NCBI GenBank assembly: GCA_044507815.1
Contig: JBIQIX010000004.1
Coordinates: forward strand, 195,288-259,287
Direction of reading: 5' to 3'
Length of the DNA stretch: 64,000 nt
Source of the DNA: Flavobacteriales bacterium
GTDB lineage: Bacteria; Bacteroidota; Bacteroidia; Flavobacteriales_F; PHOS-HE28
Part shown: one piece after another, positions 1 through 64,000 of the stretch
How the letters are laid out: every line of letters starts with the position of its first letter
Numbering within the stretch: the first letter of the stretch is position 1
Made by a program: the position numbers and the translations under genes
Notes under the pieces: generated by a model
The model's input: the letters and a program-made list of their open reading frames with translations, nothing else
The model's database searches: none
Told to the model about the DNA's origin: nothing

Positions 1-106
1 TGGAACCGGCCAGCAGCAACCGCGGCGGCTTCGAGTTCACCGCCATCCGCATATTCCGCAAGCGGCCGCCTGTGCCGGTACGCTACAAAGCCTGCCCCGA
101 CCAACT

Positions 107-2044
107 GTGATGCGGAACCGTAGTATCCATATCCGATTGCTCTTGGCCATGGTCACGGTGGCGGTATCCACGGTACAGGCCCAAAGCCCGGCGCAGTTCA
201 TCACTTGGGGAGACCGGGCAGCCGCACGGGGCGAATTCTACGGCGCTTCGCGGTACTACGGCGAAGCCCTGAAGGTGCAACCGGGCATTATGGCCACGCA
301 ATGGAAATATGCCGAGGCTTGCCGCCAAAGCAACCAATACGTGGAGGCTGCACTGTTTTATGATAAGGTGCAGCGCAAGGACCAAGGCCGCCAGCACCCC
401 GGAGCGTTGCGCTGGTTGGCGGAAATGCAAATGAGCTCCGGCAAGTATGATGAGGCCGCCCGCACCTGGGCCAAGGTGAAGCAAAAAGAGCGCGACAAAC
501 GATCCGTGGTGGCGCAACGTGCGGATAACGGGTTGGAAGGCTGCAACATGGCGGCCATGCCGGGATCGGACAGCTTGGTGCGCGTGGAGCACCTCCCCAT
601 GCCGGTGAACAGCTATGCCAGTGAATTTGCGGCCCGCATAGGACCCGACAGCGCTCTTTATTTCACCTCCTTGCGAGGGGAGGTGAACGATGATGGTGAG
701 GTGCAGGACACGTTGGGCTACCATGCGCGGATCTTCAAGGCCAATGAACACGATGGGAAGTGGTCCGCGCCCGTTGCACTACCCGGCAACGTGAACAACG
801 GCCGTGGCAACGCCAACGGCACGTGGTCCGCCGATCGCCGCTGGTTCTATTTCTCTCGGGAAGAGGCGCCGGGTGAATTCAGCATCCGTGCGCTCGACCT
901 GCACGGCGGCGATACGGCGCAAGTGGTGCTGCGCATACCGGGCCATACGGTCACGCAGCCCATGGCGGCCCTTTACAAGGGAAAGGAAATGCTGGTCTTC
1001 GCCAGCGACATGCCGGGCGGACAAGGCGGTATGGACATCTGGTGGGGCGTCCTGTCCGGTCCGCGGTTGATCGAACCGGAGCCATTGGGCCCCTTGGTGA
1101 ACACGCCCGGCAACGAGGTGACGCCCTACCTGGATGCTGCGCGCAGCGTGTTGTACTACAGCTCTGATTTTCTGCCCGGCCTGGGCGGGTACGACCTGTT
1201 CAGGAGCCAGCTGGGGGCGGAAGGTCCGGGACAACCCATCAACCTGGGGCGGCCTTTCAACAGCGGGGCCAATGATCTGTACCCCGCGGTGGACGAGGCT
1301 TCGGACAACGGCTGGTTCACCAGCAACCGCATGGGGTCGTTCGCCAGGAAAGGGGAGACCTGCTGCAACGACCTCTATCGCTTCAGCTACTCCAAAAGTG
1401 GGTCCACCGTGCCACCGCCCGCACCGGACACCGCCACCACAGCGACCGTGCAGGAGGTCCGCGAGAAGCGGATCACCTCGCTCCGCGAAAAACTCCCCAT
1501 CCGCCTATATTTCCACAACGACGAACCCGATCCGCGGAGTTGGGCCACCACCACCGGCCAGGATTATGCGGCCACCTTCCGCAGCTACGGCGCAAGAAGG
1601 GCCGAGTACGATTCAGCATGGCGGGCCGTGCCCGGTGGCGCGCGCGCCTTCGACGTTTTTTTCCGGGAACGGGTGGAACACGGTTTTGCCCAGCTCAACG
1701 ATTTCACCGCCCTGCTGAAACAGGCATTGGACGAGGGCCAGCAGATCACGCTGGTGATCCGTGGTTACGCCAGCCCCTTGGCAAAGAGCGATTACAACAA
1801 GAACCTCTCGTTGCGCCGGATCGCCTCGCTGGTGCACCACTTTGAGCGCACGCTTGATGGAGCGCTGCTTCCCTACCTGAACGGCACGGCGACGAATGGA
1901 GGACGACTGTCGATCGTGGAGAAGCCCTATGGAAAGAGCACCGCGGATGCCACGGTGAGTGACCGCTTGGATGACCTGCAGCACAGTGTGTACAGCGTGG
2001 CTGCGGCCCAGGAGCGGCGGATCGAGATCGAGCAGGTGGAGTGA
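107..2044 (+). CDS. OmpA-family outer-membrane-associated protein carrying TPR-like, PD40/TolB-like beta-propeller and C-terminal OmpA peptidoglycan-binding domains (PorE-like architecture)
   Basis: The N-terminus has a signal peptide (MMRNRSIHIRLLLAMVTVAVSTVQAQ). A TPR-like helical region is followed by repeated PD40-type motifs (ALYFTS, RRWFYFS, EMLVFASD, SVLYYSSD, NGWFTSNR). The C-terminus has an OmpA-like block (ITLVIRGYASPLAKSDYNKNLSLRRIASLV). The reading frame is also open upstream to the window edge, but the signal peptide supports the ATG at 107. Confidence 0.8.
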   Translation: MMRNRSIHIRLLLAMVTVAVSTVQAQSPAQFITWGDRAAARGEFYGASRYYGEALKVQPGIMATQWKYAEACRQSNQYVEAALFYDKVQRKDQGRQHPGALRWLAEMQMSSGKYDEAARTWAKVKQKERDKRSVVAQRADNGLEGCNMAAMPGSDSLVRVEHLPMPVNSYASEFAARIGPDSALYFTSLRGEVNDDGEVQDTLGYHARIFKANEHDGKWSAPVALPGNVNNGRGNANGTWSADRRWFYFSREEAPGEFSIRALDLHGGDTAQVVLRIPGHTVTQPMAALYKGKEMLVFASDMPGGQGGMDIWWGVLSGPRLIEPEPLGPLVNTPGNEVTPYLDAARSVLYYSSDFLPGLGGYDLFRSQLGAEGPGQPINLGRPFNSGANDLYPAVDEASDNGWFTSNRMGSFARKGETCCNDLYRFSYSKSGSTVPPPAPDTATTATVQEVREKRITSLREKLPIRLYFHNDEPDPRSWATTTGQDYAATFRSYGARRAEYDSAWRAVPGGARAFDVFFRERVEHGFAQLNDFTALLKQALDEGQQITLVIRGYASPLAKSDYNKNLSLRRIASLVHHFERTLDGALLPYLNGTATNGGRLSIVEKPYGKSTADATVSDRLDDLQHSVYSVAAAQERRIEIEQVE

Positions 2045-2083
2045 GTGTTCGCTTCTTCCGGAAGGATCACCATCAAGAAAAAA

Positions 2084-2111
2084 GCCCCTTGGCCAAGGCC
2101 AAAGGGCTTTT
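2084..2111. terminator. Putative bidirectional intrinsic terminator between convergent genes
   Basis: A GC-rich hairpin (gccccttggcc / ggccaaagggc) is flanked by an A6 run upstream and a T4 run downstream. It lies between the stop of the OmpA gene (2044) and the stop of the minus-strand DUF1573 gene (2130). Confidence 0.45.
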
Positions 2112-2129
2112 CGCGCGCGATGACAGGGA

Positions 2130-2717
2130 TCACATTCCTTTCTGCACGTCCGCAAGAATGTGGAGCACCGTTTGTGCCGGCTCGGTATTGGCGGTCACTG
2201 TTACGGTCTTGTTCTGTTGCCCTTCCTGCTTCCCGGGGCGGTATTCCACACGGATCTCGCCCTGTTCGCCCGGTTTCACCGGTTGCTTGGTATAGTCGGG
2301 CACGGTGCAACCGCAGGATGCTTGTGCGTTGGTGATCAGCAACGGCTCTTTGCCGGTGTTGGTGAATTTGAACACGTAATGGTTATCGCTGTCCTGCATG
2401 ATCTTCCCGAAGTTGTGGGAAGGCGAGTCGAACTTGACCGTGGTTGTGGGGCCTGTGGGTTGTGCGGGCGCGGCAGGCGGGGTCAACGGATCGAATGTGC
2501 TTTGCGGCGCGGGTGTTACCGGCGGTGTGGCAGTGGCCTTGCTGGTGGTGGGCAGCGGTGCGAATGTGGCCGGTGTGGACGCTTGGTCGCGGCCGCTGGC
2601 CGCAATGAAAATGACACCCACGGCGATCACCGCCAACAGTGCGATCTTAATGTTCTCCTTCATGGTGTGGAATGGTATGGAAGCCGCGAAAATAACGTGG
2701 TGGCAGGCCTCCGGCAA
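2130..2717 (-). CDS. DUF1573-domain protein (Bacteroidota-typical secreted or membrane-anchored protein)
   Basis: An N-terminal hydrophobic segment and a Pro/Thr-rich linker precede a conserved C-terminal block (FDSPSHNFGKI…YVFKFTNTGKEPLLI…CGCT) characteristic of DUF1573. Confidence 0.7.
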   Translation of the reverse strand: MPEACHHVIFAASIPFHTMKENIKIALLAVIAVGVIFIAASGRDQASTPATFAPLPTTSKATATPPVTPAPQSTFDPLTPPAAPAQPTGPTTTVKFDSPSHNFGKIMQDSDNHYVFKFTNTGKEPLLITNAQASCGCTVPDYTKQPVKPGEQGEIRVEYRPGKQEGQQNKTVTVTANTEPAQTVLHILADVQKGM

Positions 2718-2759
2718 GGCACTCGTGCCGCTTAACAGGTATTTAGATCAACCGTCGGT

Positions 2760-4346
2760 TCACCGCTCCGCCAATTTGTTGCGCTGCAACTCAGGGTCGG
2801 TAATGATGCGCAGCGCCTCGGCGAAGCTGCGGTCAACGGGGTTGTTGTCGTTCACCACCTGCCAGTAGGCCGTGGTATTCCAAAGGTCGCGCGCGATCAG
2901 CGCCTTCAGCCGAAGATCCACCAAGGGCCTGCTGCGTTCCATGCCCGTGCTGTCCAATTTGATCTTGGCCTCTTCGGCCAGCTTCAGCAGTTCGCCCTGC
3001 AGTTCGTCATCCACGGTGAATTCCTTGCGGTAGGTGTCCACATCCTTGTAGCGCTTGCGCAGTTCGGCACGGTGCCGGTCCACGTAGTTGATGGCCGCGG
3101 TGTTGGTGATGCCCTTGCGCACCAGTTGCCCGAACCATGCCGAGCTGAGCGAGGTATCGATGGGCACGAACACGTCGGGCATGATGCCGCCGCCGCCGTA
3201 CACCACGCGTTTGTTGTTGGTGAAGTACCGCACCGTGTCGGCGAAGTGGATGCTGTCCGCATTGGTCAATTCACCTTCCTTCAAGCGGTCGAGCCGTTCG
3301 TGCCGGTACGCTTCAACGCCGTTGGCGTAGGATTTTTGGATGCAGCGCCCGCTGGGGGTGTAGTAGCGCGAAACTGTGAGGCGCACAGCCGAACCGTCGG
3401 GCAGCATAACGGGGCGCTGCACCAGACCCTTGCCGAAGGAACGCCGGCCCACCACAACGCCACGGTCCCAGTCCTGCACGGCCCCGGTAACGATCTCGCT
3501 GGCGCTGGCGCTGCCCTCGTCGATCATCACCACCAACCGGCCCTTTTCGAATTTCCCACCTTTTGTGGCATAGGTGTTCTCACGGGGGGTGGTGCGGCCA
3601 TCGGTGTACACGATCATTTTGCGGTCGGCCAGGAATTCATCGGCCATTTCTATGGCCGATCGCAGGTAGCCACCACCATTGCCCTGCAGGTCCAGCATCA
3701 GGTCCTTCATGCCCTGCTTGCGCAGTTCCTCGATCTTTTCGGAGAATTCCTTTCCCGTGGTGGCCCCGAAACGGCTCACTTTGATGTAGCCCACGCCGGG
3801 AGCGGCCATGTATGCGGCCTCCACGCTATTGATGGGGATCTTGTCGCGGGTAATGGAGAAATCGAGCAGTGCCTTTTCGCCGTGGCGAAGAATGCCCACC
3901 GATACGTGCGTTCCTTTCGGGCCGCGCAGCAGCTTCATGACATCCGCGTTCTTGATCCCCGTGCCGGCCACGGTCTCCTTGCCCACCGTGATCACCCGGT
4001 CGCCGGCGCGGATACCCACGCGCTCACTCGGCCCGCCTGCAATGGCATCGACAACATAAATGGTATCGCGAACAATGTTGAACTGAATGCCCACGCCCTC
4101 GAAATTGCCCTTCAACGGCTCGTTCACTTCCTCCAGGTCTTCCTTGGGGATGTAAACACTGTGCGGGTCCAGCTCGGCCAGCATGCTCACGATGGCCTTC
4201 TCCACTAGTTTCTTGTCATCCACGCTGTCCACGTACATATTGTCGATCTGGTACAGCAGGGCCTGCAACTTGGTGGCGGCCGCGCTGGGCTGGGCGAAGG
4301 AAGGAGAGGCCGCGAGTACGGCCAGGGCAAGGAATAGCTTTTTCAT
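2760..4346 (-). CDS. C-terminal processing (tail-specific) peptidase, S41 family
   Basis: A signal peptide (MKKLFLALAVLAASPSFAQ) is followed by a PDZ-like region and an S41 catalytic core with LDLQGNGGGYL and a later conserved SASASEI segment. Confidence 0.85.
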   Translation of the reverse strand: MKKLFLALAVLAASPSFAQPSAAATKLQALLYQIDNMYVDSVDDKKLVEKAIVSMLAELDPHSVYIPKEDLEEVNEPLKGNFEGVGIQFNIVRDTIYVVDAIAGGPSERVGIRAGDRVITVGKETVAGTGIKNADVMKLLRGPKGTHVSVGILRHGEKALLDFSITRDKIPINSVEAAYMAAPGVGYIKVSRFGATTGKEFSEKIEELRKQGMKDLMLDLQGNGGGYLRSAIEMADEFLADRKMIVYTDGRTTPRENTYATKGGKFEKGRLVVMIDEGSASASEIVTGAVQDWDRGVVVGRRSFGKGLVQRPVMLPDGSAVRLTVSRYYTPSGRCIQKSYANGVEAYRHERLDRLKEGELTNADSIHFADTVRYFTNNKRVVYGGGGIMPDVFVPIDTSLSSAWFGQLVRKGITNTAAINYVDRHRAELRKRYKDVDTYRKEFTVDDELQGELLKLAEEAKIKLDSTGMERSRPLVDLRLKALIARDLWNTTAYWQVVNDNNPVDRSFAEALRIITDPELQRNKLAER

Positions 4347-4484
4347 GAAGTGGAGCCCAAGGCTGGTGCGATGAAGTGCCGTGGCACGGCCAAGGAAGCA
4401 CGAATTTAACGGATGCAGGCACCACCGGGTTGTGCGTGCGGTTAAGCGGTGTTAAACCACCAGGGCCGGTTATTCAGTGGTTCC

Positions 4485-4907
4485 TTAGCGTTCACGCTGT
4501 GCGATCTTGTCGGTGACGGTTTGAAGGATCTCGCGCAGATCGGCCAGCGACATGGGTTTGCATACGTGCCTATCGAACCCGGACAGGGCGGTCTGGACCA
4601 GGTCCGAAGGTTCATCGCGTCCGGTCACGGCCACCACGAAGCTATCGGCGCCCCAATCACTGGCGCGCATTTCCTTGCAAACATCGAATCCGGTGAGGTC
4701 GGGCAGGCCCAGGTCGAGCAACACCACTTGCGGCTTGAATACCGGCCCTTTCGCCAACGCTTCGCGCGCCAAGTGCGCCACCTGAACGGTATGGCCGAGG
4801 TGGCGCAGCAGCAATTCAAGGCCGAGTGCAACATCGGGGCGGTCCTCCACCACCATGGCACGCAGGGGCTGGGGGGTCGGATGGCTCAGGGAGGCGGGCT
4901 GGGTCAT
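4485..4907 (-). CDS. Single-domain response regulator (REC/CheY-like, no output domain)
   Basis: Receiver-domain motifs are present (VVLLDLGLPDLTGFDVCKEMR, then VVAVTGRDEP and a conserved K in the HVCKP segment). The start is ambiguous: ATG at 4907, or ATG at 4856 which would begin MVVEDRPD. Confidence 0.6.
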   Translation of the reverse strand: MTQPASLSHPTPQPLRAMVVEDRPDVALGLELLLRHLGHTVQVAHLAREALAKGPVFKPQVVLLDLGLPDLTGFDVCKEMRASDWGADSFVVAVTGRDEPSDLVQTALSGFDRHVCKPMSLADLREILQTVTDKIAQRER

Positions 4908-5207
4908 TCGCGCGGTATTGCAGTGCGAGTGATCAAGGGCCGTGCCAAGACGCATGCCCGTTCAAACTGCGCACCGCATGGGGCAATATCCCTCCACATG
5001 TGGACTTCCTCCACACTTTTTTGTTGCCCGTGCCACACTCAGCAATGCCCCAGCAGGGTGTACACGAGAATGAAGATCAATACAGTGCCCAAGCAACCAC
5101 CGCCCCATTTGTAAGCGGCGGCACCAGCCAAGATCCCACGGAATAATTTGTTCATGTGTGAACGGGTTGTTTCCATGGGGAACAGCCCATTCAGTTCCAT
5201 GGTTCGG

Positions 5208-5729
5208 TCACCTGCCGAAAAGGAATGTGCGACCCGGAAGCAGTTCTCCCTTGCGCCATTTTTCCTTGCGCACCACCCGGTCGTTTTCATAGAATTTCCA
5301 ACTGCCGTGCTTTTTGCCATCCTTGTAATGGCCCACGATCCCTTGATCGCGGAAGGCCCAGGTACCCTCGCGTTTGCCCATGCGGAATTGTCCTTTCACG
5401 GTGATCCGGCCTGTTGGGTCATACTCCACCCAGTCGCCGTGCAGGCTGCCCCAGCCGTAAACCGCGAAAATGAGCTGTTTGCCATCGGGGTAAAATGCGC
5501 GGTAGATGCCACTGGGCTTGCCACGCTTGAAATCGATCTGCACGGCGGTGCGCGTGGTATCGAAGGCGTATTTGCCGATCAGCCGGAAGCGCTCTTCACG
5601 CGGCATGGGCCCATATTCCACGGGGTAGGCCACGGAAACGCCATTCTCGGGCACATAAAGCGTGTCGGGTTGGGCGAGGACAAGGTGGGTGCCAAGGCAG
5701 CACAGGCAGAACAGCAAATTTCGCAACAT
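5208..5729 (-). CDS. MORN-repeat protein (YwqK-like repeat family)
   Basis: A signal-like N-terminus (MLRNLLFCLCCLGTHLVLAQ) is followed by repeated G-x-W-x-x-Y/F-x-x-G MORN-type motifs (GDWVEYDPTGRI, GTWAFRDQGIVGHYKDGKKHGSWKFYEND). The start ATG at 5727–5729 overlaps the pbpC stop as ATGA. Confidence 0.65.
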   Translation of the reverse strand: MLRNLLFCLCCLGTHLVLAQPDTLYVPENGVSVAYPVEYGPMPREERFRLIGKYAFDTTRTAVQIDFKRGKPSGIYRAFYPDGKQLIFAVYGWGSLHGDWVEYDPTGRITVKGQFRMGKREGTWAFRDQGIVGHYKDGKKHGSWKFYENDRVVRKEKWRKGELLPGRTFLFGR

Positions 5730-8134
5730 CACGGGTTGGATCTGCCCTGGCCACCAACCACCGTAAAGGTGCGGTGCAGCCTGTGGCCACGGGCATCGGT
5801 CAAAGTTATGCGGTGGGTTCCGTCGGCCGGTGAGAGCGCCATGCGGTGATCGCCCGTGGTGCTGCCGAAGTATTCCCCGTCGAGGTCCCAGAACAGCGTG
5901 GCCCCACCATCGCGGTGTGCCACTTCCACCACCATGTTCCCCCGGCTGCCATCCAGCTGCATGGGAATCAGGATCTTGGAACCCGCTTCGGGATAAAGGA
6001 TTTCCATGGGTGCGTCGTTGTCTTGCGTTCCCTCTTTCCACGGCGGAAGGGGTGCATAAGCTGGGTTCCGCTTGGCGTAATAATGTTCCATGGCGGGTGG
6101 CAATACGAACCACACGCTGGGGCGGCCGCTGCCATTGCCGGTGCGGTACATGCCGGACGGATCGAGCGTTATGCGCCGGTGGTAGGGGCAAACGGGGGAG
6201 CGCATGGCTTGTGGCGGCACCCAGAGCGTATCCGGCGCCGGGCAATCGGCACCTGCACGGTGGCCACTGGCGCGGCAGATCTGCGCGCGCACCATTTCGT
6301 CATAGGGCGGTTCCACCGGCGGGTCCTTGGGCAACAGGTTGAACAGGTCGAAAAGCAACGGTGCGGCAGCCAAGGTGCCGGTCAACCCCGGCCTTCCTTC
6401 GCCGGAGGCGTTGCCGGTCCACACGGCGACGCAATGGCGCGAGGTAAGGCCTATGGCCCAAGCATCGCGGTGCCCGTAGCTGGTGCCGGTCTTCCAGGCG
6501 ATCTGCCTGCCTCCGCTGAAGTGGTTCCAACCCTGTTCATCTGCGGGCCTGGCCACATTGCGCAGGGCTTTCAGGGTGAAGTAGATCGAACTTGCGCTCA
6601 ATGCGGGCGCAGTTTCCAAGGGCACCGCACCGGCATCGGAAGATCCCGGGGATGACAGCACGTGGGGCGGCCGGATGTCGCCTTGGCGGTATGCCATGCC
6701 CAAGCGGCCATAGTGGTTCAATACCCGCCCCATGCTGGCATAGGCGCCGGCCAATTCCCACAGGGTCGATTCCGCGCCGCCCACCACAAGTGACAGGCCG
6801 TAATCGTCGGCACCGCGATTTATGCTGGCCAGCCCGTACGCACGCAGCATCAGCAGGGTGCGCTCCAAGCCGTGGCTGCGCAAGGCGCGCACCATGGGCA
6901 CGTTCAACGAGCGCGACAGGGCCTCCGAGGCCGGTACGGCGCCGCTGTATTGTTCATCATAATTGCGCGGCGAAAATTCATTGTACCGTGTGGGCACATC
7001 GGCCAGCAGCATATCGGGTGCCAGCTCACCGCTCTGCAGCATGTCCGCGTACAAGAAAGGCTTCAATGTGCTGCCCGTGCTTCTTTTGGCCTGCACCAGG
7101 TCCACGCTTCCGGCATGGGTGCCGCCGGCCTGGCCAAGGTTGCCCACGTAGGCCAGCACCTGTCCGGAGTTGACATCCATGATCAGTGCGGCGGCATTGT
7201 GCACCTCATTGGCCGCCAGGCGTGCAGCATAGCGGTCGGCGGCGATGGTGGCGCGGCGCTGGAGGCCGCCGTGCAACGTGGTGCGCACGAGCTTGCCGCG
7301 GTGCCCGGTGGCAGCCAAGGTGGCCAACAGGTGCGGCGCATCGCGGGGGAGTTCCTGTGCCTTTCCCGGCAGCGGCTCCTCCTTGGCCAACGACCATTCC
7401 AGGGTGTCGATCGCATGCACGGCCAACAGGCGGTCCAACAGACGGTCGCGCTTGGTGCGCAGGGCCTCATGGCCTTTGCCGGGGTAGATGGCCGAAGGCG
7501 CGTTGGGCAGGACGGCCAAGGTGGCGCATTCGCTCCAGCCCAGGCTGCTGGCCGGGCGGTGGAAATAGCGCCATGCGGCGGCGTCAACGCCCACCACGTT
7601 GCCGCCGAAAGGGGCGTGCGCGGCAAAGAGCCGGAGAATTTCCTCTTTGTTGAACCGCAGTTCCAGCCGTAGCGCCAGCAGTGCCTCGCGGAGCTTTTCA
7701 CCATAGGTGCGGAGCCGGTTGCCCCGGGCCATGCGCGCCAATTGCATGGTGAGGGTGCTGCCGCCGCTTATTACCCGGCCGGCCTTCCGGTTCTGCAGCC
7801 ACGCCCGCACCAGCGCGCCGGGGCTGATGCCCCAATGCCGCCGAAAGCCGCGGTCCTCGAACTGCACCAGGCATACCGTGAAGCGGGCGGGTACTGCTTC
7901 CGGTGGCGGAAACCGCCATTGGCCATCGGTGGCCACGGTGGCCCCCAGCAACTGCCCGTCCCGGTCCATCAATACCGTGGATGTGGGCGCGGGGAAAAGC
8001 GGGGGCATGGGCCACCAACGCGCCCAGGCCAAAAGGGCCAGCAGTAAGGCGGCTGCCAGCCACCAGCGCCAACGGCGCCACCGGCGCCAATGAAACGCAG
8101 GCAAAAAGGGGGTGCTGCGCAACAGCGGGGCCAT
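5729..8134 (-). CDS. pbpC: Penicillin-binding protein 1C (bifunctional transglycosylase/transpeptidase)
   Basis: GT51 transglycosylase motifs EDRGFRRH and GGSTLTMQLAR are present. The transpeptidase domain has STLKP (SxxK) and KTGT. The C-terminus is PbpC-like. The start was chosen at MAPLLRS (8134) because of the following membrane anchor. Confidence 0.85.
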   Translation of the reverse strand: MAPLLRSTPFLPAFHWRRWRRWRWWLAAALLLALLAWARWWPMPPLFPAPTSTVLMDRDGQLLGATVATDGQWRFPPPEAVPARFTVCLVQFEDRGFRRHWGISPGALVRAWLQNRKAGRVISGGSTLTMQLARMARGNRLRTYGEKLREALLALRLELRFNKEEILRLFAAHAPFGGNVVGVDAAAWRYFHRPASSLGWSECATLAVLPNAPSAIYPGKGHEALRTKRDRLLDRLLAVHAIDTLEWSLAKEEPLPGKAQELPRDAPHLLATLAATGHRGKLVRTTLHGGLQRRATIAADRYAARLAANEVHNAAALIMDVNSGQVLAYVGNLGQAGGTHAGSVDLVQAKRSTGSTLKPFLYADMLQSGELAPDMLLADVPTRYNEFSPRNYDEQYSGAVPASEALSRSLNVPMVRALRSHGLERTLLMLRAYGLASINRGADDYGLSLVVGGAESTLWELAGAYASMGRVLNHYGRLGMAYRQGDIRPPHVLSSPGSSDAGAVPLETAPALSASSIYFTLKALRNVARPADEQGWNHFSGGRQIAWKTGTSYGHRDAWAIGLTSRHCVAVWTGNASGEGRPGLTGTLAAAPLLFDLFNLLPKDPPVEPPYDEMVRAQICRASGHRAGADCPAPDTLWVPPQAMRSPVCPYHRRITLDPSGMYRTGNGSGRPSVWFVLPPAMEHYYAKRNPAYAPLPPWKEGTQDNDAPMEILYPEAGSKILIPMQLDGSRGNMVVEVAHRDGGATLFWDLDGEYFGSTTGDHRMALSPADGTHRITLTDARGHRLHRTFTVVGGQGRSNP

Positions 8135-8229
8135 GGCACAAAGATGGAACGGTGGCCACAGCGCTGCGCGGTCCTTCCGGTGCACCCCAGGGCCTAATTT
8201 TGGCCGGATCTCCAACTCCCCGCTATACC

Positions 8230-9891
8230 ATGCTTCGTTTTCCATTGTTGGCCGCGGCCGTTTGCGCCGCATTCCTGCCGCTGCAGGCCCAAGTATCCGT
8301 CGGTGGCCTGCCGTATTCATTGCGCACCGGTGAAGGATCGAGGGAAGTCCCATTGGTATCGGCGCCTGCGTTCGATGCAGCGGAAGCGGCCCTGCGCGAT
8401 GCACAGCGCGACGCTGCGGGTCTCATGCCCGCGTATTCCCGGATCTTGCCCTTGGATGCCGGCCTGGCCACGGGCCAATGGCTCGGGCTGCCCGATGGCG
8501 GCCGCGTTTGGCGGCTGCGTGTGAAAAGCACGGGTGCCCTGGCCACCGAGCTGTATTTCAGCGATTTCAACCTGCCCGCCACCGCCACCATGCATGTGTA
8601 CACCGAGGACGGCCGGCATGTACTGGGCGGATTCACCGCGGCCAACAACATTCCCGATGGCGATTTTGCCACCAGCCTGTTGCCGGGCGACCGGTGCGTG
8701 ATCGAATACCACGAGCCGGCCCCTGTAATTGGCCAAGGCCGGTTCCGGCTCACCGGCATCGGGCATGCCTACCGCCATGTGGGGGAGGTGCTGGCATCAG
8801 GCGCTTGCCAAGTGGACGTTAATTGCAGCGAGGGCAGCGCATGGCAGGAGCAGCGCGATGCGGTAGTAAGGATCGGCGTGGTGATCGGTGGCTGGGGCTA
8901 CTGGTGCAGCGGCGCCCTGGTGAACAACTTGGCACAGGATTGCAAACCATATTTCCTCACCGCCATGCACTGTTCGGTGGATGAGGGCGTGCATTCCACC
9001 ACGGCCAACTTCAACCAATGGAAATTCTATTTCAACTATGAGCGCTCCGGATGCGGCACCGGTGCCACGCCCAGCAACCGTACCGTCACGGGCTGCGTCA
9101 AGCTCGGTTCCAGCAACGACAATGGCGGCGACAATGGTTCTGATTTCCTTTTGGTGGAAGGCAAGACCGCCATTCCCCACAGCTATTCCCCCTACTGGGC
9201 CGGATGGGATGCCAGCGGTGCGGGCAGCGCCAACGGCGTCGGCATTCATCACCCCGATGGCGACCGCAAAAAGATCAGCACGTACAACACCGCGCTCAGC
9301 TCCACCAATTGGAGCATGGTGCCGAACACGCATTGGAAGGTACGGTGGGCTGCCACCGCGAACGGGCACGGCGTGACCGAGGTCGGTTCATCGGGCTCGG
9401 CCCTGTTCAATTCGGCCAAGCGGGTGGTGGGCACGCTGACCGGGGGCAGCACGAGTTGCACCAACCTGAACGGGTTCGATTATTACGGCAAAATGAGCTA
9501 CCACTGGTCAAGCAACCCCGGTACCGCCACCATGTACCTCAAGAATTTCCTGGATCCGGCCAACACCGGTACCAAGGTCATGGACGGCAGCTATGACCCG
9601 TGTGGCCAGTATGCGGGCATTACCGGGCCGGATCGAACGCTGCCGCACCTGGGCGTGTACCCGAACCCGGCGATGGATATGGCCGTGGTGGAGTTGCCTG
9701 AGGGCGTACGCGGCAACGGGCGGGTGGAGTTGCGCGACATGGCCGGCAGGTTGGTGTTGCAGATGCCGCTGCGTGCGGAGGCTGAGGTCCGCTTGCCTGT
9801 AAGCGCCATGGAGAACGGTGCCTATGTGGTCCAAGTGCTGGTGCAGGAGCGGATCATGGCCACGGCCGCGCTCATTGTGGCGGGCCGGTGA
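8230..9891 (+). CDS. Secreted S1-family trypsin-like serine peptidase (lysyl-endopeptidase-like) with a type-A T9SS C-terminal sorting domain
   Basis: There is a signal peptide (MLRFPLLAAAVCAAFLPLQAQ). The catalytic residues sit in TAMHC (His), DFLLVEG (Asp) and GSSGSALF (Ser). The C-terminal ~80 aa has the beta-sandwich pattern of a T9SS C-terminal domain (YPNPA…ELRDMAGRLV…YVVQV). Confidence 0.75.
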   Translation: MLRFPLLAAAVCAAFLPLQAQVSVGGLPYSLRTGEGSREVPLVSAPAFDAAEAALRDAQRDAAGLMPAYSRILPLDAGLATGQWLGLPDGGRVWRLRVKSTGALATELYFSDFNLPATATMHVYTEDGRHVLGGFTAANNIPDGDFATSLLPGDRCVIEYHEPAPVIGQGRFRLTGIGHAYRHVGEVLASGACQVDVNCSEGSAWQEQRDAVVRIGVVIGGWGYWCSGALVNNLAQDCKPYFLTAMHCSVDEGVHSTTANFNQWKFYFNYERSGCGTGATPSNRTVTGCVKLGSSNDNGGDNGSDFLLVEGKTAIPHSYSPYWAGWDASGAGSANGVGIHHPDGDRKKISTYNTALSSTNWSMVPNTHWKVRWAATANGHGVTEVGSSGSALFNSAKRVVGTLTGGSTSCTNLNGFDYYGKMSYHWSSNPGTATMYLKNFLDPANTGTKVMDGSYDPCGQYAGITGPDRTLPHLGVYPNPAMDMAVVELPEGVRGNGRVELRDMAGRLVLQMPLRAEAEVRLPVSAMENGAYVVQVLVQERIMATAALIVAGR

Positions 9892-10306
9892 CCGGGGTGG
9901 GCCTAGGGGGAGTGAAGGGCATCATTTCCGCCCCGATCATGTGCACCTCCAGTTGCCGTTGGCCGTACTTGGCTCGCAGGGTGGCGCGGCTTTCGCGGCC
10001 TTCTTCCGGCGTGGCAAAACGAAGCACGTCCACATCGGCAACGCCCGCGAAGGGGCCGGGCCATTGCATGCCGGCCCATCGCACCAGGTCCACATCGCTG
10101 AACATGCCCGTGGTGCCGAAGAGCGGTGAGATCTGCACCACAGGGCCATTGCGCCAATTGCCCACCACATAGCTGTAGATGGTGTCCTGCGCCCGGGCCG
10201 GCAATGCGGTGAGGAACAGCAGGAGTACGATCGGGTGCAGCCTGTTCAAAAGAAAAGCCCTCCCGAATGCGGGAAGGCTTTTCAATAGGGTGTGCGGCCG
10301 GTTCAT
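9872..10306 (-). CDS. Hypothetical secreted protein
   Basis: Start is assigned to MNRPHTLLKSLPAFGRAFLL (ATG 10306) because that ATG overlaps the Dps stop codon as ATGA; the same frame is open to an earlier ATG at 10333 (MDAGLLQQR), so the N-terminus is uncertain. The signal-peptide-like stretch NRLHPIVLLLFLTALPARAQ does not begin at the chosen Met (22 residues precede it), so the signal-peptide call itself is tentative. No recognisable domain. The 3' end overlaps the convergent protease gene by 20 nt. Confidence 0.4.
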   Translation of the reverse strand: MNRPHTLLKSLPAFGRAFLLNRLHPIVLLLFLTALPARAQDTIYSYVVGNWRNGPVVQISPLFGTTGMFSDVDLVRWAGMQWPGPFAGVADVDVLRFATPEEGRESRATLRAKYGQRQLEVHMIGAEMMPFTPPRPTPVTGPPQ

Positions 10307-10827
10307 CCTTTGTTGAAGGAGCCCAGCATCCAATGGTGCTTTTCAAGTTGCTCAATGAAGCCCTTCACCATGCGTTCGGTACCTGCATCGGACAGCTCCA
10401 GGGCGAGGTCAACGGTCTCGTACATGTGATCAACCAGGGTCACGTAATCCGCCAGCAGGTTTTTCACCATTTGCGTTGAATCGGGCACGCTGGGATCCTC
10501 TTTCAGGCTGCTGTTCTCCAGGTATTCGGCGAAGGTGCTCAGTGGGCGCTCGTGGAATACACGCACCCGCTCGGCGATCAGGTCAATGTTTTCCTGGGCC
10601 TGGGTGTATTGCAGTTCCAATTGCTCGTGGATGTCGAAGAAGTCGCCACCGGTAACGTTCCAGTGGTAGTTGCGCAACTTTTGGTAGTGCACTTGGTAAT
10701 TGGCCAGCAGTTCGTTCAAGGAGTTTGAAAGTTGCTCGCGTTCCTCGGCATTCCACCGGAGCGAGTGCTTGCGGGTTACTTGGTTCTTCGTGTCCGTTTT
10801 CTTGGTTGCCGATTTCTTTGCTGCCAT
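10303..10827 (-). CDS. dps: Dps (DNA starvation/stationary-phase protection protein, ferritin-like)
   Basis: Dps/ferritin-like four-helix-bundle signature: YQVHYQKLRNYHWNVTGGDFFDIHEQLE…DLIAERV. Start at MAAKKSATKK. Confidence 0.8.
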   Translation of the reverse strand: MAAKKSATKKTDTKNQVTRKHSLRWNAEEREQLSNSLNELLANYQVHYQKLRNYHWNVTGGDFFDIHEQLELQYTQAQENIDLIAERVRVFHERPLSTFAEYLENSSLKEDPSVPDSTQMVKNLLADYVTLVDHMYETVDLALELSDAGTERMVKGFIEQLEKHHWMLGSFNKG

Positions 10828-10864
10828 GTTATAATGAAGGTTTGCGGGTAAACATACCGCAACG

Positions 10865-11242
10865 TCAATTGTTCGCGCGCAGGCGCTTGCGGCGGTGCGC
10901 GCCCACGGCCAGCGGCAACATGGCACCGAACGCGATGAGCAGGCCAAGGAATTCCCGGGATTCCTCGATCACCGGCGTGGTGGCCTTCATTTCCCCCGTG
11001 ATGTCGACAAAGCCACTGTTCGCCCATTGCAGCATGGCGGGCGAAGCGGCCAGCATCCACAGGCCGATGATGCCGGCAACGCCCCACATCCACCAGGCCG
11101 GGTAGCGCCCCAATGCGGCCAATGCACAGCTGACGGCCACCAATGAATACCCCGTGATCCAGATCATCGGGTCGGGATCGTTCCATTGTAACGCCGCGAA
11201 CAACAGGAAGACGAGGGTAAGTATGGCGTACAGGATCTTCAT
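10865..11242 (-). CDS. Small multi-pass membrane protein (TMEM220-like)
   Basis: Four predicted transmembrane segments, ending in a basic C-terminus. Confidence 0.5.
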   Translation of the reverse strand: MKILYAILTLVFLLFAALQWNDPDPMIWITGYSLVAVSCALAALGRYPAWWMWGVAGIIGLWMLAASPAMLQWANSGFVDITGEMKATTPVIEESREFLGLLIAFGAMLPLAVGAHRRKRLRANN

Positions 11243-11278
11243 GCAGCTAAGTTCATGTTTTCCGTGGACCGCAGTGCA

Positions 11279-13591
11279 TTAGAATTCAATGCGGTAGCTC
11301 AAATTGGGGATCAACCCCAGTTGGTTCTTCGCCACCACCTTTCCTTGGCGTGCATCCCAATAATGGAAGGCCACGTTCTGTTGGTTGGTAACATTCTGAA
11401 GGTCCAGCGCCCATAGGCCGGTATGCCCCTTACGGTCCTTTTTCAGGTACACCCGCAGGTCCAGGCGGAAATAGGCGGGCAGCTGCTCCCATTCGGACTG
11501 CCCCGCAAAAACCACCTCGCCATTGATGCCGGTGTATGCGGGCAGCGGTGGGTCCCAACCGCCGCCCATGGTGTTCACCCTTCCACTGATGCCCCAGGTG
11601 CGCACGCGGTCCTCCTTTTGCTTCCTGAACTCTTTTCCGCCCAAGAGGTTGCCGATGTAGTTGTTGTTCCAGCGGGTGCCTTCGGTATGGCCGTGCATGG
11701 AGTAAGCGCTGTTGAACAAAGAAAGGTTGGCGCAGTAGAAAAAGCCGGTCGCGAAGCGATGATCGATGCTGGCCTCCACACCCTGGTTCGTGGCGGTGCC
11801 GTTGGCTATGAGGGGAAACGCGAATTGCTCATTCCACAGGTTGACGATGGCCAGGTTGTTGACCGCGGCCCACCAGGCCGCAACGGGCAAAGCGGTGATG
11901 TGCTGATGGTACACTTCCGCATGCAGCACCAAGCGGTCGGCCACGGGGTGGTCATACCCGAGCACGACGTCCAACGAGCGGGACGGGCCGATGGCCTGCT
12001 GCGCGAAGCCATCGCCTCTTGTGGCGAAGGATTGCCATTGCGGCCATTGGGACCTGGTGCCGGCGGCCAATGCGAGCGCGCGTCCTTGGCGCATCCGCCA
12101 AGCAAGTTGCGCACGTGGCTCGGCCAACAATTCCCGCGTGCCGGTGAAATAGGGGAGGCCAAGGCCGGCCCCGATTTCGAGGTGTTCGGTCAGCGTCCAC
12201 CGGCCATGCGCCCACGGACGGAAGGTCCAGGCCGAGGTATCAGGGTCCAGCGGGGTGTAGAGCTGCCGTTCCAGTGCCGTTGCGCCAAGGGCATACCGGA
12301 AGCGTGCGCCCACGGCACCATCCCATTGCACCGCGCCGGAGAGCTTCCGTTCGTTGAGCGCCGCGCGCTCTTGGCCGATCGTCCGGTAATCATCGGCCAA
12401 TTGTTGCTCGTCCCGCACTTGGTCGATCGCTGATGCGCCCAACGCGGCGGAGAAGCTGCCGCGCCGGCCCACGGGCACGCGTATCCTGGCGCCCACCGCG
12501 CCCATACGCGAGCTGTAATCGATGTTCCGGCTGTCCTTGTCCACCTCCCACTGGCTGGTGTCATGCACCGCTTTGAACACGTTGCTGCTGTTGCCACCCA
12601 GGCCGAACAAATGCCATTCGCCGCGCTTGCCCGCCGGTAGCGCCACATGGAAGCTAAGATCTTGGTAGGTGATATGTTCATCGCCGAAATCCACTCCCAA
12701 GCTGCTGAGCAGGCCCACGGTGGAGTAGCGGTAATTGGCCAAGTATGAGGAGCGCCCGCCCTGGGCGATGGGCCCCTCGGTGGCCAGATCAAGGCCGAGC
12801 AGGCCGGCCTGCACAGTCCATTCCTGCTTTTCTTGGTTTCCTTTTCGTAGCCGCATATCCAAAATGCCGCCCAAGGCGTTGTCCCGCTCCATCGGCAGCA
12901 CGCCGGTCAACAGTTGCGAAGGCCCCAGCATTTGTGCGCTGAGCAGGGTCACCCCGCCGCCGCTTAACGTGGGCAGGTCGGTGGCTGTACCGGCGTTGCC
13001 CGTATGGTTCGGGTTCACGATCTCCACGCCTTCGAGCAGCCAAGTGTTCGCGTTGGGCGAATTGCCGCGGATGCTGAGGTGGTTGGCCTCATCGTTGGTG
13101 GTGGCCACCCCGGGGATTGCGCTTACCAACCGGGCCGGGTCGAAGAAGGTGGCGGCCCACCGCAGGCTTTGTTCCACGGTGAAGGGCTGTACCCCAAGGA
13201 GCGACGGTCTTTCGCGGGCCAGGGCACTTATCGTAACGCTGCCCAGGTGCCCCGAGGATAGGTCCAGCTCGATGCGCTGCACATGCTGCTTGCCCGCGCG
13301 CAGCCACAGTTCGGGCACTTCAAGCGTGTCGTGGCCCACGGCCGTGACACGCAGGGCGTAATGCCCCACGGGTATGGCACTAATGCGGAAATGGCCGCTG
13401 CTGTCCGTGGTGGCCGTCAGGTGCGGGTTGCCGGGCAACAAGGCCAGCGATGCGCCGGGCAAGGGCTCCAGCGTTTGGGCGGCAACCACCTGCCCGGTCA
13501 GGGTGGCCATGGGCGGTTGGGCCATGGCCAGTTGGGAGATGAGGCAACCGATGGCCATTGTTGCCGCCACCCTTGCCAAAGAGTTAACCAT
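11279..13591 (-). CDS. TonB-dependent receptor with an N-terminal carboxypeptidase-regulatory-like domain
   Basis: A signal peptide is followed by a CarbopepD_reg-like domain (TLTGQVV…PGASL…TDSSGHFRI), a plug region and a long beta-barrel ending in a terminal aromatic residue (…SYRIEF). Confidence 0.75.
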   Translation of the reverse strand: MVNSLARVAATMAIGCLISQLAMAQPPMATLTGQVVAAQTLEPLPGASLALLPGNPHLTATTDSSGHFRISAIPVGHYALRVTAVGHDTLEVPELWLRAGKQHVQRIELDLSSGHLGSVTISALARERPSLLGVQPFTVEQSLRWAATFFDPARLVSAIPGVATTNDEANHLSIRGNSPNANTWLLEGVEIVNPNHTGNAGTATDLPTLSGGGVTLLSAQMLGPSQLLTGVLPMERDNALGGILDMRLRKGNQEKQEWTVQAGLLGLDLATEGPIAQGGRSSYLANYRYSTVGLLSSLGVDFGDEHITYQDLSFHVALPAGKRGEWHLFGLGGNSSNVFKAVHDTSQWEVDKDSRNIDYSSRMGAVGARIRVPVGRRGSFSAALGASAIDQVRDEQQLADDYRTIGQERAALNERKLSGAVQWDGAVGARFRYALGATALERQLYTPLDPDTSAWTFRPWAHGRWTLTEHLEIGAGLGLPYFTGTRELLAEPRAQLAWRMRQGRALALAAGTRSQWPQWQSFATRGDGFAQQAIGPSRSLDVVLGYDHPVADRLVLHAEVYHQHITALPVAAWWAAVNNLAIVNLWNEQFAFPLIANGTATNQGVEASIDHRFATGFFYCANLSLFNSAYSMHGHTEGTRWNNNYIGNLLGGKEFRKQKEDRVRTWGISGRVNTMGGGWDPPLPAYTGINGEVVFAGQSEWEQLPAYFRLDLRVYLKKDRKGHTGLWALDLQNVTNQQNVAFHYWDARQGKVVAKNQLGLIPNLSYRIEF

Positions 13592-13652
13592 GCCACGATG
13601 TTAAGCATCGCCCGCGATCCATGGTTTCCGCCTGGACCGCAAGCGTTGCCGC

Positions 13653-16130
13653 TCAAGGTGATCCTTTCGCTTGGAACGGCACCTCCACGGTAATGCTGAT
13701 GTTGCGCCCCATGTTCTGGATGCCGCTCCGCCCCGTTGGATTGTCCGGGTAATTATCGAAATACTTCAAGCGGCTGAGGTTGTTTTGGTAAACCCGGTCG
13801 GCCAGGTTGGTGCCCAGCATGGTGAAGGTGAGCACAGTACGGCCCTTGCGGTCCACAATATCTCCGCCGATGCCCGCATCAAAAAGGTGATAGCCCGGCG
13901 TATATGTTTCCGTGCCGTAGGCCGCGAAGAATTTGCCTTGCGCCGCATGTACCTGCAGCCCGGCCTTGATGAAGAGATTGGCCACGGCACCGGCTTTTTT
14001 CTTCCACGTATAGCGCAATTCGCTGTACCCATGCAAGGGCGGGATCATGGGCAGGTACCGGACGCTGTCGGGCACGGTAGTGCCACCGGTACCGAGGTTG
14101 ACGGCCTGCACGTAGGAGATGGAATTGCCAAGATGCAGCCCTGGCAGCAGGTGCAGATCGATGTAGGCTTCGCCTCCGGCAAGCTGCGCCCTGGTCTGCC
14201 TGTACTGGAACACCGGTAGGGTCATGCCACCCGCGGAAAACAAGGAATCGCCGCCATGCATCGCGCCCAACTTTTCATTGTAGCTGTAGTTGTTGATCCG
14301 GTTGGTGAACAGTTCGATGCTGAAGGTGGCCTTGGTGCCGGTCATGTACGCGCCAACGTCGGCCTGGAGGTTCCTTTCCGGCTTCAGCGCGGCATTGCCC
14401 AACTGCATCAGTCCCTCGCCGGCATGCAGGCCGTTGGCGGTAAGCTCGGCCACGCCCGGGGCGCGGAAGCCATGGCCCAGATTGGCCTTCAGCGTAGTGG
14501 TGCTGCTCAGGTGCCAAGCTGCGCCCAAACTGGCCGCCGTGCCGGTGAAACGGGCGTCAAGCGCAGGAAAGACCTCATGTGCGTGGGCATGGCTTTGATC
14601 CACGGCCGCGGGAAATCCCTTGCCAGCATCTTCGACCTCAAACAGTTGCGCAGCGTGAAAATCCCGCGCATCCAACCGAAGGCCGCCCGATACATCCAGT
14701 GCGCCCCAGGTTTTCTTGGCGTGCAGGAACAGCCCGGCATCCAACAAATGATAACTGGGGATCAGGAATTCGGTGCCTTTCGTTGCCGTGTTGTTCTGGT
14801 ACATGCCGTTCAGCCCCCAGGTTGTTTCCCACCCCCCGCGATCGGGCAGGTTGTGCTTTATTCCATAGGTATAGGTATCGAGCACCAGGTACAACGCCGG
14901 GATGGAGCGGTGTTCCGGATAGTCGAATTCACGGCGCTCGCTTCTTTGGAGGCCGAGGTCCACGTTCAGCATTCCGTCGCCTGCCTTCACTCCGGCACTG
15001 GCCAAGGCATGGTAGCGTTGTATACGCTGGTGGGGTGTGCCGATGCGGTAGGAATTCAGGTCCGTGGCATCGGCTACCTCCCACTCCGCGCCTTCATCAT
15101 CCAATGGCTTCATGAATTTGCGCGAGGTGCTGTCGCGCATGCCGTCGGGCACTTCGAGCTGCTTATGGTGCGCGCCCATGCGCAACCTCGCGAAGCCCCA
15201 CGAGCCGTTCATGCCCAAGTAGGCGTTCATGTCCTGCTGCGCGTATTTGGTGCCAAGCACGCGTCCGTCCATGGCATTGCGGTAATTGGCGGCAACCTGG
15301 CCCGAAGCGCGCAGGCCGTACACCAGGTTATCCTTGTTGGCATCGAAGTGGGCCGATGAGGCCATTGCCTTGTTGTTGGTGTTGTAGGCAACCAGCGCAT
15401 GGCCGCGTTGCATGCCGGCTGGCACCGGGGGCGGTGGAAGCAGGTTCACCACACCGGCCAGGGCATCGGAACCATAGGAAAGACTGGCCGGGCCCTTGAT
15501 CACTTCCACGCGGTCGATCAGGAAGGGGTCGATCTCCACGCCATGCTCGGCTCCCCATTGCTGGTCCTCCAGCCGCACCCCGTCGAACAGGGTGAGCACA
15601 CGCGTTCCGCCAAGCCCCCTGATGTACGGCTTGGAGACACCGGGCCCTGAGCTGACCTCGCTTATCCCGGGCACTTTGGCCAAGGCCGAAACAATGTTCA
15701 GTGCAGCATTGGAGCGCAGAAAATCACGGTCCACAAGGGCCATTGGCACAGGCTGGCGGTGCTGCTCGGTTGCCCGTGCCGCTCCGGTCACCACAACTTC
15801 ATGCATTTCAAGCACCGTGGGTGTTAGCACGAAATCCCTGATCGGGGTGGAACCCAGGTCCACTGTTTCCACCAACGTCGTGTAACCTGTCATGCTTACG
15901 CGCACCAAGGCCTTGATGGTGGGCAGGTTGCCAAGGAGGAAGGTGCCGTCGTCCTTGGTTATCGTGCCGGTGTGCAATTCAGGGAAATACACGTGCGCTC
16001 CGGGAATGGGCAGCAGGGTGCCGTGCTCGCGCACGGTGCCCGAGAAAGTGGTGTGGGCGTTGGTATCCGCGGATATCGCCCATGTGGCCTGAAGGAATGT
16101 GAACAGTGTGATCAAACAGCGCTGTGGCAT
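13653..16130 (-). CDS. TonB-dependent receptor (plug plus beta-barrel) with an N-terminal carboxypeptidase-regulatory-like domain
   Basis: A CarbopepD_reg-like domain (FSGTVREHGTLLPIPGAHVYF) is followed by plug motifs (IRGLGGTRVLTLFDGVRLEDQQWGAEHG, DRVEVIKGPASLSYGSDALAGVVNL). Confidence 0.75.
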   Translation of the reverse strand: MPQRCLITLFTFLQATWAISADTNAHTTFSGTVREHGTLLPIPGAHVYFPELHTGTITKDDGTFLLGNLPTIKALVRVSMTGYTTLVETVDLGSTPIRDFVLTPTVLEMHEVVVTGAARATEQHRQPVPMALVDRDFLRSNAALNIVSALAKVPGISEVSSGPGVSKPYIRGLGGTRVLTLFDGVRLEDQQWGAEHGVEIDPFLIDRVEVIKGPASLSYGSDALAGVVNLLPPPPVPAGMQRGHALVAYNTNNKAMASSAHFDANKDNLVYGLRASGQVAANYRNAMDGRVLGTKYAQQDMNAYLGMNGSWGFARLRMGAHHKQLEVPDGMRDSTSRKFMKPLDDEGAEWEVADATDLNSYRIGTPHQRIQRYHALASAGVKAGDGMLNVDLGLQRSERREFDYPEHRSIPALYLVLDTYTYGIKHNLPDRGGWETTWGLNGMYQNNTATKGTEFLIPSYHLLDAGLFLHAKKTWGALDVSGGLRLDARDFHAAQLFEVEDAGKGFPAAVDQSHAHAHEVFPALDARFTGTAASLGAAWHLSSTTTLKANLGHGFRAPGVAELTANGLHAGEGLMQLGNAALKPERNLQADVGAYMTGTKATFSIELFTNRINNYSYNEKLGAMHGGDSLFSAGGMTLPVFQYRQTRAQLAGGEAYIDLHLLPGLHLGNSISYVQAVNLGTGGTTVPDSVRYLPMIPPLHGYSELRYTWKKKAGAVANLFIKAGLQVHAAQGKFFAAYGTETYTPGYHLFDAGIGGDIVDRKGRTVLTFTMLGTNLADRVYQNNLSRLKYFDNYPDNPTGRSGIQNMGRNISITVEVPFQAKGSP

Positions 16131-16226
16131 TGTACATGCTATGGCCGGCAGCGGGCGCATGCCCGTGCTGCACGGCGTGGTAAACCTTGGTTGACGAAGA
16201 ATGGCCAGCGATCGCGGCCGGGGAAT

Positions 16227-16532
16227 TCAAATCGTCGGAGGGCCGCGCAGCTTCGGGGCTTCCTGCTTCAAGACACGTACATGGGCCGTGGTGGGCACAG
16301 CTTGATCAACCCTGGCCAAGGTCTCCGGAAGCGGGGCCATGGCGAGTGGCAGATCAAGAGTGGGCACCGGCGCCTCACAGATCGGGCAGTGGAAATCCGA
16401 ATGCAGGGCCGGGGTGGCCACATGGCGGCCCAAATGCGACCGCCCCTCCATGCAATGGTGGAACAGCGTGCGCGGCAATGCCATGGAAAGCAGCACCGCG
16501 AGCATGAACCATGCAGAAAGGGAGCGTTTCAT
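16227..16532 (-). CDS. Small secreted Cys/His-motif protein (putative metal-binding), function unknown
   Basis: A signal peptide (MKRSLSAWFMLAVLLSMALP) is followed by HHCMEGRSHLGRH…HSDFHCPICE. It lies between the flippase gene and the first TonB-receptor gene on the same strand. No family assignment. Confidence 0.3.
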   Translation of the reverse strand: MKRSLSAWFMLAVLLSMALPRTLFHHCMEGRSHLGRHVATPALHSDFHCPICEAPVPTLDLPLAMAPLPETLARVDQAVPTTAHVRVLKQEAPKLRGPPTI

Positions 16533-16599
16533 CGGAAAGGGGAAGGCGATCCCCGCCTTGGGCAAAGATCGTTGTTTCCGGCCTGCTGTTGGTGCAGCA

Positions 16600-17853
16600 T
16601 CAGCGCGGGCGTGCCAGCAAGCGGCCCAAGCGCTGCACATCCGCGCTGCTCGGCCATAGCTCTGTGAAGCGGGTGCGTGTAATGCGCATGAACATCACGG
16701 TCTGGTACAAGGCGCTGGCCCCATAGGCCAGGCTGGCGCAAAGCGCTGCGCCCACCAGGCCGAACCGGGGCACCAGCAGCACGCCTGCGACGATGGTAAC
16801 GACCATGCCCAGGCCCGAACCGGCCACATTGTGCACATTACGCGCCGTGCCACTGAAAAAGTGGCTCCATGCCTGCGTGGCGGACATGCTGAGGATGCCG
16901 GGTGCCAACAGCGCGATCAACGGGGTGATGCCCACCACTTCGGGCCCGAACAACCATTGGAACAGGGTGGAGGGCAGCACCAGCAATGCCAGCACGATCG
17001 CGCTGGCGCTCGCCATGGATGTTTTCAGGAAGGTGAGGGTGAGCAGGCGTTGTTCCTCGGCCTGTGCCGTATTGCTGATCTTGCTGTAGAGTACCAGCGC
17101 CAGGCTTTTCGGCACCAGCCAGGCCCCCTCAGCCAGCTGGTTGGCCACGGTGTACACGCCCAACTGGGCCGTGCCCTTGAACTTTTCGATCAGCCAATAG
17201 GCAAGGCGGTAGTTGATCAATTGCATGCCGTTGGCCATTTGTATATAGCTGCCTTGGCGGAACAACAGCTTCAGCACATTCACGCCGGGGTCGTCCTGCA
17301 CGGCCACGCGCTTGCGTATGGAAAGCGCTCCCAGAAGCAGCGAGCTCAGGGCGGATGCATAGGCCCCGGCCACGTATGCCATGGCGCTCGCACCCGGTTG
17401 GAACGCCAGCCAAGTGAATACGCCCACGAGCATGACCGCCTGCACCACCGCGATCACGTTGTTCGTCCTGATCCGTTGCTGCCCTACGAGAATGTTGAGG
17501 TGCACGGCGTTAATGCCTTGCAAAAAGGCCAACACGGCAACGTGCAACGCATAGCCCTGGGGCACTAAGTTGAACAGGAATACCACCAGGTATCCGGCCA
17601 CCCCGGTGATCAAGGCCCATAGGTAACTGGGCCTGAGCAACCGGCCGAGCGCTACGCGCGGTGCGAGGTACACCAAGGCGCTACCGGCCACCAGGTCCAT
17701 GCCCAGGCGCACCAGACTGATGCCTAACACCACCAGGCCGATCACGCCCAGTCCCTCGGCCCCAAGGCGGTGCCCGCCCACCACGGCCACCAACAAGCCC
17801 ATCGCTGTTATGATGATGCGCGCCAGGATGGTGCCGGAGATCACTTTCAGCAT
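16600..17853 (-). CDS. Polysaccharide biosynthesis protein / Wzx-like oligosaccharide flippase (MOP superfamily)
   Basis: About 12 predicted transmembrane segments, the typical length (417 aa) and an N-terminal MLKVISGTILARIIITAMGLL motif region. Confidence 0.7.
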   Translation of the reverse strand: MLKVISGTILARIIITAMGLLVAVVGGHRLGAEGLGVIGLVVLGISLVRLGMDLVAGSALVYLAPRVALGRLLRPSYLWALITGVAGYLVVFLFNLVPQGYALHVAVLAFLQGINAVHLNILVGQQRIRTNNVIAVVQAVMLVGVFTWLAFQPGASAMAYVAGAYASALSSLLLGALSIRKRVAVQDDPGVNVLKLLFRQGSYIQMANGMQLINYRLAYWLIEKFKGTAQLGVYTVANQLAEGAWLVPKSLALVLYSKISNTAQAEEQRLLTLTFLKTSMASASAIVLALLVLPSTLFQWLFGPEVVGITPLIALLAPGILSMSATQAWSHFFSGTARNVHNVAGSGLGMVVTIVAGVLLVPRFGLVGAALCASLAYGASALYQTVMFMRITRTRFTELWPSSADVQRLGRLLARPR

Positions 17854-19005
17854 CTAGGCAGGCAGCACGCGTTGGTAAACCGCATCGAATTGCCGGGCCA
17901 CGGCAATGGCACTGAAGCGTTGCCCAATGCTGTTGCGTATGGCAGCTGGCCCGTACCGGTGATGTTCCGCTGCCATGCTGATCATGGCCTGCGCCAACGC
18001 GTTGTTGTTGCCCACCGGCACCAATATGCCATTTGCCGGGGTGATAAAAGCCTCTGGGCCGCCGCAACGCGTGGCGATCACGGGCTTGCCGCTGGCCAGT
18101 GCCTCGCCGGTGACCACGCTGAACGTTTCAACGTTGCTGTTGACGATCACCGAGCCGGCGCGCGCCATCATGGGCATTACCCCGGCCTGGGGCAGCCGAC
18201 CGTGCCAATGAACCACATCGCCCAGGTCCAACTCTTGGGCCAGGCGGTGCAGCATTTCACGGTCAGGTCCGCCACCGATCACCTCAAGTTTCAGGTCGTG
18301 CCCCTGCTTCCGCGCATTGGCCAGGGCGTGCAGCACACCGGAGATGTTCTTGATGCCGTCCACCAGGTCACCCACTACCAAGAATTGGTTGGAGGGGCCG
18401 GGGGCGGGCAGGGGCAGGTCCAAGCCGGGCACCACGTTGGGCACGATGCTCATTTCCTTGCCAAGCCCATGGCCTTCCATGGCCGCGGCCAGATGCTGGC
18501 TTACCGCCGTGGCAGCGGCGGCCTGCCGCAGCAGGAAACGGTCGAAATAACGCGCCGCACCGGATTTGGCCCGCCACCGGCCATTCAGGAAAACACTGCT
18601 TTGCTCACTGGCTATGAAGGGTACTCCCCATTTCCGGGCCAGCAGCCAGGCCATGTACACGCTTCGCGTAAGGATGTGGGCATGCACCAATTCCGGTTTG
18701 CCGCGCTCGCGCACCAAACGAGCGGTTCCCCTGGCCATGGCCTGTTGGTAACGCCGGTAGTTGATCGCTTTGCGCAAGGGCAGCACCGGACTTAGGCTTG
18801 GCCGGTAATAGCAGTGCAATTCCCATGCACCATCGGCAGTGTCCAGTTCCTCGCGGAACATGAGCGGCAATTCGGGCACAGGTGAGGCATGCACTACGCT
18901 CAACCGGTGCAACTGCGCCACGGCCAGCATTTGCTTGCGGATGAAATCGCCCAACTGCGGATCGGGCAGCCCCGGATACCATTTGGGCAAGGCAAGTACA
19001 TGCAT
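17854..19005 (-). CDS. Glycosyltransferase, GT4/GT1 family
   Basis: The C-terminal GT-B donor-binding region contains EALASGKPVIATRCGGPEAFI. The start was chosen at MHVLALPKWYP (19005) so that the gene does not overlap the tRNA-His. Confidence 0.75.
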   Translation of the reverse strand: MHVLALPKWYPGLPDPQLGDFIRKQMLAVAQLHRLSVVHASPVPELPLMFREELDTADGAWELHCYYRPSLSPVLPLRKAINYRRYQQAMARGTARLVRERGKPELVHAHILTRSVYMAWLLARKWGVPFIASEQSSVFLNGRWRAKSGAARYFDRFLLRQAAAATAVSQHLAAAMEGHGLGKEMSIVPNVVPGLDLPLPAPGPSNQFLVVGDLVDGIKNISGVLHALANARKQGHDLKLEVIGGGPDREMLHRLAQELDLGDVVHWHGRLPQAGVMPMMARAGSVIVNSNVETFSVVTGEALASGKPVIATRCGGPEAFITPANGILVPVGNNNALAQAMISMAAEHHRYGPAAIRNSIGQRFSAIAVARQFDAVYQRVLPA

Positions 19006-19079
19006 GCAGCCGCAAAGTAACGTGGTCTGCCCATGCCGATTATATTTGCGGCCCGTTTGGCGGCATGCCGACGGTCCAT

Positions 19080-19156
19080 GGTGGGTGTAGCTCAGCTGGT
19101 TAGAGCGTCGGATTGTGATTCCGAAGGTCGTCGGTTCGAGCCCGATCTCCCACCCC
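19080..19156 (+). tRNA. tRNA-His (anticodon GTG)
   Basis: Cloverleaf structure: acceptor GTGGGTG/CTCCCAC, D-arm AGCTCAGCTGGTTAGAGCG, anticodon stem TCGGA/TCCGA with loop TTGTGAT, T-arm GTCGG-TTCGAGC-CCGAT. The extra 5' G(-1) typical of tRNA-His is present. Confidence 0.85.
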
Positions 19157-19162
19157 CGGTAC

Positions 19163-19190
19163 AGCAGAAGGCCCTTTCGGGCCTTCTGCT
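19163..19190. terminator. Perfect 12-bp stem-loop between tRNA-His and the convergent CDF gene
   Basis: agcagaaggccc-tttc-gggccttctgct. There is no strong T-tract. Confidence 0.4.
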
Positions 19191-19199
19191 CGTTAGGGC

Positions 19200-20192
19200 C
19201 TAGCCCTCGGCCGTGTGCTTTTTGTCCTTCAGCACGCGGTCCAGCGTCCACGGGATCTTGCGCTTGAATGGCGCTTCGCGCACCGGGCAATCGAAGATCT
19301 GGCAAATGGTGCATGATGTGGGCGGGACACAGGGGTCCATGTGGATGAAGAACTCCACCTGCCGCCCCGAGGAGTCGCGGACCAGGTCGGCCAATTCAGA
19401 GATCTCGTGATGGCCGGCCTCCAGGGTGAAATACCAGGGAAGTGTTACATGTGCATCGATGTGGAGCGTGCTACCGTACTTGATCACCCTGAAGTTGTGC
19501 ATGTCTATCCATGCCGCCTTGCGATGCTCCTCGATGATCCGCACCAGGTCACCTGCCACGGCCATGTCCGTTTCATCCATGATCCCGCCCACGCTGCGGC
19601 GCACCATGTTGGCCCCTTGCCAAATGATGTAGGCGGCGAAGCCCACGGCGAACAGGCTATCGAGGCCGTGTATGCCGGTGAGCCAGATGGCGGCCAGCCC
19701 CAGCAGCAGGGCCGCCGTGGTCCAAGCATCGGAAAGCAGGTGCACGCCCCCCGCCTCCATGGTGAATGAGTGCGTGCGCCGGCCCCTTGAGCGCAACAGC
19801 ATGCCCATGCCGAGATTCACCAGGCCCGTGAGGCCGATGAGCAAAATGCCATCCGGGATATTGGAGACCACGTTCCCATGGATCCAGGCCATGACCGCGC
19901 GGTAAATGATCACCAGGCCCGCCAGCGCCACCATGGACCCTTCCAGCATGGCGCTGATGAACTCCACTTTTCCATGGCCATAAGGGTGCTCGCGGTCCTT
20001 TGGCTTGGCGGCCAGCACCAGGCTGTACAGCGCGAAACCACCTGCCACCACGTTCACGATGCTCTCCAGCGCGTCGCTCAGGATGGCGTTGCTGCCCGTT
20101 ACCCGCCAAGCGATGAATTTCACCGCCATCAATCCCACGCCCACTGCCAGGGCCACGGCTTGCAGGCGCACATGGGCACGGGCTTGGGCCAT
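19200..20192 (-). CDS. Cation diffusion facilitator family divalent-metal efflux transporter
   Basis: Six predicted transmembrane segments (signature SNAILSDALESIVNV) and a cytoplasmic C-terminal domain with a Cys-rich tail (CVPPTSCTICQIFDCP). Confidence 0.8.
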   Translation of the reverse strand: MAQARAHVRLQAVALAVGVGLMAVKFIAWRVTGSNAILSDALESIVNVVAGGFALYSLVLAAKPKDREHPYGHGKVEFISAMLEGSMVALAGLVIIYRAVMAWIHGNVVSNIPDGILLIGLTGLVNLGMGMLLRSRGRRTHSFTMEAGGVHLLSDAWTTAALLLGLAAIWLTGIHGLDSLFAVGFAAYIIWQGANMVRRSVGGIMDETDMAVAGDLVRIIEEHRKAAWIDMHNFRVIKYGSTLHIDAHVTLPWYFTLEAGHHEISELADLVRDSSGRQVEFFIHMDPCVPPTSCTICQIFDCPVREAPFKRKIPWTLDRVLKDKKHTAEG

Positions 20193-20256
20193 GCTGCGAA
20201 AATAGGCCGTGGTGGTTGTGCATTAATCTTGCAGCCGCAGAGAACCTGCAACCATC

Positions 20257-21426
20257 ATGAGAAAAACCCTGGACCTGTTGAACGACCTCCTGGAGAACGA
20301 GCGGACCGCCGGTCTGTTGCTGGTGCTTTGCACCGCAATATCACTGCTGTTGGCCAACTCCGCCTGGCACCATGGTTACGTGGGCATCTGGCATTACCCC
20401 ATGGCGGGCCAGAATGTGGAGTTTTGGATCAACGATGGCCTGATGGCCATTTTCTTCCTGATGGTGGGCCTCGAACTGAAACGCGAGATCAGCATCGGGG
20501 AACTGTCGCAACGCAAGCAGGCCATGTTGCCACTGTTCGCGGCGTTGGGCGGCATGTTTGTGCCGGCGGGCATTCACTTCGCCCTTAACCATGGCACGGA
20601 CATGCACGCGGGCGCCGGCATACCCATGGCCACCGACATTGCCTTTGCCATCGGCATCCTTTCCCTATTGGGAAGCCGGGTGCCCTTGCCATTGAAGGTG
20701 TTCCTTACAGCATTGGCGGTGATCGATGACCTGGGCGCGATCTTCACCATCGCCATTTTCTATTCCACCGATACCCACTGGGGCTTTCTGGGCGGGGCCG
20801 CCGGCCTATTTGCCCTTATGCTGGTGCTGAACAAGATGAAGGTGAACAAGCTGCTGCCCTACTTGGCATTGGGCACCGCCATGTGGTACTGCATGCTGCA
20901 CTCCGGGGTACATGCCACCGTGGCCGGGGTGCTCACGGCATTCGCCATACCATTCGGCGCGGGTGACGACCGTTCCATTTCCGCCAAGTTGCAGCATGCG
21001 CTGCACCGCCCCGTTTCTTTTCTTATCCTGCCCCTGTTCGCCTTGGCCAATACGGGGATCGAATTGGAGCACGACTGGTACACCCACCTGTTCACCAGCA
21101 ACGGCTGGGGCATTTTCATCGGATTGGTGTTGGGCAAGCCGGTGGGCATCAGTTTGTTCTGCGCCATTACCATCCTGCTGGGCGTGGGTACCATGCCCAA
21201 AGGCATAAAATGGAGCCAGCTGATCGGTGCGGGTTTGTTGGCGGGGATCGGCTTCACCATGTCCATTTTCATCACCTTGCTGGCCTTCGATGACCATGAG
21301 CTGATCGTTTCATCCAAGACCACCATCCTCATATCCTCCACCGTGGCGGGTATGCTGGGCTATCTTTGGTTGAATGCCGTACTGCCCAAAAAGCGGGTGG
21401 CCACGGGCCTTTCAGGCCATGTATAG
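20257..21426 (+). CDS. nhaA: Na+/H+ antiporter NhaA
   Basis: Full-length NhaA-type topology; the reading frame is consistent and of the expected length. Confidence 0.85.
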   Translation: MRKTLDLLNDLLENERTAGLLLVLCTAISLLLANSAWHHGYVGIWHYPMAGQNVEFWINDGLMAIFFLMVGLELKREISIGELSQRKQAMLPLFAALGGMFVPAGIHFALNHGTDMHAGAGIPMATDIAFAIGILSLLGSRVPLPLKVFLTALAVIDDLGAIFTIAIFYSTDTHWGFLGGAAGLFALMLVLNKMKVNKLLPYLALGTAMWYCMLHSGVHATVAGVLTAFAIPFGAGDDRSISAKLQHALHRPVSFLILPLFALANTGIELEHDWYTHLFTSNGWGIFIGLVLGKPVGISLFCAITILLGVGTMPKGIKWSQLIGAGLLAGIGFTMSIFITLLAFDDHELIVSSKTTILISSTVAGMLGYLWLNAVLPKKRVATGLSGHV

Positions 21427-21486
21427 GCAAAAGGCATCCCTTGCCGCGCACTTACCTTTGGCATCGCAACCGATAATGCGGTTACC

Positions 21487-22428
21487 ATGGAAGTAAGATT
21501 GATCGAAGCGGCCTCTGAGATCGGGGCTGGCACGCGGGGCACCAGCTTGGGCATGGGTGCACTGCGGGTGGCCGCATGGAAGAACGGCAGCGAATTGTTC
21601 GGCCATGCCGAGGAAAGCATCCTGCGGGACGAGAATGATGTGCTGTACGAGGATGACCCGCAATCGCCTAACGCCCACCACATCGATGGACTGATCCGGT
21701 TCGAGTCTGACCTGGCCTACGAGGTATACAGGTTCCTTCGCAATAACGTGTTCCCGATCGTGGTGGGTGGCGACCACAGCATCGCCATTGGCTCGGTATC
21801 CGGCACCAAAATGGCCTTCCCCACCGAGCGGCTCGGCGTGATCTGGATCGATGCGCATGCCGATATGCACAGCCCGTTCACCACGCCCAGCGGAAATGTG
21901 CACGGCATGCCGCTTTCACTGTTGATGGACATTGAGGTGAAGGGAAAGAACCGACCGCGCATGTTCACGCTGGATGTGTGGGACAGGCTGCGAAAGATCG
22001 GGACCAGCGGCCCCAAGGTGCTTCCGCGCGATGTGGTGATCATCGGCCTGCGTGATTATGAGGAGGAGGAAGCGGCCATCATCGAGGAGCACAACATCAA
22101 GGTGGTCACGGTGAAGGAGCTGCGCGGTAAGGGTGCAGAGGCCATTGTTGCCGAGGTGCTGGAATATTTGGCTGAATGTGGCCGCCTGCATGTGAGCTTC
22201 GATGTGGACAGCCTCGATCCGTCCATTTCCACGGGCACCGGCACCCCGGTGCCCGATGGCCTTTTCCTTGATGAGGCCAGGGCACTGCTCACCGGATTTT
22301 GTTCGCAACCGAAAACCGCCACGTTGGACGTGGTGGAGATCAATCCGGCCCTGGATACCAAGAATGCCATGGCGGAGAACGTGCTCACCGTCATGGAGCC
22401 GCTTTTCCACATCCTGCGTGCGCGCTGA
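21487..22428 (+). CDS. rocF: Arginase (ureohydrolase family)
   Basis: The manganese-binding motifs are closest to arginase: VVGGDHSIAIGSVSG, IWIDAHADMHSP, SFDVDSLDPSISTGTGTPVPDGL. Confidence 0.65.
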   Translation: MEVRLIEAASEIGAGTRGTSLGMGALRVAAWKNGSELFGHAEESILRDENDVLYEDDPQSPNAHHIDGLIRFESDLAYEVYRFLRNNVFPIVVGGDHSIAIGSVSGTKMAFPTERLGVIWIDAHADMHSPFTTPSGNVHGMPLSLLMDIEVKGKNRPRMFTLDVWDRLRKIGTSGPKVLPRDVVIIGLRDYEEEEAAIIEEHNIKVVTVKELRGKGAEAIVAEVLEYLAECGRLHVSFDVDSLDPSISTGTGTPVPDGLFLDEARALLTGFCSQPKTATLDVVEINPALDTKNAMAENVLTVMEPLFHILRAR

Positions 22429-22470
22429 ACCCTTGCACACCGTGCCGCATGGCATGTTGCAACCCATTGC

Positions 22471-24270
22471 ATGAAGAACAACTACCAAGATCCATTGCAC
22501 GCCCGTTTGCTCGATGGCCTGCAATCGGCCTTTCAAGCGCTTTACGGGCAGGCCCCTGCGCCGGCGGCCATCCTATTCCAGCCCACCCGCGCCGAATTCG
22601 AGGGCGATGTAACGATCAATGTGTTTCCCTTCCTGAAACTGAGCGGGCAAGGGCCTGAGCAAACGGCCACTGCCGTGGGCGCGCATCTGAAGGCGGCCTT
22701 GCCGTTCGTGGAGAAGTTCAATGTGGTCAAGGGATTTCTGAATGTAGTGGTGGCCGATGCCTACTGGACGGAATTCCTTGGCATGGCCGTGGAGCGCGAC
22801 CTGCTCCAATTCCCTTCCACGGGGGAGCTGGTGATGGTGGAATATTCCTCGCCCAATACAAACAAGCCTTTGCATTTGGGCCACTTGCGCAACAACTTCC
22901 TGGGCCACGCAGTAAGCAGGATCCTGTCGGCCACGGGCAACGATGTGGTGCGTGTGCAGATCATCAACGACCGCGGCATCCACATCTGCAAAAGCATGGT
23001 GGCCTGGCTCCGGTACGGCGAAGGTGAGACCCCTGATAGCAGCGGTTTGAAAGGGGACAAGCTGGTGGGCAACTACTACGTGGCCTTCGATCGTGCCTAC
23101 AAGGAGCAGGTTGCCGCGGGCATGGCCGCCGGGCTCACGGAGGAAGAAGCCGGCAAACAAGCCCCCATTATGTGTGAGGCACAGGAAATGCTGCGCAAAT
23201 GGGAGGATGGCGACCCGGAAGTGCGGGCCCTATGGGAGCGGATGAACGGTTGGGTATACGCTGGTTTTGATGAGACCTATGCCGCCATGGGCGTGGAGTT
23301 CGATAAGCTGTACCATGAAAGCGAGACCTACCTGCTGGGGAGAAAAGACGTGCTGGACGGGCTGGAGCGGGGGATCTTTTTCCGCAAGGCCGACGGCTCC
23401 GTGTGGGTGGACCTGACAGCGGAGGGGCTGGATGAGAAGCTGCTGTTGCGCGGCGACGGCACCAGCGTGTACATCACGCAGGACGTGGGCACCGCGATCC
23501 AGCGGTTCAAGGAATTCCCCGCGCTCCGCCGCATGATCTATACGGTGGGCAACGAACAGGACTATCATTTCAAGGTGCTTTTTCTTGTGCTGAAAAAGCT
23601 GGGCTATCCCTGGGCGGATGAGTTGTACCACCTAAGCTATGGCATGGTGGACCTTCCCACCGGCAGGATGAAAAGCCGGGAAGGCACCGTGGTGGACGCC
23701 GACGACTTGATCGCGGAGGTTGTTTCCGATGCGGCAAAGGCGACCACGGCATTGGGCAAGCTCGAGGACCTCGATGAGACTGCGCGCAAGGAACTCTTCC
23801 GGATGATCGGCCTTGCCGCCTTGAAGTACTACCTGTTGAAGGTGGACCCGCGCAAACGCATGCTTTTCGACCCCCAGGCCAGCATTGACCTGCAGGGGCA
23901 CACGGGACCGTTCATTCAGTACACCTATGCACGCATCCAAAGTTTGCTGTGCAAGGCGGATCCAGGTGATACGGCGGCGGACGCGGGCACCGCGGGTGCT
24001 TGGCTGCCCGAGGAGCGCACCGTGGTCAAGCTGCTCCACCAATTGCCCGCCGTTCTGGCCGATACGGCCCAGCGGCTGGAACCCTCTGCATTGGCCAACC
24101 ACACATACGAATTGGTGAAGGCCTACAATTCATTCTACCAATCGGTGCCGGTACTGCGCGAGGAGGATGCAGCTAAACGGGCGCGGCGGCTGAAACTGGG
24201 CCGGGCTGTGGGACAGGCGGTCAAAAAGTCCATGTGGTGTTTGGGCATCGAGGTGCCCGAGCGCATGTAG
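22471..24270 (+). CDS. argS: Arginine--tRNA ligase
   Basis: Class I HIGH region (SSPNTNKPLHLGHLRNN), a KMSK-like region and a C-terminal anticodon-binding domain. Length 599 aa. Confidence 0.9.
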   Translation: MKNNYQDPLHARLLDGLQSAFQALYGQAPAPAAILFQPTRAEFEGDVTINVFPFLKLSGQGPEQTATAVGAHLKAALPFVEKFNVVKGFLNVVVADAYWTEFLGMAVERDLLQFPSTGELVMVEYSSPNTNKPLHLGHLRNNFLGHAVSRILSATGNDVVRVQIINDRGIHICKSMVAWLRYGEGETPDSSGLKGDKLVGNYYVAFDRAYKEQVAAGMAAGLTEEEAGKQAPIMCEAQEMLRKWEDGDPEVRALWERMNGWVYAGFDETYAAMGVEFDKLYHESETYLLGRKDVLDGLERGIFFRKADGSVWVDLTAEGLDEKLLLRGDGTSVYITQDVGTAIQRFKEFPALRRMIYTVGNEQDYHFKVLFLVLKKLGYPWADELYHLSYGMVDLPTGRMKSREGTVVDADDLIAEVVSDAAKATTALGKLEDLDETARKELFRMIGLAALKYYLLKVDPRKRMLFDPQASIDLQGHTGPFIQYTYARIQSLLCKADPGDTAADAGTAGAWLPEERTVVKLLHQLPAVLADTAQRLEPSALANHTYELVKAYNSFYQSVPVLREEDAAKRARRLKLGRAVGQAVKKSMWCLGIEVPERM

Positions 24271-24312
24271 GGCGGTTCGCGATCGCACATAACGCGACAG
24301 GTCACGGCCAGG

Positions 24313-25323
24313 TCAGAACTTCGGGCAGGGCACGGCGCGGTACTTCCGGTTCTTTCCGGTGCGCGGCCATTCATAGATCACGGAGATCTCATGGGCACCG
24401 CCGCTTTTCATCGTCAGCTTGCTCACCGTAACGTCATAGCTGTACACCAGCCGCAATTGGTAGGGTGTTTCATAGCCCATCATCAAGATCACGGCATCGT
24501 CGTTCGGGTAGCCGGGCTGGTATGCTTTCAGGCCGGGCAGGCCGCGGTACCAAAGCCCGAAGCTCACTTCGCGGTGGTCCACATAGCCGCCCAGGTCCAG
24601 CTGGTCCCATTTCTGTTGTGCCTTGTAGTGCGCGGCCAGCGTCATTTTGGTCTCGCTGTAGCGGAATGACCTTCCATCGAGCGGAAAGCGGTAGCCAGCG
24701 TGCACGCTGCTGCGGATCGGCAGTTGGGCGTCGCCATCCAGATAGATGCTTTGCTGGGGGCGGTTGATGTGGTTGGTGGAAAAGCCCGCCCAAAATTGCT
24801 CCGAGTAATAAAGAAAGCCGGCGGAGAAATCGAGGTAGGACACGTTCTGCATGCTGGGTGCCTCAATGCTCCTGGGCGCATTGTCGCGGATCACCTGGTC
24901 GGCGAACAGCATGTTGCCCTGGTCGAAGGTGCGGGAGGTGTAGGCCGCACGGATGCCGCCCCTAACCGCACGGCGCCGGTTGATGCGCGCCTCGTAGGAG
25001 TAATTGAGGGCCATTTGGGTGAAGGCCAGGTTGAAGGTGCCTGCCCGGTCATGCATCACCATGCCGCCGATGCCGCTGTTGATGTCGGCCGCCCGGTGGT
25101 CGTATGCAACGGCGTAGGTTTTGTAACCAGGTCCGATGCCTGGCCACTGAAGCCTGTAATTTATGCCGATCCGGTCCTGGTGCGTGTTGCCGGTAAGGGC
25201 CGGATTGAGGTACATCGGCGCTGCATACCATTGCGACAGTTGCGGGTCCTGGGCGGAAAGCCGTGCGGTTGCGATGGCCACCACCGCAAGAAGCGGAAGG
25301 ATGCGTGTCATGTTTCGGCTCAT
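24313..25323 (-). CDS. Type IX secretion system membrane protein of the PorP/SprF family (cognate partner of the upstream type-B C-terminal-domain adhesin)
   Basis: Signal peptide plus the family N-terminal signature (QDPQLSQWYAAPMYLNPALTGN…RIGINYRLQW) and a beta-barrel-like remainder. The start ATG (25321–25323) overlaps the adhesin stop codon as ATGA. An alternative start is at 25311. Confidence 0.75.
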   Translation of the reverse strand: MSRNMTRILPLLAVVAIATARLSAQDPQLSQWYAAPMYLNPALTGNTHQDRIGINYRLQWPGIGPGYKTYAVAYDHRAADINSGIGGMVMHDRAGTFNLAFTQMALNYSYEARINRRRAVRGGIRAAYTSRTFDQGNMLFADQVIRDNAPRSIEAPSMQNVSYLDFSAGFLYYSEQFWAGFSTNHINRPQQSIYLDGDAQLPIRSSVHAGYRFPLDGRSFRYSETKMTLAAHYKAQQKWDQLDLGGYVDHREVSFGLWYRGLPGLKAYQPGYPNDDAVILMMGYETPYQLRLVYSYDVTVSKLTMKSGGAHEISVIYEWPRTGKNRKYRAVPCPKF

Positions 25324-28300
25324 CGGAACAGGGTGAGGTCGCCGGTGCGCTGCATTTCCTTGTTGTCCACAAAGCGCACCCACACTTGATAGACATAAAC
25401 ATCCTGTTGGCTCAACTGGCCCCGGTAGTAGCCATCCCAGCCACGCCGGATATCGTCGCTTTCAAATACCAGTTCACCCCAGCGGTTGAAGATCCGCATG
25501 CGGAAATTCTTAACGAAGCGGATGAATGGATAGAACACATCGTTGCTCAGGTCGGAAGGGTCGTAAAACCCATTGCCGCCGCCGTTGGGGTTGGGGGTGA
25601 ACACGTTTGGTATGGTGATATCGTAGATCGGGTTTACCTTTACCGTGTGCCCGACATTCGCGGTGCATCCATGGTCATCGGTCACCGTAAGCCCCACTGT
25701 CCATACCCCGGGTTCTTCGAAATGGTGGTACGGGCTCGGATCCAGGCTCATGGCACCATCGCCGAAGCTCCATTGCCAACTGTTCACCGTGCCGGTGGAT
25801 TGGTCGATGAACTGGATGTTGGCATGGTCTGCATCGGTTTCCCATGGGTTGGCGGTGAATGCGGCCACTGGCGGGGCGAACGCGTGTACGGCGCCTGTGT
25901 TGGCCGCATTTGCCGAGCAGCCCAGCGGGGTGGTGACCGTAAGCGAGACGTTGTAATTGCCCGCCGTATAGGTGTGCACCGGTGACATCGAGGTGCTGGT
26001 GGCGCCGTTGCCGAAATTCCAGAAATAGCTCACGGGCTGGTTGGTAAGCCCTGTGGGGAAGTGTACCGTAAGCGGGGCGCAGCCTTGTGCGATCACCGGC
26101 GGAAGGGTAATGGTGGGCGGTGTTTCCACGGCGATGTTCACCGAGCGTTGGATGGTATTGGCGCAGATGTCGGTGGCCGTTACGGTCAATGAGCGGCTGG
26201 CCTGGGCAGTGATGTGGAACGGTCCGCTGCCGGTGGCCGGTATTTGCGGCCAGGACAGGGAGGTTTGGCCCGGGTAACCCGTTACCCATGCACCCACCGT
26301 GGCCGTGCCGCCAGGGCAGAAGGCGGTGTCGCCATATGTGTTCAAGGTGGCCAGTGCGAGGTTGAGCACGGTTACCGGAAGTTCCACGATGGGGCCATTG
26401 CACCCGTTCTGGTCCGTAACGCTAACGGTCACCACCTGCGTGGCGGGGAAGGAATATTGCAGGCTATCGCCCGTGCCGATGCCTGCCCATGTGATCTGGT
26501 AGTTCCCAGCGCCGCCGGCCGCCTGCGCCGTAAGCGGCACCGGCACGTTCACGCATACGGTATCCTCCACCTGCGCGGTCAGCAGCACCGGCGTTGGGTC
26601 GGGCAGTGTTACGGCGCCCTGCACCTGGCAACCGTGGCTGTCGGTGACCACCACGGTGTAAGCGCCGGCGGTAAGGCTGTACGCGGACGAGCCCGTTTGC
26701 GAATTGGTGTTGGCGCTCCACTGGTAGCTGTAGCCGGGTGTGCCGCCTGCAGGTTGGCCCATGGCCGAGCCATTGGCGCCACCATGGCATGAGGGCGCGT
26801 TGGGTTGAATGTTCACCGTAAGTGGTGCGGGTTCGGTGATCGTGGCGGTTGCCGTGGTGTCGCAGCCATGTTCATCGGTAACCAGCACGCTATATGTTCC
26901 TGCCGAGAGGCCCGTGGCCGTGGCGCTTTGTTGCCCTGCCGCATCGTTCCAGCTATAGGAGAAGCTGTTGTTGGCGGGCAGGAATGCGATTGCGCCTGAA
27001 CCATCGCCGTGGCAGGACAAATGTGTTGGCGTGATGCTGCTTCCAAAGAAGCTTGTGGGCAGCGTGATGTGCACGGTATCGGTGGCCGGAGGGCAGGTGG
27101 GGTTGCCCGTGGTGGTGAGCACCAGGCTCACACCGTTGGCCATGATCTCGGCCACCGTGGGCATGTAGGTCACATTGAGGCCGGTACCGGAGAATTGGCC
27201 ATTGCCTCCGCCCCATTGGCCGCTGGTGGCGTTGGTCACGGTCCCGTTCAGCTGCACGGGCAGGCTGCTGAAGCATCCGATGAGGTCAGCGCCCGCGTTG
27301 GCCGCGTTGGGCTGGCCCAAGGCCGTGATGGTTGCGGTGCCTTGTGCGGCCGCACAGTTGTTGGCGTCGGTAACAGTTAGGGTGTAGGTGCCGGCCGGGC
27401 CGTTCAGCGTGCTTCCCGTTTGCCCGTTGCTCCAGGCATACTGATAGGGCTGTGTTCCACCTGTGACGGTTGCCACAATGCTGCCATCGGCGTTGCCTGC
27501 GCATTGTTCATGGGTCACTTGCAGGGAGGCCACCGCCAATGCAGCGGGTTCGCTGATGGTGACGCTGAAGGTGGTGTCACAGCCGTAGGCATCGGTAACC
27601 AGCAGGTTGTGGTCCCCTGCGGGAAGCCCCGTTGCATTGGCCGTGCCTTGGCCGCTGGGCGTCCATTGGAAGGTCAACCCCGGGGTTGCTGGCGTAAAGG
27701 TGGCCGAACCGGTGGCTGTGCCGTTACAGGTGGCGTTGGTGTGTGAGACACTGCTTCCGAAGAAACTGGTGGGCAGCGTGATATGCACGGTATCGGTGGC
27801 CGGTGGGCAGGTGGGGTTGCCCGTGGTGGTGAGCACCAGGCTCACACCGTTGGCCATGATCTCGGCCACCGTGGGCATGTAGGTCACATTGAGGCCGGTA
27901 CCGGAGAATTGGCCATTGCCTCCGCCCCATTGGCCGCTGGTGGCGTTGGTCACGGTCCCGTTCAGCTGCACGGGCAGGCTGCTGAAGCATCCGATGAGGT
28001 CAGCGCCCGCGTTGGCCGCGTTGGGCTGGCCCAAGGCCGTAATGGTCGCACTGGCCTGGGCCGTGGTACAGTTGTTCGCATCGGTAACCGTTAGCGTGTA
28101 CGTACCTGCAGGGCCATGCAGGGTGGCGGTGGTTTGCCCGTTGCTCCAGCTATATGCATACGGTGGCGTGCCGCCGGTAACAATGGCGGTAATGGTGCCA
28201 TCGGCGTTCCCGGCGCATTGTTCGTCGGTCACCTGCAGGTTTGCGATGGCCAATGCGGCGGGTTGCGCTATGGTGGCTGTAAGGGTGGTGTCGCAGCCGG

Positions 28301-30137
28301 AGTTGTCGGTGACCAGTACGCTGTATGTGCCCGCTGGCAAGTCGGTGGCCGTGGCCGTGGTTTGGGCCGAAGGATCGTTCCATAGGAAGCCCAGCCCTGC
28401 CATAGTGGTGGTTACAGTAGCACTTCCGGTGGCTGAACCATTGCAAAGAAGGTCCGTTGCGCTGATGCTGCTTCCGGCGAAGCTGTTCGGCAGCGCGATG
28501 AACACGGTATCGGTGGCCACTCCGCATGGCGATTCACCGGTGGTGCTCAGCACCAAATGCAAACCGCCCGCGGCCACTTCACTTGGCGTGGGCATATAGC
28601 TCACATTCAGGCCTGTGCCGGACAAGGTGCCATCGCCCCCGCTCCAAATGCCGCCCGGGGCATTGGTTACCGAGCCGCTCAGTGCCACGGGCAAGGCGCC
28701 CATGCATCCTACCAGGTCCGGACCTGCGTTGGCCGTGCTGGGCTGGTTGGCCTCACCGATGGTAACGGCCAACGGCCCGGCAATGCAGCCGTTGCCGTCA
28801 GTGATCACCAAGGTGTAATTGCCAGCTGGCGCCGTGATCGAAGGGGTGGTGGCACCGGTGCTCCATTCATACTGGAACGGGGGCGTGCCCACGGTGATGT
28901 CCACGGTCGCACTGCCGTCCTGGTTGCCCGTGCACGACTCATCCACCACCGTGGGCGCGGCCGTCAGCAGCCCGGGCAGCACTTGCACCGAATACACATA
29001 GGTCTGCAGCGCGGGAATGGGGCATGCTCCATCATTTGCGGTGATGATGAATGGGAAGAAACCCGAAGCGCCGGGCGTGCCGGTCCAACAGACCCGAACG
29101 GTGAGCGGATTGGTGCCAACGGTGGTCAACGTGGCACCTGGCAGATTTTGTGCGAGGTTGGAGGTTACAGTGAGCACATCACCGGAGTTCGGGTCGCCGA
29201 TCACGGCATCGAAACAAAAATTCCCCGATTCGCAAATGCGGATGGCTCGGGGCCCCGTTTGCCATGCTTGGCCACTGAGGTTGCTCACCAGTCCCGTGGT
29301 GGGGTCGGGCGGGATGTTGGTGCAGGGGTAGGCAATGAACTGCATATCGCGCATGATCGATCCGATCCATACGCCATTGTGATCATAACGGTCCACCCGT
29401 ACAACCACCACCCAGTTGCCCACTTGGTTGAGCGTGAAGTTCACTTGTCCTGTGTGCGGGTCGAGGGTGATCCCCGTAATGGGCTCGGTGCCGGAAAATG
29501 GTGGCACATAGGGCAGGTCAACTGCGCCAACGTTACGCGCGTTGATGAAAGTGTAGGTCAATGAATCACCGGCCGGGTCGTAGGCCCCGTAGCTGTATGA
29601 GATGGGGTAGCCGGCACATACGTACGGGATGGCGGCGTTGGTGAAGCGCGGCGACTCCTGGCAAGGCCCATCGACGTTGTTGATGCGCGCCTCGGTGTAG
29701 ATGTTCTTATTGCCGGGGGTCACCAAGTTGGCAATGGCACCGTTGCGGTAGGTGTCCGTCCAAGAGATCGTCCAGTAATCGCAGGGGGGAAGGGTGACCA
29801 CGCCGGTATACACATATTCCTGCATGCCCGGCAATGATCCGTTGCTGTGGCAGGTGCTTTGGGCCATTTGGGCCTGGCAGAGCTGGGAGATTTCGGTGCC
29901 ACCGTTGGTGCTCACCGTAACGGAACGGTTGCCGCAAGGGCTCTGTACGCTGAGCGAGTATGAGTTGGAGAGGTTCTGCCCGGCGCAATCGCGGTACACC
30001 ATCATGGTGATCCGGTATTGGTTTCCGCCCAGGCATTCGTAGTAGATCTCGCCCCCGGCGATGTGCGTGGCCTTGGTGGTGGCGGCGGACAGCAATAGGA
30101 GAATGAGAAGCAGAAAGGCTGGTGATCTGCGTGGCAT
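25320..30137 (-). CDS. SprB-like giant cell-surface adhesin with a type-B T9SS/gliding-motility C-terminal domain
   Basis: There is a signal peptide (MPRRSPAFLLLILLLLSAATTKA). The body is built from many SprB-type repeats (C-x-G-x-x-DG-[ST]…VTGGT-x-PY-x-Y-x-WSNG). A PKD domain follows (WQWSFGDGAMS…GVWTVGLTVTDDHGC). The C-terminal domain matches the gliding-motility-associated type-B class (NVFTPNPNGGGNGFYDP…WGELVFES…GWDGYYRGQ…). The gene is immediately followed by a PorP/SprF gene. Confidence 0.8.
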   Translation of the reverse strand: MPRRSPAFLLLILLLLSAATTKATHIAGGEIYYECLGGNQYRITMMVYRDCAGQNLSNSYSLSVQSPCGNRSVTVSTNGGTEISQLCQAQMAQSTCHSNGSLPGMQEYVYTGVVTLPPCDYWTISWTDTYRNGAIANLVTPGNKNIYTEARINNVDGPCQESPRFTNAAIPYVCAGYPISYSYGAYDPAGDSLTYTFINARNVGAVDLPYVPPFSGTEPITGITLDPHTGQVNFTLNQVGNWVVVVRVDRYDHNGVWIGSIMRDMQFIAYPCTNIPPDPTTGLVSNLSGQAWQTGPRAIRICESGNFCFDAVIGDPNSGDVLTVTSNLAQNLPGATLTTVGTNPLTVRVCWTGTPGASGFFPFIITANDGACPIPALQTYVYSVQVLPGLLTAAPTVVDESCTGNQDGSATVDITVGTPPFQYEWSTGATTPSITAPAGNYTLVITDGNGCIAGPLAVTIGEANQPSTANAGPDLVGCMGALPVALSGSVTNAPGGIWSGGDGTLSGTGLNVSYMPTPSEVAAGGLHLVLSTTGESPCGVATDTVFIALPNSFAGSSISATDLLCNGSATGSATVTTTMAGLGFLWNDPSAQTTATATDLPAGTYSVLVTDNSGCDTTLTATIAQPAALAIANLQVTDEQCAGNADGTITAIVTGGTPPYAYSWSNGQTTATLHGPAGTYTLTVTDANNCTTAQASATITALGQPNAANAGADLIGCFSSLPVQLNGTVTNATSGQWGGGNGQFSGTGLNVTYMPTVAEIMANGVSLVLTTTGNPTCPPATDTVHITLPTSFFGSSVSHTNATCNGTATGSATFTPATPGLTFQWTPSGQGTANATGLPAGDHNLLVTDAYGCDTTFSVTISEPAALAVASLQVTHEQCAGNADGSIVATVTGGTQPYQYAWSNGQTGSTLNGPAGTYTLTVTDANNCAAAQGTATITALGQPNAANAGADLIGCFSSLPVQLNGTVTNATSGQWGGGNGQFSGTGLNVTYMPTVAEIMANGVSLVLTTTGNPTCPPATDTVHITLPTSFFGSSITPTHLSCHGDGSGAIAFLPANNSFSYSWNDAAGQQSATATGLSAGTYSVLVTDEHGCDTTATATITEPAPLTVNIQPNAPSCHGGANGSAMGQPAGGTPGYSYQWSANTNSQTGSSAYSLTAGAYTVVVTDSHGCQVQGAVTLPDPTPVLLTAQVEDTVCVNVPVPLTAQAAGGAGNYQITWAGIGTGDSLQYSFPATQVVTVSVTDQNGCNGPIVELPVTVLNLALATLNTYGDTAFCPGGTATVGAWVTGYPGQTSLSWPQIPATGSGPFHITAQASRSLTVTATDICANTIQRSVNIAVETPPTITLPPVIAQGCAPLTVHFPTGLTNQPVSYFWNFGNGATSTSMSPVHTYTAGNYNVSLTVTTPLGCSANAANTGAVHAFAPPVAAFTANPWETDADHANIQFIDQSTGTVNSWQWSFGDGAMSLDPSPYHHFEEPGVWTVGLTVTDDHGCTANVGHTVKVNPIYDITIPNVFTPNPNGGGNGFYDPSDLSNDVFYPFIRFVKNFRMRIFNRWGELVFESDDIRRGWDGYYRGQLSQQDVYVYQVWVRFVDNKEMQRTGDLTLFR
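26612..28753 (-). repeat. Intragenic tandem repeat array: three copies of a 714-bp (238-aa) unit inside the adhesin gene, with two copies sharing a perfectly identical 234-bp core
   Basis: The sequence at 27036–27345 matches 27750–28059 almost exactly, at an offset of 714 bp, and 27092–27325 versus 27806–28039 is identical. A more diverged third copy is recognisable at the protein level (GEANQPSTANAGPDLVGC… versus GQPNAANAGADLIGC…). The ORF track independently shows duplicated antisense peptides at 26968–27168 and 27607–27882. Confidence 0.75.
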
Positions 30138-30266
30138 GCGAGAGGCTTGGGTGTGTATTCCTACGGGAAACAGCCGACGAGGTTTCAGGAAGCAGCATCC
30201 GCGCCACCGTACAGGTTCCAAGCGCCGGTTGCGGGAATTAACTTCGCGGCCCTGTATGCAAAGAGC

Positions 30267-31607
30267 ATGTTCGAGAACCTAAGCGACAAGTTGGAACGCG
30301 CCTTCAAGGTGCTGAAAGGCCAAGGCCAGATCACGGAGATCAACGTGGCCGAAACGATGAAGGAGGTGCGGCGCGCCCTGTTGGATGCCGACGTGAACTT
30401 CAAAACGGCCAAGGAGTTCACCGATCGGGTGAAGGCCAAGGCCCTGGGCCAGGATGTGCTTACCTCGGTAAGCCCGGGCCAATTGCTCATCAAGATCACC
30501 CACGACGAGCTGGCTGCCCTTATGGGTGGCACCAATGCGGGCATCAACCTTTCCGGCAACCCGACGGTGGTGCTCATGAGCGGCCTGCAGGGCTCGGGGA
30601 AAACCACGTTCAGCGGCAAGCTCGCCAACTTCCTGCGGAAAAAAGGGCGGCGCGTGCTGCTTACTGCGGCCGATGTGTACCGCCCCGCGGCCATCGACCA
30701 GTTGGAGACCTTGGGCAAACAGCTCGATATCAGCGTTTACAGCGAGCGGGACAACAAGGACCCCGTGGCCATTGCACGCAATGCCGTGGCCCATGCCAAG
30801 CAGCATGGCTTCACGGCCGTGATCATCGATACCGCCGGCCGTTTGGCGGTGGACGAGGCCATGATGCAGGAGATTACGGCCATTAAGAAGGCCATCAGCC
30901 CGCAGGAAACCCTGTTCGTGGTGGATGCCATGACCGGCCAGGACGCGGTGAACACCGCCAAGGCCTTCAATGACCGCCTGGATATCGATGGGGTGGTATT
31001 GACCAAGCTGGACGGCGATGCCCGCGGTGGTGCTGCCCTTACCATCCGCAGCGTGGTGGACAAGCCCATCAAGTTCATCGGCACCGGCGAAAAAATGGAG
31101 GCCCTCGACGAGTTCCATCCCGACCGGATGGCCGGGCGCATCCTGGGCATGGGCGACGTGGTCTCGCTGGTGGAGCGCGCGCAGGAACAATTCGACGAAA
31201 AGCAGGCCCGTGCCCTGCAGAAGAAGATCGCCAAAGATCAGTTCGGCTTCGACGACTTCCTGGAGCAGATCCAGCAGATCAAGAAAATGGGCAATATGAA
31301 GGACCTCATGGCCATGATCCCGGGTGTGGGAAAGGCCATGAAGAACCTCGACATTCCGGATGATGCCTTCAAGGGCATTGAGGCCATCATCAGCAGCATG
31401 ACCCCGCATGAGCGCCGTGAGCCCTCGGTGATCAACGGTAGCCGCCGCCAGCGCATCGCCTCTGGCAGCGGCACCAACGTGGCCGAGGTGAACAAACTGA
31501 TGAAGCAGTTCGAGGAAACCCGGAAGATGATGAAAATGATGGGCGACAAGAGCAAGATGAAGGCGATGATGCAGCGCATGCAGCAGATGCAGGGCATGAA
31601 CCGCTGA
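30267..31607 (+). CDS. ffh: Signal recognition particle protein Ffh
   Basis: N domain, then a G domain with the GTPase motifs (GLQGSGKTT, DTAGR, TKLDGDARGG), then a Met-rich M domain at the C-terminus. Confidence 0.9.
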   Translation: MFENLSDKLERAFKVLKGQGQITEINVAETMKEVRRALLDADVNFKTAKEFTDRVKAKALGQDVLTSVSPGQLLIKITHDELAALMGGTNAGINLSGNPTVVLMSGLQGSGKTTFSGKLANFLRKKGRRVLLTAADVYRPAAIDQLETLGKQLDISVYSERDNKDPVAIARNAVAHAKQHGFTAVIIDTAGRLAVDEAMMQEITAIKKAISPQETLFVVDAMTGQDAVNTAKAFNDRLDIDGVVLTKLDGDARGGAALTIRSVVDKPIKFIGTGEKMEALDEFHPDRMAGRILGMGDVVSLVERAQEQFDEKQARALQKKIAKDQFGFDDFLEQIQQIKKMGNMKDLMAMIPGVGKAMKNLDIPDDAFKGIEAIISSMTPHERREPSVINGSRRQRIASGSGTNVAEVNKLMKQFEETRKMMKMMGDKSKMKAMMQRMQQMQGMNR

Positions 31608-31656
31608 CCAGCGAACCTTCGTCATTGCGCTTCGTTCCAACGGCCAAATACGGCTG

Positions 31657-33516
31657 TTGATGCGCTTGGAATGCCTGTTCGGCGTCTTTCTTTCAATTGG
31701 TGCCATGGCCCAAACCGGGCCTGCCGGCATTGGCGGCCCGCCCAGTAATCCGCTGTGGCTGGATGCCGGCACCGGGGTATTCAAGGGTGCCGGAAGCAAC
31801 CCGGCCGGCAACGGCGATGCCGTGCAACAATGGAACAATGTTTCCGGCAATGCCAGGCATGCACAACAATCGACAGCGCCCAACAGGCCGCAATACAGGG
31901 CGAACGTGCTGAATGGCCGGCCCGCTGTGCGTTTCAATGCCTCAAGCGGCACGCGCATGGCCATCTCGGCGTTGAACAGCTCCACGGCCGGAAAGGCTTC
32001 CCTGTGGGCCGTGGTCAGCTATTCCAGCTTGCCCAGCCCCAACCCCGGCGTGTTGCAGGGCACCGCCCCGGGCAACGTGTATTCCAGCATTCCAGCCGAT
32101 AAGAACATCGGCCTGTGGGTGAGCAACGTGCACAAGGTGTGGGGCAGGGGAATCCAAACCGATGGCGCAAGCGTGAATGTGCCCGCGGTCACTTCACTCT
32201 CGGCCAATACGTTCTACATCCTCAGCACACAGTACGATGGTACGCGGATCAGCCAGTATGTGAACAACGCTTCGGCAGGTGTGGCCAGCTACAACGGAAC
32301 CCTGCGGCCATGGCCCGATATGTCGATCGGCACCCAGGCCGGTACGGAGGGTTGGAATGGCGACATCGCCGAGGTGGTGGCCTTCAACACGGTGCTGAAT
32401 GGCACGCAGCAATTGATCATGGCCAACTACCTGGCAGCCAAGTACGGCCTTTTGCTCGGTGCCGACGATATCTACACGCAGGATGATCTGGCCAACGGTA
32501 ACTACGACCACGAGGTGGCCGGGATCGGACGGATATCGGCAACCGATATGCATACCTCGGCCAAGGGAACCGGCATTGTGCAGATCGCCGGTGCCACGGC
32601 TTTGGATAACAACGAATTCTTGATCTGGGGCCACGATGGCGGCACATTGGGCTCTTGGGGAGCAGGAGAACGCCCTGCGGGGGTAATGGAACGGCTGGTG
32701 CGGACGTGGCGGGTGAACGAAGTGAACCGCTCCGGAAACCCGGTGGACGTGGGCGCCGTGGACATCACCTTCGACCTGTCCGGCCTGGGGCCGGTGGTGG
32801 CCGCCGATCTGCGCTTGCTTGTGGACAGCAACAACGACGGTGCCTTCGCCGATGAATCGCCACTGGCCGGTGCGGTGGCATTGGGCGGCGGGCAGTACCG
32901 TTTCAACGGCATCTCCGCCCTAAAGAACAACGTCCGGTTCACCCTGGGCTCGGCCAACCGGGTAACCACGCCACTGCCCGTGGAATTGCTCCATTTCGAG
33001 GCCATTCCGCAGGGCAGGGAGGTGAGGCTGGCCTGGGCCACCGCAAGCGAAAGCAACAATCGTTGGTTCACCGTGGAACGCTCAGGCGATGCACTTGACT
33101 GGGAAGCTGTGGCCACTTTGCAGGGAGCGGGCAACAGCACCCAACCCCTGGAATATTCAACGCGCGACCTTGCACCCTTGGCAGGCACCAGTTATTACCG
33201 CTTGCGCCAGACCGACCACGATGGAAGAACCACATTTTCCGAAGCGAGGCCCGTGGTGAGGGGCATGCCCGCTCCGGTCATCATTTACCCGAATCCCGCC
33301 CGCGGGCCTTTCTCGGTGATGCTTGATCCCATGGAAGAGGATGCCACGGTGGAGCTGGTCGATATGGATGGACGTGTGCTGTGGCAGCGTACCTCAGCAG
33401 GGGCGGGCACCCGTGTGCTTGTGGATATGGCGGAGCTGCCTGCCGCGATGTACATGGTCAGGATCGCATCAGGCCAACATTCCCGCGCAGGAAGGTTGGT
33501 TGTTCCGGCCCATTGA
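31657..33516 (+). CDS. Secreted protein with a LamG/concanavalin-like domain and a type-A T9SS C-terminal sorting domain
   Basis: Signal peptide (MMRLECLFGVFLSIGAMAQ); LamG-like motif (GWNGDIAEVVAFNTVLN); a C-terminal domain with IIYPNPARGPFSVML…VELVDMDGRVL…YMVRI. Confidence 0.6.
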   Translation: MMRLECLFGVFLSIGAMAQTGPAGIGGPPSNPLWLDAGTGVFKGAGSNPAGNGDAVQQWNNVSGNARHAQQSTAPNRPQYRANVLNGRPAVRFNASSGTRMAISALNSSTAGKASLWAVVSYSSLPSPNPGVLQGTAPGNVYSSIPADKNIGLWVSNVHKVWGRGIQTDGASVNVPAVTSLSANTFYILSTQYDGTRISQYVNNASAGVASYNGTLRPWPDMSIGTQAGTEGWNGDIAEVVAFNTVLNGTQQLIMANYLAAKYGLLLGADDIYTQDDLANGNYDHEVAGIGRISATDMHTSAKGTGIVQIAGATALDNNEFLIWGHDGGTLGSWGAGERPAGVMERLVRTWRVNEVNRSGNPVDVGAVDITFDLSGLGPVVAADLRLLVDSNNDGAFADESPLAGAVALGGGQYRFNGISALKNNVRFTLGSANRVTTPLPVELLHFEAIPQGREVRLAWATASESNNRWFTVERSGDALDWEAVATLQGAGNSTQPLEYSTRDLAPLAGTSYYRLRQTDHDGRTTFSEARPVVRGMPAPVIIYPNPARGPFSVMLDPMEEDATVELVDMDGRVLWQRTSAGAGTRVLVDMAELPAAMYMVRIASGQHSRAGRLVVPAH

Positions 33517-33597
33517 AGGCGAACTGGCCGGCGGGCCATGGGAGATGGATCCCGAAATGCTTTTACCGCTGGGGGATGGGCATTAGTTTCGGCCCCC

Positions 33598-34488
33598 ATG
33601 CAGGAACAAACAGCCACGTACCGCTTATTGGACGGCGTGGAATGCGGCAAGGCGCTACGCATTGGCATCGCCTCAGAAGCATCACAGGTGAAGAAGGATC
33701 GTGGACGGGCGCCGCACCTGGTGGCCGTGCTGGTCGGCGAGGACCCGGCCAGCCAAACCTATGTTGCCAGCAAGGTGAAGGCCTGCGAGGAAGTAGGCTT
33801 CAAAAGCACACTGCTGAAAAGGCCCGCCAACACCACCGAGGAAGAGTTGCTCACCCTGGTGCAGCAGCTCAATAATGACAGCGATGTTGATGGCTTCATC
33901 GTGCAATTGCCCCTGCCCGGGCACATCGATGAAGAGCGTGTGACCCTGGCCATCGATCCCGACAAGGATGTGGACGGTTTCCATCCCCAGAACCTGGGAC
34001 GCATGATCTTGGGACTGCCCGGCTACCTGCCGGCCACACCGAACGGTATCTTGGCCATGCTCGCGCATTACGAGGTGCCCACGGAAGGAAGGCATTGCGT
34101 GGTGGTGGGCCGCAGCCACATTGTGGGCACCCCCATGAGCATATTGATGGGGCGCAACAATTCGCCGGGCAACTGCACGGTTACCTTGGCACACAGCCGC
34201 ACACGCGATTTGCCTTCCATCACGCGCCAGGCCGATATACTCATTGTGGCCATCGGCAAGCCGAACTTCATCGGTGCCGAAATGGTGAAAGAAGGTGCCG
34301 TAGTGGTGGACGTGGGCATACACAGGTTGCCGGATCCATCCAGGAAAAGCGGCCATCGCCTGTGCGGCGATGTGGATTTCACGGCCGTGGCACCCAAGGC
34401 CTCGTGGATCACTCCGGTACCGGGCGGCGTAGGCCCCATGACCGTCACCAGCCTGTTGATCAATACGCTCAAGGCCGCGAAACGTTAG
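33598..34488 (+). CDS. folD: Bifunctional methylenetetrahydrofolate dehydrogenase/cyclohydrolase
   Basis: FolD signature regions LVGEDPASQTYVASKVKACEEVGF and VVGRSHIVGTPMSILM; C-terminal GGVGPMTV. Confidence 0.85.
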   Translation: MQEQTATYRLLDGVECGKALRIGIASEASQVKKDRGRAPHLVAVLVGEDPASQTYVASKVKACEEVGFKSTLLKRPANTTEEELLTLVQQLNNDSDVDGFIVQLPLPGHIDEERVTLAIDPDKDVDGFHPQNLGRMILGLPGYLPATPNGILAMLAHYEVPTEGRHCVVVGRSHIVGTPMSILMGRNNSPGNCTVTLAHSRTRDLPSITRQADILIVAIGKPNFIGAEMVKEGAVVVDVGIHRLPDPSRKSGHRLCGDVDFTAVAPKASWITPVPGGVGPMTVTSLLINTLKAAKR

Positions 34489-34556
34489 AATAATCCGTGC
34501 CCTCCTCCGCCAAACACTGGCCCAGGTCCGCACTTCAATCACGAATACACCGAACC

Positions 34557-35213
34557 ATGCCAGAGGAGAGAGCATCATTTTACAACCAGGTCTTCGGCAA
34601 CAACCGCAAATGGATCGAGCAGAAGAAGGCCGAGGACCCCGACTACTTCACGCACCTTGCCCAAGGGCAACAACCCGAAATCCTGTTCATCGGTTGCAGC
34701 GATAGCCGCGTTACCGCGGAGGAACTGATGGGTGCCTCGCCGGGGCAGGTGTTCGTGCACCGCAACATTTCCAACGTGGTGGGCAGCGCCGACCTCAACG
34801 CCCTTAGCGTGGTGGAATATGCCATTGGCGCACTGGAGGTGAAGCACGTGGTGGTATGCGGCCATTATGGCTGCGGAGGGGTGAAGGCAGCCATGCAACC
34901 GCAGGACCTTGGCCTGCTGAATCCCTGGTTACGCATGATCCGGGATGTTTACCGCCTGCACCGTGCCGAGCTGGATGCCATTGGCGATGAAAAGAAGCGC
35001 TACGACCGGCTGGTGGAACTGAACGTGGAGGAGCAGTGCATCAACGTGATCAAGACGGCTGTTTTCCAGAAAGCATTCCTGCGCACAAAGCACCCCCAGG
35101 TGCACGGCTGGGCCTTCAACATGGCCACGGGTGAACTGGTGGACCTGCACTTCGATTTTGAGCGCAAGCTCGATGAGATCAGGGCCATCTACGACCTGAA
35201 GCCTGTCAATTGA
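34557..35213 (+). CDS. Beta-class carbonic anhydrase
   Basis: The CSDSRV zinc-ligand motif is present (FIGCSDSRVTAEELM) and HYGCGGV supplies the second His/Cys ligands. Confidence 0.8.
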   Translation: MPEERASFYNQVFGNNRKWIEQKKAEDPDYFTHLAQGQQPEILFIGCSDSRVTAEELMGASPGQVFVHRNISNVVGSADLNALSVVEYAIGALEVKHVVVCGHYGCGGVKAAMQPQDLGLLNPWLRMIRDVYRLHRAELDAIGDEKKRYDRLVELNVEEQCINVIKTAVFQKAFLRTKHPQVHGWAFNMATGELVDLHFDFERKLDEIRAIYDLKPVN

Positions 35214-35265
35214 TTCACGATCCGGCGTTTGCCCGGGCCCTCAATAACCCAAAACCACCAAAACC

Positions 35266-36849
35266 ATGCGATTTCCAGTGATGCTGCTTGGGGCAGCACT
35301 AATGGCCACAACCTCTGTGGCCGCCCAAAAGAAAACAAACAAGGCCACCGTGAATTGGGGCCCCGACCTTACCGAAAAGGAGAACGGTTCATTCGATGAA
35401 GTGGTCGGCGATAACGGAACATCCACCTTCCTGCTCGTGGACCGCAAGAAGGGCAAGTTCATACAGCGGATGGACGGGCTGAAAATGGCGTGGGAAAAAC
35501 CGCTTGAGCTGAAGATGGACAAAAAGGACATGCGCCTTGAACGGATCATGCTCACGGATGCCGAGATCCATGTGTTCACCAGTTTGTACGACAAAAAGCA
35601 GAACGAAAACCGGCTGTACGTTTCAAGCTATGACCAACAAGGCTTTGCACCGGGTAGGCAATTCCAGTTGCTGGCAACCATGCACGCAGAGAAGCAGTCG
35701 AATGCGGGCACATTTTTCATGCAGCTTTCGCCCGGCAAGGGCAAGATCCTGGTGAATGCCACACCGCCGTATGATAAGAAGTCCACGGAGCGTACCACTA
35801 TGCATATGTTCAGTTCAGACCTGCAGCTGCTATGGTCCCAGGAATTCAAGCTGCCATACACCGATGAGGAATTCAAGATGGAGAGCTGGCGTGTGGATGA
35901 TGACGGCGCCGTGGTGCTCCTCGGCGTGAAGTATGCGTCGAAGCAGGAACGGAGGGAACTCAAGCGTGCCAACCAGGCCACTTACGAATATCATTTGCTG
36001 GTGTACGACGGTGCTTCCGCACAACCTTCGGACAACCTGATATCCGTACCGGATAAATTCCTGCAGGACATGACCATTTCCATGGGTGCCACAGGCGACA
36101 TTTTATGCGGAGGCCTTTACGGGAACAAAGGCAGCTTCAGCGTGCGCGGGGCCTACTATCTGCGGTTGGACCGCAACTCCAAGCAGGTCGTGCACGCGAG
36201 TTATAAGGAATTCTCGGATGACTTCATCACTTCCTACATGGAGGAAAAAGCCGCTGCCAAGGCGAAGAAAAAGGCCGATAAAAAGGGGGAGGAGCTTGAG
36301 CTTCCGGAATTCCAGCTGAACGATATCATCCTCCGCGACGATGGCGGGGCCGTGTTGCTGGCCGAGCAGTACATCGTGCGGGAGGTGACCACCACCTACA
36401 CCTCCAACGGCCAAACGTACACCACCACGAGCACGCACTACTATTACAACGACCTGTTGGTGATCAACATTGACCCAAGCGGCGACATACAGTGGGCGAT
36501 AAAGATCCCCAAGCGCCAACACAGCGTGAACGATCAAGGACGTTTCAGCGGGGTGGCGGTGAACGTGAAGCAAGACAAGATCTACTTCGTGTTCAACGAT
36601 ACCGGTGAAAACCTCTTCCTCAAGCCGGGCGACAAGGTGAAGCAATTCGCGCTCACCGGAAAAGATGCACTGGTGGTGCTGGCCACCGTGGATGCCAACG
36701 GGACGGTAAGCCGCGAGGCCCTGTTCTCACCCGATCGGCGTGACGTGATCCTTCGCCCCAAGGATTGTGTGGAGCTGGAGGACGAAAGCATGTTCATATA
36801 CGCCAACCGTAAAAAGGATTACCGGTACGGGCTGATCACCTTCAAGTGA
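35266..36849 (+). CDS. Hypothetical secreted protein (527 aa, Lys/Glu-rich), no recognisable domain
   Basis: Signal peptide (MRFPVMLLGAALMATTSVAAQ) and a clean long ORF. The local GC content (about 52–55%) is lower than the ~62% background. Confidence 0.5.
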   Translation: MRFPVMLLGAALMATTSVAAQKKTNKATVNWGPDLTEKENGSFDEVVGDNGTSTFLLVDRKKGKFIQRMDGLKMAWEKPLELKMDKKDMRLERIMLTDAEIHVFTSLYDKKQNENRLYVSSYDQQGFAPGRQFQLLATMHAEKQSNAGTFFMQLSPGKGKILVNATPPYDKKSTERTTMHMFSSDLQLLWSQEFKLPYTDEEFKMESWRVDDDGAVVLLGVKYASKQERRELKRANQATYEYHLLVYDGASAQPSDNLISVPDKFLQDMTISMGATGDILCGGLYGNKGSFSVRGAYYLRLDRNSKQVVHASYKEFSDDFITSYMEEKAAAKAKKKADKKGEELELPEFQLNDIILRDDGGAVLLAEQYIVREVTTTYTSNGQTYTTTSTHYYYNDLLVINIDPSGDIQWAIKIPKRQHSVNDQGRFSGVAVNVKQDKIYFVFNDTGENLFLKPGDKVKQFALTGKDALVVLATVDANGTVSREALFSPDRRDVILRPKDCVELEDESMFIYANRKKDYRYGLITFK

Positions 36850-36865
36850 CCCGGCACCGGGGAAA

Positions 36866-36906
36866 CGAACAAGGCCGGCGGAGCATCCACCGGCCTTGTT
36901 CGTTTG
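36866..36906. terminator. Bidirectional intrinsic terminator
   Basis: Perfect 13-bp stem: cgaacaaggccgg - 11-nt loop - ccggccttgttcg, followed by TTTGGG and preceded by GAAA. It lies between the convergent hypothetical gene (plus strand) and ribH (minus strand). Confidence 0.6.
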
Positions 36907-36922
36907 GGCCCGGAGAACCTGC

Positions 36923-37411
36923 TCAGTACGCCCCGCCTTTGCGCAGGGCCGCCATTTTCAGTACTGCCACCGCGGCCTCCACGCCCTTGTTGCCATGCTT
37001 GCCGCCGCTGCGGGCGCGTGCCTGTTCCATGTTGTCATCGGTAAGCACGCAAAAGATCACCGGCATGCTGGTCTTCAGGCCCACTTCCATGATGCCGTGC
37101 GCTGCCGCCTGGCAAACGAAGTCGAAGTGCGGGGTTTCGCCGCGCACCACGCTCCCGATGCAGATCACGCCATCAAGCGCATGTTGCTCCAGCAGCATTT
37201 GGGCGCCCAGGGCCAGCTCGTAGCTGCCCGGTACCTGCCATTCACGCAGATCCTTCAGGGCCACACCGTGCTTCAACAGGGTTTCCACGGCGCCATCGCG
37301 CAGCGCGCCAGTGATCTCGGCGTTCCATTCGCTCACAACCAGTCCCAAACGCAAACCGGTGCCCTTGGGGACACCGGCTGCATCGTATTTCGAAAGATCC
37401 GTGGTGGCCAT
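36923..37411 (-). CDS. ribH: 6,7-dimethyl-8-ribityllumazine synthase
   Basis: Lumazine synthase motifs (LRLGLVVSEWNAEIT, SYELA, HFDFVC). The start ATG overlaps the TAA of the upstream TPR gene by 1 nt. Confidence 0.85.
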   Translation of the reverse strand: MATTDLSKYDAAGVPKGTGLRLGLVVSEWNAEITGALRDGAVETLLKHGVALKDLREWQVPGSYELALGAQMLLEQHALDGVICIGSVVRGETPHFDFVCQAAAHGIMEVGLKTSMPVIFCVLTDDNMEQARARSGGKHGNKGVEAAVAVLKMAALRKGGAY

Positions 37412-38100
37412 TACGAAGGCTGGCCGGCCATGGCCTTGGCACGTGCGGCGTATTTCTTGGCCATGGCCGCATCGGGCGCATTGGGGTAGTCGTTGGTGAT
37501 GCGCCCGAAGCAGTTCGCCGCATTCTTCCAATCGCCCTGTTGCTGGTAAACGATGCCGGCCTTCATCAGGAACATCGGCGTGGTGTAGTCGCTGTTCACC
37601 AGGTTGGCCGCCTTCATGAACTGGGTGGCCGCATCGGCCGGCCGGCCGAGTTCCACCAGCACGTCGCCCTGGTTGCCCGTGGCCATCACGCGCAGCACGT
37701 CATCGCCAAGGTCCGCCTCCTTGTAATACTGCAACGCAGCCTCGTGGTCCCCTTGCTGGTGCTTGATCACCGCGATGTAGAACTTGGCCAGGTTGCCCGT
37801 GGTGGTGCTGCCGTACTGGTCGGCCACATCCAGGAAGCCCAAGTAGTTGCCGTCGCCATTGAGCGCCTTGTCCAATGAATCGATCTCGAAATAATACTGG
37901 GCCTTCCAGATCATCTCCTGCGCCTCCTTGGCGCGCGGCTCGGCAACGAACTTGCGGTAGCCCAGCAGGCCCCCAACGATCACCAGCACTGCCACCACGC
38001 CGATGGTGATCGCCTTCTTGTTCTTTTCCAGAAAGAGCTCGCTCTTGGTGTAGATCTCACCAATGTCCAGGTCTTTCTGCTCACTTGTTTTGGTCGACAT
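37411..38100 (-). CDS. Membrane-anchored tetratricopeptide-repeat protein (YfgM-like architecture)
   Basis: N-terminal transmembrane anchor (ITIGVVAVLVIVGGLLGY) followed by TPR-like helical repeats. Immediately upstream of ribH on the same strand. Confidence 0.65.
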   Translation of the reverse strand: MSTKTSEQKDLDIGEIYTKSELFLEKNKKAITIGVVAVLVIVGGLLGYRKFVAEPRAKEAQEMIWKAQYYFEIDSLDKALNGDGNYLGFLDVADQYGSTTTGNLAKFYIAVIKHQQGDHEAALQYYKEADLGDDVLRVMATGNQGDVLVELGRPADAATQFMKAANLVNSDYTTPMFLMKAGIVYQQQGDWKNAANCFGRITNDYPNAPDAAMAKKYAARAKAMAGQPS

Positions 38101-38248
38101 GGTAGTGGCCGCCTATTTTTTATGGTGCGCAAAAGTATGCGTTGCGGCCAAACTCGGTATCGTATGGACGCGAGGCCGCGAAATACGCACAAATGGCAGT
38201 GCCGTGCAAGCACGCCCAAAGCGGGTGGGTTACCTTTGGGGCACCGCC

Positions 38249-39376
38249 ATGAACGTAGTGCTGGAACGGTTGTCCGTCCTTCAATTCCGCAACCACCGCC
38301 AAGCCACCCTGGAGCTGGGGCCGCAGGTGAATTGCATCACCGGGCCCAACGGCACGGGCAAGACCAACCTGCTCGATGCCATCCACTACCTGTGCATGTG
38401 CAAAAGCTATTTCGAGGCCCAGGACATGCACAACGTGCTGCACGGCGCGGACTGGTTCGTGGTGAAGGGCACCATGCGCACCACCGATGGCCCTGACGAA
38501 CTTTCGTGTGCAGTGCGGAAGGGGCAGCGCAAAGTATTCAAGCGCAACCACAAGGAATATGACCGCCTGGCCGATCATGTGGGCCGTTTTCCGGCCGTAA
38601 TGATCACCCCGTACGATAGCCAGCTGGTGCTGGACGGGAGCGAGGTGCGCCGCAGGTTCCTCGATGGGCTGATCGCACAGTTCGATCGCGTATACCTGGA
38701 CCACCTGATGCGCTACAACAGGGCCCTGGCCCAGCGCAACCTGCTGCTGAAGCAGGACCGGGCACCCGCGCAGCGCATGATGGTGGAGCCGTGGGACGAG
38801 CAGTTGGTGCTGCATGGGGAAGCGGTACACGAGGTGCGCACCCGGTTCATGGCCGAGGTGGCCCCATTGCTGGAGCAGCATTACCAAGGCATTTCGAGCG
38901 GTCCTGAACAAGTGGCCGTAGCGTACCATACCGGCGTGGCATCGGGCATGCGTGCCGTGCTCAATGCGCAATGGGAGCGCGACCTGGCCGCCCAACACAC
39001 CACGGGCGGCGTTCACAAGGACGACCTGCTGTTCACCATCAATGGCAGGGCCTTGAAAAAGTTCGGGAGCCAGGGGCAGCAGAAAACATTCCTGATCGCC
39101 TTGAAGCTGGCACAATTCGACCTGACCGCCCAGCGCAGCGGCATCAAGCCCATGCTCCTGCTCGACGACATCTTCGACAAGATCGACCCTCAGCGCATGC
39201 GGCATTTATTGCGCCTGCTGGGCGATGGCCGCTTCGGCCAGGTGATCATTACCGACACCGATGCCCAGCGTTTGCGGCACGCCTTGGAAGGCACCGGGCC
39301 GGACACGCGCTTTTTTGCGCTGCAACACCAGGCCGGGCAGGAACAAGCGGAATACCTTGCACCCCAGAACGCATGA
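38249..39376 (+). CDS. recF: DNA replication and repair protein RecF
   Basis: Walker A (GPNGTGKTNLLDAI), an SMC-type signature and a Walker B motif (LLLDDIFDKID). Confidence 0.85.
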   Translation: MNVVLERLSVLQFRNHRQATLELGPQVNCITGPNGTGKTNLLDAIHYLCMCKSYFEAQDMHNVLHGADWFVVKGTMRTTDGPDELSCAVRKGQRKVFKRNHKEYDRLADHVGRFPAVMITPYDSQLVLDGSEVRRRFLDGLIAQFDRVYLDHLMRYNRALAQRNLLLKQDRAPAQRMMVEPWDEQLVLHGEAVHEVRTRFMAEVAPLLEQHYQGISSGPEQVAVAYHTGVASGMRAVLNAQWERDLAAQHTTGGVHKDDLLFTINGRALKKFGSQGQQKTFLIALKLAQFDLTAQRSGIKPMLLLDDIFDKIDPQRMRHLLRLLGDGRFGQVIITDTDAQRLRHALEGTGPDTRFFALQHQAGQEQAEYLAPQNA

Positions 39377-39663
39377 AACGGAGCAACGAACTCACCCTAG
39401 GGCAGGCCATGGAGCAACTGGTAGAGGCCTATGGCCTGCGGGAGCGGTTGGATGAGCAGGCCGTGGCCAGCCTATGGGATGAACTGGCCGGTGGCATGAT
39501 CGCGCGCCGCACGGTGGCCGTTAAGCTGCGCAAGGGAAAGCTTTACATCAAGGTGGACAGTGCGCCCTTGCGCCATGAACTCGGTTTCATGCGCGATGGG
39601 CTGAAGAACACCATCAACCAGCGCATGGGCCGGGAGGTGGTGAAGGAGATCCATTTGGATTGA
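39373..39663 (+). CDS. DUF721-domain protein (recF-associated small protein)
   Basis: A 96-aa ORF whose ATG overlaps the recF stop as ATGA, in the conserved position after recF. Confidence 0.65.
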   Translation: MKRSNELTLGQAMEQLVEAYGLRERLDEQAVASLWDELAGGMIARRTVAVKLRKGKLYIKVDSAPLRHELGFMRDGLKNTINQRMGREVVKEIHLD

Positions 39664-39781
39664 GCAGGTGCGCCACGGGACCGGCCAAGAGGGCACCCCT
39701 TCAAAGGCGCCGCCATAATGCAATACAGGGGCGGCAACCCGGTGCCCGTGCGCCGTTGGGGGGCACACGGGCACCAGGCCA

Positions 39782-40201
39782 TCAATACTGCTCGCGCCCG
39801 CTGAAGAAGAACGAACCCTCGATGGCCGCGTTCTCGTCGCTATCGCTGCCATGCACGGCATTCTTCGCCTTGCTCTCAGCGAACTGCTTGCGAATGGTGC
39901 CCTCGGCCGCCTCGGCCGGGTCGGTGGCCCCGATCAAGGTGCGGAAATCGGTCACGGCATTCGCCTTTTCCAAGATCGCCGCCAATACGGGACCATTGGC
40001 CATGTAATCCACCAGTTCGCCGTAGAAGGGGCGTTCCTTGTGCACTTCGTAGAACTTACCGGCCTCTTCCTTGGAAAGACGGGTATATTTCAGGGCCACC
40101 AAACGGAAGCCTTTGGAAAGGATAAGGTCCAGGATCTTGCCCGCATGACCTGCGGCCATGGCCTCAGGCTTGATCATGGTGAACGTTCTGTTGCTTGCCA
40201 T
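39782..40201 (-). CDS. ndk: Nucleoside-diphosphate kinase
   Basis: FTMIKPEA…, the active-site NAVHGSDS motif, and a length of 139 aa. Confidence 0.85.
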
Positions 40202-40320
40202 CGTAGAAATGTTGAAAACGGCGGCAAAAGTAGTCCGAACGCCCGGTCCAGGACCACCACGGATGATGTTTTCTTCGTGCCACAAAGAACCCCTACCCCC
40301 GTCTTCCATCTACCCCGAAA

Positions 40321-41226
40321 ATGCACTCGAAGATCATACTGATAGGCGCGCTTGCGCTGCTGGTGGCCTGTGGCGGCGCGGACGCGCCTGAGGCCGCCAC
40401 CAAGGAACACCTGGTGATCGGTGGCGACGATGCCTCCGACCATGCGGGCAACTACTATCAAATGCCCACACCCAACGAGCTGTTCCAATTGGTGCGCACC
40501 ATGAGCAGCGACGGGCAAAAGCAGATGATGAGCCCTGCGCGCAACGTGGACCGCTATGCCACCACGGCGAAAAAGGCCTTGAACTTCGGTGTGTACGCCA
40601 CCGACCTGGTATACGCCAGCAATTATAAGATCACCAGCGAGGTGGTGCGCTACTACCTCACCTGCAAAAAGCTCGGGGAGCAACTGGGCCTGGCGGGTTC
40701 CTTCACCGATAAGGACTTCAGCCGCTTGGAGCGGAACCTTACCCGGGGGGATTCCCTTGATGTGATCAGCAACGACGCGTACGAGCGGGCCTACCGCCGC
40801 ATGCAGGATGATGACATGGGCCCTACGCTCGCGCTCGTATTGGCCGGTGGCTGGGTGGAAAGCATGCACCTGGTCACCCGGCAAGTGCTGCATGTGGATC
40901 CGCAGGATCCCTTGGTGCAGCGGGTGGCCGAGCAGAAAGTGAGCTTGGACCATCTGATGGAACTGATGGCCCAGTATTCCGGTTCGCCCCAGGTGGACAG
41001 TGTGCGCAACGAGCTGTCGAAGCTTCGCGACATCTATGACACCTTCCCTGTGGTACGCGGCGAACACCCCCAAAAATCCCCCAGCGGAAGGCAAATCCTC
41101 GGCGACGACATCACCATTGTGATCACCACGGACGGGTTCAACCAACTCACCAAACGGGTTGAGGCGTTGCGGGAAAGCATCATCCTTCCGGAAGACATCA
41201 TTTCATCTGCCCCAAACCTGAATTAG
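40321..41226 (+). CDS. Hypothetical lipoprotein
   Basis: Lipobox (ALLVACGG); no recognisable domain. First gene of a plus-strand run of five tightly spaced genes. Confidence 0.5.
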   Translation: MHSKIILIGALALLVACGGADAPEAATKEHLVIGGDDASDHAGNYYQMPTPNELFQLVRTMSSDGQKQMMSPARNVDRYATTAKKALNFGVYATDLVYASNYKITSEVVRYYLTCKKLGEQLGLAGSFTDKDFSRLERNLTRGDSLDVISNDAYERAYRRMQDDDMGPTLALVLAGGWVESMHLVTRQVLHVDPQDPLVQRVAEQKVSLDHLMELMAQYSGSPQVDSVRNELSKLRDIYDTFPVVRGEHPQKSPSGRQILGDDITIVITTDGFNQLTKRVEALRESIILPEDIISSAPNLN

Positions 41227-41229
41227 ACC

Positions 41230-41793
41230 ATGCCCCTGCGATCGATCTTGACCACCACCGTGGCGGCCCTCGCTCTTGGAGTGATGGCGCAAAGCGAGTG
41301 TTCTGAATTCTGGAAATCCGCACCACGTGCCACCGATGCCCGGTTCACCGTGAACGGGCAAAGCCGGGCCGCCAGTGTACAAGTGGGCGCACCGACCGAA
41401 CTGAACATCATCATCTACAAAGGCCAGGATTACCGCATCTCATTCGTGTGGGATGAAAAGATCCTTGGCGATGAGGTGGTGGCCCGCATCATTGAAAAAG
41501 TGCGGGGACCCAAAAAGAAAAGCAGTGCCCAGGGCATGGCCATGAAAGGCACGCAAGGCCAGGAAAAAGCCGAATACGAGGATGTGCGGAAAGTGATCTG
41601 GGACAACCAGGACCATGAAATGGCAAACTCGGTTGAATTCTCGGCCACCTCCACCAAGCGGATCGCCATTGAGGTGATCGCCCCGGGTGCACTGGAGAAC
41701 CCGAAGGACGTGAAAAAGGGCCGTGTGGCGCCGGACATTGGCTGCTTGGGTATTTTGATCGAGCACATGCCCACACCCACGATCGGTTTCTGA
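41230..41793 (+). CDS. Hypothetical secreted protein
   Basis: Signal peptide (MPLRSILTTTVAALALGVMAQ); starts 3 nt after the previous gene. No recognisable domain. Confidence 0.45.
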   Translation: MPLRSILTTTVAALALGVMAQSECSEFWKSAPRATDARFTVNGQSRAASVQVGAPTELNIIIYKGQDYRISFVWDEKILGDEVVARIIEKVRGPKKKSSAQGMAMKGTQGQEKAEYEDVRKVIWDNQDHEMANSVEFSATSTKRIAIEVIAPGALENPKDVKKGRVAPDIGCLGILIEHMPTPTIGF

Positions 41794-41818
41794 GCAGCGC
41801 CGATGCTGGGCGGTACTT

Positions 41819-42853
41819 TTGCCGCCCATGTCATTCTCTTCGCTACCTGAGCAGTCCGTGAAAGCCTTGGCCGCGTTGTTGCAAACGCCCAAGCGCATCG
41901 CCATCACCACACACTACAACCCTGACGGCGATGCCCTCGGCAGCTGCCTGGGACTGGCCCCTGTACTGGCGAAAATGGGCCATGCGGTAGAGGTGGTGCT
42001 GCCGAATCCCGCCCCCAACAACCTGCGTTGGATGCCGGGGCATGACGGAGTGGTGGACCACACGGTGCACAAGGAACAAAGCCTGGCCGCCATCGGCGAA
42101 GCGGAGGTGCTGTTCTGCCTGGATTTCAACAGGGCTGAACGGGTGAATGAGCTGGAACCGGTGCTGCGCTGGGCGCCACTGAAGGTAATGATCGACCACC
42201 ACCGCGGGCCCGATACCATCTTCAACATCATCTTCAGCGATGTGTCGGCCTCATCTACCTGCCAGCTCGTGTATGATGTGATCTGTGCGATCGGGCAGGA
42301 GCACCATATCGACGCGGCTGCGGCCACCTGCCTGTATGCCGGTATCATGACCGATTCCGGCTCGTTCCGCTTCCCCAGCACCAGCGCACATACGCATCGC
42401 GTAACAGCGGACCTTATCGACCGGGGTGCCAGGCCGGACCAGGTGTACCAGGCGATCATGGAGGACAACACCGTGGAAAGGCTGAAGCTGACAGGCTATG
42501 CACTTGGCCAAAAGCTCGAAGTGCTGGAGCAGGGCCAAGCAACGCTGATCGCTCTTTCGAAACGCGAATTGGAGCGCTTTCATTTTGTGCCCGGCGATAC
42601 CGAGGGCCTTGTGAACTTCGGCCTTACCGTACGGGGCGTGCGGCTGGCCGCCTTCCTGGTTGAGCGAGCCGATGGCATCAAGCTCAGCCTGCGCTCCAAG
42701 GGTACATTGCCGGTGAATGAGCTGTTGGCCCAGCATTTTGAGGGCGGTGGGCACGCCAACGCGGCCGGGGGACGCTGGGCCGGCAGCCTCGACGAAGCTG
42801 TGGCCATGCTCAAAAAGGTACTCCCCGGGTTCTTGGCCGCACACTCCGCATGA
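41819..42853 (+). CDS. nrnA: DHH-family phosphoesterase (NrnA-like oligoribonuclease / pAp phosphatase)
   Basis: DHH motifs (ITTHYNPDGDALGS, DHH in MIDHHRG) and the DHHA1 motif GGGHANAAGG. Confidence 0.75.
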   Translation: MPPMSFSSLPEQSVKALAALLQTPKRIAITTHYNPDGDALGSCLGLAPVLAKMGHAVEVVLPNPAPNNLRWMPGHDGVVDHTVHKEQSLAAIGEAEVLFCLDFNRAERVNELEPVLRWAPLKVMIDHHRGPDTIFNIIFSDVSASSTCQLVYDVICAIGQEHHIDAAAATCLYAGIMTDSGSFRFPSTSAHTHRVTADLIDRGARPDQVYQAIMEDNTVERLKLTGYALGQKLEVLEQGQATLIALSKRELERFHFVPGDTEGLVNFGLTVRGVRLAAFLVERADGIKLSLRSKGTLPVNELLAQHFEGGGHANAAGGRWAGSLDEAVAMLKKVLPGFLAAHSA

Positions 42854-43377
42854 ATCGCATCTTGGCATTGGTAATTCCTGTGGCTGTGGTGGCCTGCGGC
42901 GGAAATAACCCCGCACCGCCGGCCGTGGTGGGGCATCGTTCGGATGCACCCGACCAAACGCTGATCGAGCAAAACAAGCGGATGGCCCAGCGCGAAGAGG
43001 CGGACATACAAGACTGGCTCAAGCGGCAGGGTGGGGCCATGATCGCCACGGGCACCGGCCTGCGTTACAAGCTGCTGCGCGACGTGCCCGGCGACACGGC
43101 AAGGCCAGGCCAGGTGGCCGTGCTCACCTATACGGCACTGTTGCTTAACGGCGATACGGCGTATGCATCCGCCCCAGGGGAAACGGCCTCTTTCCGTATA
43201 GCGCACAGCGCGGTGGAAAGCGGCCTGCAGGAAGGCGTACAGCATTTGAGCGTGGGCGACAGCGCGGTGCTGGTGATACCCAGTGCCTTGGCATTCGGCC
43301 TGATCGGTGACCTGGACAAGATACCCATGCGCAGTACCGTGGTGTACCACATTGGCCTGGTGGGCCTGGAGGATTGA
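42850..43377 (+). CDS. FKBP-type peptidyl-prolyl cis-trans isomerase lipoprotein (GldI-like size and architecture)
   Basis: Lipobox (AVVACGG) plus an FKBP domain (VAVLTYTALLLNGDTAYAS…FRI…GLQEGVQHLSVGDSAVLVIPSALAFG). The ATG overlaps the nrnA stop as ATGA. Confidence 0.7.
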   Translation: MNRILALVIPVAVVACGGNNPAPPAVVGHRSDAPDQTLIEQNKRMAQREEADIQDWLKRQGGAMIATGTGLRYKLLRDVPGDTARPGQVAVLTYTALLLNGDTAYASAPGETASFRIAHSAVESGLQEGVQHLSVGDSAVLVIPSALAFGLIGDLDKIPMRSTVVYHIGLVGLED

Positions 43378-43401
43378 AGGGCAACGCATGGACAGGCTGC
43401 A

Positions 43402-44292
43402 TTGTGGAAAATGAAATACCGGACAGGTAACGGCACCGCTCCCTGGATTTCATGCCTGCTGTTCGCGGTATTGTTACTGGCCTGTGATCGGCCGCCCATG
43501 CCGGGGGCCAGCCGCATTGCGAAGGATACCTACTGGCGGCTGCACACCCTGGGCGAGGAGGAGTTGAAGCCAGCGCCGGAGGACAGTGTGCTGGTACGGG
43601 TCCGTATCGCAAGGCCGGGTGAAATGCCCGGTTCACTCTTCAGCACGGAACGCTGGTACGCGATGAAAGCCGCGGGCACGTCATTTTTTTTCGGAAGGCT
43701 GTGCCCCGGCGATAGCGCGTCGGTTTGGCTGCCGGCAACCGGGGTTCCTTGGCAGGCGCTTGGCGTTCCGCCGGAAATGGACACGGTGAATGCCGGTCCG
43801 GTACAGATGGAATTAGCGTTGCTGCAGGTCCGTACCCCTGCTGGATCGGCGCAGCTGATGCAGCAGGCCCTGATGGCCCGGAATGAAAGCGATGAGCAAC
43901 GCATCCTTTCATCCTTTTTCGGAAAGGATGAATGGCCATGGAAACAAGCCATGGGCATTTGGTACCGTTTGGAAGCGGATCCGGGCGGGCCGAAGGTGCA
44001 GAGCGGCGAAACCGTGACACTCATCTGGACGGCGCGGTTCCTGGATTCGGGCGTGATATTCGATGAGCAAACCGAAAAGGAGGGAGGCTTGACCTTCAGG
44101 CTGGGTGATCCCGGCCAGGTGATAATGGGCCTGGAGGCCGCGTGCCACTTGCTGCCCGCAAGGGGCGGGACGGGGGAATTCATCATTCCCAGTTCGCTGG
44201 CCTTTGGCCCCCGGGGTTCATCCTCGGGCATCGTTCCACCGTGGACGCCGGTCCTGTACCGGGTGCAGGTGCTGCCCCAGCGTGGGGCTTAG
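43402..44292 (+). CDS. Secreted protein with FKBP-type PPIase domains (tandem)
   Basis: N-terminal hydrophobic segment. The clearest FKBP-like block is at the C-terminus (VTLIWTARFLDSGVIFDEQ…FRLGDPGQVIMGLEAA…FIIPSSLAFGPRG); a second, N-terminal FKBP-like domain is weaker. Confidence 0.6.
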   Translation: MWKMKYRTGNGTAPWISCLLFAVLLLACDRPPMPGASRIAKDTYWRLHTLGEEELKPAPEDSVLVRVRIARPGEMPGSLFSTERWYAMKAAGTSFFFGRLCPGDSASVWLPATGVPWQALGVPPEMDTVNAGPVQMELALLQVRTPAGSAQLMQQALMARNESDEQRILSSFFGKDEWPWKQAMGIWYRLEADPGGPKVQSGETVTLIWTARFLDSGVIFDEQTEKEGGLTFRLGDPGQVIMGLEAACHLLPARGGTGEFIIPSSLAFGPRGSSSGIVPPWTPVLYRVQVLPQRGA

Positions 44293-44338
44293 CCTTGGCG
44301 CGGGGCCTGGCCGGCAAGCATCCGGCGCATCGGCGTGC

Positions 44339-45532
44339 TCAGTGCGTGTGCTCCCCGGTTCCCTTGGTCAACTCGCTTAGCAGGTAGTATGCGCCCTTGA
44401 TCACAATGCGTTCTTCCGGGCGAACGGGCGATAACGGCATGATCTCGGTATAGCCCAACGCGGTGGTGCCCACCCGCACGGGTGTCATCGCAAAGGTGAG
44501 CGGCTCCTTTTCCACGAAGATGTAATGCTCATCACCGTTGTTCACCACGGCATTTTCGGGTAGGCTCCAAGCGAAGGTGCTGTCGGTGGTGATCAACGCC
44601 TCGATGTACATGCCGGCCAGCAGGTCCTCGCTATGCCCGTCGATCTTGGCATGTGCCAGCACGGCCTGCTGGTCGCTTTGGAACGCCTTGTTCATGGCGT
44701 ATATGGTGGCGGAATGATGGCCGATCGATTCGCCGGCATGGCCGAAGACCACCTTTTGCCCCACCTTCACCTTGGCCACGTCCTGTTCGAAGATGTTGAG
44801 GTCGATGTGCAGGCCGCTGTTGTCCACGAGGGTGAACAGGGGCTTGTTGGGCTCTGCGTTCTGGCCCGTGTTCACGTTGATGGCCTGCACATTGCCCTCT
44901 ATCGGGGCCAGTACGCTGAAGGTGGGGCTGATCCGTTGCGGTGTTATGGTGGCCGGGTCAACCCCGAACAGGCGCAGTTTGGCGGCCATTGCCGATTGGC
45001 GCGCCTGCGCCATGGAAAGGTCGGCCTGTGCCCGTTCGAGCGTGCGCGTTGGGCTTATCCGTTCCTCGTGCAGGCCCTGCTGGCGCTTGAGGTCGGCATC
45101 CAGTGCCTGCAGGTTGGCACCGTTCTCGAGATAATCCTGTTGCAATTGCAGCAACTCCAGGCTTTCCAGCGAGGCCAATGCCTGCCCTTTCTGCACATGC
45201 TGGCCGTCGCGCACCTGTACCTGGCGCACGAGGCCGCCGAAGAGCACGCTCACCTCGGCGCTTTTGTCCGGTGGCAGTACCAAGCGTCCGTTCACGCGCA
45301 ACGATGAATTGAGGCCACGCTTTTCCATGGTGCCCGTGGTCAGCCCGATGGCGGCCACCTGGTCCGTGGTGAGCTTTACCTCGTCGGCATGCGCACCCTC
45401 GCTTTCCTGCCCGGCGTGGTCACCCGGGGCGGCCGGGGTGCTGCACGCGACAACGGCCAGGGCGAGCAAAAAAGGAAGCGTAGATCGCATGGGGTAGTAG
45501 GCTGAACGTGTTTTCATGAAAGGCTTGTTCAT
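44339..45532 (-). CDS. Efflux RND transporter periplasmic adaptor subunit (CzcB/CusB-like)
   Basis: Lipoprotein-type signal peptide, coiled-coil hairpin, and biotinyl/lipoyl-like plus beta-barrel domains typical of HlyD-family adaptors. Immediately downstream of the RND pump gene. Confidence 0.8.
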   Translation of the reverse strand: MNKPFMKTRSAYYPMRSTLPFLLALAVVACSTPAAPGDHAGQESEGAHADEVKLTTDQVAAIGLTTGTMEKRGLNSSLRVNGRLVLPPDKSAEVSVLFGGLVRQVQVRDGQHVQKGQALASLESLELLQLQQDYLENGANLQALDADLKRQQGLHEERISPTRTLERAQADLSMAQARQSAMAAKLRLFGVDPATITPQRISPTFSVLAPIEGNVQAINVNTGQNAEPNKPLFTLVDNSGLHIDLNIFEQDVAKVKVGQKVVFGHAGESIGHHSATIYAMNKAFQSDQQAVLAHAKIDGHSEDLLAGMYIEALITTDSTFAWSLPENAVVNNGDEHYIFVEKEPLTFAMTPVRVGTTALGYTEIMPLSPVRPEERIVIKGAYYLLSELTKGTGEHTH

Positions 45533-45544
45533 CGGTTGCGCGTT

Positions 45545-48500
45545 TTAGCGACCCAGCAGGGCATTGAGGTGAAGTGTGGTCAGGCCCAATTGGAGCAGCA
45601 CATCGAGGTGGGCCTCCTCGATCGCCCTGGCTTGTTCCATGCCTTGCAGGAATTCCATGTAGCTGGCCTCGCCGCTTTGGTAGGCCCGGGTGGCATCATG
45701 GCGCAGGGCCGTGGCCAACGCCGTGCCTGTGCCCTGGTAGTATTCGAGGCTTTGTTGCAATTGGGTCCATTGGGCGCGTGTAGCGGTCAGTTCGGCCACA
45801 CGCCCGCGGCGCAGTTCCTCGTATTGTTGTTCGGCGATCTCGCTGCGCAGGCGGGCCGCACGGGTCTGCGCTCCCTGTCCCGAACCGGGCAGGGGGATGG
45901 AAGTGCCGAGCACGTAACCTTTGTATGGGAATACGCCATCGATGGATTGGAGGATCGCACCGGCTTGCAATGATGGCGCCCATTGGGCGCGCTGCATGCG
46001 CCATTCGGCCCCGGCCACTTGGGCCCGTTGCCGTGCCGATGCCAGCACGGGGTCGTGCCCAGCGTCTGCCGGCGGGTCGGTTAGCTGTGTTGCCATGCGG
46101 GCCAAGGCGGCGGTATCGGCGACGGCCCCGGCCAGTGGGCCGGTCCATTGTTCAAGTTCAACCGCAAAAACAGCCACGTCCGAGCTTGCCTTTTGCCATT
46201 GCAGCCTGGCCTGGTCGGCAGCGCTTTTCGCGCTCATGGCCTCCAAGCGTCCGCTTTGGCCCAGCTGGAATTTGCGGTCGGCCATGCTGGCCAGCAGTTG
46301 CATTGCGCTGTCGTTGCGCTGCAGTAGCCGTGCGCGCCAGGTGGCGGCCGACCACTGCAGGTAGGCCCCGGCCACGTTTTCGCGCACGGCCGCACCGATG
46401 CGCTGCCGGTCGGCCTCGGCTAAGCGCAGGCTTTCCTGCAAGTAGCGGCTGCGTTGGGCAATGGCCGTGGGGAACGGGATACCGGTAACGGCTTGCAGGT
46501 TGAAATCGTGGGCGGCACTGTTGATCTGCCCGCCCTGCAGCTGGGCGCTGACCGGTTGGAGCTGTAATGCGGTTTTCTTCAGGGCCTGCTGCTGCCGCAC
46601 GTCCAGTTCGGCGGCCGTAATGGCAGGGTGGCCCCGCATGGCGCGGGCGATGGCCGTATCAAGGGGCAGCACGGGCGCCTGCGCGCTTGCCGGCACGGCC
46701 GCCGTAATGGCCAAGGCGAGCACCATGATGGGCGCGCCGCCTGGGGAATCGCGCTTCTGCTTCCGTTTCCTGCGCATGAACACCCAGTGGTAGAGCACGG
46801 GAACCACGGCCAGGGTGAGCAGGGTGGAGGTTATGAGACCCCCGATAACCACCGTGGCCAAGGGACGTTGCACTTCTGCGCCGGGGCTGGTGCTGATGGC
46901 CATGGGCAGGAAGCCGAGCGAGGCCACGGCAGCGGTGGCCAGCACGGGCCGCAAGCGGGCCATGGTGCCGCGCACCACGCGCTCGGTCACGTCCTCCACG
47001 CCGTCCGCCTTCAAGCGGTTGAAATAGCTCATGAGCACGATGCCGTTGAGCACCGCCACGCCGAAGAGCGCGATGAAGCCGATGCCCGCGCTGATGCTGA
47101 AGTCCAGCCCGCGCACCCACAGGGCGAGCACGCCGCCCACCGCGGCCATGGGCACAGCGCTGAAGATGATCAGCGCTTCGCTGAGCGAGCGGAAGGCGAA
47201 GTAAAGCAGCACGAAGATGAGGGCCATGGCCAGCGGCACGGTGAGCAGCAGCCGCGCGCTGGCTTCCTGCAAATTCTTGAACGTGCCGCCGTAGCTGACG
47301 AACCAGCCGGTGGGCAGCTTCAGGTCGCGGCCGATCACGGCTTGGATATCTTCCGCCGTGCTTTGGATGTCGCGGCCCCGCACGTTGGCTTCCACCACGA
47401 TGCGCCGCGCGCCGTTCTCGCGGCTCACCTGTGCGGCCGCGCTTTGGAAGCTCACTTCGGCCAGTTGCCCCAGTGGGATCTGCTTGCCCGTGCCGGGCAG
47501 CGGCACCAGAATGCTCTTCACTTTATCGGCGTCCGCATCGCGCATGTCGGCCAGGCGCACCACCAGGTCGAAGCGGCGTTCACCTTCATACACCACGCCG
47601 GCGTGGCCGCCCGCCAAGGCGGTGTTCAGTACGCGGTTCAGCTCGGCGATGTTCAGCCCGTACTGCGCCACGCGGGCACGGTCGTATTTCACCACGAGTT
47701 GCGGCATGCCGGTCACCTGCTCCACCTTGATGTCCGTGGCCCCGGGCACCGTGGCGATCAGCGCGGCGGCTTCATTGGCCTTCTTGAACATGTGGTCGAG
47801 GTCGTCGCCGTAGATCTTCACCGCGATGTCGCTCTTCACCCCGGCGATCAGTTCGTTGAAGCGCATCTGGATGGGCTGCTCGAAGCTGAGGTTGATGCCG
47901 GGGATCACGCCGAGCTTTTCGGCCATCAGCTCCGCCATCTTCTCGCGGTCCTTCGTGGTGGTCCAGTCCTTGCGTTCCTTCATCACGATGATCAGGTCCT
48001 GGCTTTCCATGGGCATGGGGTCGGTGGGGATCTCGCTGCTGCCGATCTTGCCCACCACCTCCTTCACTTCCGGGAATTCCTTCATCAGGATGCGCGCGGC
48101 CTGATCGCTCACGGCGATGCTCTGGCTGAGGTTGCTTCCTTGGCGGATGGTGAGGTTGGTGGCGAAGTCGCCTTCATCCAGTTCGGGGATGAACTCGCCG
48201 CCCAAGCGGTTGAACACGAACAGCGAGATCACCACCAAGCCCAAGGCACCCGCCAAGGTGGACTTGCGGTGGCGCAGCAATCCCTTCAACTTGGGCGCAT
48301 ACCATTGCTGCAGGCGGTGTACCATGCGCTCGCTCCAGCTTTCACCTTTCGGGATCTGACGGTCCATGAAGAGTGAGACCACCCACGGCACATAGGTGAC
48401 GCTGAGCAGCAGTGCGCCGATGATGGCGAAGCTGACGGTGAATGCCATGGGGCGGAACATCTTGCCTTCGATGCCCACCAGGGCGAAGATGGGCACGTAC

Positions 48501-49873
48501 ACGATGAGGATGATCACCTGGCCGAAGACGGCGCTTTTCATGATGCCTCCGGCCGAGCGGATCGTCTCGTCGCTCATTTCCTTCTTGGTGAGAAGGGCTC
48601 CTGCGTGGCGCTTGTGCAGGGCGAAGAGCATGCCTTCCACCACGATCACCGCGCCGTCCACGATGAGGCCGAAATCCAGCGCGCCCATGCTCATCAGGTT
48701 GGCGCTCTGGCCGGCCACCACCATGCAGCCGATGGCGAACAGCAGCGCGAGCGGGATCACGCTGGCCACGATGAGGCCCGCGCGCCAGTTGCCCAGCAGC
48801 AGCAGCAGCACGGCGATCACGATCAACGCGCCCATCAGCAGGTTGTGCTCCACCGTGCCGATGGTCTGCGCCACCAGCTTGGAGCGGTCCACGAAAACAT
48901 CCACGTATACGCCTTCGGGCAGGCTGTGCCGCACCTCTTCCATGCGCTCCTTCACGGCGGTGACGGTGGCCATGGCGTTGGCGCCCTTCATCATCAGCAC
49001 CACGCCGCCCACGGCTTCGCCTTGGCCGTTGCGCGTCATGGCACCGTAGCGCGTGGCATGGCCGAACTGCACTTCGGCCACATCGCGCACGCGCACCGGA
49101 CTGCCGCCGCGCGCCTCGATCACCGTGTTCTCCAGGTCCTTTAGGGAACTCACTAAGCCTTCGCCGCGGATGAAGTAGATGTTCGGCCCTTTCTCGATGT
49201 AGCTGCCACCGGTGTTGGCGTTGTTGCTCTCCAGCGCGTTGAACACGTCCAGCAGGGAAAGCCCGGCACCGGCCAGCTTGCGCGCGTCCACGCGGACTTC
49301 ATACTGTTTCAGCAGGCCGCCGAAGCTGCTTACGTCGATCACGCCCGGCACGCCCAGCAGGTGTTGGCGCACCACCCAGTCCTGCAGCGTGCGCAGTTCC
49401 ATCAGGTCGAATTGGCCTTGGTGGGCGCTGTCCACGGCGAGGGTGTACTGGTAGATCTCGCCGATGCCCGTGGTGGGCGGCGCCATTTCCGGGGTGCCGT
49501 ATCCGGCGGGGATCTGGCTTTGGGCCTGTGCAATGCGCTCCTGCACCAATTGGCGGCTGAGGTAGAGCGGCACGTTGTCCTTGAAGACCACCGTGACCAC
49601 CGAGAGGCCGCTGCGCGAAACGCTGCGCAACTCCACCAGGTCGGGCAGGTTCTTGAAGGCCTGTTCCAGCGGGAAGGTGATGAACTGTTCCACCTCCTGC
49701 GTGGCGAGGTTGGGCGCAATGGTGTTCACCAGCACCTGGTTGTTGGTGACGTCGGGCAGCGCGTCGAGGGGCAGCTGGGTGACGGACCATGCGCCCCAGC
49801 CGATGAAGGCCAGGAGCAGCAGGCCTGTGATGAGCTTGTTGCGTACGGAGAACGAGATGATACGTTCGATCAT
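45545..49873 (-). CDS. CzcA/CusA-type heavy-metal efflux RND permease fused in frame to a TolC-like outer-membrane efflux protein module
   Basis: Residues 1–1032 form a 12-transmembrane RND permease (MIERIISFSVRNKLITGLLLLAF…). With no intervening stop codon this continues into MRRKRKQKRDSPGGAPIMVLALAITAAVPASAQA (a signal-peptide-like segment; ATG at 46777) and about 410 aa with outer-membrane-efflux-protein family helical-repeat character. Confidence 0.7.
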   Translation of the reverse strand: MIERIISFSVRNKLITGLLLLAFIGWGAWSVTQLPLDALPDVTNNQVLVNTIAPNLATQEVEQFITFPLEQAFKNLPDLVELRSVSRSGLSVVTVVFKDNVPLYLSRQLVQERIAQAQSQIPAGYGTPEMAPPTTGIGEIYQYTLAVDSAHQGQFDLMELRTLQDWVVRQHLLGVPGVIDVSSFGGLLKQYEVRVDARKLAGAGLSLLDVFNALESNNANTGGSYIEKGPNIYFIRGEGLVSSLKDLENTVIEARGGSPVRVRDVAEVQFGHATRYGAMTRNGQGEAVGGVVLMMKGANAMATVTAVKERMEEVRHSLPEGVYVDVFVDRSKLVAQTIGTVEHNLLMGALIVIAVLLLLLGNWRAGLIVASVIPLALLFAIGCMVVAGQSANLMSMGALDFGLIVDGAVIVVEGMLFALHKRHAGALLTKKEMSDETIRSAGGIMKSAVFGQVIILIVYVPIFALVGIEGKMFRPMAFTVSFAIIGALLLSVTYVPWVVSLFMDRQIPKGESWSERMVHRLQQWYAPKLKGLLRHRKSTLAGALGLVVISLFVFNRLGGEFIPELDEGDFATNLTIRQGSNLSQSIAVSDQAARILMKEFPEVKEVVGKIGSSEIPTDPMPMESQDLIIVMKERKDWTTTKDREKMAELMAEKLGVIPGINLSFEQPIQMRFNELIAGVKSDIAVKIYGDDLDHMFKKANEAAALIATVPGATDIKVEQVTGMPQLVVKYDRARVAQYGLNIAELNRVLNTALAGGHAGVVYEGERRFDLVVRLADMRDADADKVKSILVPLPGTGKQIPLGQLAEVSFQSAAAQVSRENGARRIVVEANVRGRDIQSTAEDIQAVIGRDLKLPTGWFVSYGGTFKNLQEASARLLLTVPLAMALIFVLLYFAFRSLSEALIIFSAVPMAAVGGVLALWVRGLDFSISAGIGFIALFGVAVLNGIVLMSYFNRLKADGVEDVTERVVRGTMARLRPVLATAAVASLGFLPMAISTSPGAEVQRPLATVVIGGLITSTLLTLAVVPVLYHWVFMRRKRKQKRDSPGGAPIMVLALAITAAVPASAQAPVLPLDTAIARAMRGHPAITAAELDVRQQQALKKTALQLQPVSAQLQGGQINSAAHDFNLQAVTGIPFPTAIAQRSRYLQESLRLAEADRQRIGAAVRENVAGAYLQWSAATWRARLLQRNDSAMQLLASMADRKFQLGQSGRLEAMSAKSAADQARLQWQKASSDVAVFAVELEQWTGPLAGAVADTAALARMATQLTDPPADAGHDPVLASARQRAQVAGAEWRMQRAQWAPSLQAGAILQSIDGVFPYKGYVLGTSIPLPGSGQGAQTRAARLRSEIAEQQYEELRRGRVAELTATRAQWTQLQQSLEYYQGTGTALATALRHDATRAYQSGEASYMEFLQGMEQARAIEEAHLDVLLQLGLTTLHLNALLGR

Positions 49874-49969
49874 GCACGGGTGGGCGCAAGGGCAGCCCGG
49901 GATTAAGAAGGAAGGACTTGGGAAAAGGGGACGCCAACAGGCATTGCCGGGCGCGCGGGCGCTATGCAC

Positions 49970-50347
49970 TCAGGCGCGTGGAGGCTGCCAAATGTCGGCC
50001 GGGCCGGATTGCAGGGCCACGCGGTCCTCCCAGGGCTTCAATACCAGTTCCAAGCCGTCCGATGGTACCAGCGACGGGCCGCATTGAGCAGGCACCTTGG
50101 CCTGCAGGGTTTGTGCGCCGCAATGGTGATCGCCATGAAAAGGCAGGTTGTGGTGGTCGTGATGTTCACCGGCATGGTGTTGGCCGTGCAGGTAATGTTC
50201 GCTGATGAATGCCCACCACCCGGTGTCCTCGGCAGATTGGTGCTCCCAATAATGTTTGAGCAGGCCGGGCACCTTCAGCACTTCGTGCACCTCGGTATGG
50301 GTGGCAACGAAAAGGCTGAGCAGGGAGATGGCGATCCAATGCCGCAT
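49970..50347 (-). CDS. Histidine-rich small protein (putative metal-binding), upstream of the czc-like operon
   Basis: Hydrophobic N-terminus (MRHWIAISLLSLFVATHT) and a His cluster (HYLHGQHHAGEHHDHHNLPFHGDHHC). It ends about 100 nt upstream of the RND gene start. Confidence 0.45.
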   Translation of the reverse strand: MRHWIAISLLSLFVATHTEVHEVLKVPGLLKHYWEHQSAEDTGWWAFISEHYLHGQHHAGEHHDHHNLPFHGDHHCGAQTLQAKVPAQCGPSLVPSDGLELVLKPWEDRVALQSGPADIWQPPRA

Positions 50348-50477
50348 GCGCGGCAAAGATAGTTGGGCCTTCGGCCCATATGGGGGCAATCAGGTGGGGG
50401 TCCTTGCGCCAAATAATGTCAACGGCCGCCTGGCTGATCTGAACGAAAAAGGCCCCAACTTTCGCTGGAGCCTTCCG

Positions 50478-50550
50478 TGATTCCGCTGGGACTCGAACCC
50501 AGGGCCCATACATTAAAAGTGTATTGCTCTACCAACTGAGCTACGGAATC
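50478..50550 (-). tRNA. tRNA-Lys (anticodon TTT)
   Basis: The reverse complement folds as GATTCCG-TA-GCTC-AGTTGGTA-GAGC-A-ATACA-CTTTTAA-TGTAT-GGGCC-CTGGG-TTCGAGT-CCCAG-CGGAATC-A. Confidence 0.8.
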
Positions 50551-50610
50551 AATCCCTCACACCAAGGGGGCCGAAGCCGTTTCCCTGATTTGAGGCCGCG
50601 AAGGTAATCT

Positions 50611-51837
50611 TCATTGCTTCATGTCCAAACGCTCTTCCTTTTTTTCTGCTACCCCACCGATGATCGGCAGTCGCTCGAAGGGCTTGTTGCGGTCGAACAG
50701 GTAGCGGTAGGTGGCCAAGGTGCGGTAATTGGCGGCACCGAGGTTCTCGCAAACGCGGAGCATCTTGGGGTTGAAATCGCCGACCCAGGTGAGCACCGTT
50801 TCCTTGTACCGCCGTGTTTTTTGCAGCCATTCGCTCATGAATGCGATCATGGCGCCTTCCACGCCCTTGCCCTGCCATTCCTTCACCACACCGAACACGA
50901 TCCCGGTCATGGTGGTGGCAGTGCCCCACCATTTGTGCCAAAGGAATTTCAATTTGCCCCACCAGCCCAGGCTGCCGTTCAGGTGCCGGAAGATCTCGTT
51001 CAATTCGGGCAGGTTGATGTAGAACGCGATCGGCTTGCCCCGGTGGTAAACGAAAACAACGATGCGCGGGTCCATCACCGGCTTCATCTGTTTTATGGTC
51101 TTCAGGGCCACTTCCTTGGGCATGGGCCTGAAGCCTTCGTGATCCACCCACGCCTCATTCAATACGGTGCGGAAATCCTCGGCAAGCTGTTCTGTGGACA
51201 TGCCCCGCACATTGCGGACCACGAAATCGGGATCATTTTGGAATTGGCGGTATTTGCGCACGAAAATGGGCTGTGATGGCTCCAGTGCGTCGCGCTTGAA
51301 AAAGAGCTGCCGGAAGTAGAGCTTGAAGCCGTAGCGCTCGAAAAGTTGAACGTAGTAGGAGGGGTTGTAATTGGTACCGTAGATCGGCGGGTCGGTGAAG
51401 TTCTCGATCAGCAATCCCCAGAACATGTTTCGTTCGCCCAGGTTCACCGGGCCGTCCATGGCCTCCATGCCTTGTGCCTTCAACCATGCCTTGGCGGTGT
51501 CGAAAAGCAGGTCTGCGGCGCGCTGGTCGTTGGTGCATTCAAAAAAGCCGCAGCCGCCAGTGGGTTGCTGCTTGTCGGTCCAGGCCGTCTTGGGATCCAC
51601 CCAGGCGGCGATGCGGCCGATGGCCTGCCCGCCATCATCATATAGCACCCACCGTTTGATGCTGCCCGGCTTGCGGTCGGGGCGGGGTTGCAGCAGCTTG
51701 TTCTTGGCCGGGTCGAAAACGCGCTCCACATCCTGTTCCAGGTGTGGGACCCAGTTGCTGTCGCCTGCATAGATCTTCCAAGGCAGCCGTTTCCAATCGC
51801 GCAGGGCCCGGCCGCTGGCCGCTTCCATGATCTTCAT
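50611..51837 (-). CDS. Hypothetical protein with an acyl-CoA N-acyltransferase (GNAT/FemAB-like) fold
   Basis: A 408-aa ORF. The family assignment is tentative and based on overall similarity of its sequence blocks to Bacteroidota proteins annotated as GNAT-family. Confidence 0.4.
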   Translation of the reverse strand: MKIMEAASGRALRDWKRLPWKIYAGDSNWVPHLEQDVERVFDPAKNKLLQPRPDRKPGSIKRWVLYDDGGQAIGRIAAWVDPKTAWTDKQQPTGGCGFFECTNDQRAADLLFDTAKAWLKAQGMEAMDGPVNLGERNMFWGLLIENFTDPPIYGTNYNPSYYVQLFERYGFKLYFRQLFFKRDALEPSQPIFVRKYRQFQNDPDFVVRNVRGMSTEQLAEDFRTVLNEAWVDHEGFRPMPKEVALKTIKQMKPVMDPRIVVFVYHRGKPIAFYINLPELNEIFRHLNGSLGWWGKLKFLWHKWWGTATTMTGIVFGVVKEWQGKGVEGAMIAFMSEWLQKTRRYKETVLTWVGDFNPKMLRVCENLGAANYRTLATYRYLFDRNKPFERLPIIGGVAEKKEERLDMKQ

Positions 51838-51914
51838 TGGGCGAAGATCGGTACGGGCGGGAAAAAGGTCCGGTACGTGGCCAGGGGGTTGAGTACGCTG
51901 CTTACCTTGGCCAC

Positions 51915-52430
51915 ATGCGGGTGTTCCTCATCGGTTTCATGTGCAGCGGCAAAAGCGTGGTGGGCAGGGAGCTGGCCAAGCTCACGGGCATCCGCTTCAT
52001 GGACATCGACCGCGTGATCGAGCAGCAGATCGGTCCCATACTTCCATGGATGCAGGCCCATGGCGAGGCCAAGTTCCGGGAGGTGGAAAACCGGGTATTG
52101 GAGGAGATCCTGAAGGAGCGGGAGGTGCTGGTGGCCTGTGGCGGGGGCACGCCCATGAGCGCTGATAACATGGACCGCATGTTGGCGGCCGGGCAGGTTG
52201 TTTACTTGGATGTGCCGCATGCCACCTTGTTGGCGCGCGCCAAACGCTCGGGCGGTGACCGGCCCCTGTTGTTCGGGCTGAAAGGAGAGGCCCTGGGCCA
52301 CCGCATTGCGGAATTGATGCAGGTGCGCGAGCCCGTATACCGCAGGGCACCGTGGCATGTGCCCGCCACGGGCACCCCCTACGAGATCGCCCAAATGACC
52401 GCCGCCGTGCTGGGCCTTCAGGAAAGATAG
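51915..52430 (+). CDS. aroK: Shikimate kinase
   Basis: P-loop (LIGFMCSGKSVVGRELA) and a length of about 171 aa. Confidence 0.8.
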   Translation: MRVFLIGFMCSGKSVVGRELAKLTGIRFMDIDRVIEQQIGPILPWMQAHGEAKFREVENRVLEEILKEREVLVACGGGTPMSADNMDRMLAAGQVVYLDVPHATLLARAKRSGGDRPLLFGLKGEALGHRIAELMQVREPVYRRAPWHVPATGTPYEIAQMTAAVLGLQER

Positions 52431-52921
52431 ACCGTGTCCTTGCGGCCCAGCTCCACACTGATGTGCTCCTGCAGCGTGGTGCTGAGGGTAAGGCCCACGA
52501 TATCGGCGCGCACCGGAAAGCTGCGGTGCCGCCGATCCACAAGGACCACCGTGGTCAGGCGTTTCACCGGGGAGCCGATCAGGTGCGCCGCCGCATACAT
52601 CAGGGTGCGGCCGCTCATCAGCACATCATCCACCAATACCACGGTGCGGCCGGCCAGGTCCACCGTGCCGTTGCCCAATTTGGCAGGCCCGGCCATGGGG
52701 GCGTCCTTGTCCAGTTCCAACTGGTGCAGCTCGATCCGCAGGGGCGAGATCTGTTCCAATTCGCGGCGCAACCGTTCGGCCACCTTTATGCCGCGCGGGG
52801 CAACCCCCACCAGCACCAGCCCCGGCTCGCCCACATTCTGTTCATACAGTTCAATGGCCATGCGGCGCAGCTTGCGCTGGATCCGCTCATGTTCCAATAC
52901 CACGGTACGTTCGGCCGCCAT
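52418..52921 (-). CDS. pyrR: Phosphoribosyltransferase-family protein (PyrR-like regulator / uracil phosphoribosyltransferase)
   Basis: PRPP-binding motif (VVLVDDVLMSGRTLMYAAAHL) and a PyrR-like C-terminal region (VVLVDRRHRSFPVRADIVG). Confidence 0.6.
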   Translation of the reverse strand: MAAERTVVLEHERIQRKLRRMAIELYEQNVGEPGLVLVGVAPRGIKVAERLRRELEQISPLRIELHQLELDKDAPMAGPAKLGNGTVDLAGRTVVLVDDVLMSGRTLMYAAAHLIGSPVKRLTTVVLVDRRHRSFPVRADIVGLTLSTTLQEHISVELGRKDTVYLS

Positions 52922-52975
52922 GGGCCGAAAATACGTGCCGCGAACAGATCCGTGATCACCTTTGCGGCCCCGACC

Positions 52976-53731
52976 ATGCTGGTACTTCTTTCCCCCGCCA
53001 AAAGCTTGGATGAAACGCCGCAACCGTGCCCACCTGGCGCCAGCGTGCCGGTGTTCGCCGAGGAAAGCAAGGAGGTGATGGCGCGCCTGGCCCGCCTTAC
53101 CGTGCCGGCGCTGCAGCAGTTGATGGGCATAAGCGACAGCCTGGCCGGGCTGAACCACCACCGGCACCGGCGCTGGGCGGAGGCCGAAAGAAAGGCCGCC
53201 CTTTTCCTGTTCGATGGCGAAGCGTACCGCGGCCTCGAGGCCCATCGCTTCACCCCGCACGACCTGGCGGCCGCGCAGCGCCAGCTCCGCATCCTAAGCG
53301 GCCTGTACGGCGTGCTGCGGCCGCTTGACATGATCGCGCCGCACCGCTTGGAAATGGGCACCAAGCTGGCCATGGGGCGCGGCAGGCGGGACCTGTACGC
53401 CTTTTGGGGCGAACGGATAACACGTGAACTGGCACGTACCGTTGCCGCCGAACAGCACCGCGCCGTGGTGAACCTGGCATCGGTGGAATATATGCGCAGC
53501 GTGCAACCGGCAGCGCTGCCCGTGCCCGTGATAACGCCGGTGTTCATGGAACAGACCGCACGCGGCCCGCGCGTGGTAACCGTGTACGCCAAACACCAAC
53601 GCGGGGCCATGGCCCATTGGATCATCCGCCATCGCATGGCCGACCCGTCGGAGTTGCGGCATTATGACCTGGATGGATACCGATTCGTGGAAGAAGAAGG
53701 CCGACCGGGCGAAATGGTTTTTCTGCGTTGA
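52976..53731 (+). CDS. yaaA: Peroxide-stress protein YaaA (UPF0246/DUF328)
   Basis: N-terminal MLVLLSPAKSLD signature. Confidence 0.75.
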   Translation: MLVLLSPAKSLDETPQPCPPGASVPVFAEESKEVMARLARLTVPALQQLMGISDSLAGLNHHRHRRWAEAERKAALFLFDGEAYRGLEAHRFTPHDLAAAQRQLRILSGLYGVLRPLDMIAPHRLEMGTKLAMGRGRRDLYAFWGERITRELARTVAAEQHRAVVNLASVEYMRSVQPAALPVPVITPVFMEQTARGPRVVTVYAKHQRGAMAHWIIRHRMADPSELRHYDLDGYRFVEEEGRPGEMVFLR

Positions 53732-54605
53732 ACCCCCGAACACCCCTTGCGCCGGTAATTTTGCAGCCGTGACCATTTTCCTGCTCTCCGCATTGTTGCT
53801 GCTGCTGTTGGCCTACTTGGCGGTGTGCGCCTTCTATTGGCTCTTCCAAGAGAAGTTCATCTTCGTGCGTTTCCCCTTGCCGGAGCGGTACCGCTTCAGT
53901 TTCACCTTGCCCTACACCGAGTTGTGGCTTGAGCGGCCGGACGGGGCGAAGCTGCACGCCCTGCATTTCACCATGGAAAAGCCGGCCGGCGCGGTGCTTT
54001 ACCTGCATGGCAATACGGGAAGCCTCCGGCGCTGGGGCAAGCGTGCACCGCGGTTCACCACCTTGCGCCATGCAGTGCTGATGCCGGATTACCGGGGCTA
54101 TGGAAAAAGCTCGGGCAAGCTTTCGGAAGAAGCCCTGCATGCCGATGCGCTGGCCTGGTACGATCACTTGGCGGGGATCTATGGCGAGGACCGGATCGTG
54201 GTGTACGGGCGATCGCTTGGCACCGGCATGGCCGTGCCCATAGCGGCCAAGCGCAACCCGCACGCCCTGGTGCTCGAGTCGCCCTTCGCCAACTTTGTCG
54301 ACGTGGCCCGCCATTACCTTTCCATACTCCCATACCGCTGGCTGCTGCGCTATTTCTTCCGGAACGACCAGGCCATACAGCAGGTGAAATGCCCCGTGTA
54401 CATTTTCCACGGCAAGCGCGATCCCCTGGTGCCGTACAGCAGCGCGCTCAGGCTGTACGCGGCCATACCGGTGCAACTTCACCGCGAACTGATCACCTTT
54501 CCCAAGGGCTACCACAGCGACCTGGCGGGCTATCCGCGGTTCCGCAGGAAACTGCGGGCCATTTTGGGGTCTCAGTCGCCGACCGTCAGGACCATCACGC
54601 AGTAA
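53664..54605 (+). CDS. Alpha/beta-fold hydrolase (membrane-anchored)
   Basis: Transmembrane anchor, the nucleophile elbow GRSLGTG and the C-terminal HGKRDPLVP…H catalytic region. The start is uncertain because the ORF overlaps the end of yaaA. Confidence 0.6.
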   Translation: MTWMDTDSWKKKADRAKWFFCVEPPNTPCAGNFAAVTIFLLSALLLLLLAYLAVCAFYWLFQEKFIFVRFPLPERYRFSFTLPYTELWLERPDGAKLHALHFTMEKPAGAVLYLHGNTGSLRRWGKRAPRFTTLRHAVLMPDYRGYGKSSGKLSEEALHADALAWYDHLAGIYGEDRIVVYGRSLGTGMAVPIAAKRNPHALVLESPFANFVDVARHYLSILPYRWLLRYFFRNDQAIQQVKCPVYIFHGKRDPLVPYSSALRLYAAIPVQLHRELITFPKGYHSDLAGYPRFRRKLRAILGSQSPTVRTITQ

Positions 54606-54759
54606 AGATCCTCCAATCCACTTGCCCATCCCGTTTGTTGGAAGCTGCGCATTTCGTCTACCTTTTAACGCGAAATGGTAACATGCCTGCCCATGGGCGG
54701 AACAACAGGTTGGGCATGAACGCCATACACCGCTACATTTGCCGCCCCATTGATCGAAC

Positions 54760-55485
54760 ATGAACATCAAACTCCTGTTTTTCGCGACTTCGGCCTTGCT
54801 GCTGAGCGCATGCACCAACCAGGCCACCGGCCAACTGGGCCGCAACCTCGAACTGAAGACCACCCTTGATTCGGTGAGCTATGGCATCGGTTCCGATGTG
54901 GGCCATAACCTGCAGATGAACCTGCAGCAGGCCGGGCTCGACAGCATGAACCTCGACGCCATGTTCGCAGGCATGCGCGATGCCATGGACAGCAACGAGC
55001 GCATCAGCTCCGAGAAGGTAAAGGCCGTGGTGCAGGCCTACATGATGGATGCCCAGCGCAAAATGATGGTGCAACAAGCCGCCAAGGATTCGGCGCTGCT
55101 GCGCGAAGGCCAGGCCTTCCTGGCGGAGAATGGCAAGAAGCAGGGCGTGGTGACCACCGCGAGCGGGTTGCAGTACGAAGTACTCCAGATGGGAAAAGGG
55201 CCCAAGCCCACCGCCGAGCAAACGGTGAAGGTGAATTATAAGGGCACCCTGATCAACGGCAAGCAATTCGACAGCTCGTATGACCGTGGCGAGCCCGCTG
55301 AGTTCCCGGTGAACGCTGTGATCCCGGGTTGGACCGAGGCGCTGCAACTGATGCCGGTGGGTTCGCGCTGGAAACTTTACATACCCAGCGAACTTGCTTA
55401 TGGGCAGCACGGTGCGGGGCAGGACATCCCCGGCAACAGCGCCCTGATCTTTGAAGTGGAACTGCTGGACATCGTGAAGAAATAG
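54760..55485 (+). CDS. fkpA: FKBP-type peptidyl-prolyl cis-trans isomerase (FkpA-like, with an N-terminal dimerisation domain)
   Basis: Lipobox (LLSACTN), a helical N-terminal domain and an FKBP domain (GLQYEVLQMGKGPKP…VKVNYKGTLINGKQFDSSYDRGEPAEFPVN…IPGW…YGQHGAG…LIFEVELLDI). Confidence 0.75.
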   Translation: MNIKLLFFATSALLLSACTNQATGQLGRNLELKTTLDSVSYGIGSDVGHNLQMNLQQAGLDSMNLDAMFAGMRDAMDSNERISSEKVKAVVQAYMMDAQRKMMVQQAAKDSALLREGQAFLAENGKKQGVVTTASGLQYEVLQMGKGPKPTAEQTVKVNYKGTLINGKQFDSSYDRGEPAEFPVNAVIPGWTEALQLMPVGSRWKLYIPSELAYGQHGAGQDIPGNSALIFEVELLDIVKK

Positions 55486-55510
55486 CCATCGGCACCATGC
55501 CGACCAAAAA

Positions 55511-55538
55511 GGGGGCCGTGCACCGGCCCCCTTTTTTT
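55511..55538. terminator. Bidirectional rho-independent terminator
   Basis: aaaaa-GGGGGCCG-tgcac-CGGCCCCC-TTTTTTT, lying between convergent fkpA (plus strand) and the DUF551 gene (minus strand). Confidence 0.7.
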
Positions 55539-55577
55539 GTTGCACCCGGCCCAGCATGGCCTGTGCGGCAGGTACGG

Positions 55578-55859
55578 TCAATCTATTTCCGGTCCTCCGG
55601 GCAGCGGCCTCCAATGGGTCACCCGCTCGAAGAAAAAGTTGCTGCATCCTTCACCAAGCCAGAAATGGCGGTGCGTGGCGCGGCCGGTCTTGCTGGGGTT
55701 CTTGATGAACCAATCCTCCGCGAAGCGCAATAACACCACCTCCCTCAGCTCGGTCTGCTGCAAACCCGCTAGGTGAGCGGTGTTGCCCGGCACCCAGCAA
55801 AGCACGCGCTGGCCATCCGTGGGCAGGCGCTCCTTACAACTGATCCATCCCTTATCCAT
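55578..55859 (-). CDS. DUF551-domain small protein
   Basis: MDKGWISCKERLPTDGQRVLCWVPG… matches the DUF551 N-terminal consensus (W-I-S-x-x-[DE]-R-L-P). Its ATG overlaps the malate synthase stop codon as ATGA. Confidence 0.5.
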   Translation of the reverse strand: MDKGWISCKERLPTDGQRVLCWVPGNTAHLAGLQQTELREVVLLRFAEDWFIKNPSKTGRATHRHFWLGEGCSNFFFERVTHWRPLPGGPEID

Positions 55860-57418
55860 CAGCGGTCTGTGCAGGCCAGTTCGGTCTCCAGCAACAACAG
55901 CTCCGGGGGTGGCTTTTCGCCAAGCACCACCCGGGTAAGGAATTGAGCGGCCAGCTGCGCGCGCTCATGCAGTGCACCGCCCTCCATGCGGAACATCTTC
56001 TCGCCTTCCTTGCGGATCAGGAATTTCATGACATCGGAATGCACTTCAAGGCCGGTGGCGGTGATGTAGCAATGCTCACTTTGGGTCCAATGCCAAAGGA
56101 GAAGCATGGAAAGCCGCACCGACGATCGGTCGTGCAATCTTCCGCCCTGCACCACCAGCCCGCGTTCGCGGAAATGCACCAGGCCCTTGATCACCGTCCG
56201 TATGCAGCGTTGCATGCCCTCCGTGGTCAGTTCGCCCTGCGGATGCTGCACCAGCTCGGACATGCCGATGCGGTCAGGCCGCTGGTAGTACATCTGATGT
56301 GCGCGCGGCATGCTTTTGTTGAACTCGGTCATGGCCGGGTTCACCAGCCCGGGGTGTGCCACCAGGGTGCCGTCGTGCCCGTCCACGGCCTCACGCTCCT
56401 TGTCGGCGATCATTTCCAGGTAACGCGGTTGCAGGGTGCCTTGATCCTCCGGCGGCAGCACGAAGGCCGGCGCGCCCATGGCGTGCGCCTGCCTACGGTG
56501 GCATATGCTGATCAGCTTCAGGCTAACGCTGCGCAGAAAGACGGCATCGAGCCCGATGTGCTCGCGGTCGGGCAGCACCGGGGATGCAGGGGTGCTGAAC
56601 AACGTGATGTGGTCCGCGGCGTAGCCCTGCGGGTCGAATGCCAGCCCTGCACTGTGGTGGCGCAGGGCGTACAATATCTCATCGGCTTCCAGCACCGCCT
56701 GCAGGCTGTCCACCATCACCGTGGCCCGTATGCTCCCCTTGGGCAGCCCAATGTGCCTTTCGAGGAAGTCGAACTGATGGGCCCACAGTTGCGCCTCTTC
56801 ATGGCCGGCCACCCCACGGAGGTAGAAATAGATGCCCTTTTGGCGGCTGTACAATTGCGTGCCGCTGCTGGCCACATGCACGGCCAGGTCCAGGAAACTG
56901 GCGGGGGAAGGCCCATGGCCCGCGAACCCGGGGTCTTCGATATGCAGCGGCCGGGGTGCCACCATTAACCGCGTATTGGTGCCGGGGTTGATCCGGACCC
57001 GCTCGCCCAGGTCGGAGATGTAGGAGAGGCGCAGGTTGGCGGCACGCGCAATGTTCCGGTGGGCCTTGTGCACGGCCTCGGCCTCGTTGCAGGTCATGTT
57101 CCACAGATCGGCCACGTAGCTCTTGGCACCTGCGTTCAGCCCCTCGATCAACTCCTTCCGGCTGCACCCGCCGATCAGTTCTACCCGGCGTTCCAGCAGC
57201 TCGGGAGGGGCGGGTTCCACCGTCCAATCGCCATCGCGCAATGCGCCGGTATCCGGCGGTGGGGCCAAGGCGCCCGCGCGCAATTCCTGCCGCCGTGTCT
57301 CTCGTTTTTCCAATAACTCCTTGCGCATCGCGCCGGATCGGTCCTGCATTTCCTGCGCCCATGCAAGGGCCTTGCCGCCAAGCCAGCGGTCGAGGGATGC
57401 AACAGAAGGGGGTGCCAT
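55859..57418 (-). CDS. aceB: Malate synthase A
   Basis: Colinear with AceB: VEPAPPELLERRVELIG…, a conserved core, and the catalytic-region motif GHDGTLVAHPGL. Confidence 0.75.
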   Translation of the reverse strand: MAPPSVASLDRWLGGKALAWAQEMQDRSGAMRKELLEKRETRRQELRAGALAPPPDTGALRDGDWTVEPAPPELLERRVELIGGCSRKELIEGLNAGAKSYVADLWNMTCNEAEAVHKAHRNIARAANLRLSYISDLGERVRINPGTNTRLMVAPRPLHIEDPGFAGHGPSPASFLDLAVHVASSGTQLYSRQKGIYFYLRGVAGHEEAQLWAHQFDFLERHIGLPKGSIRATVMVDSLQAVLEADEILYALRHHSAGLAFDPQGYAADHITLFSTPASPVLPDREHIGLDAVFLRSVSLKLISICHRRQAHAMGAPAFVLPPEDQGTLQPRYLEMIADKEREAVDGHDGTLVAHPGLVNPAMTEFNKSMPRAHQMYYQRPDRIGMSELVQHPQGELTTEGMQRCIRTVIKGLVHFRERGLVVQGGRLHDRSSVRLSMLLLWHWTQSEHCYITATGLEVHSDVMKFLIRKEGEKMFRMEGGALHERAQLAAQFLTRVVLGEKPPPELLLLETELACTDR

Positions 57419-57631
57419 GGGTGAAGGCCCTTTCAACGCGATGGAACGTTCCGGGGTTCTTGAATGGTGCGAAGTTCGCGAACATTGGCCGGTTTGCCGT
57501 GCCCGGGACGGGTTGATATGCTGCACTCCCGGCCGCCCGGCCCGGGATGGCACCGCTCGTGTACCGGCCAGGCAAGCGCTGGAACACAATTCCTACATTC
57601 GGCCTCCCTTATCGCCATAAGGCCGCGAAGC

Positions 57632-58951
57632 ATGAGAACGACCACCACAATAACAGCTTGCACAATGGCTATGATCACGGCTGTGGCCCAGCCCCGTGAG
57701 ATCCAATTCACCGAATTCGACCTCCCCAATGGCTTGCACGTCGTGTTGCACCAGGACCGCACCACGCCCATTGTGGCCGTGGGGGTCATGTACCATGTGG
57801 GCAGCAAGGACGAGGCGCGCGACCGGCGTGGGTTTGCACACTTCTTCGAGCACCTGCTCTTCGAGGGAAGCAAGAACATCGGGCGCGGCGAATTCTCGAA
57901 GTACGTGGAGAAGGCGGGCGGCGTGTTGAATGCCAACACCACCGGTGACCGCACCTACTATTACGAGGTGCTCCCCAGCAACCAGCTCAACCTGGGCCTG
58001 TGGCTGGAGAGCGAACGCATGTTGCACGCCAAGGTGGACACCAAGGGCATTGAAACCCAGCGCGAGGTGGTGAAGGAGGAAAGAAGGCAGCGTTACGAGA
58101 ACCAGCCCTACGGCAGCATACTGCCCGAAGTGTTGGCCCGGGCCTACACCAAGCACCCGTACCAATGGCCCACCATCGGTTACATGGAGGACCTGAATGC
58201 CGCTACCGAGAAGGACTACAAGGAATTCTACAAAACCTTCTACGTGCCCAACAATGCCGTGCTCGTATTGAGCGGTGATTTTGACGTAAAGGAAGCCACC
58301 GACGCCATCACGCGCTACTTCGGCCCGGTGCCCAAGGGCAAGGCGGTACCGCGCAACAAGGTGGTGGAACCCCCTTTGACCGCCGAAGTGCGCGATGTGG
58401 TGTACGACAAGATCCAGTTGCCCGCCGTGGTACAGGCCTACCGCACACCGGCGCTGGGCACCCCCGATTTCTATGCCGTGGGCATGCTGAACAGGCTGAT
58501 GAGCACCGGCAACAGCAGCCGGTTGATGAAGGCCGTGAAGGATGAGGAGCAAAAAGCGCTTTTCGTGGGCTCCTTCCAGCTTCCTTTTGAGGACCCCGGC
58601 CTTTCGATCGCCTTTGCCATTGCCAACATGGGCGTGGCCGCCGATAGCTTGGAGGCCAGCATGGACCACCAGTTCGAGCGGGTGCGCAACGAATTGATCA
58701 GCGACGCGGAACTTGCCAAACTGAAGGTGCAGGTGGAGACCGAGGAAGCGATGGAGAACAACCGCATGGCCGGCATCGCGCACAACCTGGCCAATGCCTA
58801 CACCTTTTTGGGCGGCACGGCCAAGGTGAATACCGAGGTGGAACAATACCTGGCCGTTACCGCGGAGGACCTTCAACGCGTGGCCCGTAAATACTTCGTG
58901 CCCGCCAACCGCGTGGTGCTCCATTACCTGCCCCAATCACAGAAACAATGA
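57632..58951 (+). CDS. M16-family zinc peptidase (active subunit of a pitrilysin/PqqL-like pair)
   Basis: Inverted zinc-binding motif HFFEH…E (HFFEHLLFEGSKNIGRGEFSKYVE) and an N-terminal hydrophobic, signal-peptide-like segment. Confidence 0.8.
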   Translation: MRTTTTITACTMAMITAVAQPREIQFTEFDLPNGLHVVLHQDRTTPIVAVGVMYHVGSKDEARDRRGFAHFFEHLLFEGSKNIGRGEFSKYVEKAGGVLNANTTGDRTYYYEVLPSNQLNLGLWLESERMLHAKVDTKGIETQREVVKEERRQRYENQPYGSILPEVLARAYTKHPYQWPTIGYMEDLNAATEKDYKEFYKTFYVPNNAVLVLSGDFDVKEATDAITRYFGPVPKGKAVPRNKVVEPPLTAEVRDVVYDKIQLPAVVQAYRTPALGTPDFYAVGMLNRLMSTGNSSRLMKAVKDEEQKALFVGSFQLPFEDPGLSIAFAIANMGVAADSLEASMDHQFERVRNELISDAELAKLKVQVETEEAMENNRMAGIAHNLANAYTFLGGTAKVNTEVEQYLAVTAEDLQRVARKYFVPANRVVLHYLPQSQKQ

Positions 58952-61125
58952 ACCGCCAACGGAAGATGAGGAACCGGATCCCGTTTCATAGCCTTGCGCT
59001 GGCCGCAACAATTCTTACACCGGCCCTGATGACCGCACAAGTGGACCGTAGCAAAGCACCCCGGCCCGGACCGGCCCCCGAGGTTCGCATCGGCGAACAC
59101 CAGACCTTCCTGCTGCCCAATGGCATGCGTGTGATCGTGGTGGAGAATCATGCCACACCGATCGTTAGCGCGCAGTTGCGGTTCGATATACCGCCGATCA
59201 TGCAAGGGGAAGTGGCCGGTTACAAGGACCTGGTGGGCGAAATGCTCACCAGTGGCACCGCCCGGCGCACCAAGCAGGAATTCGATGAGCGTGTGGACGG
59301 CCTGGGCGCCCAGTTCTCCGGCAGCAGCAATGGCCTTTTTGCCACCAGCCTGAAAAAGAACTTCCCCGCGGTGATGGAGCTGATGTACGAAGTGGCATCC
59401 AGCGCCACCTTCCCCCCGGAGGAATTCGAAAAGGCCAAGACCAGGCTGGCATCGCAGGTACAGGCACGTGCCGACGATCCGGACCAGATCGGGGAAGTGG
59501 TGGGGGAGGCCCTCACCTACGGGAAAAACCACCCCTATGGCGAGGTGACCACCAAGGCCAGCTTGGAAAAAGTGGCCCGTAAACAGGCCTACCAATACTA
59601 CCGCTATTTCTTCCAACCCAAGCAAGGCTACTTGGTGCTGGTGGGCGACATCAGCCTGAAGGAGGCGCAGGACATGGCCGAGCACTACTTCGGGAAATGG
59701 GCGGGCGCTGAAGTGGCCGTGACCAAGGATGCCGAGGGCCGTGACGTGGTGAAGGACCTGGGCCCGATCATTCCTGCAGGAAGCCCACCCCGGGCACCAC
59801 AAGGCGTACGCGTGGCCTTCGTGGACCGGCCCGGCAGTGCGCAAAGCGTGGTGAAAGTGCTCTTTCCTGTGGACCTGAAGCCCAACGATCCCATGGCCAT
59901 GCAGGCCCAAGTGCTCAACTCCATCCTGGGTGGTGGCGTGTTCAACGCCCGCCTGATGCAGAACCTGCGCGAGGACAAGGCATACACCTATGGCTCCTAT
60001 TCCAGCCTGGATGCCGACCGCTGGTGCGGCAGCTTCGCCGCTTGGGCCAACGTGCGCAACGCCGTGACCGACAGTGCCGCCACACAGATCCTGCACGAGA
60101 TCGCGCGCATGCGCACCGCACCCGTGAGCGCGGAAGAACTGGCGCTGACCAAGAGCTTCATGGCCGGCAGCTTTGCACGCAGCCTGGAGGATCCCCGCAC
60201 TGTGGCCCGGTTCGCCCTGAGCACCTACCTCAACGACCTGCCGGCCGATTACTACGCCACCTACCTCAAGCGCCTGGATGCGGTGACCGCGGCCGATGTG
60301 CAGCAGGCCGCTGAGCGACTGCTCAGTCCTGATCATTGCACCCTGCTTGTGGTGGGCGATAAAAAGGAAGTGGCCGGTACGCTCGCCCCGTTGAGCACCT
60401 CCGGCAAAGTGGTGGATTTTGATGTGAACGGGGATGTGGTGCGCATTGACCATACCGAGGGAGCAACCCCGGCCCCGCAGGGCATGACGGCACGGGACGT
60501 GCTGGACAACTACGTGAAGGCCATCGGCGGCAGGCAGGCACTGGAACAGGTGAAGGACGTGCGCCGGGCGTACACCACCAAGGTGCAGGGCATGCCCGCA
60601 ACACTGGTGGAATCGAATGCGGTGCCCAATAAGTACGCCATGGAAATGAAAATGGGCGACATGTTGCTGCAGCGCATCAAGTATGACGGTGGCGAAAAAG
60701 CCAAGCTCGAGAGCTTCATGGGCGAAAAGGAATTGGTGGACACCGACCTCGACGAGGTACTGGCCAATGCCTACGCATTCCCGGAGCTGCACTATGATGA
60801 GCTGCAGTACAGCGCAAAGCTCATGGGCATTGTGGAAGTGGAAGGGGCGAAGGCCTACCGCCTGAACGTGAAGACGCTTTCAGGCGGCGGGTTTGATGAG
60901 TACTACGACACCACCACCGGACTGAAACTGCGGCGCAAGGATTTCCAATCGCAGGAGGGCGGCGGTTATGTGCAGGTGATCACCGACTACAGCGATTACA
61001 AGCCGGTTGAGAACGTGCTGTTCCCCCATGTGCTGCATCAGGGCGGTGCCATGGAAATGACGCTCAACGCCACCTCCATCGAAGTGAACAAGGGCATCGA
61101 CGCTTCCGTGTTCTCGGTGGAATAG
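58948..61125 (+). CDS. M16-family peptidase-like protein (probable non-catalytic partner) with a ~250-aa C-terminal extension
   Basis: Signal peptide and M16 N-terminal and C-terminal domains lacking a clear HxxEH motif, then an additional C-terminal domain (…GDVVRIDHTEG…KYDGGEKAKLESFMGEKE…) of unknown type. The ATG overlaps the upstream stop codon as ATGA. Confidence 0.65.
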   Translation: MNRQRKMRNRIPFHSLALAATILTPALMTAQVDRSKAPRPGPAPEVRIGEHQTFLLPNGMRVIVVENHATPIVSAQLRFDIPPIMQGEVAGYKDLVGEMLTSGTARRTKQEFDERVDGLGAQFSGSSNGLFATSLKKNFPAVMELMYEVASSATFPPEEFEKAKTRLASQVQARADDPDQIGEVVGEALTYGKNHPYGEVTTKASLEKVARKQAYQYYRYFFQPKQGYLVLVGDISLKEAQDMAEHYFGKWAGAEVAVTKDAEGRDVVKDLGPIIPAGSPPRAPQGVRVAFVDRPGSAQSVVKVLFPVDLKPNDPMAMQAQVLNSILGGGVFNARLMQNLREDKAYTYGSYSSLDADRWCGSFAAWANVRNAVTDSAATQILHEIARMRTAPVSAEELALTKSFMAGSFARSLEDPRTVARFALSTYLNDLPADYYATYLKRLDAVTAADVQQAAERLLSPDHCTLLVVGDKKEVAGTLAPLSTSGKVVDFDVNGDVVRIDHTEGATPAPQGMTARDVLDNYVKAIGGRQALEQVKDVRRAYTTKVQGMPATLVESNAVPNKYAMEMKMGDMLLQRIKYDGGEKAKLESFMGEKELVDTDLDEVLANAYAFPELHYDELQYSAKLMGIVEVEGAKAYRLNVKTLSGGGFDEYYDTTTGLKLRRKDFQSQEGGGYVQVITDYSDYKPVENVLFPHVLHQGGAMEMTLNATSIEVNKGIDASVFSVE

Positions 61126-61155
61126 TGCGCGGGGCCGCATAGGCTGGCAAAAGGC

Positions 61156-63045
61156 ATGTTGGGCACGCTGCGCACTTGGCGGTTGATGGCCGCCCGCTAC
61201 GGGCTGGTGCTGGGCCTGCTGATGATCCTGCGGCTGCTGTTCTACCTGGTTTACCGGGCGCAATTCCTGCACATGCCGCCGGGGCAGTGGCCCCAAGTGC
61301 TGCTGCAGGGCCTGCGCTTTGATGCGGCCGCGGTGGTTTTGTGGAACGCGCCGTTGATCGCCGTGCAATTGCTGGGCTGGCCTTGGCTGGGCGGCCGCAG
61401 GGCGCAACGGGTCCTTCGCCTGGTTTTCATGGCCATCAACGGCCTCCTGCTCCTGGTGTGTTCGATCGATCTCGCCTTTTTCGGGTTCAACAACAAACGC
61501 GTGGGCCGCGACCTACTGGCGCAACTCGGCCCGGGCACGCGGAACCTGCACGCCCTGCTGGCCGGGCACGGCTGGGTGGCCGCCGTATTCGCCGGGTTGT
61601 TGCTGGTACTTTGGTGGGGTTATGCCCGCAGGGGTGATCGGCCTGCGCAAGGCGGCCATTGGCGGCACCTGCTCCTGGCGGTGCCGGCCTTGGGGCTATG
61701 CGTGCTGGTGGCCCGGGGCGGTTGGCAATACCAGGGCCTTGCACCGGCCCACGCCGCGGACCATGTGGAAGCGCCTTTTGCGCCGTTGGTCACCAACTCG
61801 GCCTTCACCTTCGCACATTCGCTTGCACGGCCCGCCTTGGCGCCGCACGTCTATTTCACCCCGCAGGAACTCGATCGCCGTTTCACGCTGCCCCTGGCCT
61901 TGCCGCAGCGCCAGGCAGGCCGCCCCAATGTGGTGCTGATCATTGTGGAAAGCCTGGGCAAGGAATACCTGTCCGCCATCAGTGGCGAGGCCGCCTACAT
62001 GCCCTTCCTCGATTCGCTCGCCGCGCATTCGTTGGTCTTCACCAATGCCTACGCGAACGCCGAGCGCAGCAACAAGGCCATTTGCTCCATCCTGGCCGGC
62101 ATCCCCTCCTTCACCGAGGATGCCTTCATGAACACGCCCTATGCCGATAACCGCGTGGAGGGCCTCGGCGCCAGGCTGAAAGAGCTCGGTTACAGCACGT
62201 CGTTCTTCCACGGTGGGATCAACGGCGAATACAAATTCGATTCGTTTGCACGCGGCGCCGGCTTCGACCGGTACTACGGCCGTGACCAATACCCCGGCAA
62301 GGGCGCGTACGACGGGCATTGGGGCATTTATGATGAGGAGTTCCTGCAATTCTTCGCATCCCGGCTGGATGCCACACCTGAGCCGTTCTGCGCCGCGGTG
62401 TTCACTCTTTCCTCGCACGATCCATTCCCCATTCCGGCACGCTGGAAGAACACCTTCCCGAAGGGTGACCAGGAGATACATGAATCATTAGGGTATACGG
62501 ATATGGCGCTGCAGCGCTTCTTCAGCAAAGCGAGGCGTGCGCCCTGGTACAGCAACACCTTGTTCGTGATCACCGGCGACCACACGTTCCAGTACAATGT
62601 GCATCCGCCGTGGTACATGAATCCGGCGGGACGCTTTGCCGTGCCCATCATTTTCCATCGTCCTGGCGGCCACATGGCCGGCACCGATACCACCTTGGCC
62701 CAGCAGCTGGACATTATGCCCAGCATACTCGACCTGGCCGGGCACGGGGGCACGGTAAACAGCTTCGGCCGCAGCCTGTTCAGCCCGGGCCGGGTGCCCT
62801 ACGCCGTGCAATACCTCAACGGGCAGTACCAGCTCATGCAAGGCGACCGGATGCTGTTCTTCAACGGGGAGAAGGCCACCGGGCTGTACGCCTTCCGCAG
62901 CGACACGCTTTTCGCCCACGACCTGCTGCAGGCCGAACCGGCACAAGCCGAACGCATGCGCCTATTCCTGCAGGCCATGGTGCAGCGCTACGGCCAGGCC
63001 ATGGTGAACAATGAATTGGCGGCCCCTGGGGGCTTAGGCCAATAG
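61156..63045 (+). CDS. LTA-synthase/sulfatase-family membrane protein (phosphoglycerol- or phosphoethanolamine-transferase-like, alkaline-phosphatase superfamily)
   Basis: Five N-terminal transmembrane segments followed by a periplasmic sulfatase-like domain (RPNVVLIIVESLGKEYLS…TGDH). Confidence 0.7.
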   Translation: MLGTLRTWRLMAARYGLVLGLLMILRLLFYLVYRAQFLHMPPGQWPQVLLQGLRFDAAAVVLWNAPLIAVQLLGWPWLGGRRAQRVLRLVFMAINGLLLLVCSIDLAFFGFNNKRVGRDLLAQLGPGTRNLHALLAGHGWVAAVFAGLLLVLWWGYARRGDRPAQGGHWRHLLLAVPALGLCVLVARGGWQYQGLAPAHAADHVEAPFAPLVTNSAFTFAHSLARPALAPHVYFTPQELDRRFTLPLALPQRQAGRPNVVLIIVESLGKEYLSAISGEAAYMPFLDSLAAHSLVFTNAYANAERSNKAICSILAGIPSFTEDAFMNTPYADNRVEGLGARLKELGYSTSFFHGGINGEYKFDSFARGAGFDRYYGRDQYPGKGAYDGHWGIYDEEFLQFFASRLDATPEPFCAAVFTLSSHDPFPIPARWKNTFPKGDQEIHESLGYTDMALQRFFSKARRAPWYSNTLFVITGDHTFQYNVHPPWYMNPAGRFAVPIIFHRPGGHMAGTDTTLAQQLDIMPSILDLAGHGGTVNSFGRSLFSPGRVPYAVQYLNGQYQLMQGDRMLFFNGEKATGLYAFRSDTLFAHDLLQAEPAQAERMRLFLQAMVQRYGQAMVNNELAAPGGLGQ

Positions 63046-63654
63046 TGCCTGCCGGGCCCCGGGCCCAAGGTTCATCACCAGGTCGATCACGCATAGGCGG
63101 CCCTGCGGGCCGAGCCGATCAGCGAACACCTGCGGATAGGTCCGGACGGGCTTCAAATCAGAAGGCAGGGGTTTCTTGGGGTGCAGGGCCGTGCGCAGGT
63201 CCCAAACGCCCGGCGGAATGCGTTCCACGAAATGTTGCTGCATTTCAGGCACCGGCAGCCCCAGCCAGGCGCAGGCCAGCCGCATGGTGGCCAGGGTGAG
63301 GCCGGTGAGCAGGGCATGCCTGGCACCCAGCACTTCCTCGATCCCCGGCATGTAATGGATGAACCAGGGCGATTGCCCGTAGGCGCTGCGGATGGCCTGC
63401 AAATGTTGTAGGTGCCATGGCTCCGCATAGGACAACCCCACGGTGCGCATGGGCATTTTTTCGCCGCTGCGGCGTGCGATGTGCACCTGTAGCGCCTGCA
63501 CGCCGTTGGCGCCGGCAATGGTGGTGCGGGTACGGTAGCTCTGCCTCTCGTAATGCTCGCCGACATCCACCAGGCAACGCCCCGCGCGCACCATCAATGC
63601 ATAGTGCTCAACACTGCCGAAATACAGCGCGGGAAAAAGCGGAATGCCGGGCAT
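63034..63654 (-). CDS. WbqC-family protein
   Basis: MPGIPLFPALYFGSVEHYALM… matches the WbqC-like N-terminus. About 206 aa. Confidence 0.5.
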   Translation of the reverse strand: MPGIPLFPALYFGSVEHYALMVRAGRCLVDVGEHYERQSYRTRTTIAGANGVQALQVHIARRSGEKMPMRTVGLSYAEPWHLQHLQAIRSAYGQSPWFIHYMPGIEEVLGARHALLTGLTLATMRLACAWLGLPVPEMQQHFVERIPPGVWDLRTALHPKKPLPSDLKPVRTYPQVFADRLGPQGRLCVIDLVMNLGPGARQALLA

Positions 63655-63697
63655 GGCGCACAAATATGCGGGCACTGGCGTTATTTGGCCAACGCAA

Positions 63698-64000
63698 ACC
63701 GTACACATGAAAAACATCCACCAGATCCTTGTGGCCGCCGTGTTGCTGGCTGCCTGCCAAGGCGCTGAAAAACCAGCCGCCACGCCGGTTGCTGATGAAA
63801 ACGCCCCAACCCCACCCGCATGGAGCGGCTCCTTCACGGATACGCTGCCCTGCGCCGATTGCCCCGGCATACTGACGCGACTGCAATTGCGGCCGGACAG
63901 CATTTATGTGTTCACGCAGGAATACCTGGAGCGGGACAGCATTCCGTACGGCACCATCGGGCGCTGGACAGCCAATGGCGATCGGTTGACGTTGCGCACC
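63698..64000 (+). CDS. Lipoprotein with an NlpE-N-terminal-like domain (copper-resistance NlpE family), 3'-truncated by the window edge
   Basis: Lipobox (LLAACQG) and the C-x-D-C-x-G-I motif (LPCADCPGILTRLQLRPD) typical of the NlpE N-terminal domain. The ORF runs off the window. Confidence 0.5.

Follow-up and report, generated by a model that had tools for sequence, protein, structure and literature searches.

Does a gene of unusually low GC content mark a foreign acquisition, or does its composition follow from the protein that it encodes, and what might that protein do? The question is raised by an open reading frame, here called X, in a 64,000-nucleotide stretch of DNA from a Flavobacteriales bacterium (the window, analysed at its full length). 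An earlier note, made from the letters of this DNA, had described X as a Lys/Glu-rich secreted protein with no recognizable domain, encoded within a low-GC island, and had put it forward as a candidate for a horizontally acquired or lineage-specific secreted factor.

X is a genuine gene flanked by housekeeping genes

X occupies positions 35266-36849 on the plus strand, begins with ATG and encodes 527 amino acids, and the ORF list of the window confirmed the reading frame as it had been described. Strong purifying selection together with hundreds of full-length homologues make it certain that X is a real gene. The genes flanking it in the window (folD, the carbonic anhydrase gene and ribH) are housekeeping genes with cytoplasmic products. 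Upstream, folD (33538-34488, identified by a Pfam match) precedes the gene for a 218-aa beta-class carbonic anhydrase (34557-35213, plus strand), which was called from a same-species contig and whose Pfam match (Pro_CA) agreed with the carbonic anhydrase reported previously at this place. A 52-bp spacer (35214-35265, plus strand), A-rich directly before the ATG, separates the carbonic anhydrase stop codon from X; a scan for promoters and terminators picked up no candidate site in it. It is possible that X is co-transcribed with folD and the carbonic anhydrase gene. Downstream, ribH (36923-37411, minus strand, Pfam match), which encodes 6,7-dimethyl-8-ribityllumazine synthase, is convergent with X and is followed by a TPR protein gene (37411-38100, minus strand) and then by recF and dciA. 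Elsewhere in the window, odd-looking ORFs at 30185-31597 on the minus strand were rejected as genes and represent antisense shadows of ffh.

The stop codons of X and ribH are separated by a 73-bp gap, at the centre of which lies a GC-rich hairpin (36863-36905, not assigned to either strand). The hairpin has a perfect 16-bp core, with 36863-36878 pairing with 36890-36905, and its arms can be extended to 20 nt with 95% complementarity and a 3-nt loop. The calculated RNA free energies were -43.7 kcal/mol for the plus strand and -49.9 kcal/mol for the minus strand (z = -5.0 and -7.5, respectively), and none of 200 shuffled sequences folded as well. No U-tract follows the stem, and the element was not flagged by the consensus terminator scan. 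The locus had been credited with a perfect 13-bp-stem bidirectional terminator; a strong hairpin is indeed present, but its core is 16 bp rather than 13 bp and it lacks a U-tract. A relative with 80% identity keeps the hairpin at the same place with wobble changes, and relatives with 62% identity carry hairpins of different sequence at that place. Terminators between convergent genes normally behave in this way, keeping their position while the sequence shifts, and the hairpin is probably a bidirectional transcription terminator.

The low GC content of X follows from its amino acid composition

The raw GC content of X was 0.544 (54.4%), the lowest among the genes of the window, compared with 0.614 (61.4%) for the window and 0.58-0.62 for the neighbouring genes. 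A sliding-window analysis gave values of 0.53-0.55 across X and approximately 0.59-0.63 on either side. The dip noticed by eye is real, but it amounts to about 7 points relative to the window and 4-7 points relative to the immediate neighbours, and not to the 8-10 points originally estimated. Analysis by codon position revealed GC1/GC2/GC3 values of 0.55/0.35/0.73, with the deficit confined to codon positions 1 and 2 and GC3 inside the range of the neighbours (0.70-0.85). We also calculated an expected GC content by applying a synonymous-codon table, compiled from the 33 credible genes that accompany X in the window, to the amino acid sequence of X. The observed value of 0.544 compared with an expectation of 0.549 (difference -0.004, z = -0.69), and the residual of X ranked 18 of 34 window genes, which is the median. 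Synonymous codon usage was typical (mean log-probability z = -1.8, within the spread of the genes of the window). Once amino acid composition was corrected for, X was indistinguishable from its neighbours in GC content, the first of the outcomes that the note had named as refuting its idea.

The composition of the protein itself is unusual. Lys makes up 8.9% of X compared with 3.3% in the other genes of the window, and Asp 8.0% compared with 4.7%; Glu is only mildly raised (5.9% compared with 4.7%), as are Tyr and Phe, and Ala, Gly and Pro are depleted. The description of X as Lys/Glu-rich thus stands for Lys but hardly for Glu, and Lys/Asp-rich and Ala/Gly/Pro-poor describes it better. Much of its richness in AAG and AAA codons is supplied by a Lys-rich insertion at residues ~318-345. 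When the GC content of X homologues was compared with that of their own flanks at 78 homologous loci, the homologue was below its flanks in 85% of them. The dip was present in all 45 relatives with a flank GC above 0.55 (mean -4.7 points), shrank to -1.4 points where the genome was below 45% GC, and scaled with genomic GC (r = -0.50, P = 3e-6). An inherited amino acid composition predicts exactly this pattern, with a dip in every high-GC relative and a smaller one at low GC. Taken together, these data demonstrate that the low GC content of X is a by-product of the Lys/Asp-rich, Ala/Gly/Pro-poor composition of its family in a high-GC genome.

X is native and vertically inherited

The gene order around X (T9SS-cargo/FolD/CA/X/ribH/TPR/recF/dciA/ndk) was identical in same-species contigs and was found again in relatives with 80% and 62% identity. 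X, ribH and the TPR gene were still together at 55% identity, and the context of X changed only at 46% identity or below. Across relatives the gene was therefore kept in place down to 55% identity, and not patchily distributed. The nearest genome was a Cryomorphaceae MAG. Comparison of X with its 80% relative gave dN = 0.12 and dS = 1.3, corresponding to a dN/dS of ~0.09, an approximate ratio given that dS is near saturation. No mobile-element genes, tRNA genes or repeats were noted beside X in the ORF lists of the window and of the same-species contig. The synonymous composition of X is native and its position is not variable in close relatives, the reverse of a horizontal island. The native corrected GC content, the dip in all 45 high-GC relatives, the conserved synteny and the dN/dS of ~0.09 leave horizontal acquisition unsupported, and on the first three of these grounds the suggestion that X is a candidate horizontally acquired gene did not hold up. 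X is a native, vertically inherited chromosomal gene under strong purifying selection.

X belongs to a very large, unnamed Bacteroidota family

A word-indexed search with X identified 117 full-length homologues of 520-540 aa, ranging from 80% to ~30% identity; all were labelled 'hypothetical' and none had a precomputed Pfam domain. A profile was then run exhaustively against 1.84 billion representatives of clusters at 50% identity; 8,323 of them scored E ≤ 1e-3, and 3,071 reached E ≤ 1e-30. In the top 150 of these 8,323, almost every match extended over the whole protein, at lengths of ~510-570 aa. When one genome was scanned for each GTDB species, at least 445 species genomes proved to carry an X homologue, and the best 80 of these include members of the Flavobacteriales (Cryomorphaceae, Crocinitomicaceae), the Cytophagales (Cesiribacter, Cyclobacteriaceae), the Saprospiraceae/Lewinellaceae (including Flavilitoribacter nigricans DSM 23189), the Chitinophagales and the Bacteroidales. 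A second word-indexed search, based on an alignment of distant members, returned 445 further matches, all annotated 'hypothetical protein'. One match of this distant-member search was labelled candidate division KSB1. The family is typically represented by a single gene for ~530 aa, and tandem pairs occur in a few loci.

Searches against libraries of known domains were negative. X gave only noise against Pfam and NCBIfam at E ≤ 10, and no significant match to these libraries was found for 26 other members (10 distant representatives and 16 from alignment A2). Against PDB sequences, phmmer with X returned noise (the designed 'Cake' and 'Scone' propellers at E ~0.3), and the best match to the family profile was 4pke at E = 0.58, which is also noise. 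Among the named propeller repeat profiles, X matched none of WD40, PQQ, PD40, Kelch, NHL, BNR, YncE-like and DUF5128/BF3164. The literature consulted on the Q-rule, PorD, CHU_0125 and the Bacteroidota BAM complex contained no mention of an X-like protein. The statement that X has no recognizable domain by sequence was thus upheld for Pfam and NCBIfam, PDB sequences and the repeat profiles alike. The proposal that X is lineage-specific is accurate at the level of the phylum only, as the family is essentially confined to the Bacteroidota. Clear orthologues with a known function had been named as the second finding that would refute the earlier reading; orthologues are abundant, but none carries a functional annotation. 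X is a member of a very large, unnamed family that extends across the Bacteroidota.

X carries a type I signal peptide and is probably periplasmic

The family alignment and the AlphaFold model both indicated a type I (Sec/SPI) signal peptide at residues 1-20 of X (35266-35325, plus strand), with the sequence MRFPVMLLGAALMATTSVAA followed by QKK and a predicted cleavage between A20 and Q21; the N-terminus reads MR, then FPVMLLGAALMATTSVAA, then Q. The alignment displayed a conserved hydrophobic core region, a small residue at position -1 in 60 of 64 members (Ala in 46, Gly in 9 and Ser in 5) and Gln at +1 (Q21) in at least 90% of members. In the model, residues 2-18 formed a lone helix and pLDDT fell below 50 at residues 18-20. 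The Q-rule states that Bacteroidetes signal peptidase I substrates acquire an N-terminal Gln that is cyclised to pyroglutamate (PMC5837995, PMC10653852). X has the charged, hydrophobic and cleavage regions, the small residue at -1 and the Gln at +1 of a Sec/SPI Q-rule substrate, for which cleavage and cyclisation are predicted. The signal peptide noted earlier was thus corroborated by the family alignment, the small -1 residue and the +1 Gln. The mature protein (residues 21-527, encoded with the stop codon at 35326-36849, plus strand) would have a mass of 57.8 kDa and a pI of 6.5.

Sorting signals for other destinations were absent. No lipobox was found in X, and a lipobox-like pattern occurred in only 1 of 75 family members; the only cysteines of X are C281 and C501, with none in the first 280 residues. 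Neither Por_Secre_tail (type A, TIGR04183) nor CHU_C (type B, TIGR04131) was detected in X at E ≤ 10 using Pfam and NCBIfam, and the same libraries detected Por_Secre_tail at 31657-33516 and CHU_C at 25320-30221 in neighbouring genes of the window. The C-terminal strands of X (residues 509-526) are built into the last propeller blade in the AlphaFold model. X also does not resemble an outer-membrane beta-barrel, being modelled as a propeller and not a barrel and having no terminal aromatic beta-signal; a conserved Phe is penultimate, with the C-terminus reading F-K/Q/E/D/N in 51 of 75 members. SPI cleavage with neither a lipid anchor nor a type IX signal leaves the periplasm as the default destination. 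Judged by these missing signals, X is probably periplasmic rather than secreted: the 'secreted factor' of the earlier note has an export signal, but with no type IX C-terminal domain and no lipobox the periplasm is the likelier location.

X is predicted to fold as a single beta-propeller

An AlphaFold2 model of X, built from a 59-sequence alignment, had a pLDDT of 90.2 and a pTM of 0.85 and was almost entirely beta. The fold class is clear from this model, which presents the mature protein as a single beta-propeller domain. The strand pattern suggests eight blades of four strands each: A (42-79), B (90-140), C (149-195), D (203-259), E (265-315), F (350-421), G (431-485) and H (502-526), with an N-terminal strand at residues 27-31 completing the last blade, H, in the model. 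Blades E and F are separated by the insertion at residues ~318-345 (36217-36300, plus strand), delimited by the AlphaFold helices and by conservation. It has the sequence FITSYMEEKAAAKAKKKADKKGEELEL, with a Lys-rich part 'EEKAAAKAKKKADKKGEELEL', and forms helices at 318-322 and 327-339 (pLDDT ~88-90); at least 90% of members share F320, I321, T322, K332 and K335. Blade F contains an unusually long beta-hairpin (residues 362-380 and 383-402), whose tip is variable and rich in Thr, Ser and Tyr. A Foldseek search with the model returned propellers, with a best TM-score of 0.41, and judged by this model X has no specific homologue among solved structures.

Conservation peaked at residues ~350-450 (36313-36615, plus strand), which correspond to blades F and G as placed by the alignments and DSSP strands. 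G360, E367, W410 and K416 were invariant in alignments A1 and A2, and D359, G361, Q368, Y392, Y394, N395, D396, Q418, D423, G425, S428, F443, N444, D445 and N449 were near-invariant in the family. We infer that this segment is a candidate binding or active site.

Gene neighbourhoods point loosely to the cell envelope

Clustering of the neighbouring genes at 87 loci of the X family revealed no partner gene conserved across the phylum. Several associations were restricted to particular lineages. The Saprospiraceae/Lewinellaceae loci run BamD-RpoZ-CoaBC-PorD(DUF4835)-X(-X)-PurN, with a TPR-PD40-CRD-SPOR protein coming next; the PorD-X-PurN-PorE-like order was found in ~10 loci, and the linkage was confined to this group. 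The TPR-PD40-CRD-SPOR neighbour resembles the peptidoglycan-binding PorE/CHU_0125 proteins, with scores of 187-279 bits compared with curated NCBIfam cut-offs of 600-620. An M14 peptidase gene lies directly downstream of X in 11 loci, limited to one Flavobacteriales subclade, and in this subclade a CHU_0125-like OmpA protein is encoded within 5 kb of X (loci L006 and L037). Six loci carry an OMP-like ORF of 200 aa that stops 13-15 bp short of X on the upstream side; the window lacks this ORF. An NlpC/P60 protein is encoded near the X homologue in locus L005. These lineage-restricted neighbours point loosely to the cell envelope, in agreement with the export signal of X. Guilt by association is nonetheless weak, since the neighbours are not conserved across the phylum and those in the window are cytoplasmic housekeeping genes.

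X may act as a binding platform in the cell envelope

The explanation that we favour overall, and consider reasonably likely, is that X is a native, Sec-exported propeller that resides in the periplasm and acts as a binding platform in the envelope. The mechanism is a more tentative proposal, modelled on other periplasmic propellers; it is the best supported one, though less likely than not. Signal peptidase I would cleave X after Ala20, and the new N-terminal Gln21 would be cyclised to pyroglutamate, as in most Bacteroidota SPI substrates. The 58-kDa mature protein would remain periplasmic or be associated with the outer membrane, folded as one eight-bladed propeller whose blades E and F are decorated by the Lys-rich helix and the long hairpin. 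It would serve as a non-catalytic platform that holds a partner protein or an envelope polymer, making contact through a polar patch on blades F and G (E367, Q368, N395, D396, K416, Q418, N444 and D445) and through the basic helix. In the databases and literature searched, no experiment or annotation assigns a function to any member of the family.

The same residues give rise to the main rival reading. The invariant Glu and Lys and the conserved Asp, Asn and Tyr, which count against a platform, appear equally compatible with an enzyme active site, and X may instead be a periplasmic propeller-fold enzyme (a glycan lyase or hydrolase, for instance, or an enzyme of peptide processing) whose substrate is imported or part of the envelope. 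The active site would be formed by E367 and K416 with Y392, Y394, N395, D396, Q418, N444 and D445. An enzymatic role, which we regard as rather unlikely while giving it real weight, is consistent with the polar or charged nature of the strictly conserved residues and their clustering in blades F and G, with the presence of GH43 xylosidases, ulvan lyases, a sialidase and a carotenoid oxygenase in the Foldseek list, and with the M14 peptidase immediately downstream in 11 loci and the NlpC/P60 protein nearby in L005. We are considerably more doubtful that X is tethered to the outer membrane by a beta-barrel or a PorE/CHU_0125-like partner, as an accessory to type IX secretion, gliding or outer-membrane integrity. 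In favour of such a role are the PorD-X-PurN-PorE-like order in ~10 Saprospiraceae/Lewinellaceae loci, the CHU_0125-like OmpA protein less than 5 kb away in L006 and L037 and the 200-aa OMP-like ORF 13-15 bp upstream in six loci. PorD has been described as part of the type IX secretion system, with PorW as an interaction partner (PMC8754138), and CHU_0125 is reported to affect outer-membrane integrity (PMC5891637). However, PorD, PorE-like and OMP partners are not adjacent to X in the window or in close relatives, the PorE-like matches are well under family cut-offs, and bamD-rpoZ-coaBC-porD is a conserved housekeeping cluster in the Saprospiraceae that X may merely adjoin. Nor is such a propeller reported in the type IX secretion interactome and BAM pull-down literature consulted.

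Recent acquisition of X as a low-GC island, with a lineage-specific secreted factor as its product, is very improbable, although the raw GC content (0.544, lowest in the window), the signal peptide and the lack of an annotated domain speak for it. The GC deficit is fully explained by amino acid composition, with native GC3 and codon usage, and the dip is common to the orthologues in every high-GC relative. The position of X is conserved down to 55% identity, its family is phylum-wide, the ORF lists contain no flanking mobile-element genes, and X has no type IX secretion C-terminal domain.

X lies outside the known propeller families

Judged by its sequence signatures, X would function like known exported propellers (BamB/PQQ, TolB/PD40 and the N-terminal domain of DPP-IV) yet lie outside all of them. 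BamB (YfgL), a subunit of the proteobacterial BAM complex, is a lipoprotein of the periplasm; it has ~390 aa, PQQ-like repeats and a propeller of eight blades. X shares ~10% identity with BamB and differs from it in having neither a lipobox nor a PQQ or other repeat signature, in its mature length of 507 aa and in its insertion of a basic helix and a long hairpin. No propeller subunit was present in the BAM complex purified from F. johnsoniae (PMC12611786), so a BamB-like role of X is without direct support and the likeness is one of analogy only. Dipeptidyl peptidase IV and prolyl tripeptidyl peptidase (S9B) have an N-terminal eight-bladed propeller and share 8-9% identity with X, but X lacks the alpha/beta-hydrolase catalytic domain and has no DPPIV_N or Peptidase_S9 Pfam match. 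The eukaryotic eight-bladed WD40 proteins (WDR41, Notchless/Rsa4, SCAP, Cdc4 and ODA16) share 7-9% identity; X has no WD40 signature, these proteins belong to another compartment, and common descent is unsupported. The PD40/TolB-type propellers, including PorE and CHU_0125, are, as X probably is, periplasmic envelope proteins of the Bacteroidota with a propeller, and the PorE/CHU_0125 family provides neighbours of X in the Saprospiraceae and in one Flavobacteriales subclade. X differs from them in having no PD40 repeats and no TPR, CRD, OmpA or SPOR domains, and forms a separate family.

Implications for the X family

X is an ordinary gene that adds a further member to the exported beta-propellers, and it belongs to a large family that has so far had neither a model nor a name. 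The case of X recommends that GC3 and composition-corrected GC be checked before horizontal transfer is invoked. A broader reading, to which we give little credence at present, is that the family has a periplasmic part, so far unrecognized and specific to the phylum, in building or maintaining the envelope, as its size, its presence in all major Bacteroidota orders and the strong purifying selection on it might suggest. If that were true, the family could take part in outer-membrane tethering, serve as an accessory to type IX secretion or gliding, or coordinate peptidoglycan with the outer membrane, the propeller docking PorD, PorE/CHU_0125-like proteins or small OMPs. For annotation, the ~530-aa proteins of this family can be summarized as a predicted eight-bladed propeller with a basic helix and a long hairpin, preceded by a Q-rule signal peptide. 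This description makes the X family a concrete candidate for family modelling and for gene deletion in cultured bacteria that carry it, such as Flavilitoribacter nigricans DSM 23189 and Cesiribacter sp.

The start codon of X, the exported protein with a predicted beta-propeller encoded at window positions 35266-36849 (+), was examined against public gene calls. Calls for the identical protein (public record P0001) start at Met6 and give 522 aa, placing the difference within window 35266-35283. Because homologues of X open with MR or MK followed by a hydrophobic core, the family alignment supports Met1 as the predicted start, as against the Met6 of the public calls. Tandem copies of the X family were observed around 6001-9200 in four loci from other contigs (L073, L075, L081 and L083), indicating that some members of the Saprospiraceae, as well as Flavobacteriales UBA1494, have undergone paralogous expansion of the family.

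Analysis of the genes adjoining X revealed an ORF of approximately 200 aa directly 5' of X in six loci (L007, 5413-5985; L057, 2888-3478; L058, 5380-5985; L065, 29-427; L067, 5373-5969; L072, 1094-1720), separated from X by 13-15 bp in L007, L058 and L067. The encoded protein has a signal peptide, is OMP-like at its C-terminus (...GYIF) and yielded no match in Pfam or NCBIfam. This OMP-like ORF is absent from the window. Together, the small ORF and X may represent a subclade-specific two-gene module. Enzymes of 10-formyl-tetrahydrofolate metabolism also adjoin X recurrently, in two distant orders: FolD lies directly 5' of X in the Flavobacteriales loci L026, L030, L031, L033, L042 and L051, and PurN directly 3' of X in the Saprospiraceae/Lewinellaceae loci L076-L080, L084 and L087. 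As X is an exported protein, this pairing is probably coincidental.

A 1,474-aa ORF at 45545-49969 (-), a single uninterrupted frame fusing an RND transporter to an outer-membrane factor, surpassed all other genes of the window in codon bias (z = +8.8, GC3 0.85). A complete AcrB-type RND domain (aa 37-1062, 922 bits) is followed by TolC-like OEP repeats extending to aa 1473. In the same-species contig L001, the gene calls likewise give this fusion as a single gene, of 1,442 aa. As read from its domains, one polypeptide would comprise both inner-membrane pump and outer-membrane factor, an arrangement that is topologically odd.

Three ORFs at 30185-31597 (-) displayed strange codon-position GC (GC1 0.32-0.42, GC3 0.81-0.87) and were rejected as genes, being antisense shadows of ffh (SRP54; about 30270-31607, +). 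The ffh gene is itself flanked by two type IX secretion cargo genes. The product of the first, at 25320-30221 (-), is a SprB-repeat/PKD protein of 1,633 aa bearing a CHU_C sorting domain (type B). That of the second, at 31657-33516 (+), is 619 aa long and carries a Por_Secre_tail domain (type A); its same-species copy in L001 is additionally annotated DUF8202. Taken together, these two cargo genes confirm the presence of a type IX secretion system in this organism.

Follow-up and report, generated by a model that had tools for sequence, protein, structure and literature searches.

A fused RND pump and outer-membrane channel gene of Bacteroidota as a candidate polyprotein with a predicted internal signal peptidase I site

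Introduction

The CzcCBA and ZneCAB systems of Cupriavidus metallidurans are built from three components, an HME-RND permease, a periplasmic adaptor and an outer-membrane factor (OMF), and the locus described here encodes the same three. It differs from them in its gene order (A-C-B, not C-B-A), in the fusion of A and C, and in a DUF6660-like gene upstream. The pump of CusCFBA in E. coli and of SilCBA (CusA, 3K07; CusC, 3PIK; SilC, 9RMM) falls in the same family, TIGR00914, but the operon studied here has no CusF-like gene and its pump resembles ZneA more than CusA. In CusC, a lipoprotein made from its own gene, an N-terminal Cys carries the lipid anchor, whereas the channel studied here follows a signal peptidase I-type A↓Q site (↓, predicted cut) and has no Cys.

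The nearest relatives in organization are split operons of Bacteroidota (our loci L004, L015 and L017/L018), which share with this locus the gene order, the small or DUF6660 gene upstream and the channel subfamily. Their channel signal peptide likewise has A↓Q at its end, a few residues ahead of helix 1, but czcA and czcC occupy separate frames where the locus studied here has one.

A mechanistic parallel comes from an unrelated protein, the FbcH cytochrome b/c1 polyprotein of Bradyrhizobium japonicum, for which Thöny-Meyer, James and Hennecke reportedly showed cleavage in 1991. FbcH joins a polytopic inner-membrane protein, an internal signal peptide and an exported partner, and its cleavage yields two subunits that work in the same complex. 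A fused b/c1 is also mentioned for Bradyrhizobiaceae elsewhere (PMC4986455).

Results

We analyzed a 64,000-nt stretch of a Flavobacteriales contig (JBIQIX010000004.1), hereafter referred to as the window. The features of the operon are collected in Table 1.

Table 1. Features of the fused efflux operon; all positions are those of the window
Feature	Positions	Strand	Details	Basis
Small His/Cys-rich membrane protein, DUF6660-like	49973..50347	-	125 aa from internal Met; directly upstream of fused gene	
Fused czcA::czcC gene	45545..49873	-	1442 codons plus stop (45545-45547); predicted precursor 156.1 kDa	
RND heavy-metal permease domain	46790..49873	-	residues 1-1028; 12 TM	Pfam ACR_tran, TIGR00914
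Pump cytoplasmic tail, equal to n-region of internal signal peptide	46736..46789	-	residues 1029-1046; HWVFMRRKRKQKRDSPGG; 7 K/R	translation
h-region of internal signal peptide (transient or retained '13th helix')	46694..46735	-	residues 1047-1060; APIMVLALAITAAV	translation
c-region and predicted signal peptidase I site	46679..46693	-	P-A-S-A↓Q	motif
Mature outer-membrane factor (CzcC/CusC/TolC fold)	45548..46681	-	residues 1065-1442; 378 aa; 41.0 kDa	Pfam, model, Foldseek
Periplasmic adaptor, CzcB-type membrane fusion protein	44339..45532	-	12 nt downstream of fused gene	HlyD_D23, TIGR01730

A pump and a channel in one reading frame

The ORF listing and the translation place an open frame on the minus strand from 45545 to 49969, within which homologues back the ATG at 49873 (MIERIISFSVRN...) as the start of a 1442-aa product. 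Three parts follow one another in this protein: residues 1-1028 form a CzcA/ZneA-like RND permease, 1029-1064 resemble a signal peptide, and 1065-1442 make up a complete TolC/CusC-type OMF. Across the junction the translation reads ...VVPVLYHWVF-MRRKRKQKRDSPGGAPIMVLALAITAAVPASA-QAPVLPLDTAIARAM..., and it contains an in-frame ATG at 46777. The earlier sequence-only reading of this DNA had claimed both a continuous frame through pump and OMF and the internal ATG; ORF listing, translation, Pfam and homologues agree on the former, and the translation matches the latter.

The pump half is a full-length family match. NCBIfam TIGR00914 (CusA/CzcA) scores 1165.9 bits over residues 1-1042 against a cut-off of 701.45, and Pfam ACR_tran matches residues 5-1030 (E 3.6e-277), covering model positions 1-1019 of 1021. 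Among solved chains the closest is the Zn pump ZneA (4K0E; E 4e-199, query 1-1044), with CusA next. Divalent-cation HME pumps are said, following Nies in 2003, to carry the charged TM4 motif DFGX3DGAX3VEN; the corresponding DFG...DGA...VE(N/G) stretch lies at residues 400-414 (DFGLIVDGAVIVVEG; 48632-48676) and ends in G instead of N. We read the operon as encoding a Bacteroidota-type tripartite efflux system for heavy metals, Czc/Zne-like and probably for divalent cations.

The channel half is complete as well. Two stretches of it, extending to residue 1441, match Pfam OEP (PF02321; cut-off 22 bits) with 79.8 bits and E 3e-22. An AlphaFold2 monomer model (mean pLDDT 83.9) contains four β-strands and eight helices in the OMF order H,H,E,E,H,H,H,H,E,E,H,H, matching an OMF protomer with its four strands and eight helices (H1-H8), two of which are ~65 residues long. 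Foldseek searches of the PDB with this model returned SilC, CmeC, CusC, OprM and TolC at probability 1.0 and TM ~0.72, with SilC and CusC among the best matches.

This completeness bears on the suggestion that the channel domain is a decaying, non-functional remnant and that another OMF serves the pump. Such a reading can point to an extra OMF gene on the Spirosoma plasmid described below, but the fold is predicted with high confidence, and dN/dS in the channel half (0.12-0.28) is similar to that in the pump half (omega 0.09-0.21), indicating purifying selection on both. Nor does a second OMF gene adjoin the operon in the window or in the related loci L001, L002, L003 and L006. We regard a remnant channel as extremely unlikely.

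The fusion is widespread in Bacteroidota

The junction is read through in all of the 120 best homologues (53-100% identity), 117 of which are 1430-1477 aa long; the other three are partial sequences of more than 1064 aa that end at contig ends. An independent assembly encodes the identical protein. Single-frame matches spanning the junction were also found in seven GTDB Bacteroidota genomes and on 21 complete plasmids of cultured Bacteroidota, including Spirosoma, Flavobacterium, Hymenobacter and Runella; examples are Slin_6757 of Spirosoma linguale (4443 nt) and a Flavobacterium gene of 4359 nt. Because the identical protein, the 120 relatives, the GTDB genomes and the plasmids all span the junction, the fusion is not a product of chance or of assembly error. 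High-GC DNA does yield long spurious ORFs, such as a 582-aa antisense ORF at 46628-48376, but the architecture is the same in over 100 divergent homologues, some of them from finished genomes of cultured strains. The probability of an artefact, a missed stop codon or frameshift in the window, is close to nil, and we consider it effectively refuted.

Split operons exist alongside the fused ones. In L004, L015 and L017/L018 the order is a small DUF6660-like gene, czcA, czcC and czcB, with a stop codon and 1-13 nt between czcA (1048-1056 aa) and czcC (395-410 aa); in L016, czcC-czcB is visible and the sequence ends before czcA. Fused and split forms are interleaved on a neighbour-joining tree, which is crude and has long branches. 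Given the same gene order and this interleaving, the two forms look functionally interchangeable. The sequence-only reading had proposed comparing orthologous loci and had stated that canonical systems keep these genes separate. The comparison yields both states, fused in every one of the best homologues and split in other Bacteroidota operons, and the statement is true for Proteobacteria, although the fusion is common across Bacteroidota. The locus is therefore no one-off but belongs to a large family that has gone unremarked. Our literature search found no paper describing an RND pump-channel fusion architecture.

Neighbouring genes of the operon

The adaptor, which had been described as a separate gene downstream of the fusion, is confirmed as such by its score against TIGR01730 (130.2 bits; cut-off 94.9); Pfam HlyD_D23 also matches. 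Its N-terminus carries a lipoprotein signal with a lipobox (…LALAVVAC). An adaptor likewise follows the fused gene in L001, L002, L003, L005 and L006.

The small upstream protein falls below the Pfam DUF6660 threshold. It is 38% identical to the ORF in the same position in L001, and it shares a C-terminal IWQPP[KR] motif with the Pfam DUF6660 proteins whose genes lie ahead of the fusion in L003 and L006. A DUF6660 gene also precedes the split operon L015. On this sequence evidence, the DUF6660-like gene is a conserved upstream partner of the operon.

On Spirosoma plasmid pSLIN01, an extra 'outer membrane efflux protein' gene lies two genes downstream of the adaptor.

The junction retains the grammar of a signal peptide

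In Bacteroidetes, signal peptidase I substrates follow a 'Q-rule' with Gln at +1 (mean Q-value 71%; PMC5837995). All of its sequence features are present at the junction (RRKRKQKR ... IMVLALAITAAV ... A-S-A↓Q): a basic n-region, a hydrophobic h-region, and then small residues in positions -3 and -1 ahead of a Gln in +1. The predicted cut falls between A1064 (46682-46684) and Q1065 (46679-46681), placed by motif logic and by comparison with stand-alone relatives. The proposal that the segment is a retained OMF signal peptide with n-, h- and c-regions is borne out by the translation, and the segment's N-in/C-out orientation is compatible with the cytoplasmic end of TM12.

Among homologues the junction sequence is variable, but the signal-peptide grammar of basic residues, a hydrophobic core of ~12 residues and a cleavage motif is kept. 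The n-region is 7-38 aa long with 2-8 K/R, and its Met is not conserved. After the h-region, 115 of 117 homologues have small-x-[AGSC]↓Q, and when the motif is tightened to [AGSTVC]xA↓Q, 89 of 109 sequences still match it, against 0.075 expected per sequence window from background. Stand-alone channel relatives have true N-terminal signal peptides, ending in [AGSC]↓Q in 69 of 83; their median distance from the site to helix 1, four residues, is the same as in the fused proteins.

We compared the best 19-residue hydrophobicity sums of the junction segment and TM12, without weighting the scale by position. The sums are +4.3 for the junction against -0.26 for TM12 in the window protein, and +3.4 against -0.65 as family medians. 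By this sequence measure, the hydrophobic core of the junction resembles that of a signal peptide and is too weak to anchor the chain stably in the membrane.

The sequence-only reading had favoured an uncleaved chain, in which the hydrophobic segment stays in the membrane permanently as TM13, so that a single polypeptide serves as pump and channel. The topology is formally consistent with this, an N-in/C-out segment following the cytoplasmic end of TM12, and the fusion is conserved. Geometry argues against it. Published dimensions are a height of 70 Å for the RND headpiece and a length of 100 Å for the α-barrel (PMC8277102); H1 of the channel model lies in the equatorial domain, in the middle of the α-barrel, which with these dimensions puts it at least 70 + ~50 Å (~120 Å) from the inner membrane. 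In the homologues and in the model, the site and the first channel helix are only 2-6 residues apart, and at most 26, so an uncleaved tether cannot reach the N-terminus of the channel. Nor would an uncleaved chain give any reason for the conserved -3/-1/+1 motif, its anchor would be a poor one, and the frequent interchange with split operons implies that separate proteins are the functional form. An uncleaved pump-channel polypeptide is not supported by these observations and appears very unlikely.

The same reading also allowed for independent translation of the channel from the internal ATG. In the strong form of this alternative, the channel would be made mainly from the ATG at 46777 as an ordinary 44-kDa pre-protein with an N-terminal signal peptide of its own, and the fused frame would be incidental read-through of little consequence. 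A textbook signal peptide does begin at M1033, every locus examined has an in-frame ATG, GTG or TTG in or near the n-region, and a conserved cleavage motif would be just as expected. However, no more than 49 of 109 sequences have a Met anywhere in the n-region, and where present it does not keep to one position, leaving the case for this start weak. Stops or frameshifts at the junction would be neutral if the channel had its own start, yet no split form turns up among the 120 closest relatives, and the many n-region length indels among close relatives are all in frame. We argue that translation must continue across the junction, since the length of the n-region varies while the frame is never broken. 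Ribosomes that finish czcA would, moreover, still make a fused chain in need of processing. Some internal initiation may occur at the in-frame start codons, but we consider independent translation unlikely as the main source of the channel.

Discussion

The conserved signal peptidase site between pump and channel suggests that the chain is cut into two normal parts. We think it likely, from the sequence features above, that the fused protein is a polyprotein cut at A1064↓Q1065 into a 115-kDa pump that keeps a 13th helix and a 41-kDa channel. No stop codon stands between czcA and czcC, and in the proposed pathway the ribosome would therefore make the 156-kDa precursor. The chain after TM12 would be cytoplasmic and its basic tail would stay inside, while the former CzcC signal peptide would enter the membrane N-in/C-out and span it as a 13th segment. 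A cut by signal peptidase I would follow after A1064, freeing the OMF into the periplasm, and Q1065 may become pyroglutamate, as the Q-rule implies, giving a mature N-terminus of pyroGlu-APVLPLDTAIAR. The freed channel would trimerize and insert in the outer membrane by the usual route. The pump would retain the signal peptide as a C-terminal appendage and would join the lipoprotein adaptor and the channel in a canonical RND-MFP-OMF complex. The main benefit of the fusion may be equimolar, co-localized synthesis of pump and channel, matching their 3:3 ratio in the complex.

Bacteria seldom process an internal signal peptide that follows a 12-TM protein. The architecture of the window protein fits an FbcH-type internal-signal-peptide polyprotein, by analogy and not by homology. 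Cleavage is demonstrated for FbcH and predicted here; both FbcH products stay at the inner membrane, whereas the channel would have to travel through the periplasm and enter the outer membrane.

We lean toward a general form of this proposal, in which RND pump and channel are made across Bacteroidota as one chain and split by signal peptidase I at an internal Q-rule signal peptide that is kept on the pump as a 13th helix. To our knowledge, no tripartite efflux or type I secretion system has been reported to use such a biogenesis route. Our search of the supplements of PMC5837995 for a protein of this kind gave no match. If the proposal is correct, export of the channel would be tied one-to-one, in space and time, to insertion of the pump, and the fused protein would be a natural membrane polyprotein for a trans-envelope machine.

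A single reading frame encodes pump and channel

In the ORF listing of the window, the minus-strand frame is open without interruption from 49969 to 45545, and the homologue-supported start, ATG 49873 (MIERIISFSVRN...), gives a protein of 1442 residues. Pfam recognizes an RND permease domain followed by an outer-membrane efflux domain, and the match to the NCBIfam CusA/CzcA model TIGR00914 reaches 1165.9 bits (cut-off 701). The interdomain sequence reads HWVFMRRKRKQKRDSPGGAPIMVLALAITAAVPASA followed directly by QAPVLPLDTAIARAM. The sequence-only reading had proposed one continuous pump-channel frame, an ATG at 46777 inside the junction and a separate adaptor gene downstream. The first is borne out by the ORF listing, Pfam and NCBIfam, the second by translation, and the third by a TIGR01730 match and a 12-nt gap. 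An antisense ORF of 582 aa within the pump gene is typical of the spurious long ORFs of 62–68% GC DNA.

Features of the fused operon and its surroundings (window positions unless a related locus is named; domains in residues of the fused protein)
Feature	Position	Strand	Details
Fused pump-channel gene	45545-49873	-	1442 codons
ACR_tran (Pfam)	residues 5-1030	-	E 3.6e-277
OEP (Pfam)	two stretches, C-terminal part	-	E 3e-22
Periplasmic adaptor gene	44339-45532	-	12 nt after fused gene; TIGR01730 130 bits; lipoprotein signal
Antisense ORF	46628-48376	+	582 aa
Small upstream protein	49973-50347	-	His-rich
Small upstream protein, other loci	L001 5455-5832; L003 5636-5908; L006 1975-2307; L015 1420-1740
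ORF upstream of operon	50611-51837	-	408 aa
YaaA-domain ORF	52352-53731	+	459 aa; PF03883 on residues 209-448
Exchanger-type and second channel genes, Spirosoma linguale pSLIN01	L005 8933-11606

The fusion is a phylum-wide family

From a search of 5.8 billion proteins we considered the best 120 matches (53–100% identity). Of these, 117 are 1430–1477 aa long with both Pfam domains and three are contig-end partials of more than 1064 aa; the junction is crossed in all 120. We therefore rejected a frameshift or missed stop, the artefact that the sequence-only reading had singled out for checking. The nearest species genomes are uncultured Flavobacteriales, headed by a Cryomorphaceae MAG at 84% identity.

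A scan of a genome collection with the single protein as query, which reached close relatives only, returned seven Bacteroidota loci (six Flavobacteriales-type MAGs and one Roseivirgaceae MAG) and one partial match outside the Bacteroidota; the last 518 residues matched in one frame at all seven Bacteroidota loci recovered. When plasmids were searched by tblastn with a 247-aa query spanning the junction, 552 matched, only 21 of them in a single frame across it. Among the matches listed, these junction-crossing plasmids are all from Bacteroidota, and the carriers include Fulvitalea, Fibrella, Hymenobacter, Mucilaginibacter, Spirosoma, Adhaeribacter, Pontibacter, Flavobacterium, Runella, Chondrinema and Chryseobacterium. 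Partial matches cover 79% (Haliscomenobacter) and 72% (Parabacteroides) of the query, and proteobacterial plasmids match its pump end only. The adaptor gene follows the fused gene in Spirosoma linguale DSM 74 (Slin_6757, 4443 nt, annotated 'heavy metal efflux pump, CzcA family') and in Flavobacterium sp. CBA20B-1 (4359 nt, annotated 'CusA/CzcA family'), and the same core of two genes is present in three MAG loci. In the PDB, we found no solved chain with a pump-channel fusion; the relatives there all stop near query residue 1040. The fusion is a large, phylum-wide family of which the window gene is an ordinary member.

In textbooks, tripartite efflux systems are all depicted as the products of three distinct genes. 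Our literature search found no description of an RND-OMF fusion, with most subscription papers outside its reach, and such absence is not proof. In the part considered here, a 2021 Chem Rev review applies 'fused' to MacB and SecDF only and leaves pump-channel fusions unmentioned. Database entries have contained the architecture ever since the Spirosoma genome, but name it only as a CzcA-family pump, and the label 'CusA/CzcA family' conceals that these genomes encode the channel. OMFs in Bacteroidota are thereby under-counted by annotation pipelines, and metal-resistance gene surveys based on czcC miss them. The family represents a canonical tripartite metal efflux system in which the pump and channel are probably synthesised as one polyprotein; its interest lies in mechanism across the family, more than in this locus.

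The junction has a constant grammar

We aligned the junction of 117 full-length relatives, 109 of which were parsed by motif pattern. Hardly any residue is conserved, and the grammar is constant: 2–8 Lys/Arg directly after the end of TM12 (…LPVLY), a hydrophobic core further on, and then small-x-[A/G/S] followed by Gln (107/109 parsed sequences). Eight of the closest relatives outside the motif pattern read SAQA, VAQA or HAQA, bringing the total to 115/117. The strict form, [AGSTVC]-x-A before Gln, was observed in 89/109 sequences versus 0.075 expected per 25-residue window of these proteins. The Gln usually precedes the first channel helix (L-S-L-D-S-A-I...) by 2–6 residues, with a maximum of 26. 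In the window, the predicted cut falls between A1064 and Q1065 (bases 46682 and 46681), with computed products of 115.2 and 41.0 kDa. In Bacteroidetes, signal peptidase I substrates are recognisable by an Ala at -1 and a Gln at +1 (the Q-rule); on average, 71% of substrates in that phylum expose Gln, and its cyclisation then yields pyroglutamate (PMC5837995). A search of the supplements of that study for CzcA or efflux entries found none.

The n-region ranges from 7 to 38 aa, and some close relatives have a Gly/Asp/Glu-rich insert after the basic cluster. In the homologues P0003–P0016 this insert is low-complexity, Gly/Asp/Glu/Lys-rich and variable (up to ~25 aa), and net acidic directly before the signal-peptide core, which is unusual; the window gene is without it. 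The core is only weakly hydrophobic: over the best 19 residues, the sum without position weighting has a median of +3.4, versus -0.65 for TM12 of the same proteins. The uncharged span before the site (median 19 in fused versus 16 in stand-alone proteins) is noisy from site-picking errors and carries no weight.

Fused and split operons are related

A HMMER search with the mature channel domain against 1.84 billion cluster representatives gave 1249 matches at E ≤ 0.001. We classified 149 of the best 150; the other (P0080) is a fused full-length protein from the protein search. At least 37 of the 149 are fused proteins, or fragments with TM12 still upstream, and 83 are stand-alone channels of 370–480 aa with an initial Met. 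Most of the latter (69/83) have [AGSC]Q within residues 13–50, and in fused and stand-alone sets alike a median of 4 residues separates this Gln from helix 1.

The comparison of fused and split architecture called for by the sequence-only reading finds both states among Bacteroidota relatives. We read the split loci L004, L015, L016 and L017/L018. L015 and L017/L018 show the complete order: a small or DUF6660 gene, czcA (1048–1056 aa), czcC (395–410 aa) and czcB. L004 is cut at a contig end, retaining only the 3′ end of czcA with the upstream gene outside, and L016 begins 110 nt before czcC, with czcA and the upstream gene outside. The czcA-czcC gap is 1–13 nt (...AAG TAA A ATG AAA... in L004). 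The fused gene is therefore the same operon minus the stop codon, and the short basic tail of the pump in the cytoplasm also serves the channel's signal peptide as its n-region. The two states are interleaved on a crude neighbour-joining tree, which needs at least 25 state changes versus a mean of 40.7 after shuffling, and the window's clade is fused throughout; this weak tree supports only that fused and split states recur among relatives.

The fused chain is likely cleaved

Both ends of RND permeases are cytoplasmic, and a segment with a basic N-side would therefore insert N-in/C-out. Its c-region would then be exposed on the periplasmic side, accessible to signal peptidase I. We consider it likely that the chain is cleaved into two proteins, pump and channel, because the cleavage motif is kept in an otherwise unconstrained segment, its position is identical to that of real signal peptides in stand-alone relatives, fused and split operons interchange, the hydrophobic core is weak, and the geometry described below points the same way.

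The sequence-only reading had suggested an uncleaved 13th helix joining pump and channel in a single polypeptide. The conserved cleavage site and geometry both speak against a permanent single chain. H1, the first channel helix, lies in the equatorial domain, halfway along an alpha-barrel 100 Å long, while the RND headpiece extends 70 Å above the membrane (PMC8277102). The channel N-terminus is therefore at least ~120 Å from the inner membrane, whereas 2–6 residues span at most ~20 Å, an argument built from secondary-structure positions of the model and published dimensions. We regard an uncleaved chain as very improbable.

It had also been proposed that the internal ATG might allow independent translation of the channel. 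Start-type codons are indeed found at the junction of all six loci read as DNA, as expected if the channel were made mainly by initiation at an internal codon. However, their position is not conserved, nor is Met 1033, and any M occurs within the n-region of only 49/109 sequences. Internal initiation further predicts that junction stops and frameshifts are neutral, but no split gene occurs among the 120 nearest relatives and the n-region indels among relatives are all in frame. As the main route, we consider this unlikely.

If true, cleavage would place these proteins among very few bacterial cases of signal peptidase I polyprotein processing after a polytopic membrane protein, and would provide a natural means of fixing the pump:channel ratio. 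Bacteroidota largely lack Shine-Dalgarno-based translational coupling. The nearest mechanistic precedent is reportedly the Bradyrhizobium FbcH cytochrome b/c1 precursor. Cytochrome b/c1 fusions exist, according to PMC4986455. The fused and split states offer a clean genetic handle on how channel and pump meet.

The channel half is a complete protomer under constraint

Modelled with AlphaFold2 (mean pLDDT 83.9; <50 in the signal-peptide region), the last 411 residues show a full OMF protomer: H1, H2, two strands, H3, H4, H5, H6, two strands, H7 and H8. Foldseek matched it in the PDB to SilC, CmeC, CusC, OprM and TolC (probability 1.0, TM ~0.72). In pairwise comparisons of the window with related loci, dN/dS is 0.12–0.28 for the channel, 0.09–0.21 for the pump and 0.17–0.39 for the junction. 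Based on these values and the predicted fold, we rejected a non-functional remnant.

When window 45548-49873 is compared with the related locus L008, the pump and channel differ sharply in dS (0.39 and 1.06), and dN is 0.074 and 0.261; against L007, the two halves are equal. The unequal divergence from L008 points to recombination close to the junction, or to pump and channel halves of mosaic ancestry.

Predicted function and neighbouring genes

Among PDB chains, the pump is nearest to the zinc pump ZneA, then to CusA. Its TM4 motif, DFGLIVDGAVIVVEG, is reminiscent of the one in divalent-cation HME pumps. Genes near the fused gene include those for a P-type ATPase and a metal repressor in L006 and for a multicopper oxidase in L002. 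From sequence comparison, the likely function is export of divalent metal cations.

A small gene lies directly upstream of czcA in fused and split operons alike. Its product combines a hydrophobic N-terminal segment with a middle part rich in His and Cys (HHAGEHHDHHNLPFHGDHHC in the window) and a C-terminal IWQPP[KR] motif that is invariant; Pfam DUF6660 is matched by some copies, the one in the window falling below threshold. The protein may serve these pumps as an uncharacterised metal-binding accessory or sensor.

For the 408-aa ORF that lies upstream of the operon, Pfam gives no match at E ≤ 0.01. The YaaA peroxide-stress domain covers only the C-terminal part of the 459-aa ORF; the long extension at its N-terminus probably reflects a wrongly placed start in high-GC DNA, but could be an additional domain. 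In L005, the adaptor gene is followed downstream by a gene of sodium/calcium exchanger type and by another, separate gene for an 'outer membrane efflux protein'; the cluster of some carriers thus includes an additional channel gene.

Follow-up and report, generated by a model that had tools for sequence, protein, structure and literature searches.

A candidate metal-sensing leader peptide upstream of a fused heavy-metal RND efflux pump in a Flavobacteriales bacterium

The closest described systems are CutF of Rhodobacter capsulatus (Ozturk et al. 2023, PMC9973294; 2025 preprint, 10.1101/2025.02.05.636593) and CruR of Bordetella pertussis (Bp2923, DUF2946/PF11162; Roy et al. 2022, PMC9426467). 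In both proteins about 45 residues separate a metal motif from a PP motif, and this spacing is functionally required in CruR. Copper relieves the arrest of CruR, whereupon Rho terminates transcription and the uptake system is switched off (PMC9426467). CutF-like proteins were defined by rules (PMC9973294): fewer than 150 aa, an N-terminal export segment, a His/Cys motif, a PP pair among the last 15 residues and a metal gene on the same strand less than 100 nt away. Bacteroidota account for 19 % of the final list, which is a computational prediction, and ACR_tran, OEP and HlyD_D23 are common downstream neighbours of CutF-like genes overall. Leader peptides of this kind have already been predicted computationally in Bacteroidota in that work.

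The 64,000-nt stretch of DNA analysed here (the window, to which all coordinates refer) carries a small ORF that was compared with these rules. Its product has 125 aa, with the PP pair at P122-P123; the metal-ligand residues are His32, His36 and His51 together with an LPF...Cys76 motif, in which Cys76 lies 46 residues before Pro122, and a CzcA-OEP gene begins 96 nt downstream. From the combined analysis we consider it rather probable that the small ORF, presumably as a leaderless cistron, opens an operon of three genes and encodes a cis-acting leader peptide of the CutF/CruR type that senses metal, and no stable chaperone.

The small protein and its family

The small ORF, a candidate metal-sensing leader peptide, is located on the minus strand at 49970..50347. 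It runs from ATG 50347 to a TGA stop codon at 49972-49970 (126 codons including the stop), so that the small protein of the original prediction, with its hydrophobic N-terminus and His cluster, is present and its length was corrected from 126 to 125 aa. The longest mechanical ORF at this locus begins at a TTG and has 139 aa, whereas all homologues begin at ATG; there are nine close homologues of this 125-aa length, one of them called with a 31-residue N-terminal extension. By profile searching, the family was found to comprise 1,990 representative clusters; it is large, unnamed and from Bacteroidota. No family match was obtained for the small protein in Pfam or NCBIfam, and the NCBIfam name "HYC_CC_PP family", taken up as a lead, yielded nothing that matched it. 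Comparison with the PDB gave no match of note by sequence and 0 matches by Foldseek. The small ORF is a real gene because it has homologues in this many clusters, shows synonymous variation of its Pro codons among relatives and keeps a conserved position beside the pump gene.

The N-terminus (MRHWIAISLLSLFVA) consists of a basic MRH followed by a hydrophobic stretch of 12-14 residues, in which no AxA cleavage site is obvious; in the family consensus, MKK precedes the hydrophobic stretch. An export-type or anchor helix was assigned to residues 4-17 (50297..50338, minus strand) from the sequence and from an AlphaFold2 model, in which residues 2-17 are helical with a pLDDT of about 90. A conserved helical domain (TE.H..LK.P.L..HY.EH...F..F..HY; residues 18-53; 50189..50296, minus strand) was delimited by alignments and by AlphaFold2, which placed helices at residues 20-23, 26-39 and 44-53 (pLDDT 84-87). 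Conservation of this domain amounts to 2.45 bits per column, and His32, His36, His51 and Tyr52 are invariant in the family alignments.

Residues 54-76 (50120..50188, minus strand) were assigned from sequence and conservation and comprise the His cluster HGQHHAGEHHDHHNLPFHGDHHC (50188-50120), which runs into LPF(68-70)...Cys76. The loop of residues 54-67 is poorly conserved (1.35 bits per column) and the LPF..C motif is conserved (2.43 bits). The dense His cluster that was noted at first lies where conservation within the N-terminal half is lowest and is Asp/Asn-rich in most relatives; conservation falls instead on the helix, the His-triad domain, the fixed linker and IWQPP. CDHHC (CxxxC) is found in five of seven close relatives (P0003-P0009); GDHHC, with a single Cys, is shared by the window protein and P0002, the two nearest proteins.

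The linker (residues 77-118, 42 residues; 49994..50119, minus strand) is variable in sequence (0.85 bits per column) and fixed in length, with an LPF-to-PP distance of 54.6 (sd 0.96; 233 proteins). The TE-to-LPF distance is similarly constant (sd 1.07), which shows that fixed length extends over the whole protein and is not confined to the linker. AlphaFold2 gave the linker no secondary structure (pLDDT 50-56); in the model as a whole, built with 108 sequences, confident helices were restricted to residues 1-53, and residues 54-125 were unstructured (pLDDT 50-63). The protein ends in IWQPPRA plus the stop codon (49970..49993, minus strand), an arrest-like motif that was recognised by its conservation. 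IWQPP reaches 4.07 bits per column, with W, Q, P and P invariant or above 90 % and the PP pair invariant in the family; the near-invariant family C-terminus is IWQPP[KRQ], and in 97 % of members the chain ends 2-3 residues after PP.

The predicted pump operon, its promoter box and its spacer

The order in the predicted operon is small ORF, fused CzcA-OEP pump, adaptor. The pump gene (45545..49873, minus strand) encodes a heavy-metal RND permease (CzcA-like) fused to a TolC/OEP-like C-terminal domain (1442 aa). Its product matched TIGR00914 at 1165.8 bits as well as Pfam ACR_tran and OEP, and its best solved relative was ZneA (668 bits vs 602 bits for CusA); the TM4 motif is DFGLIVDGAVIVVEG. 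The conserved start codon is ATG 49873, and a 1474-aa ORF from GTG 49969 was discarded as an open-frame artefact. The adaptor gene (MFP, CzcB-like, 397 aa; 44339..45532, minus strand) was assigned from TIGR01730 (130 bits) and HlyD_D23.

Among 81 family ORFs (80 loci), 77 are followed on the same strand by a fused CzcA-OEP homologue, and three of the four ORFs without a pump have no room for one on the contig. The spacer between small ORF and pump measures 89-105 nt in 51 of the 77 loci; at 96 nt on the same strand, the window agrees with the distance of about 100 nt given originally. Small ORF and pump share a frame in the window, with a TGA between them; a fusion by stop-codon readthrough was rejected because relatives have 98-nt spacers that are out of frame. 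No metal-responsive transcription factor, two-component system or MerR/ArsR-type regulator was found within 10 kb on the window's own contig.

A Bacteroidetes sigma-A -7 promoter box, TATCTTTG (50354..50361, minus strand), is located 6 nt upstream of the start codon of the small ORF. TAnnTTTG is invariant across six related loci with differing upstream contexts, and a box at a distance of 4-7 nt from codon 1 was found in 50 of 70 distinct loci. A scan of 44200-50700 for sigma-70 promoters returned none. In Bacteroidetes the -7 box covers -12 to -5, with 4-5 nt to the transcription start site (PMC6847099, PMC9723704). Because the box sits directly before codon 1, the mRNA of the small ORF is predicted to be leaderless or to carry a leader of 1-2 nt. 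ORFs of this family are often missed or mis-started in annotation, because many seem to begin with TTG, GTG or CTG at the predicted 5' end of the transcript.

A tRNA-Lys gene (anticodon UUU; 50477..50550, minus strand) was identified by ARAGORN and by Rfam (tRNA, 75.2 bits) and was the sole match in an Rfam scan of 49700-50700. It ends 129 nt before the ATG on the same strand, in agreement with the earlier estimate of about 130 nt. It is regarded here as a neighbour of the operon. A terminator-like hairpin with a T-run, GGCTCCAgcgaaagtTGGGGCC TTTTT (50446..50472, minus strand), was read from the sequence directly 3' of the tRNA, and a comparable hairpin and T-run follow the tRNA in two related loci (L001, L073). 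Because of this element, the tRNA is suggested to form a transcription unit apart from the operon.

The 96-nt spacer (49874..49969, minus strand) contains three hairpins, hp1 (49962-49951), hp2 (49948-49929) and hp3 (49898-49882), and a C/U-rich, G-poor tract (49931-49899, minus strand; C15 T13 A4 G1). RNAalifold analysis of six clade members gave CG<->UA covariation in hp1 and three hp2 pairs in which both sides are changed, the latter in the window sequence alone. For the Mucilaginibacter clade the RNAalifold consensus was weak (-4.5 kcal/mol) and lacked compensatory pairs. The 171 nt that include the spacer (49840-50010) fold with no exceptional stability (z = -1.5), and a scan of the spacer found no canonical intrinsic terminator.

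The effect of a paused ribosome on this RNA was modelled by masking the footprint that it would have when the second Pro codon occupies the P site; a ribosome 15 codons upstream served as the control. The mask reduced the predicted opening energy of the pump start by a mean of 1.70 kcal/mol, as compared with 0.04 for the control (65 loci, Wilcoxon p = 8e-6). There was no effect within the high-GC clade to which the window belongs (14.1 to 13.8 kcal/mol), and the masked pump start is predicted to stay locked in local hairpins. A swap test of stop-proximal vs start-proximal pairing gave p = 0.009 at the cluster level, a value that is suggestive and confounded by GC content.

Leader-peptide model and alternative explanations

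In the proposed mechanism, the N-terminal helix would bring the nascent chain into the Sec translocon with an N-in/C-out topology, and the His32/His36/His51 domain, the His-rich loop and LPF...Cys76 would thereby face the periplasm. With the ribosome at the IWQPP codons, the 46 residues after Cys76 would span the ribosomal tunnel and the translocon. A divalent metal bound to the exposed sensor may then alter the pulling force on the chain or its conformation and prolong the Pro-Pro pause; Zn, Co, Cd or Ni are the candidate metals because the pump is ZneA-like with a D-D-E motif. The paused ribosome would cover the stop codon together with the first part of the structured spacer, which would raise pump expression. 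Candidate outputs are opening of the pump start region, a block of Rho on the C/U-rich tract, or anti-termination.

Gene reality, family size, pump linkage, conservation of the motif and of the ruler, the predicted lack of structure in the C-terminal half and the recurrence of the C-terminal motif on unrelated sensor domains in front of other metal genes are the parts of this picture that were shown here. The conserved, confidently predicted N-terminal helical domain is a point on the other side, as it would fit a stable protein too. Nor is QPP[KR] known as one of the strongest contexts for polyproline stalling. Bacteroidetes, moreover, lack Shine-Dalgarno sequences, and because of this the exact output step of CutF, in which such a sequence is shielded, cannot apply.

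The same C-terminus occurs on other small proteins. IWQPP[KQR]x(1-3)-stop also ends Cys-rich DUF6660 proteins that are encoded upstream of the same fused pumps. A metagenome scan gave 120 pattern matches, of which 56 are C-termini of small ORFs; half of these (28 of 56) precede genes other than RND pumps, namely those for TonB-dependent receptors, CDF exporters and HMA/DUF3347 proteins; the gaps to these downstream genes are mostly 78-96 nt (range 42-153). Because it ends small ORFs in front of such different genes, IWQPP is, as judged from these sequences, tied to a mechanism and not to one partner, and is no pump-docking tag.

A broader reading is put forward tentatively, at somewhat less than even confidence: Bacteroidota may use phylum-wide, modular, leaderless metal-sensing arrest peptides with a common IWQPP[KRQ] plus 2-3 residues and interchangeable periplasmic sensor heads. 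The arrest module would sit at a fixed distance behind the sensor head, about 41-46 residues as measured in two families, and the heads would be His-helical (as in the window), Cys-rich (DUF6660) or of other Cys-rich types. RND pumps, CDF exporters, TonB-dependent receptors and HMA proteins would be gated through a structured spacer of roughly 90 nt. A His-type class that is uncurated and probably responsive to Zn/Co/Ni would have the window protein as its first example, with an output mechanism that would be unlike that of CutF, there being no Shine-Dalgarno sequence to unmask, and possibly unlike that of CruR.

The alternative that retains most weight, although we regard it as unlikely, is a stable, membrane-anchored periplasmic metal-binding protein, either a chaperone, a buffer or a pump subunit (as CusF, CzcE, CzcI and AcrZ), whose His-rich region would pass metal on to the pump and whose conserved C-terminus would dock onto a partner, with no role in translation arrest. 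Such a protein would account for the 16 His among 125 residues, for an N-terminal domain that is conserved and confidently helical with an invariant His triad, for the strict co-occurrence with the pump and for a length that is fixed throughout and not in the linker alone. Searches of Pfam, NCBIfam and the PDB (both sequence and fold), however, gave no match to a chaperone family; no structure is predicted for the C-terminal 70 residues, and the His cluster itself is unconserved. IWQPP is carried by unrelated sensor domains in front of TonB-dependent receptors, CDF exporters and HMA proteins, so that it cannot be a tag for one partner, and neither the conserved spacer length nor the family-wide ribosome-mask signal is predicted by this explanation. 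The original prediction of a His-rich metal chaperone or sensor beside a czc/cus operon stands in part: the sensor idea pointed in the right direction, in the form of a leader peptide, whereas the folded periplasmic chaperone finds no support in the AlphaFold2 model, which lacks structure for residues 54-125, or in searches for CusF- or CzcE-type families.

Much less probable is a genomic island, the efflux locus having been proposed to be integrated at the tRNA-Lys gene. The tRNA is close by and on the same strand (129 nt upstream), the GC content of the locus (0.637 vs 0.614 for the window) lies in the top 2 % of 6-kb windows and its tetranucleotide distance in the 6 % tail. The module is also found in other contexts without a tRNA (L002, L011, L058), homologous modules occur on Cytophagales plasmids, where transposases adjoin in two of six examined, and past the adaptor gene the window and the locus in the metagenome-assembled genome (MAG) L001 have different flanks. 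Against integration, searches with a 22-mer (≤3 mismatches) and a 15-mer (≤2 mismatches) of the tRNA 3' end matched only the tRNA itself in the 64-kb window, and no integrase or transposase Pfam families were found within 10 kb on either side of the locus. The GC profile has no sharp step, and the excess of about 2 points comes mainly from the membrane-protein gene (GC3 0.85 vs 0.72-0.80 for its neighbours). No empty site, with the locus absent beside the tRNA, was found in relatives. The order 408-aa gene, tRNA-Lys, small ORF, RND, MFP is common to the window and L001, in which the small protein is 51 % identical; the tRNA-Lys lies directly before the small ORF in L073 too, and 1.4 kb upstream in L079. 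Since L001 and L073 share the tRNA adjacency, the arrangement is old. A terminator-like hairpin of its own follows the tRNA, and the operon is preceded by a promoter box of its own; as an account of a recent event the island is already largely refuted. The last alternative, a chance open frame in GC-rich DNA, can draw on the long overlapping ORFs that abound in all frames of this 61 % GC region, but its probability is negligible, as it is already refuted by conservation of the protein across Bacteroidota to about 25 % identity with invariant motifs and constant length, by synonymous codon variation and by the conserved position.

If the leader-peptide model is correct, a nascent peptide would control the expression of heavy-metal efflux in many environmental and wastewater Bacteroidota by signalling periplasmic metal directly to the ribosome that makes it. 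The CutF/CruR principle, which has been shown experimentally only in two Proteobacteria, would extend to a phylum with unusual promoters and translation without Shine-Dalgarno sequences. The family, unnamed and with about 2,000 sequence clusters, would gain a function, as would Pfam DUF6660, and IWQPP would be a short portable arrest motif with exchangeable sensor heads, of possible use in metal biosensors.

Comparison with known systems

CusF and CzcE are folded periplasmic proteins. Like the window protein, they are small and encoded beside heavy-metal RND operons, and they are exported, as the window protein may be; unlike them, it has no predicted fold after residue 53, and no match to the periplasmic metallochaperones (CusF, CzcE, CopK, HMA) was obtained in Pfam, NCBIfam, the PDB or Foldseek. 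CzcI of Cupriavidus metallidurans is encoded by a small ORF upstream of the RND efflux operon czcCBA, a position like that in the window. It has been suggested to be a metal-sensing regulator and lacks a C-terminal proline motif (PMC9973294).

SilD/CusD of Cupriavidus metallidurans (before silCBA on pMOL30) is likewise encoded by a small ORF upstream of an RND efflux operon, at a distance of 72 nt. Its export-type N-terminus reads RRHWIAAFLL, as compared with MRHWIAISLL in the window protein, and a CxxxC motif lies 47 residues before a PPP run. SilD differs in that it continues for 13 conserved residues past the prolines (LAILHCCFR) and belongs to a pump of the Cu/Ag type. Comparison of the two families by hhalign gave a probability of 10.7 % over 18 N-terminal columns only, which correspond to the N-terminal helix.

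CruR resembles the window protein in being encoded by an upstream ORF, in the fixed distance of its metal motif from the C-terminal arrest motif (45 +/- 2 residues in CruR) and in the location of that motif, RAPP in CruR and WQPP in the window, 2-3 residues before the stop. Most members of the CruR family have an export signal, comparable to the export-type segment of the window protein, and the C-rich, G-poor tract of the window spacer would be compatible with CruR-like Rho loading. The spacer is 162 nt long in CruR, as compared with 96 nt in the window, and an efflux pump would need the opposite logic to the uptake switch of CruR. Where CruR has CXXC and, three residues before the end, RAPP, the sequences in the window protein are GDHHC, which contains only one Cys, and WQPP, with similar spacing and stop distance. 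It did not match Pfam DUF2946 (PF11162) at E <= 10; two of 126 members of its own family gave sub-threshold matches (best 19.8 bits, E = 0.0014; gathering score 23.7).

CutF shares with the window protein its place as a small (<150 aa) first cistron, a metal-homeostasis gene downstream, a Cys/His motif about 45 residues before the C-terminal proline motif and a short structured spacer; its N-terminal Sec-type signal may have a counterpart in the export-type segment of the window protein. Sequence homology between the two is not detectable. The proline motif is IWQPP[KRQ] in the window family and of the PPP type in CutF; the sensor is a His-based helical domain with a single Cys vs CxxxC, and the downstream gene encodes a fused RND-OEP pump vs a multicopper oxidase. 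The window transcript, moreover, is predicted to be leaderless and to lack the Shine-Dalgarno-shielding step of CutF.

DUF6660 (PF20365) comprises uncharacterised small proteins of Bacteroidota that were not mentioned in the literature searched. The window protein did not match PF20365 (gathering score 27 bits), two of 126 members of the window protein's family matched it at E = 0.01, and hhalign of the two families aligned the last 9 residues only, with 57 % probability. The DUF6660 sensor is Cys-rich (PC.D ... C.PFC.C.CC), whereas that of the window protein is His-helical. The position is the same, however: DUF6660 genes directly precede fused CzcA-OEP genes, as on plasmids of Adhaeribacter, Hymenobacter, Spirosoma and Runella, and their products resemble the window protein in size, in the N-terminal hydrophobic segment and in the C-terminal IWQPP motif.

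Locus anatomy, efflux pump and genomic context

All features of the locus lie on the minus strand, in the order tRNA-Lys(UUU) (50550-50477), hairpin with T-run (50472-50446), TATCTTTG box (the -7 promoter box; 50361-50354), small ORF (ATG 50347 to TGA 49972-49970), spacer, pump gene (1442 aa; 49873-45545, start ATG 49873) and RND adaptor gene (397 aa; 45532-44339). The small His-rich ORF and the tRNA-Lys that the original prediction had placed before an efflux locus were all present, with small numeric corrections: 125 aa were found for the protein (126 noted), and the distances were 96 nt to the pump and 129 nt to the tRNA. The pump frame is open upstream as far as the small ORF (49874-49972), in the same frame and with the TGA alone between them, so that a 1474-aa ORF from GTG 49969 was listed. 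Spacers of 98 nt among relatives are out of frame; the shared frame in the window is therefore probably chance in GC-rich DNA.

The permease part of the pump was assigned to the CusA/CzcA family (TIGR00914, 1165.8 bits), with a TolC/OEP-like domain fused at its C-terminal end. Among solved exporters, the Zn exporter ZneA was nearest (668 bits, CusA 602 bits). The TM4 motif is DFGLIVDGAVIVVEG, with the D-D-E pattern that marks divalent-cation type heavy-metal RND pumps. The CzcA-type permease-OEP fusion (∼1440 aa) was kept in each of the 77 Bacteroidota loci studied, and Cytophagales plasmids carry it too.

The proposal that the locus is a genomic island targeted to the tRNA fared poorly. The tRNA 3′ end is not repeated elsewhere in the window, and no mobility genes lay within 10 kb. 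Locus GC was 0.637 versus 0.614 (sd 0.012), with most of the excess from the pump gene, and the tetranucleotide distance fell in the 6% tail. Adjacency of tRNA-Lys and operon recurs in the related locus L001 (small protein 51% identical, upstream gene order as in the window); two tRNA-Lys genes directly precede the small ORF in L073, in L079 a tRNA-Lys is found 1.4 kb upstream, and other relatives carry the module at other sites without a tRNA. The module has moved during evolution, with relatives on plasmids; no mark of a recent tRNA-targeted island was found for this copy. The tandem tRNA-Lys genes of L073, a Flavobacteriales MAG, are UUU and CUU (5513-5588 and 5814-5887), and the window has UUU alone. 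Upstream of the tRNA, a 408-aa protein (50611-51837, minus strand) with a 398-aa counterpart at the same position in L001 gave no match in Pfam or NCBIfam.

The small ORF family and its linkage to the pump

A word-indexed search with the window protein returned nine clusters (49-100% identity), each of 125 aa apart from one called at 156 aa with a 31-residue N-terminal extension. Profile searching of 1.84 billion representatives gave 1,990 clusters (E ≤ 1e-3), of which 525 reached E ≤ 1e-10; almost all were of 120-135 aa and matched end to end. A second profile search added 944 clusters (90% level); the source names shown for these were all "hypothetical protein", and no Pfam domain occurred among 120 listed clusters. 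No Pfam or NCBIfam model was matched above threshold by the window protein or by its relatives. The family spans Chitinophagales, Sphingobacteriales (Mucilaginibacter) and Flavobacteriales, and a MAG contig of GCA_044508845.1 matched the window. These sequences mark the small ORF as a genuine gene, one of a large unnamed family.

For linkage, 80 loci were collected, 11 by exact-protein look-ups and 69 by scanning one genome per species. Of 81 family ORFs, 77 had a same-strand pump homologue downstream, with the OEP fusion part covered; for three of the remaining four the contig ends first. Spacers were 89-105 nt long in 51 of these 77, and 37-38 nt in a subgroup from Flavihumibacter. Contig L002 has two modules in tandem (2187-2564 and 5021-5386), both of which include a small ORF. 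In the first, the RND gene was called at 704 aa only; in the second, a divergent small ORF with the end DLWIPPKA is separated by 121 nt from a full RND-OEP gene. This second small ORF was skipped by the gene caller, which called a minus-strand ORF over the same stretch.

Alignments of 126 and 108 sequences were used to read conservation. (Near-)invariant positions are Thr18-Glu19, Pro27, Leu29, His32, His36, His51 and Tyr52 in the N-terminal half, Leu68-Pro69-Phe70 in mid-protein, with Cys76 in at least 90% of the 108-sequence alignment, and Ile119-Trp120-Gln121-Pro122-Pro123 at the C-terminus. Information per column was 2.45 bits in the helical domain (residues 18-53), 1.35 in the His/Asp loop (54-67), 2.43 in LPF..C, 0.85 in the linker (77-118) and 4.07 in IWQPP. 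The His cluster that had drawn attention is present (11 of 16 His within residues 54-76), but its loop 54-67 is poorly conserved and Asp/Asn-rich across most relatives. In 233 proteins the lengths are rigid: LPF and PP are 54.6 residues apart (sd 0.96), and two to three residues follow PP in 97%. The Pro codons of PP vary synonymously from locus to locus, which places selection on the peptide rather than the RNA. AlphaFold2 (108 sequences) predicted helices at 2-17, 20-23, 26-39 and 44-53 (pLDDT 84-93) and no structure for residues 54-125 (pLDDT 50-63); Foldseek against the PDB gave no match for the small protein.

The IWQPP ending is shared more widely. On Cytophagales plasmids the same fused pump is directly preceded by proteins annotated as DUF6660 family, which are Cys-rich (PC.D ... 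C.PFC.C.CC; six of six examined match PF20365) and end, as the window family does, in IWQPP[KQR] plus one to three residues; by hhalign, the last nine residues alone align. Metagenome contigs were scanned with one codon version of IWQPPK, which formed a small-ORF C-terminus in 56 of 120 matches. Of these ORFs, 23 lay upstream of RND genes and 28 before other genes (gaps mostly 78-96 nt, range 42-153), among them genes for HMA or HMA/DUF3347 proteins, for TonB-dependent receptors and for a CDF exporter (Cation_efflux + ZT_dimer); those not linked to RND genes had several further Cys-rich kinds of head. One partner was an HMA-TonB-receptor-like protein. The scan points to a broad Bacteroidota family of metal-linked leader ORFs (L088-L207). 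A stable periplasmic metal-binding accessory protein could use the motif to dock, yet a tag for a single partner is hard to explain when unrelated heads and unrelated metal genes share it. Mainly for this reason a metal-sensing arrest peptide, acting as a leader, was ranked above the accessory protein; such sharing is what would be expected of a common cis-acting arrest module.

Promoter and spacer RNA

The Bacteroidetes sigma-A -7 box TAnnTTTG was invariant in six relatives with differing upstream genes; of 70 distinct loci, 50 had it 4-7 nt ahead of the first codon. The box occupies positions -12 to -5, 4-5 nt from the TSS, and leaderless mRNAs are a minority (∼5.5%) in flavobacteria (PMC6847099, PMC9723704). 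From box position and box-to-TSS distance, the small ORF is predicted to start at the transcript 5′ end or within 2 nt of it, and hence to be a leader cistron in the strict sense. Many low-GC loci have TTG, GTG or CTG as codon 1 in place of ATG, which would not be expected of leaderless translation.

Folding of 67 distinct spacers gave a mean z of -1.68 (z < -2 in 27), and in many spacers two hairpins begin a few nt past the stop codon. For the clade of the window, RNAalifold gave hairpin 1 with CG↔UA covariation in three sequences, hairpin 2 with three pairs changed on both sides and still pairing (one sequence each, the window's), a third hairpin, and one containing the AUG of the pump. Stop-proximal segments paired better with the start-proximal segment of their own locus than with those of other loci (median rank 0.17-0.19; cluster-level Wilcoxon p = 0.009), a comparison confounded by GC content. 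When the footprint of a ribosome was masked (second Pro codon at the P site), the opening energy of the pump start region fell by 1.70 kcal/mol on average, against 0.04 for a control footprint 15 codons upstream (65 loci, not independent; p = 8e-6); the clade of the window itself showed no effect (14.1 to 13.8 kcal/mol). The spacer of this clade includes a C/U-rich tract of 33 nt containing one G, which could be a binding site for Rho or a ribosome standby site. In Mucilaginibacter spacers (L032-L062), TTTTTGAATTnCTAATTTTCAAGATC is conserved ∼10 nt before the pump's ATG, preceded by a GC-rich hairpin. It may act as a terminator/attenuator or as part of an internal promoter; no covariation emerged from RNAalifold in these spacers. 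Beyond the anatomy of the sequence, all steps of the mechanism are what we infer.

Comparison with published arrest peptides

A weak DUF2946 match in two relatives led to experimental papers on CutF and CruR. CutF of Rhodobacter capsulatus is an exported nascent chain whose CxxxC binds Cu, which lengthens stalling at a C-terminal proline motif; the stalled ribosome melts a stem-loop concealing the cutO start region (PMC9973294; preprint 10.1101/2025.02.05.636593). In CruR (DUF2946, Bordetella pertussis), Cu lifts the arrest and Rho termination follows; CXXC lies 45 residues before RAPP, itself three residues from the C-terminus, and this spacing is constant to 1-2 residues and needed for function (PMC9426467). 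Cys76 and Pro122 of the window protein are 46 residues apart. The rules of Ozturk et al. (<150 aa, signal peptide, PP within the last 15 residues, same-strand neighbour) yielded 5,334 CutF-like proteins, 19% from Bacteroidota, with OEP, ACR_tran and HlyD_D23 common as downstream neighbours over the whole list (PMC9973294). The window protein satisfies those on length, PP and neighbour, and its predicted hydrophobic N-terminal helix may serve as the export signal.

DUF2946 membership was rejected: the top score within the family was 19.8 bits (cutoff 23.7), and homology is not demonstrable. SilD was fetched from pMOL30 and its family aligned; profile comparison with the window family gave 10.7% probability, over the N-terminal helix alone. 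A hypothetical protein divergent from silD on the same plasmid (L081, 20701-21096), with a CxxC motif and the end ...LLRPPSTPV, may from its sequence be another CutF-like small ORF. The window protein is therefore filed by its presumed working mode, as one that would act like a CutF/CruR peptide. The finding holds up and is of greater interest than a His-rich neighbour of the usual sort would be, but its principle is already published. What the window adds to the known systems is a His-type family not yet curated, an arrest-like motif that is distinct, typical of the phylum and common to DUF6660 and further heads, an arrangement predicted to be leaderless, and a fused pump as target.
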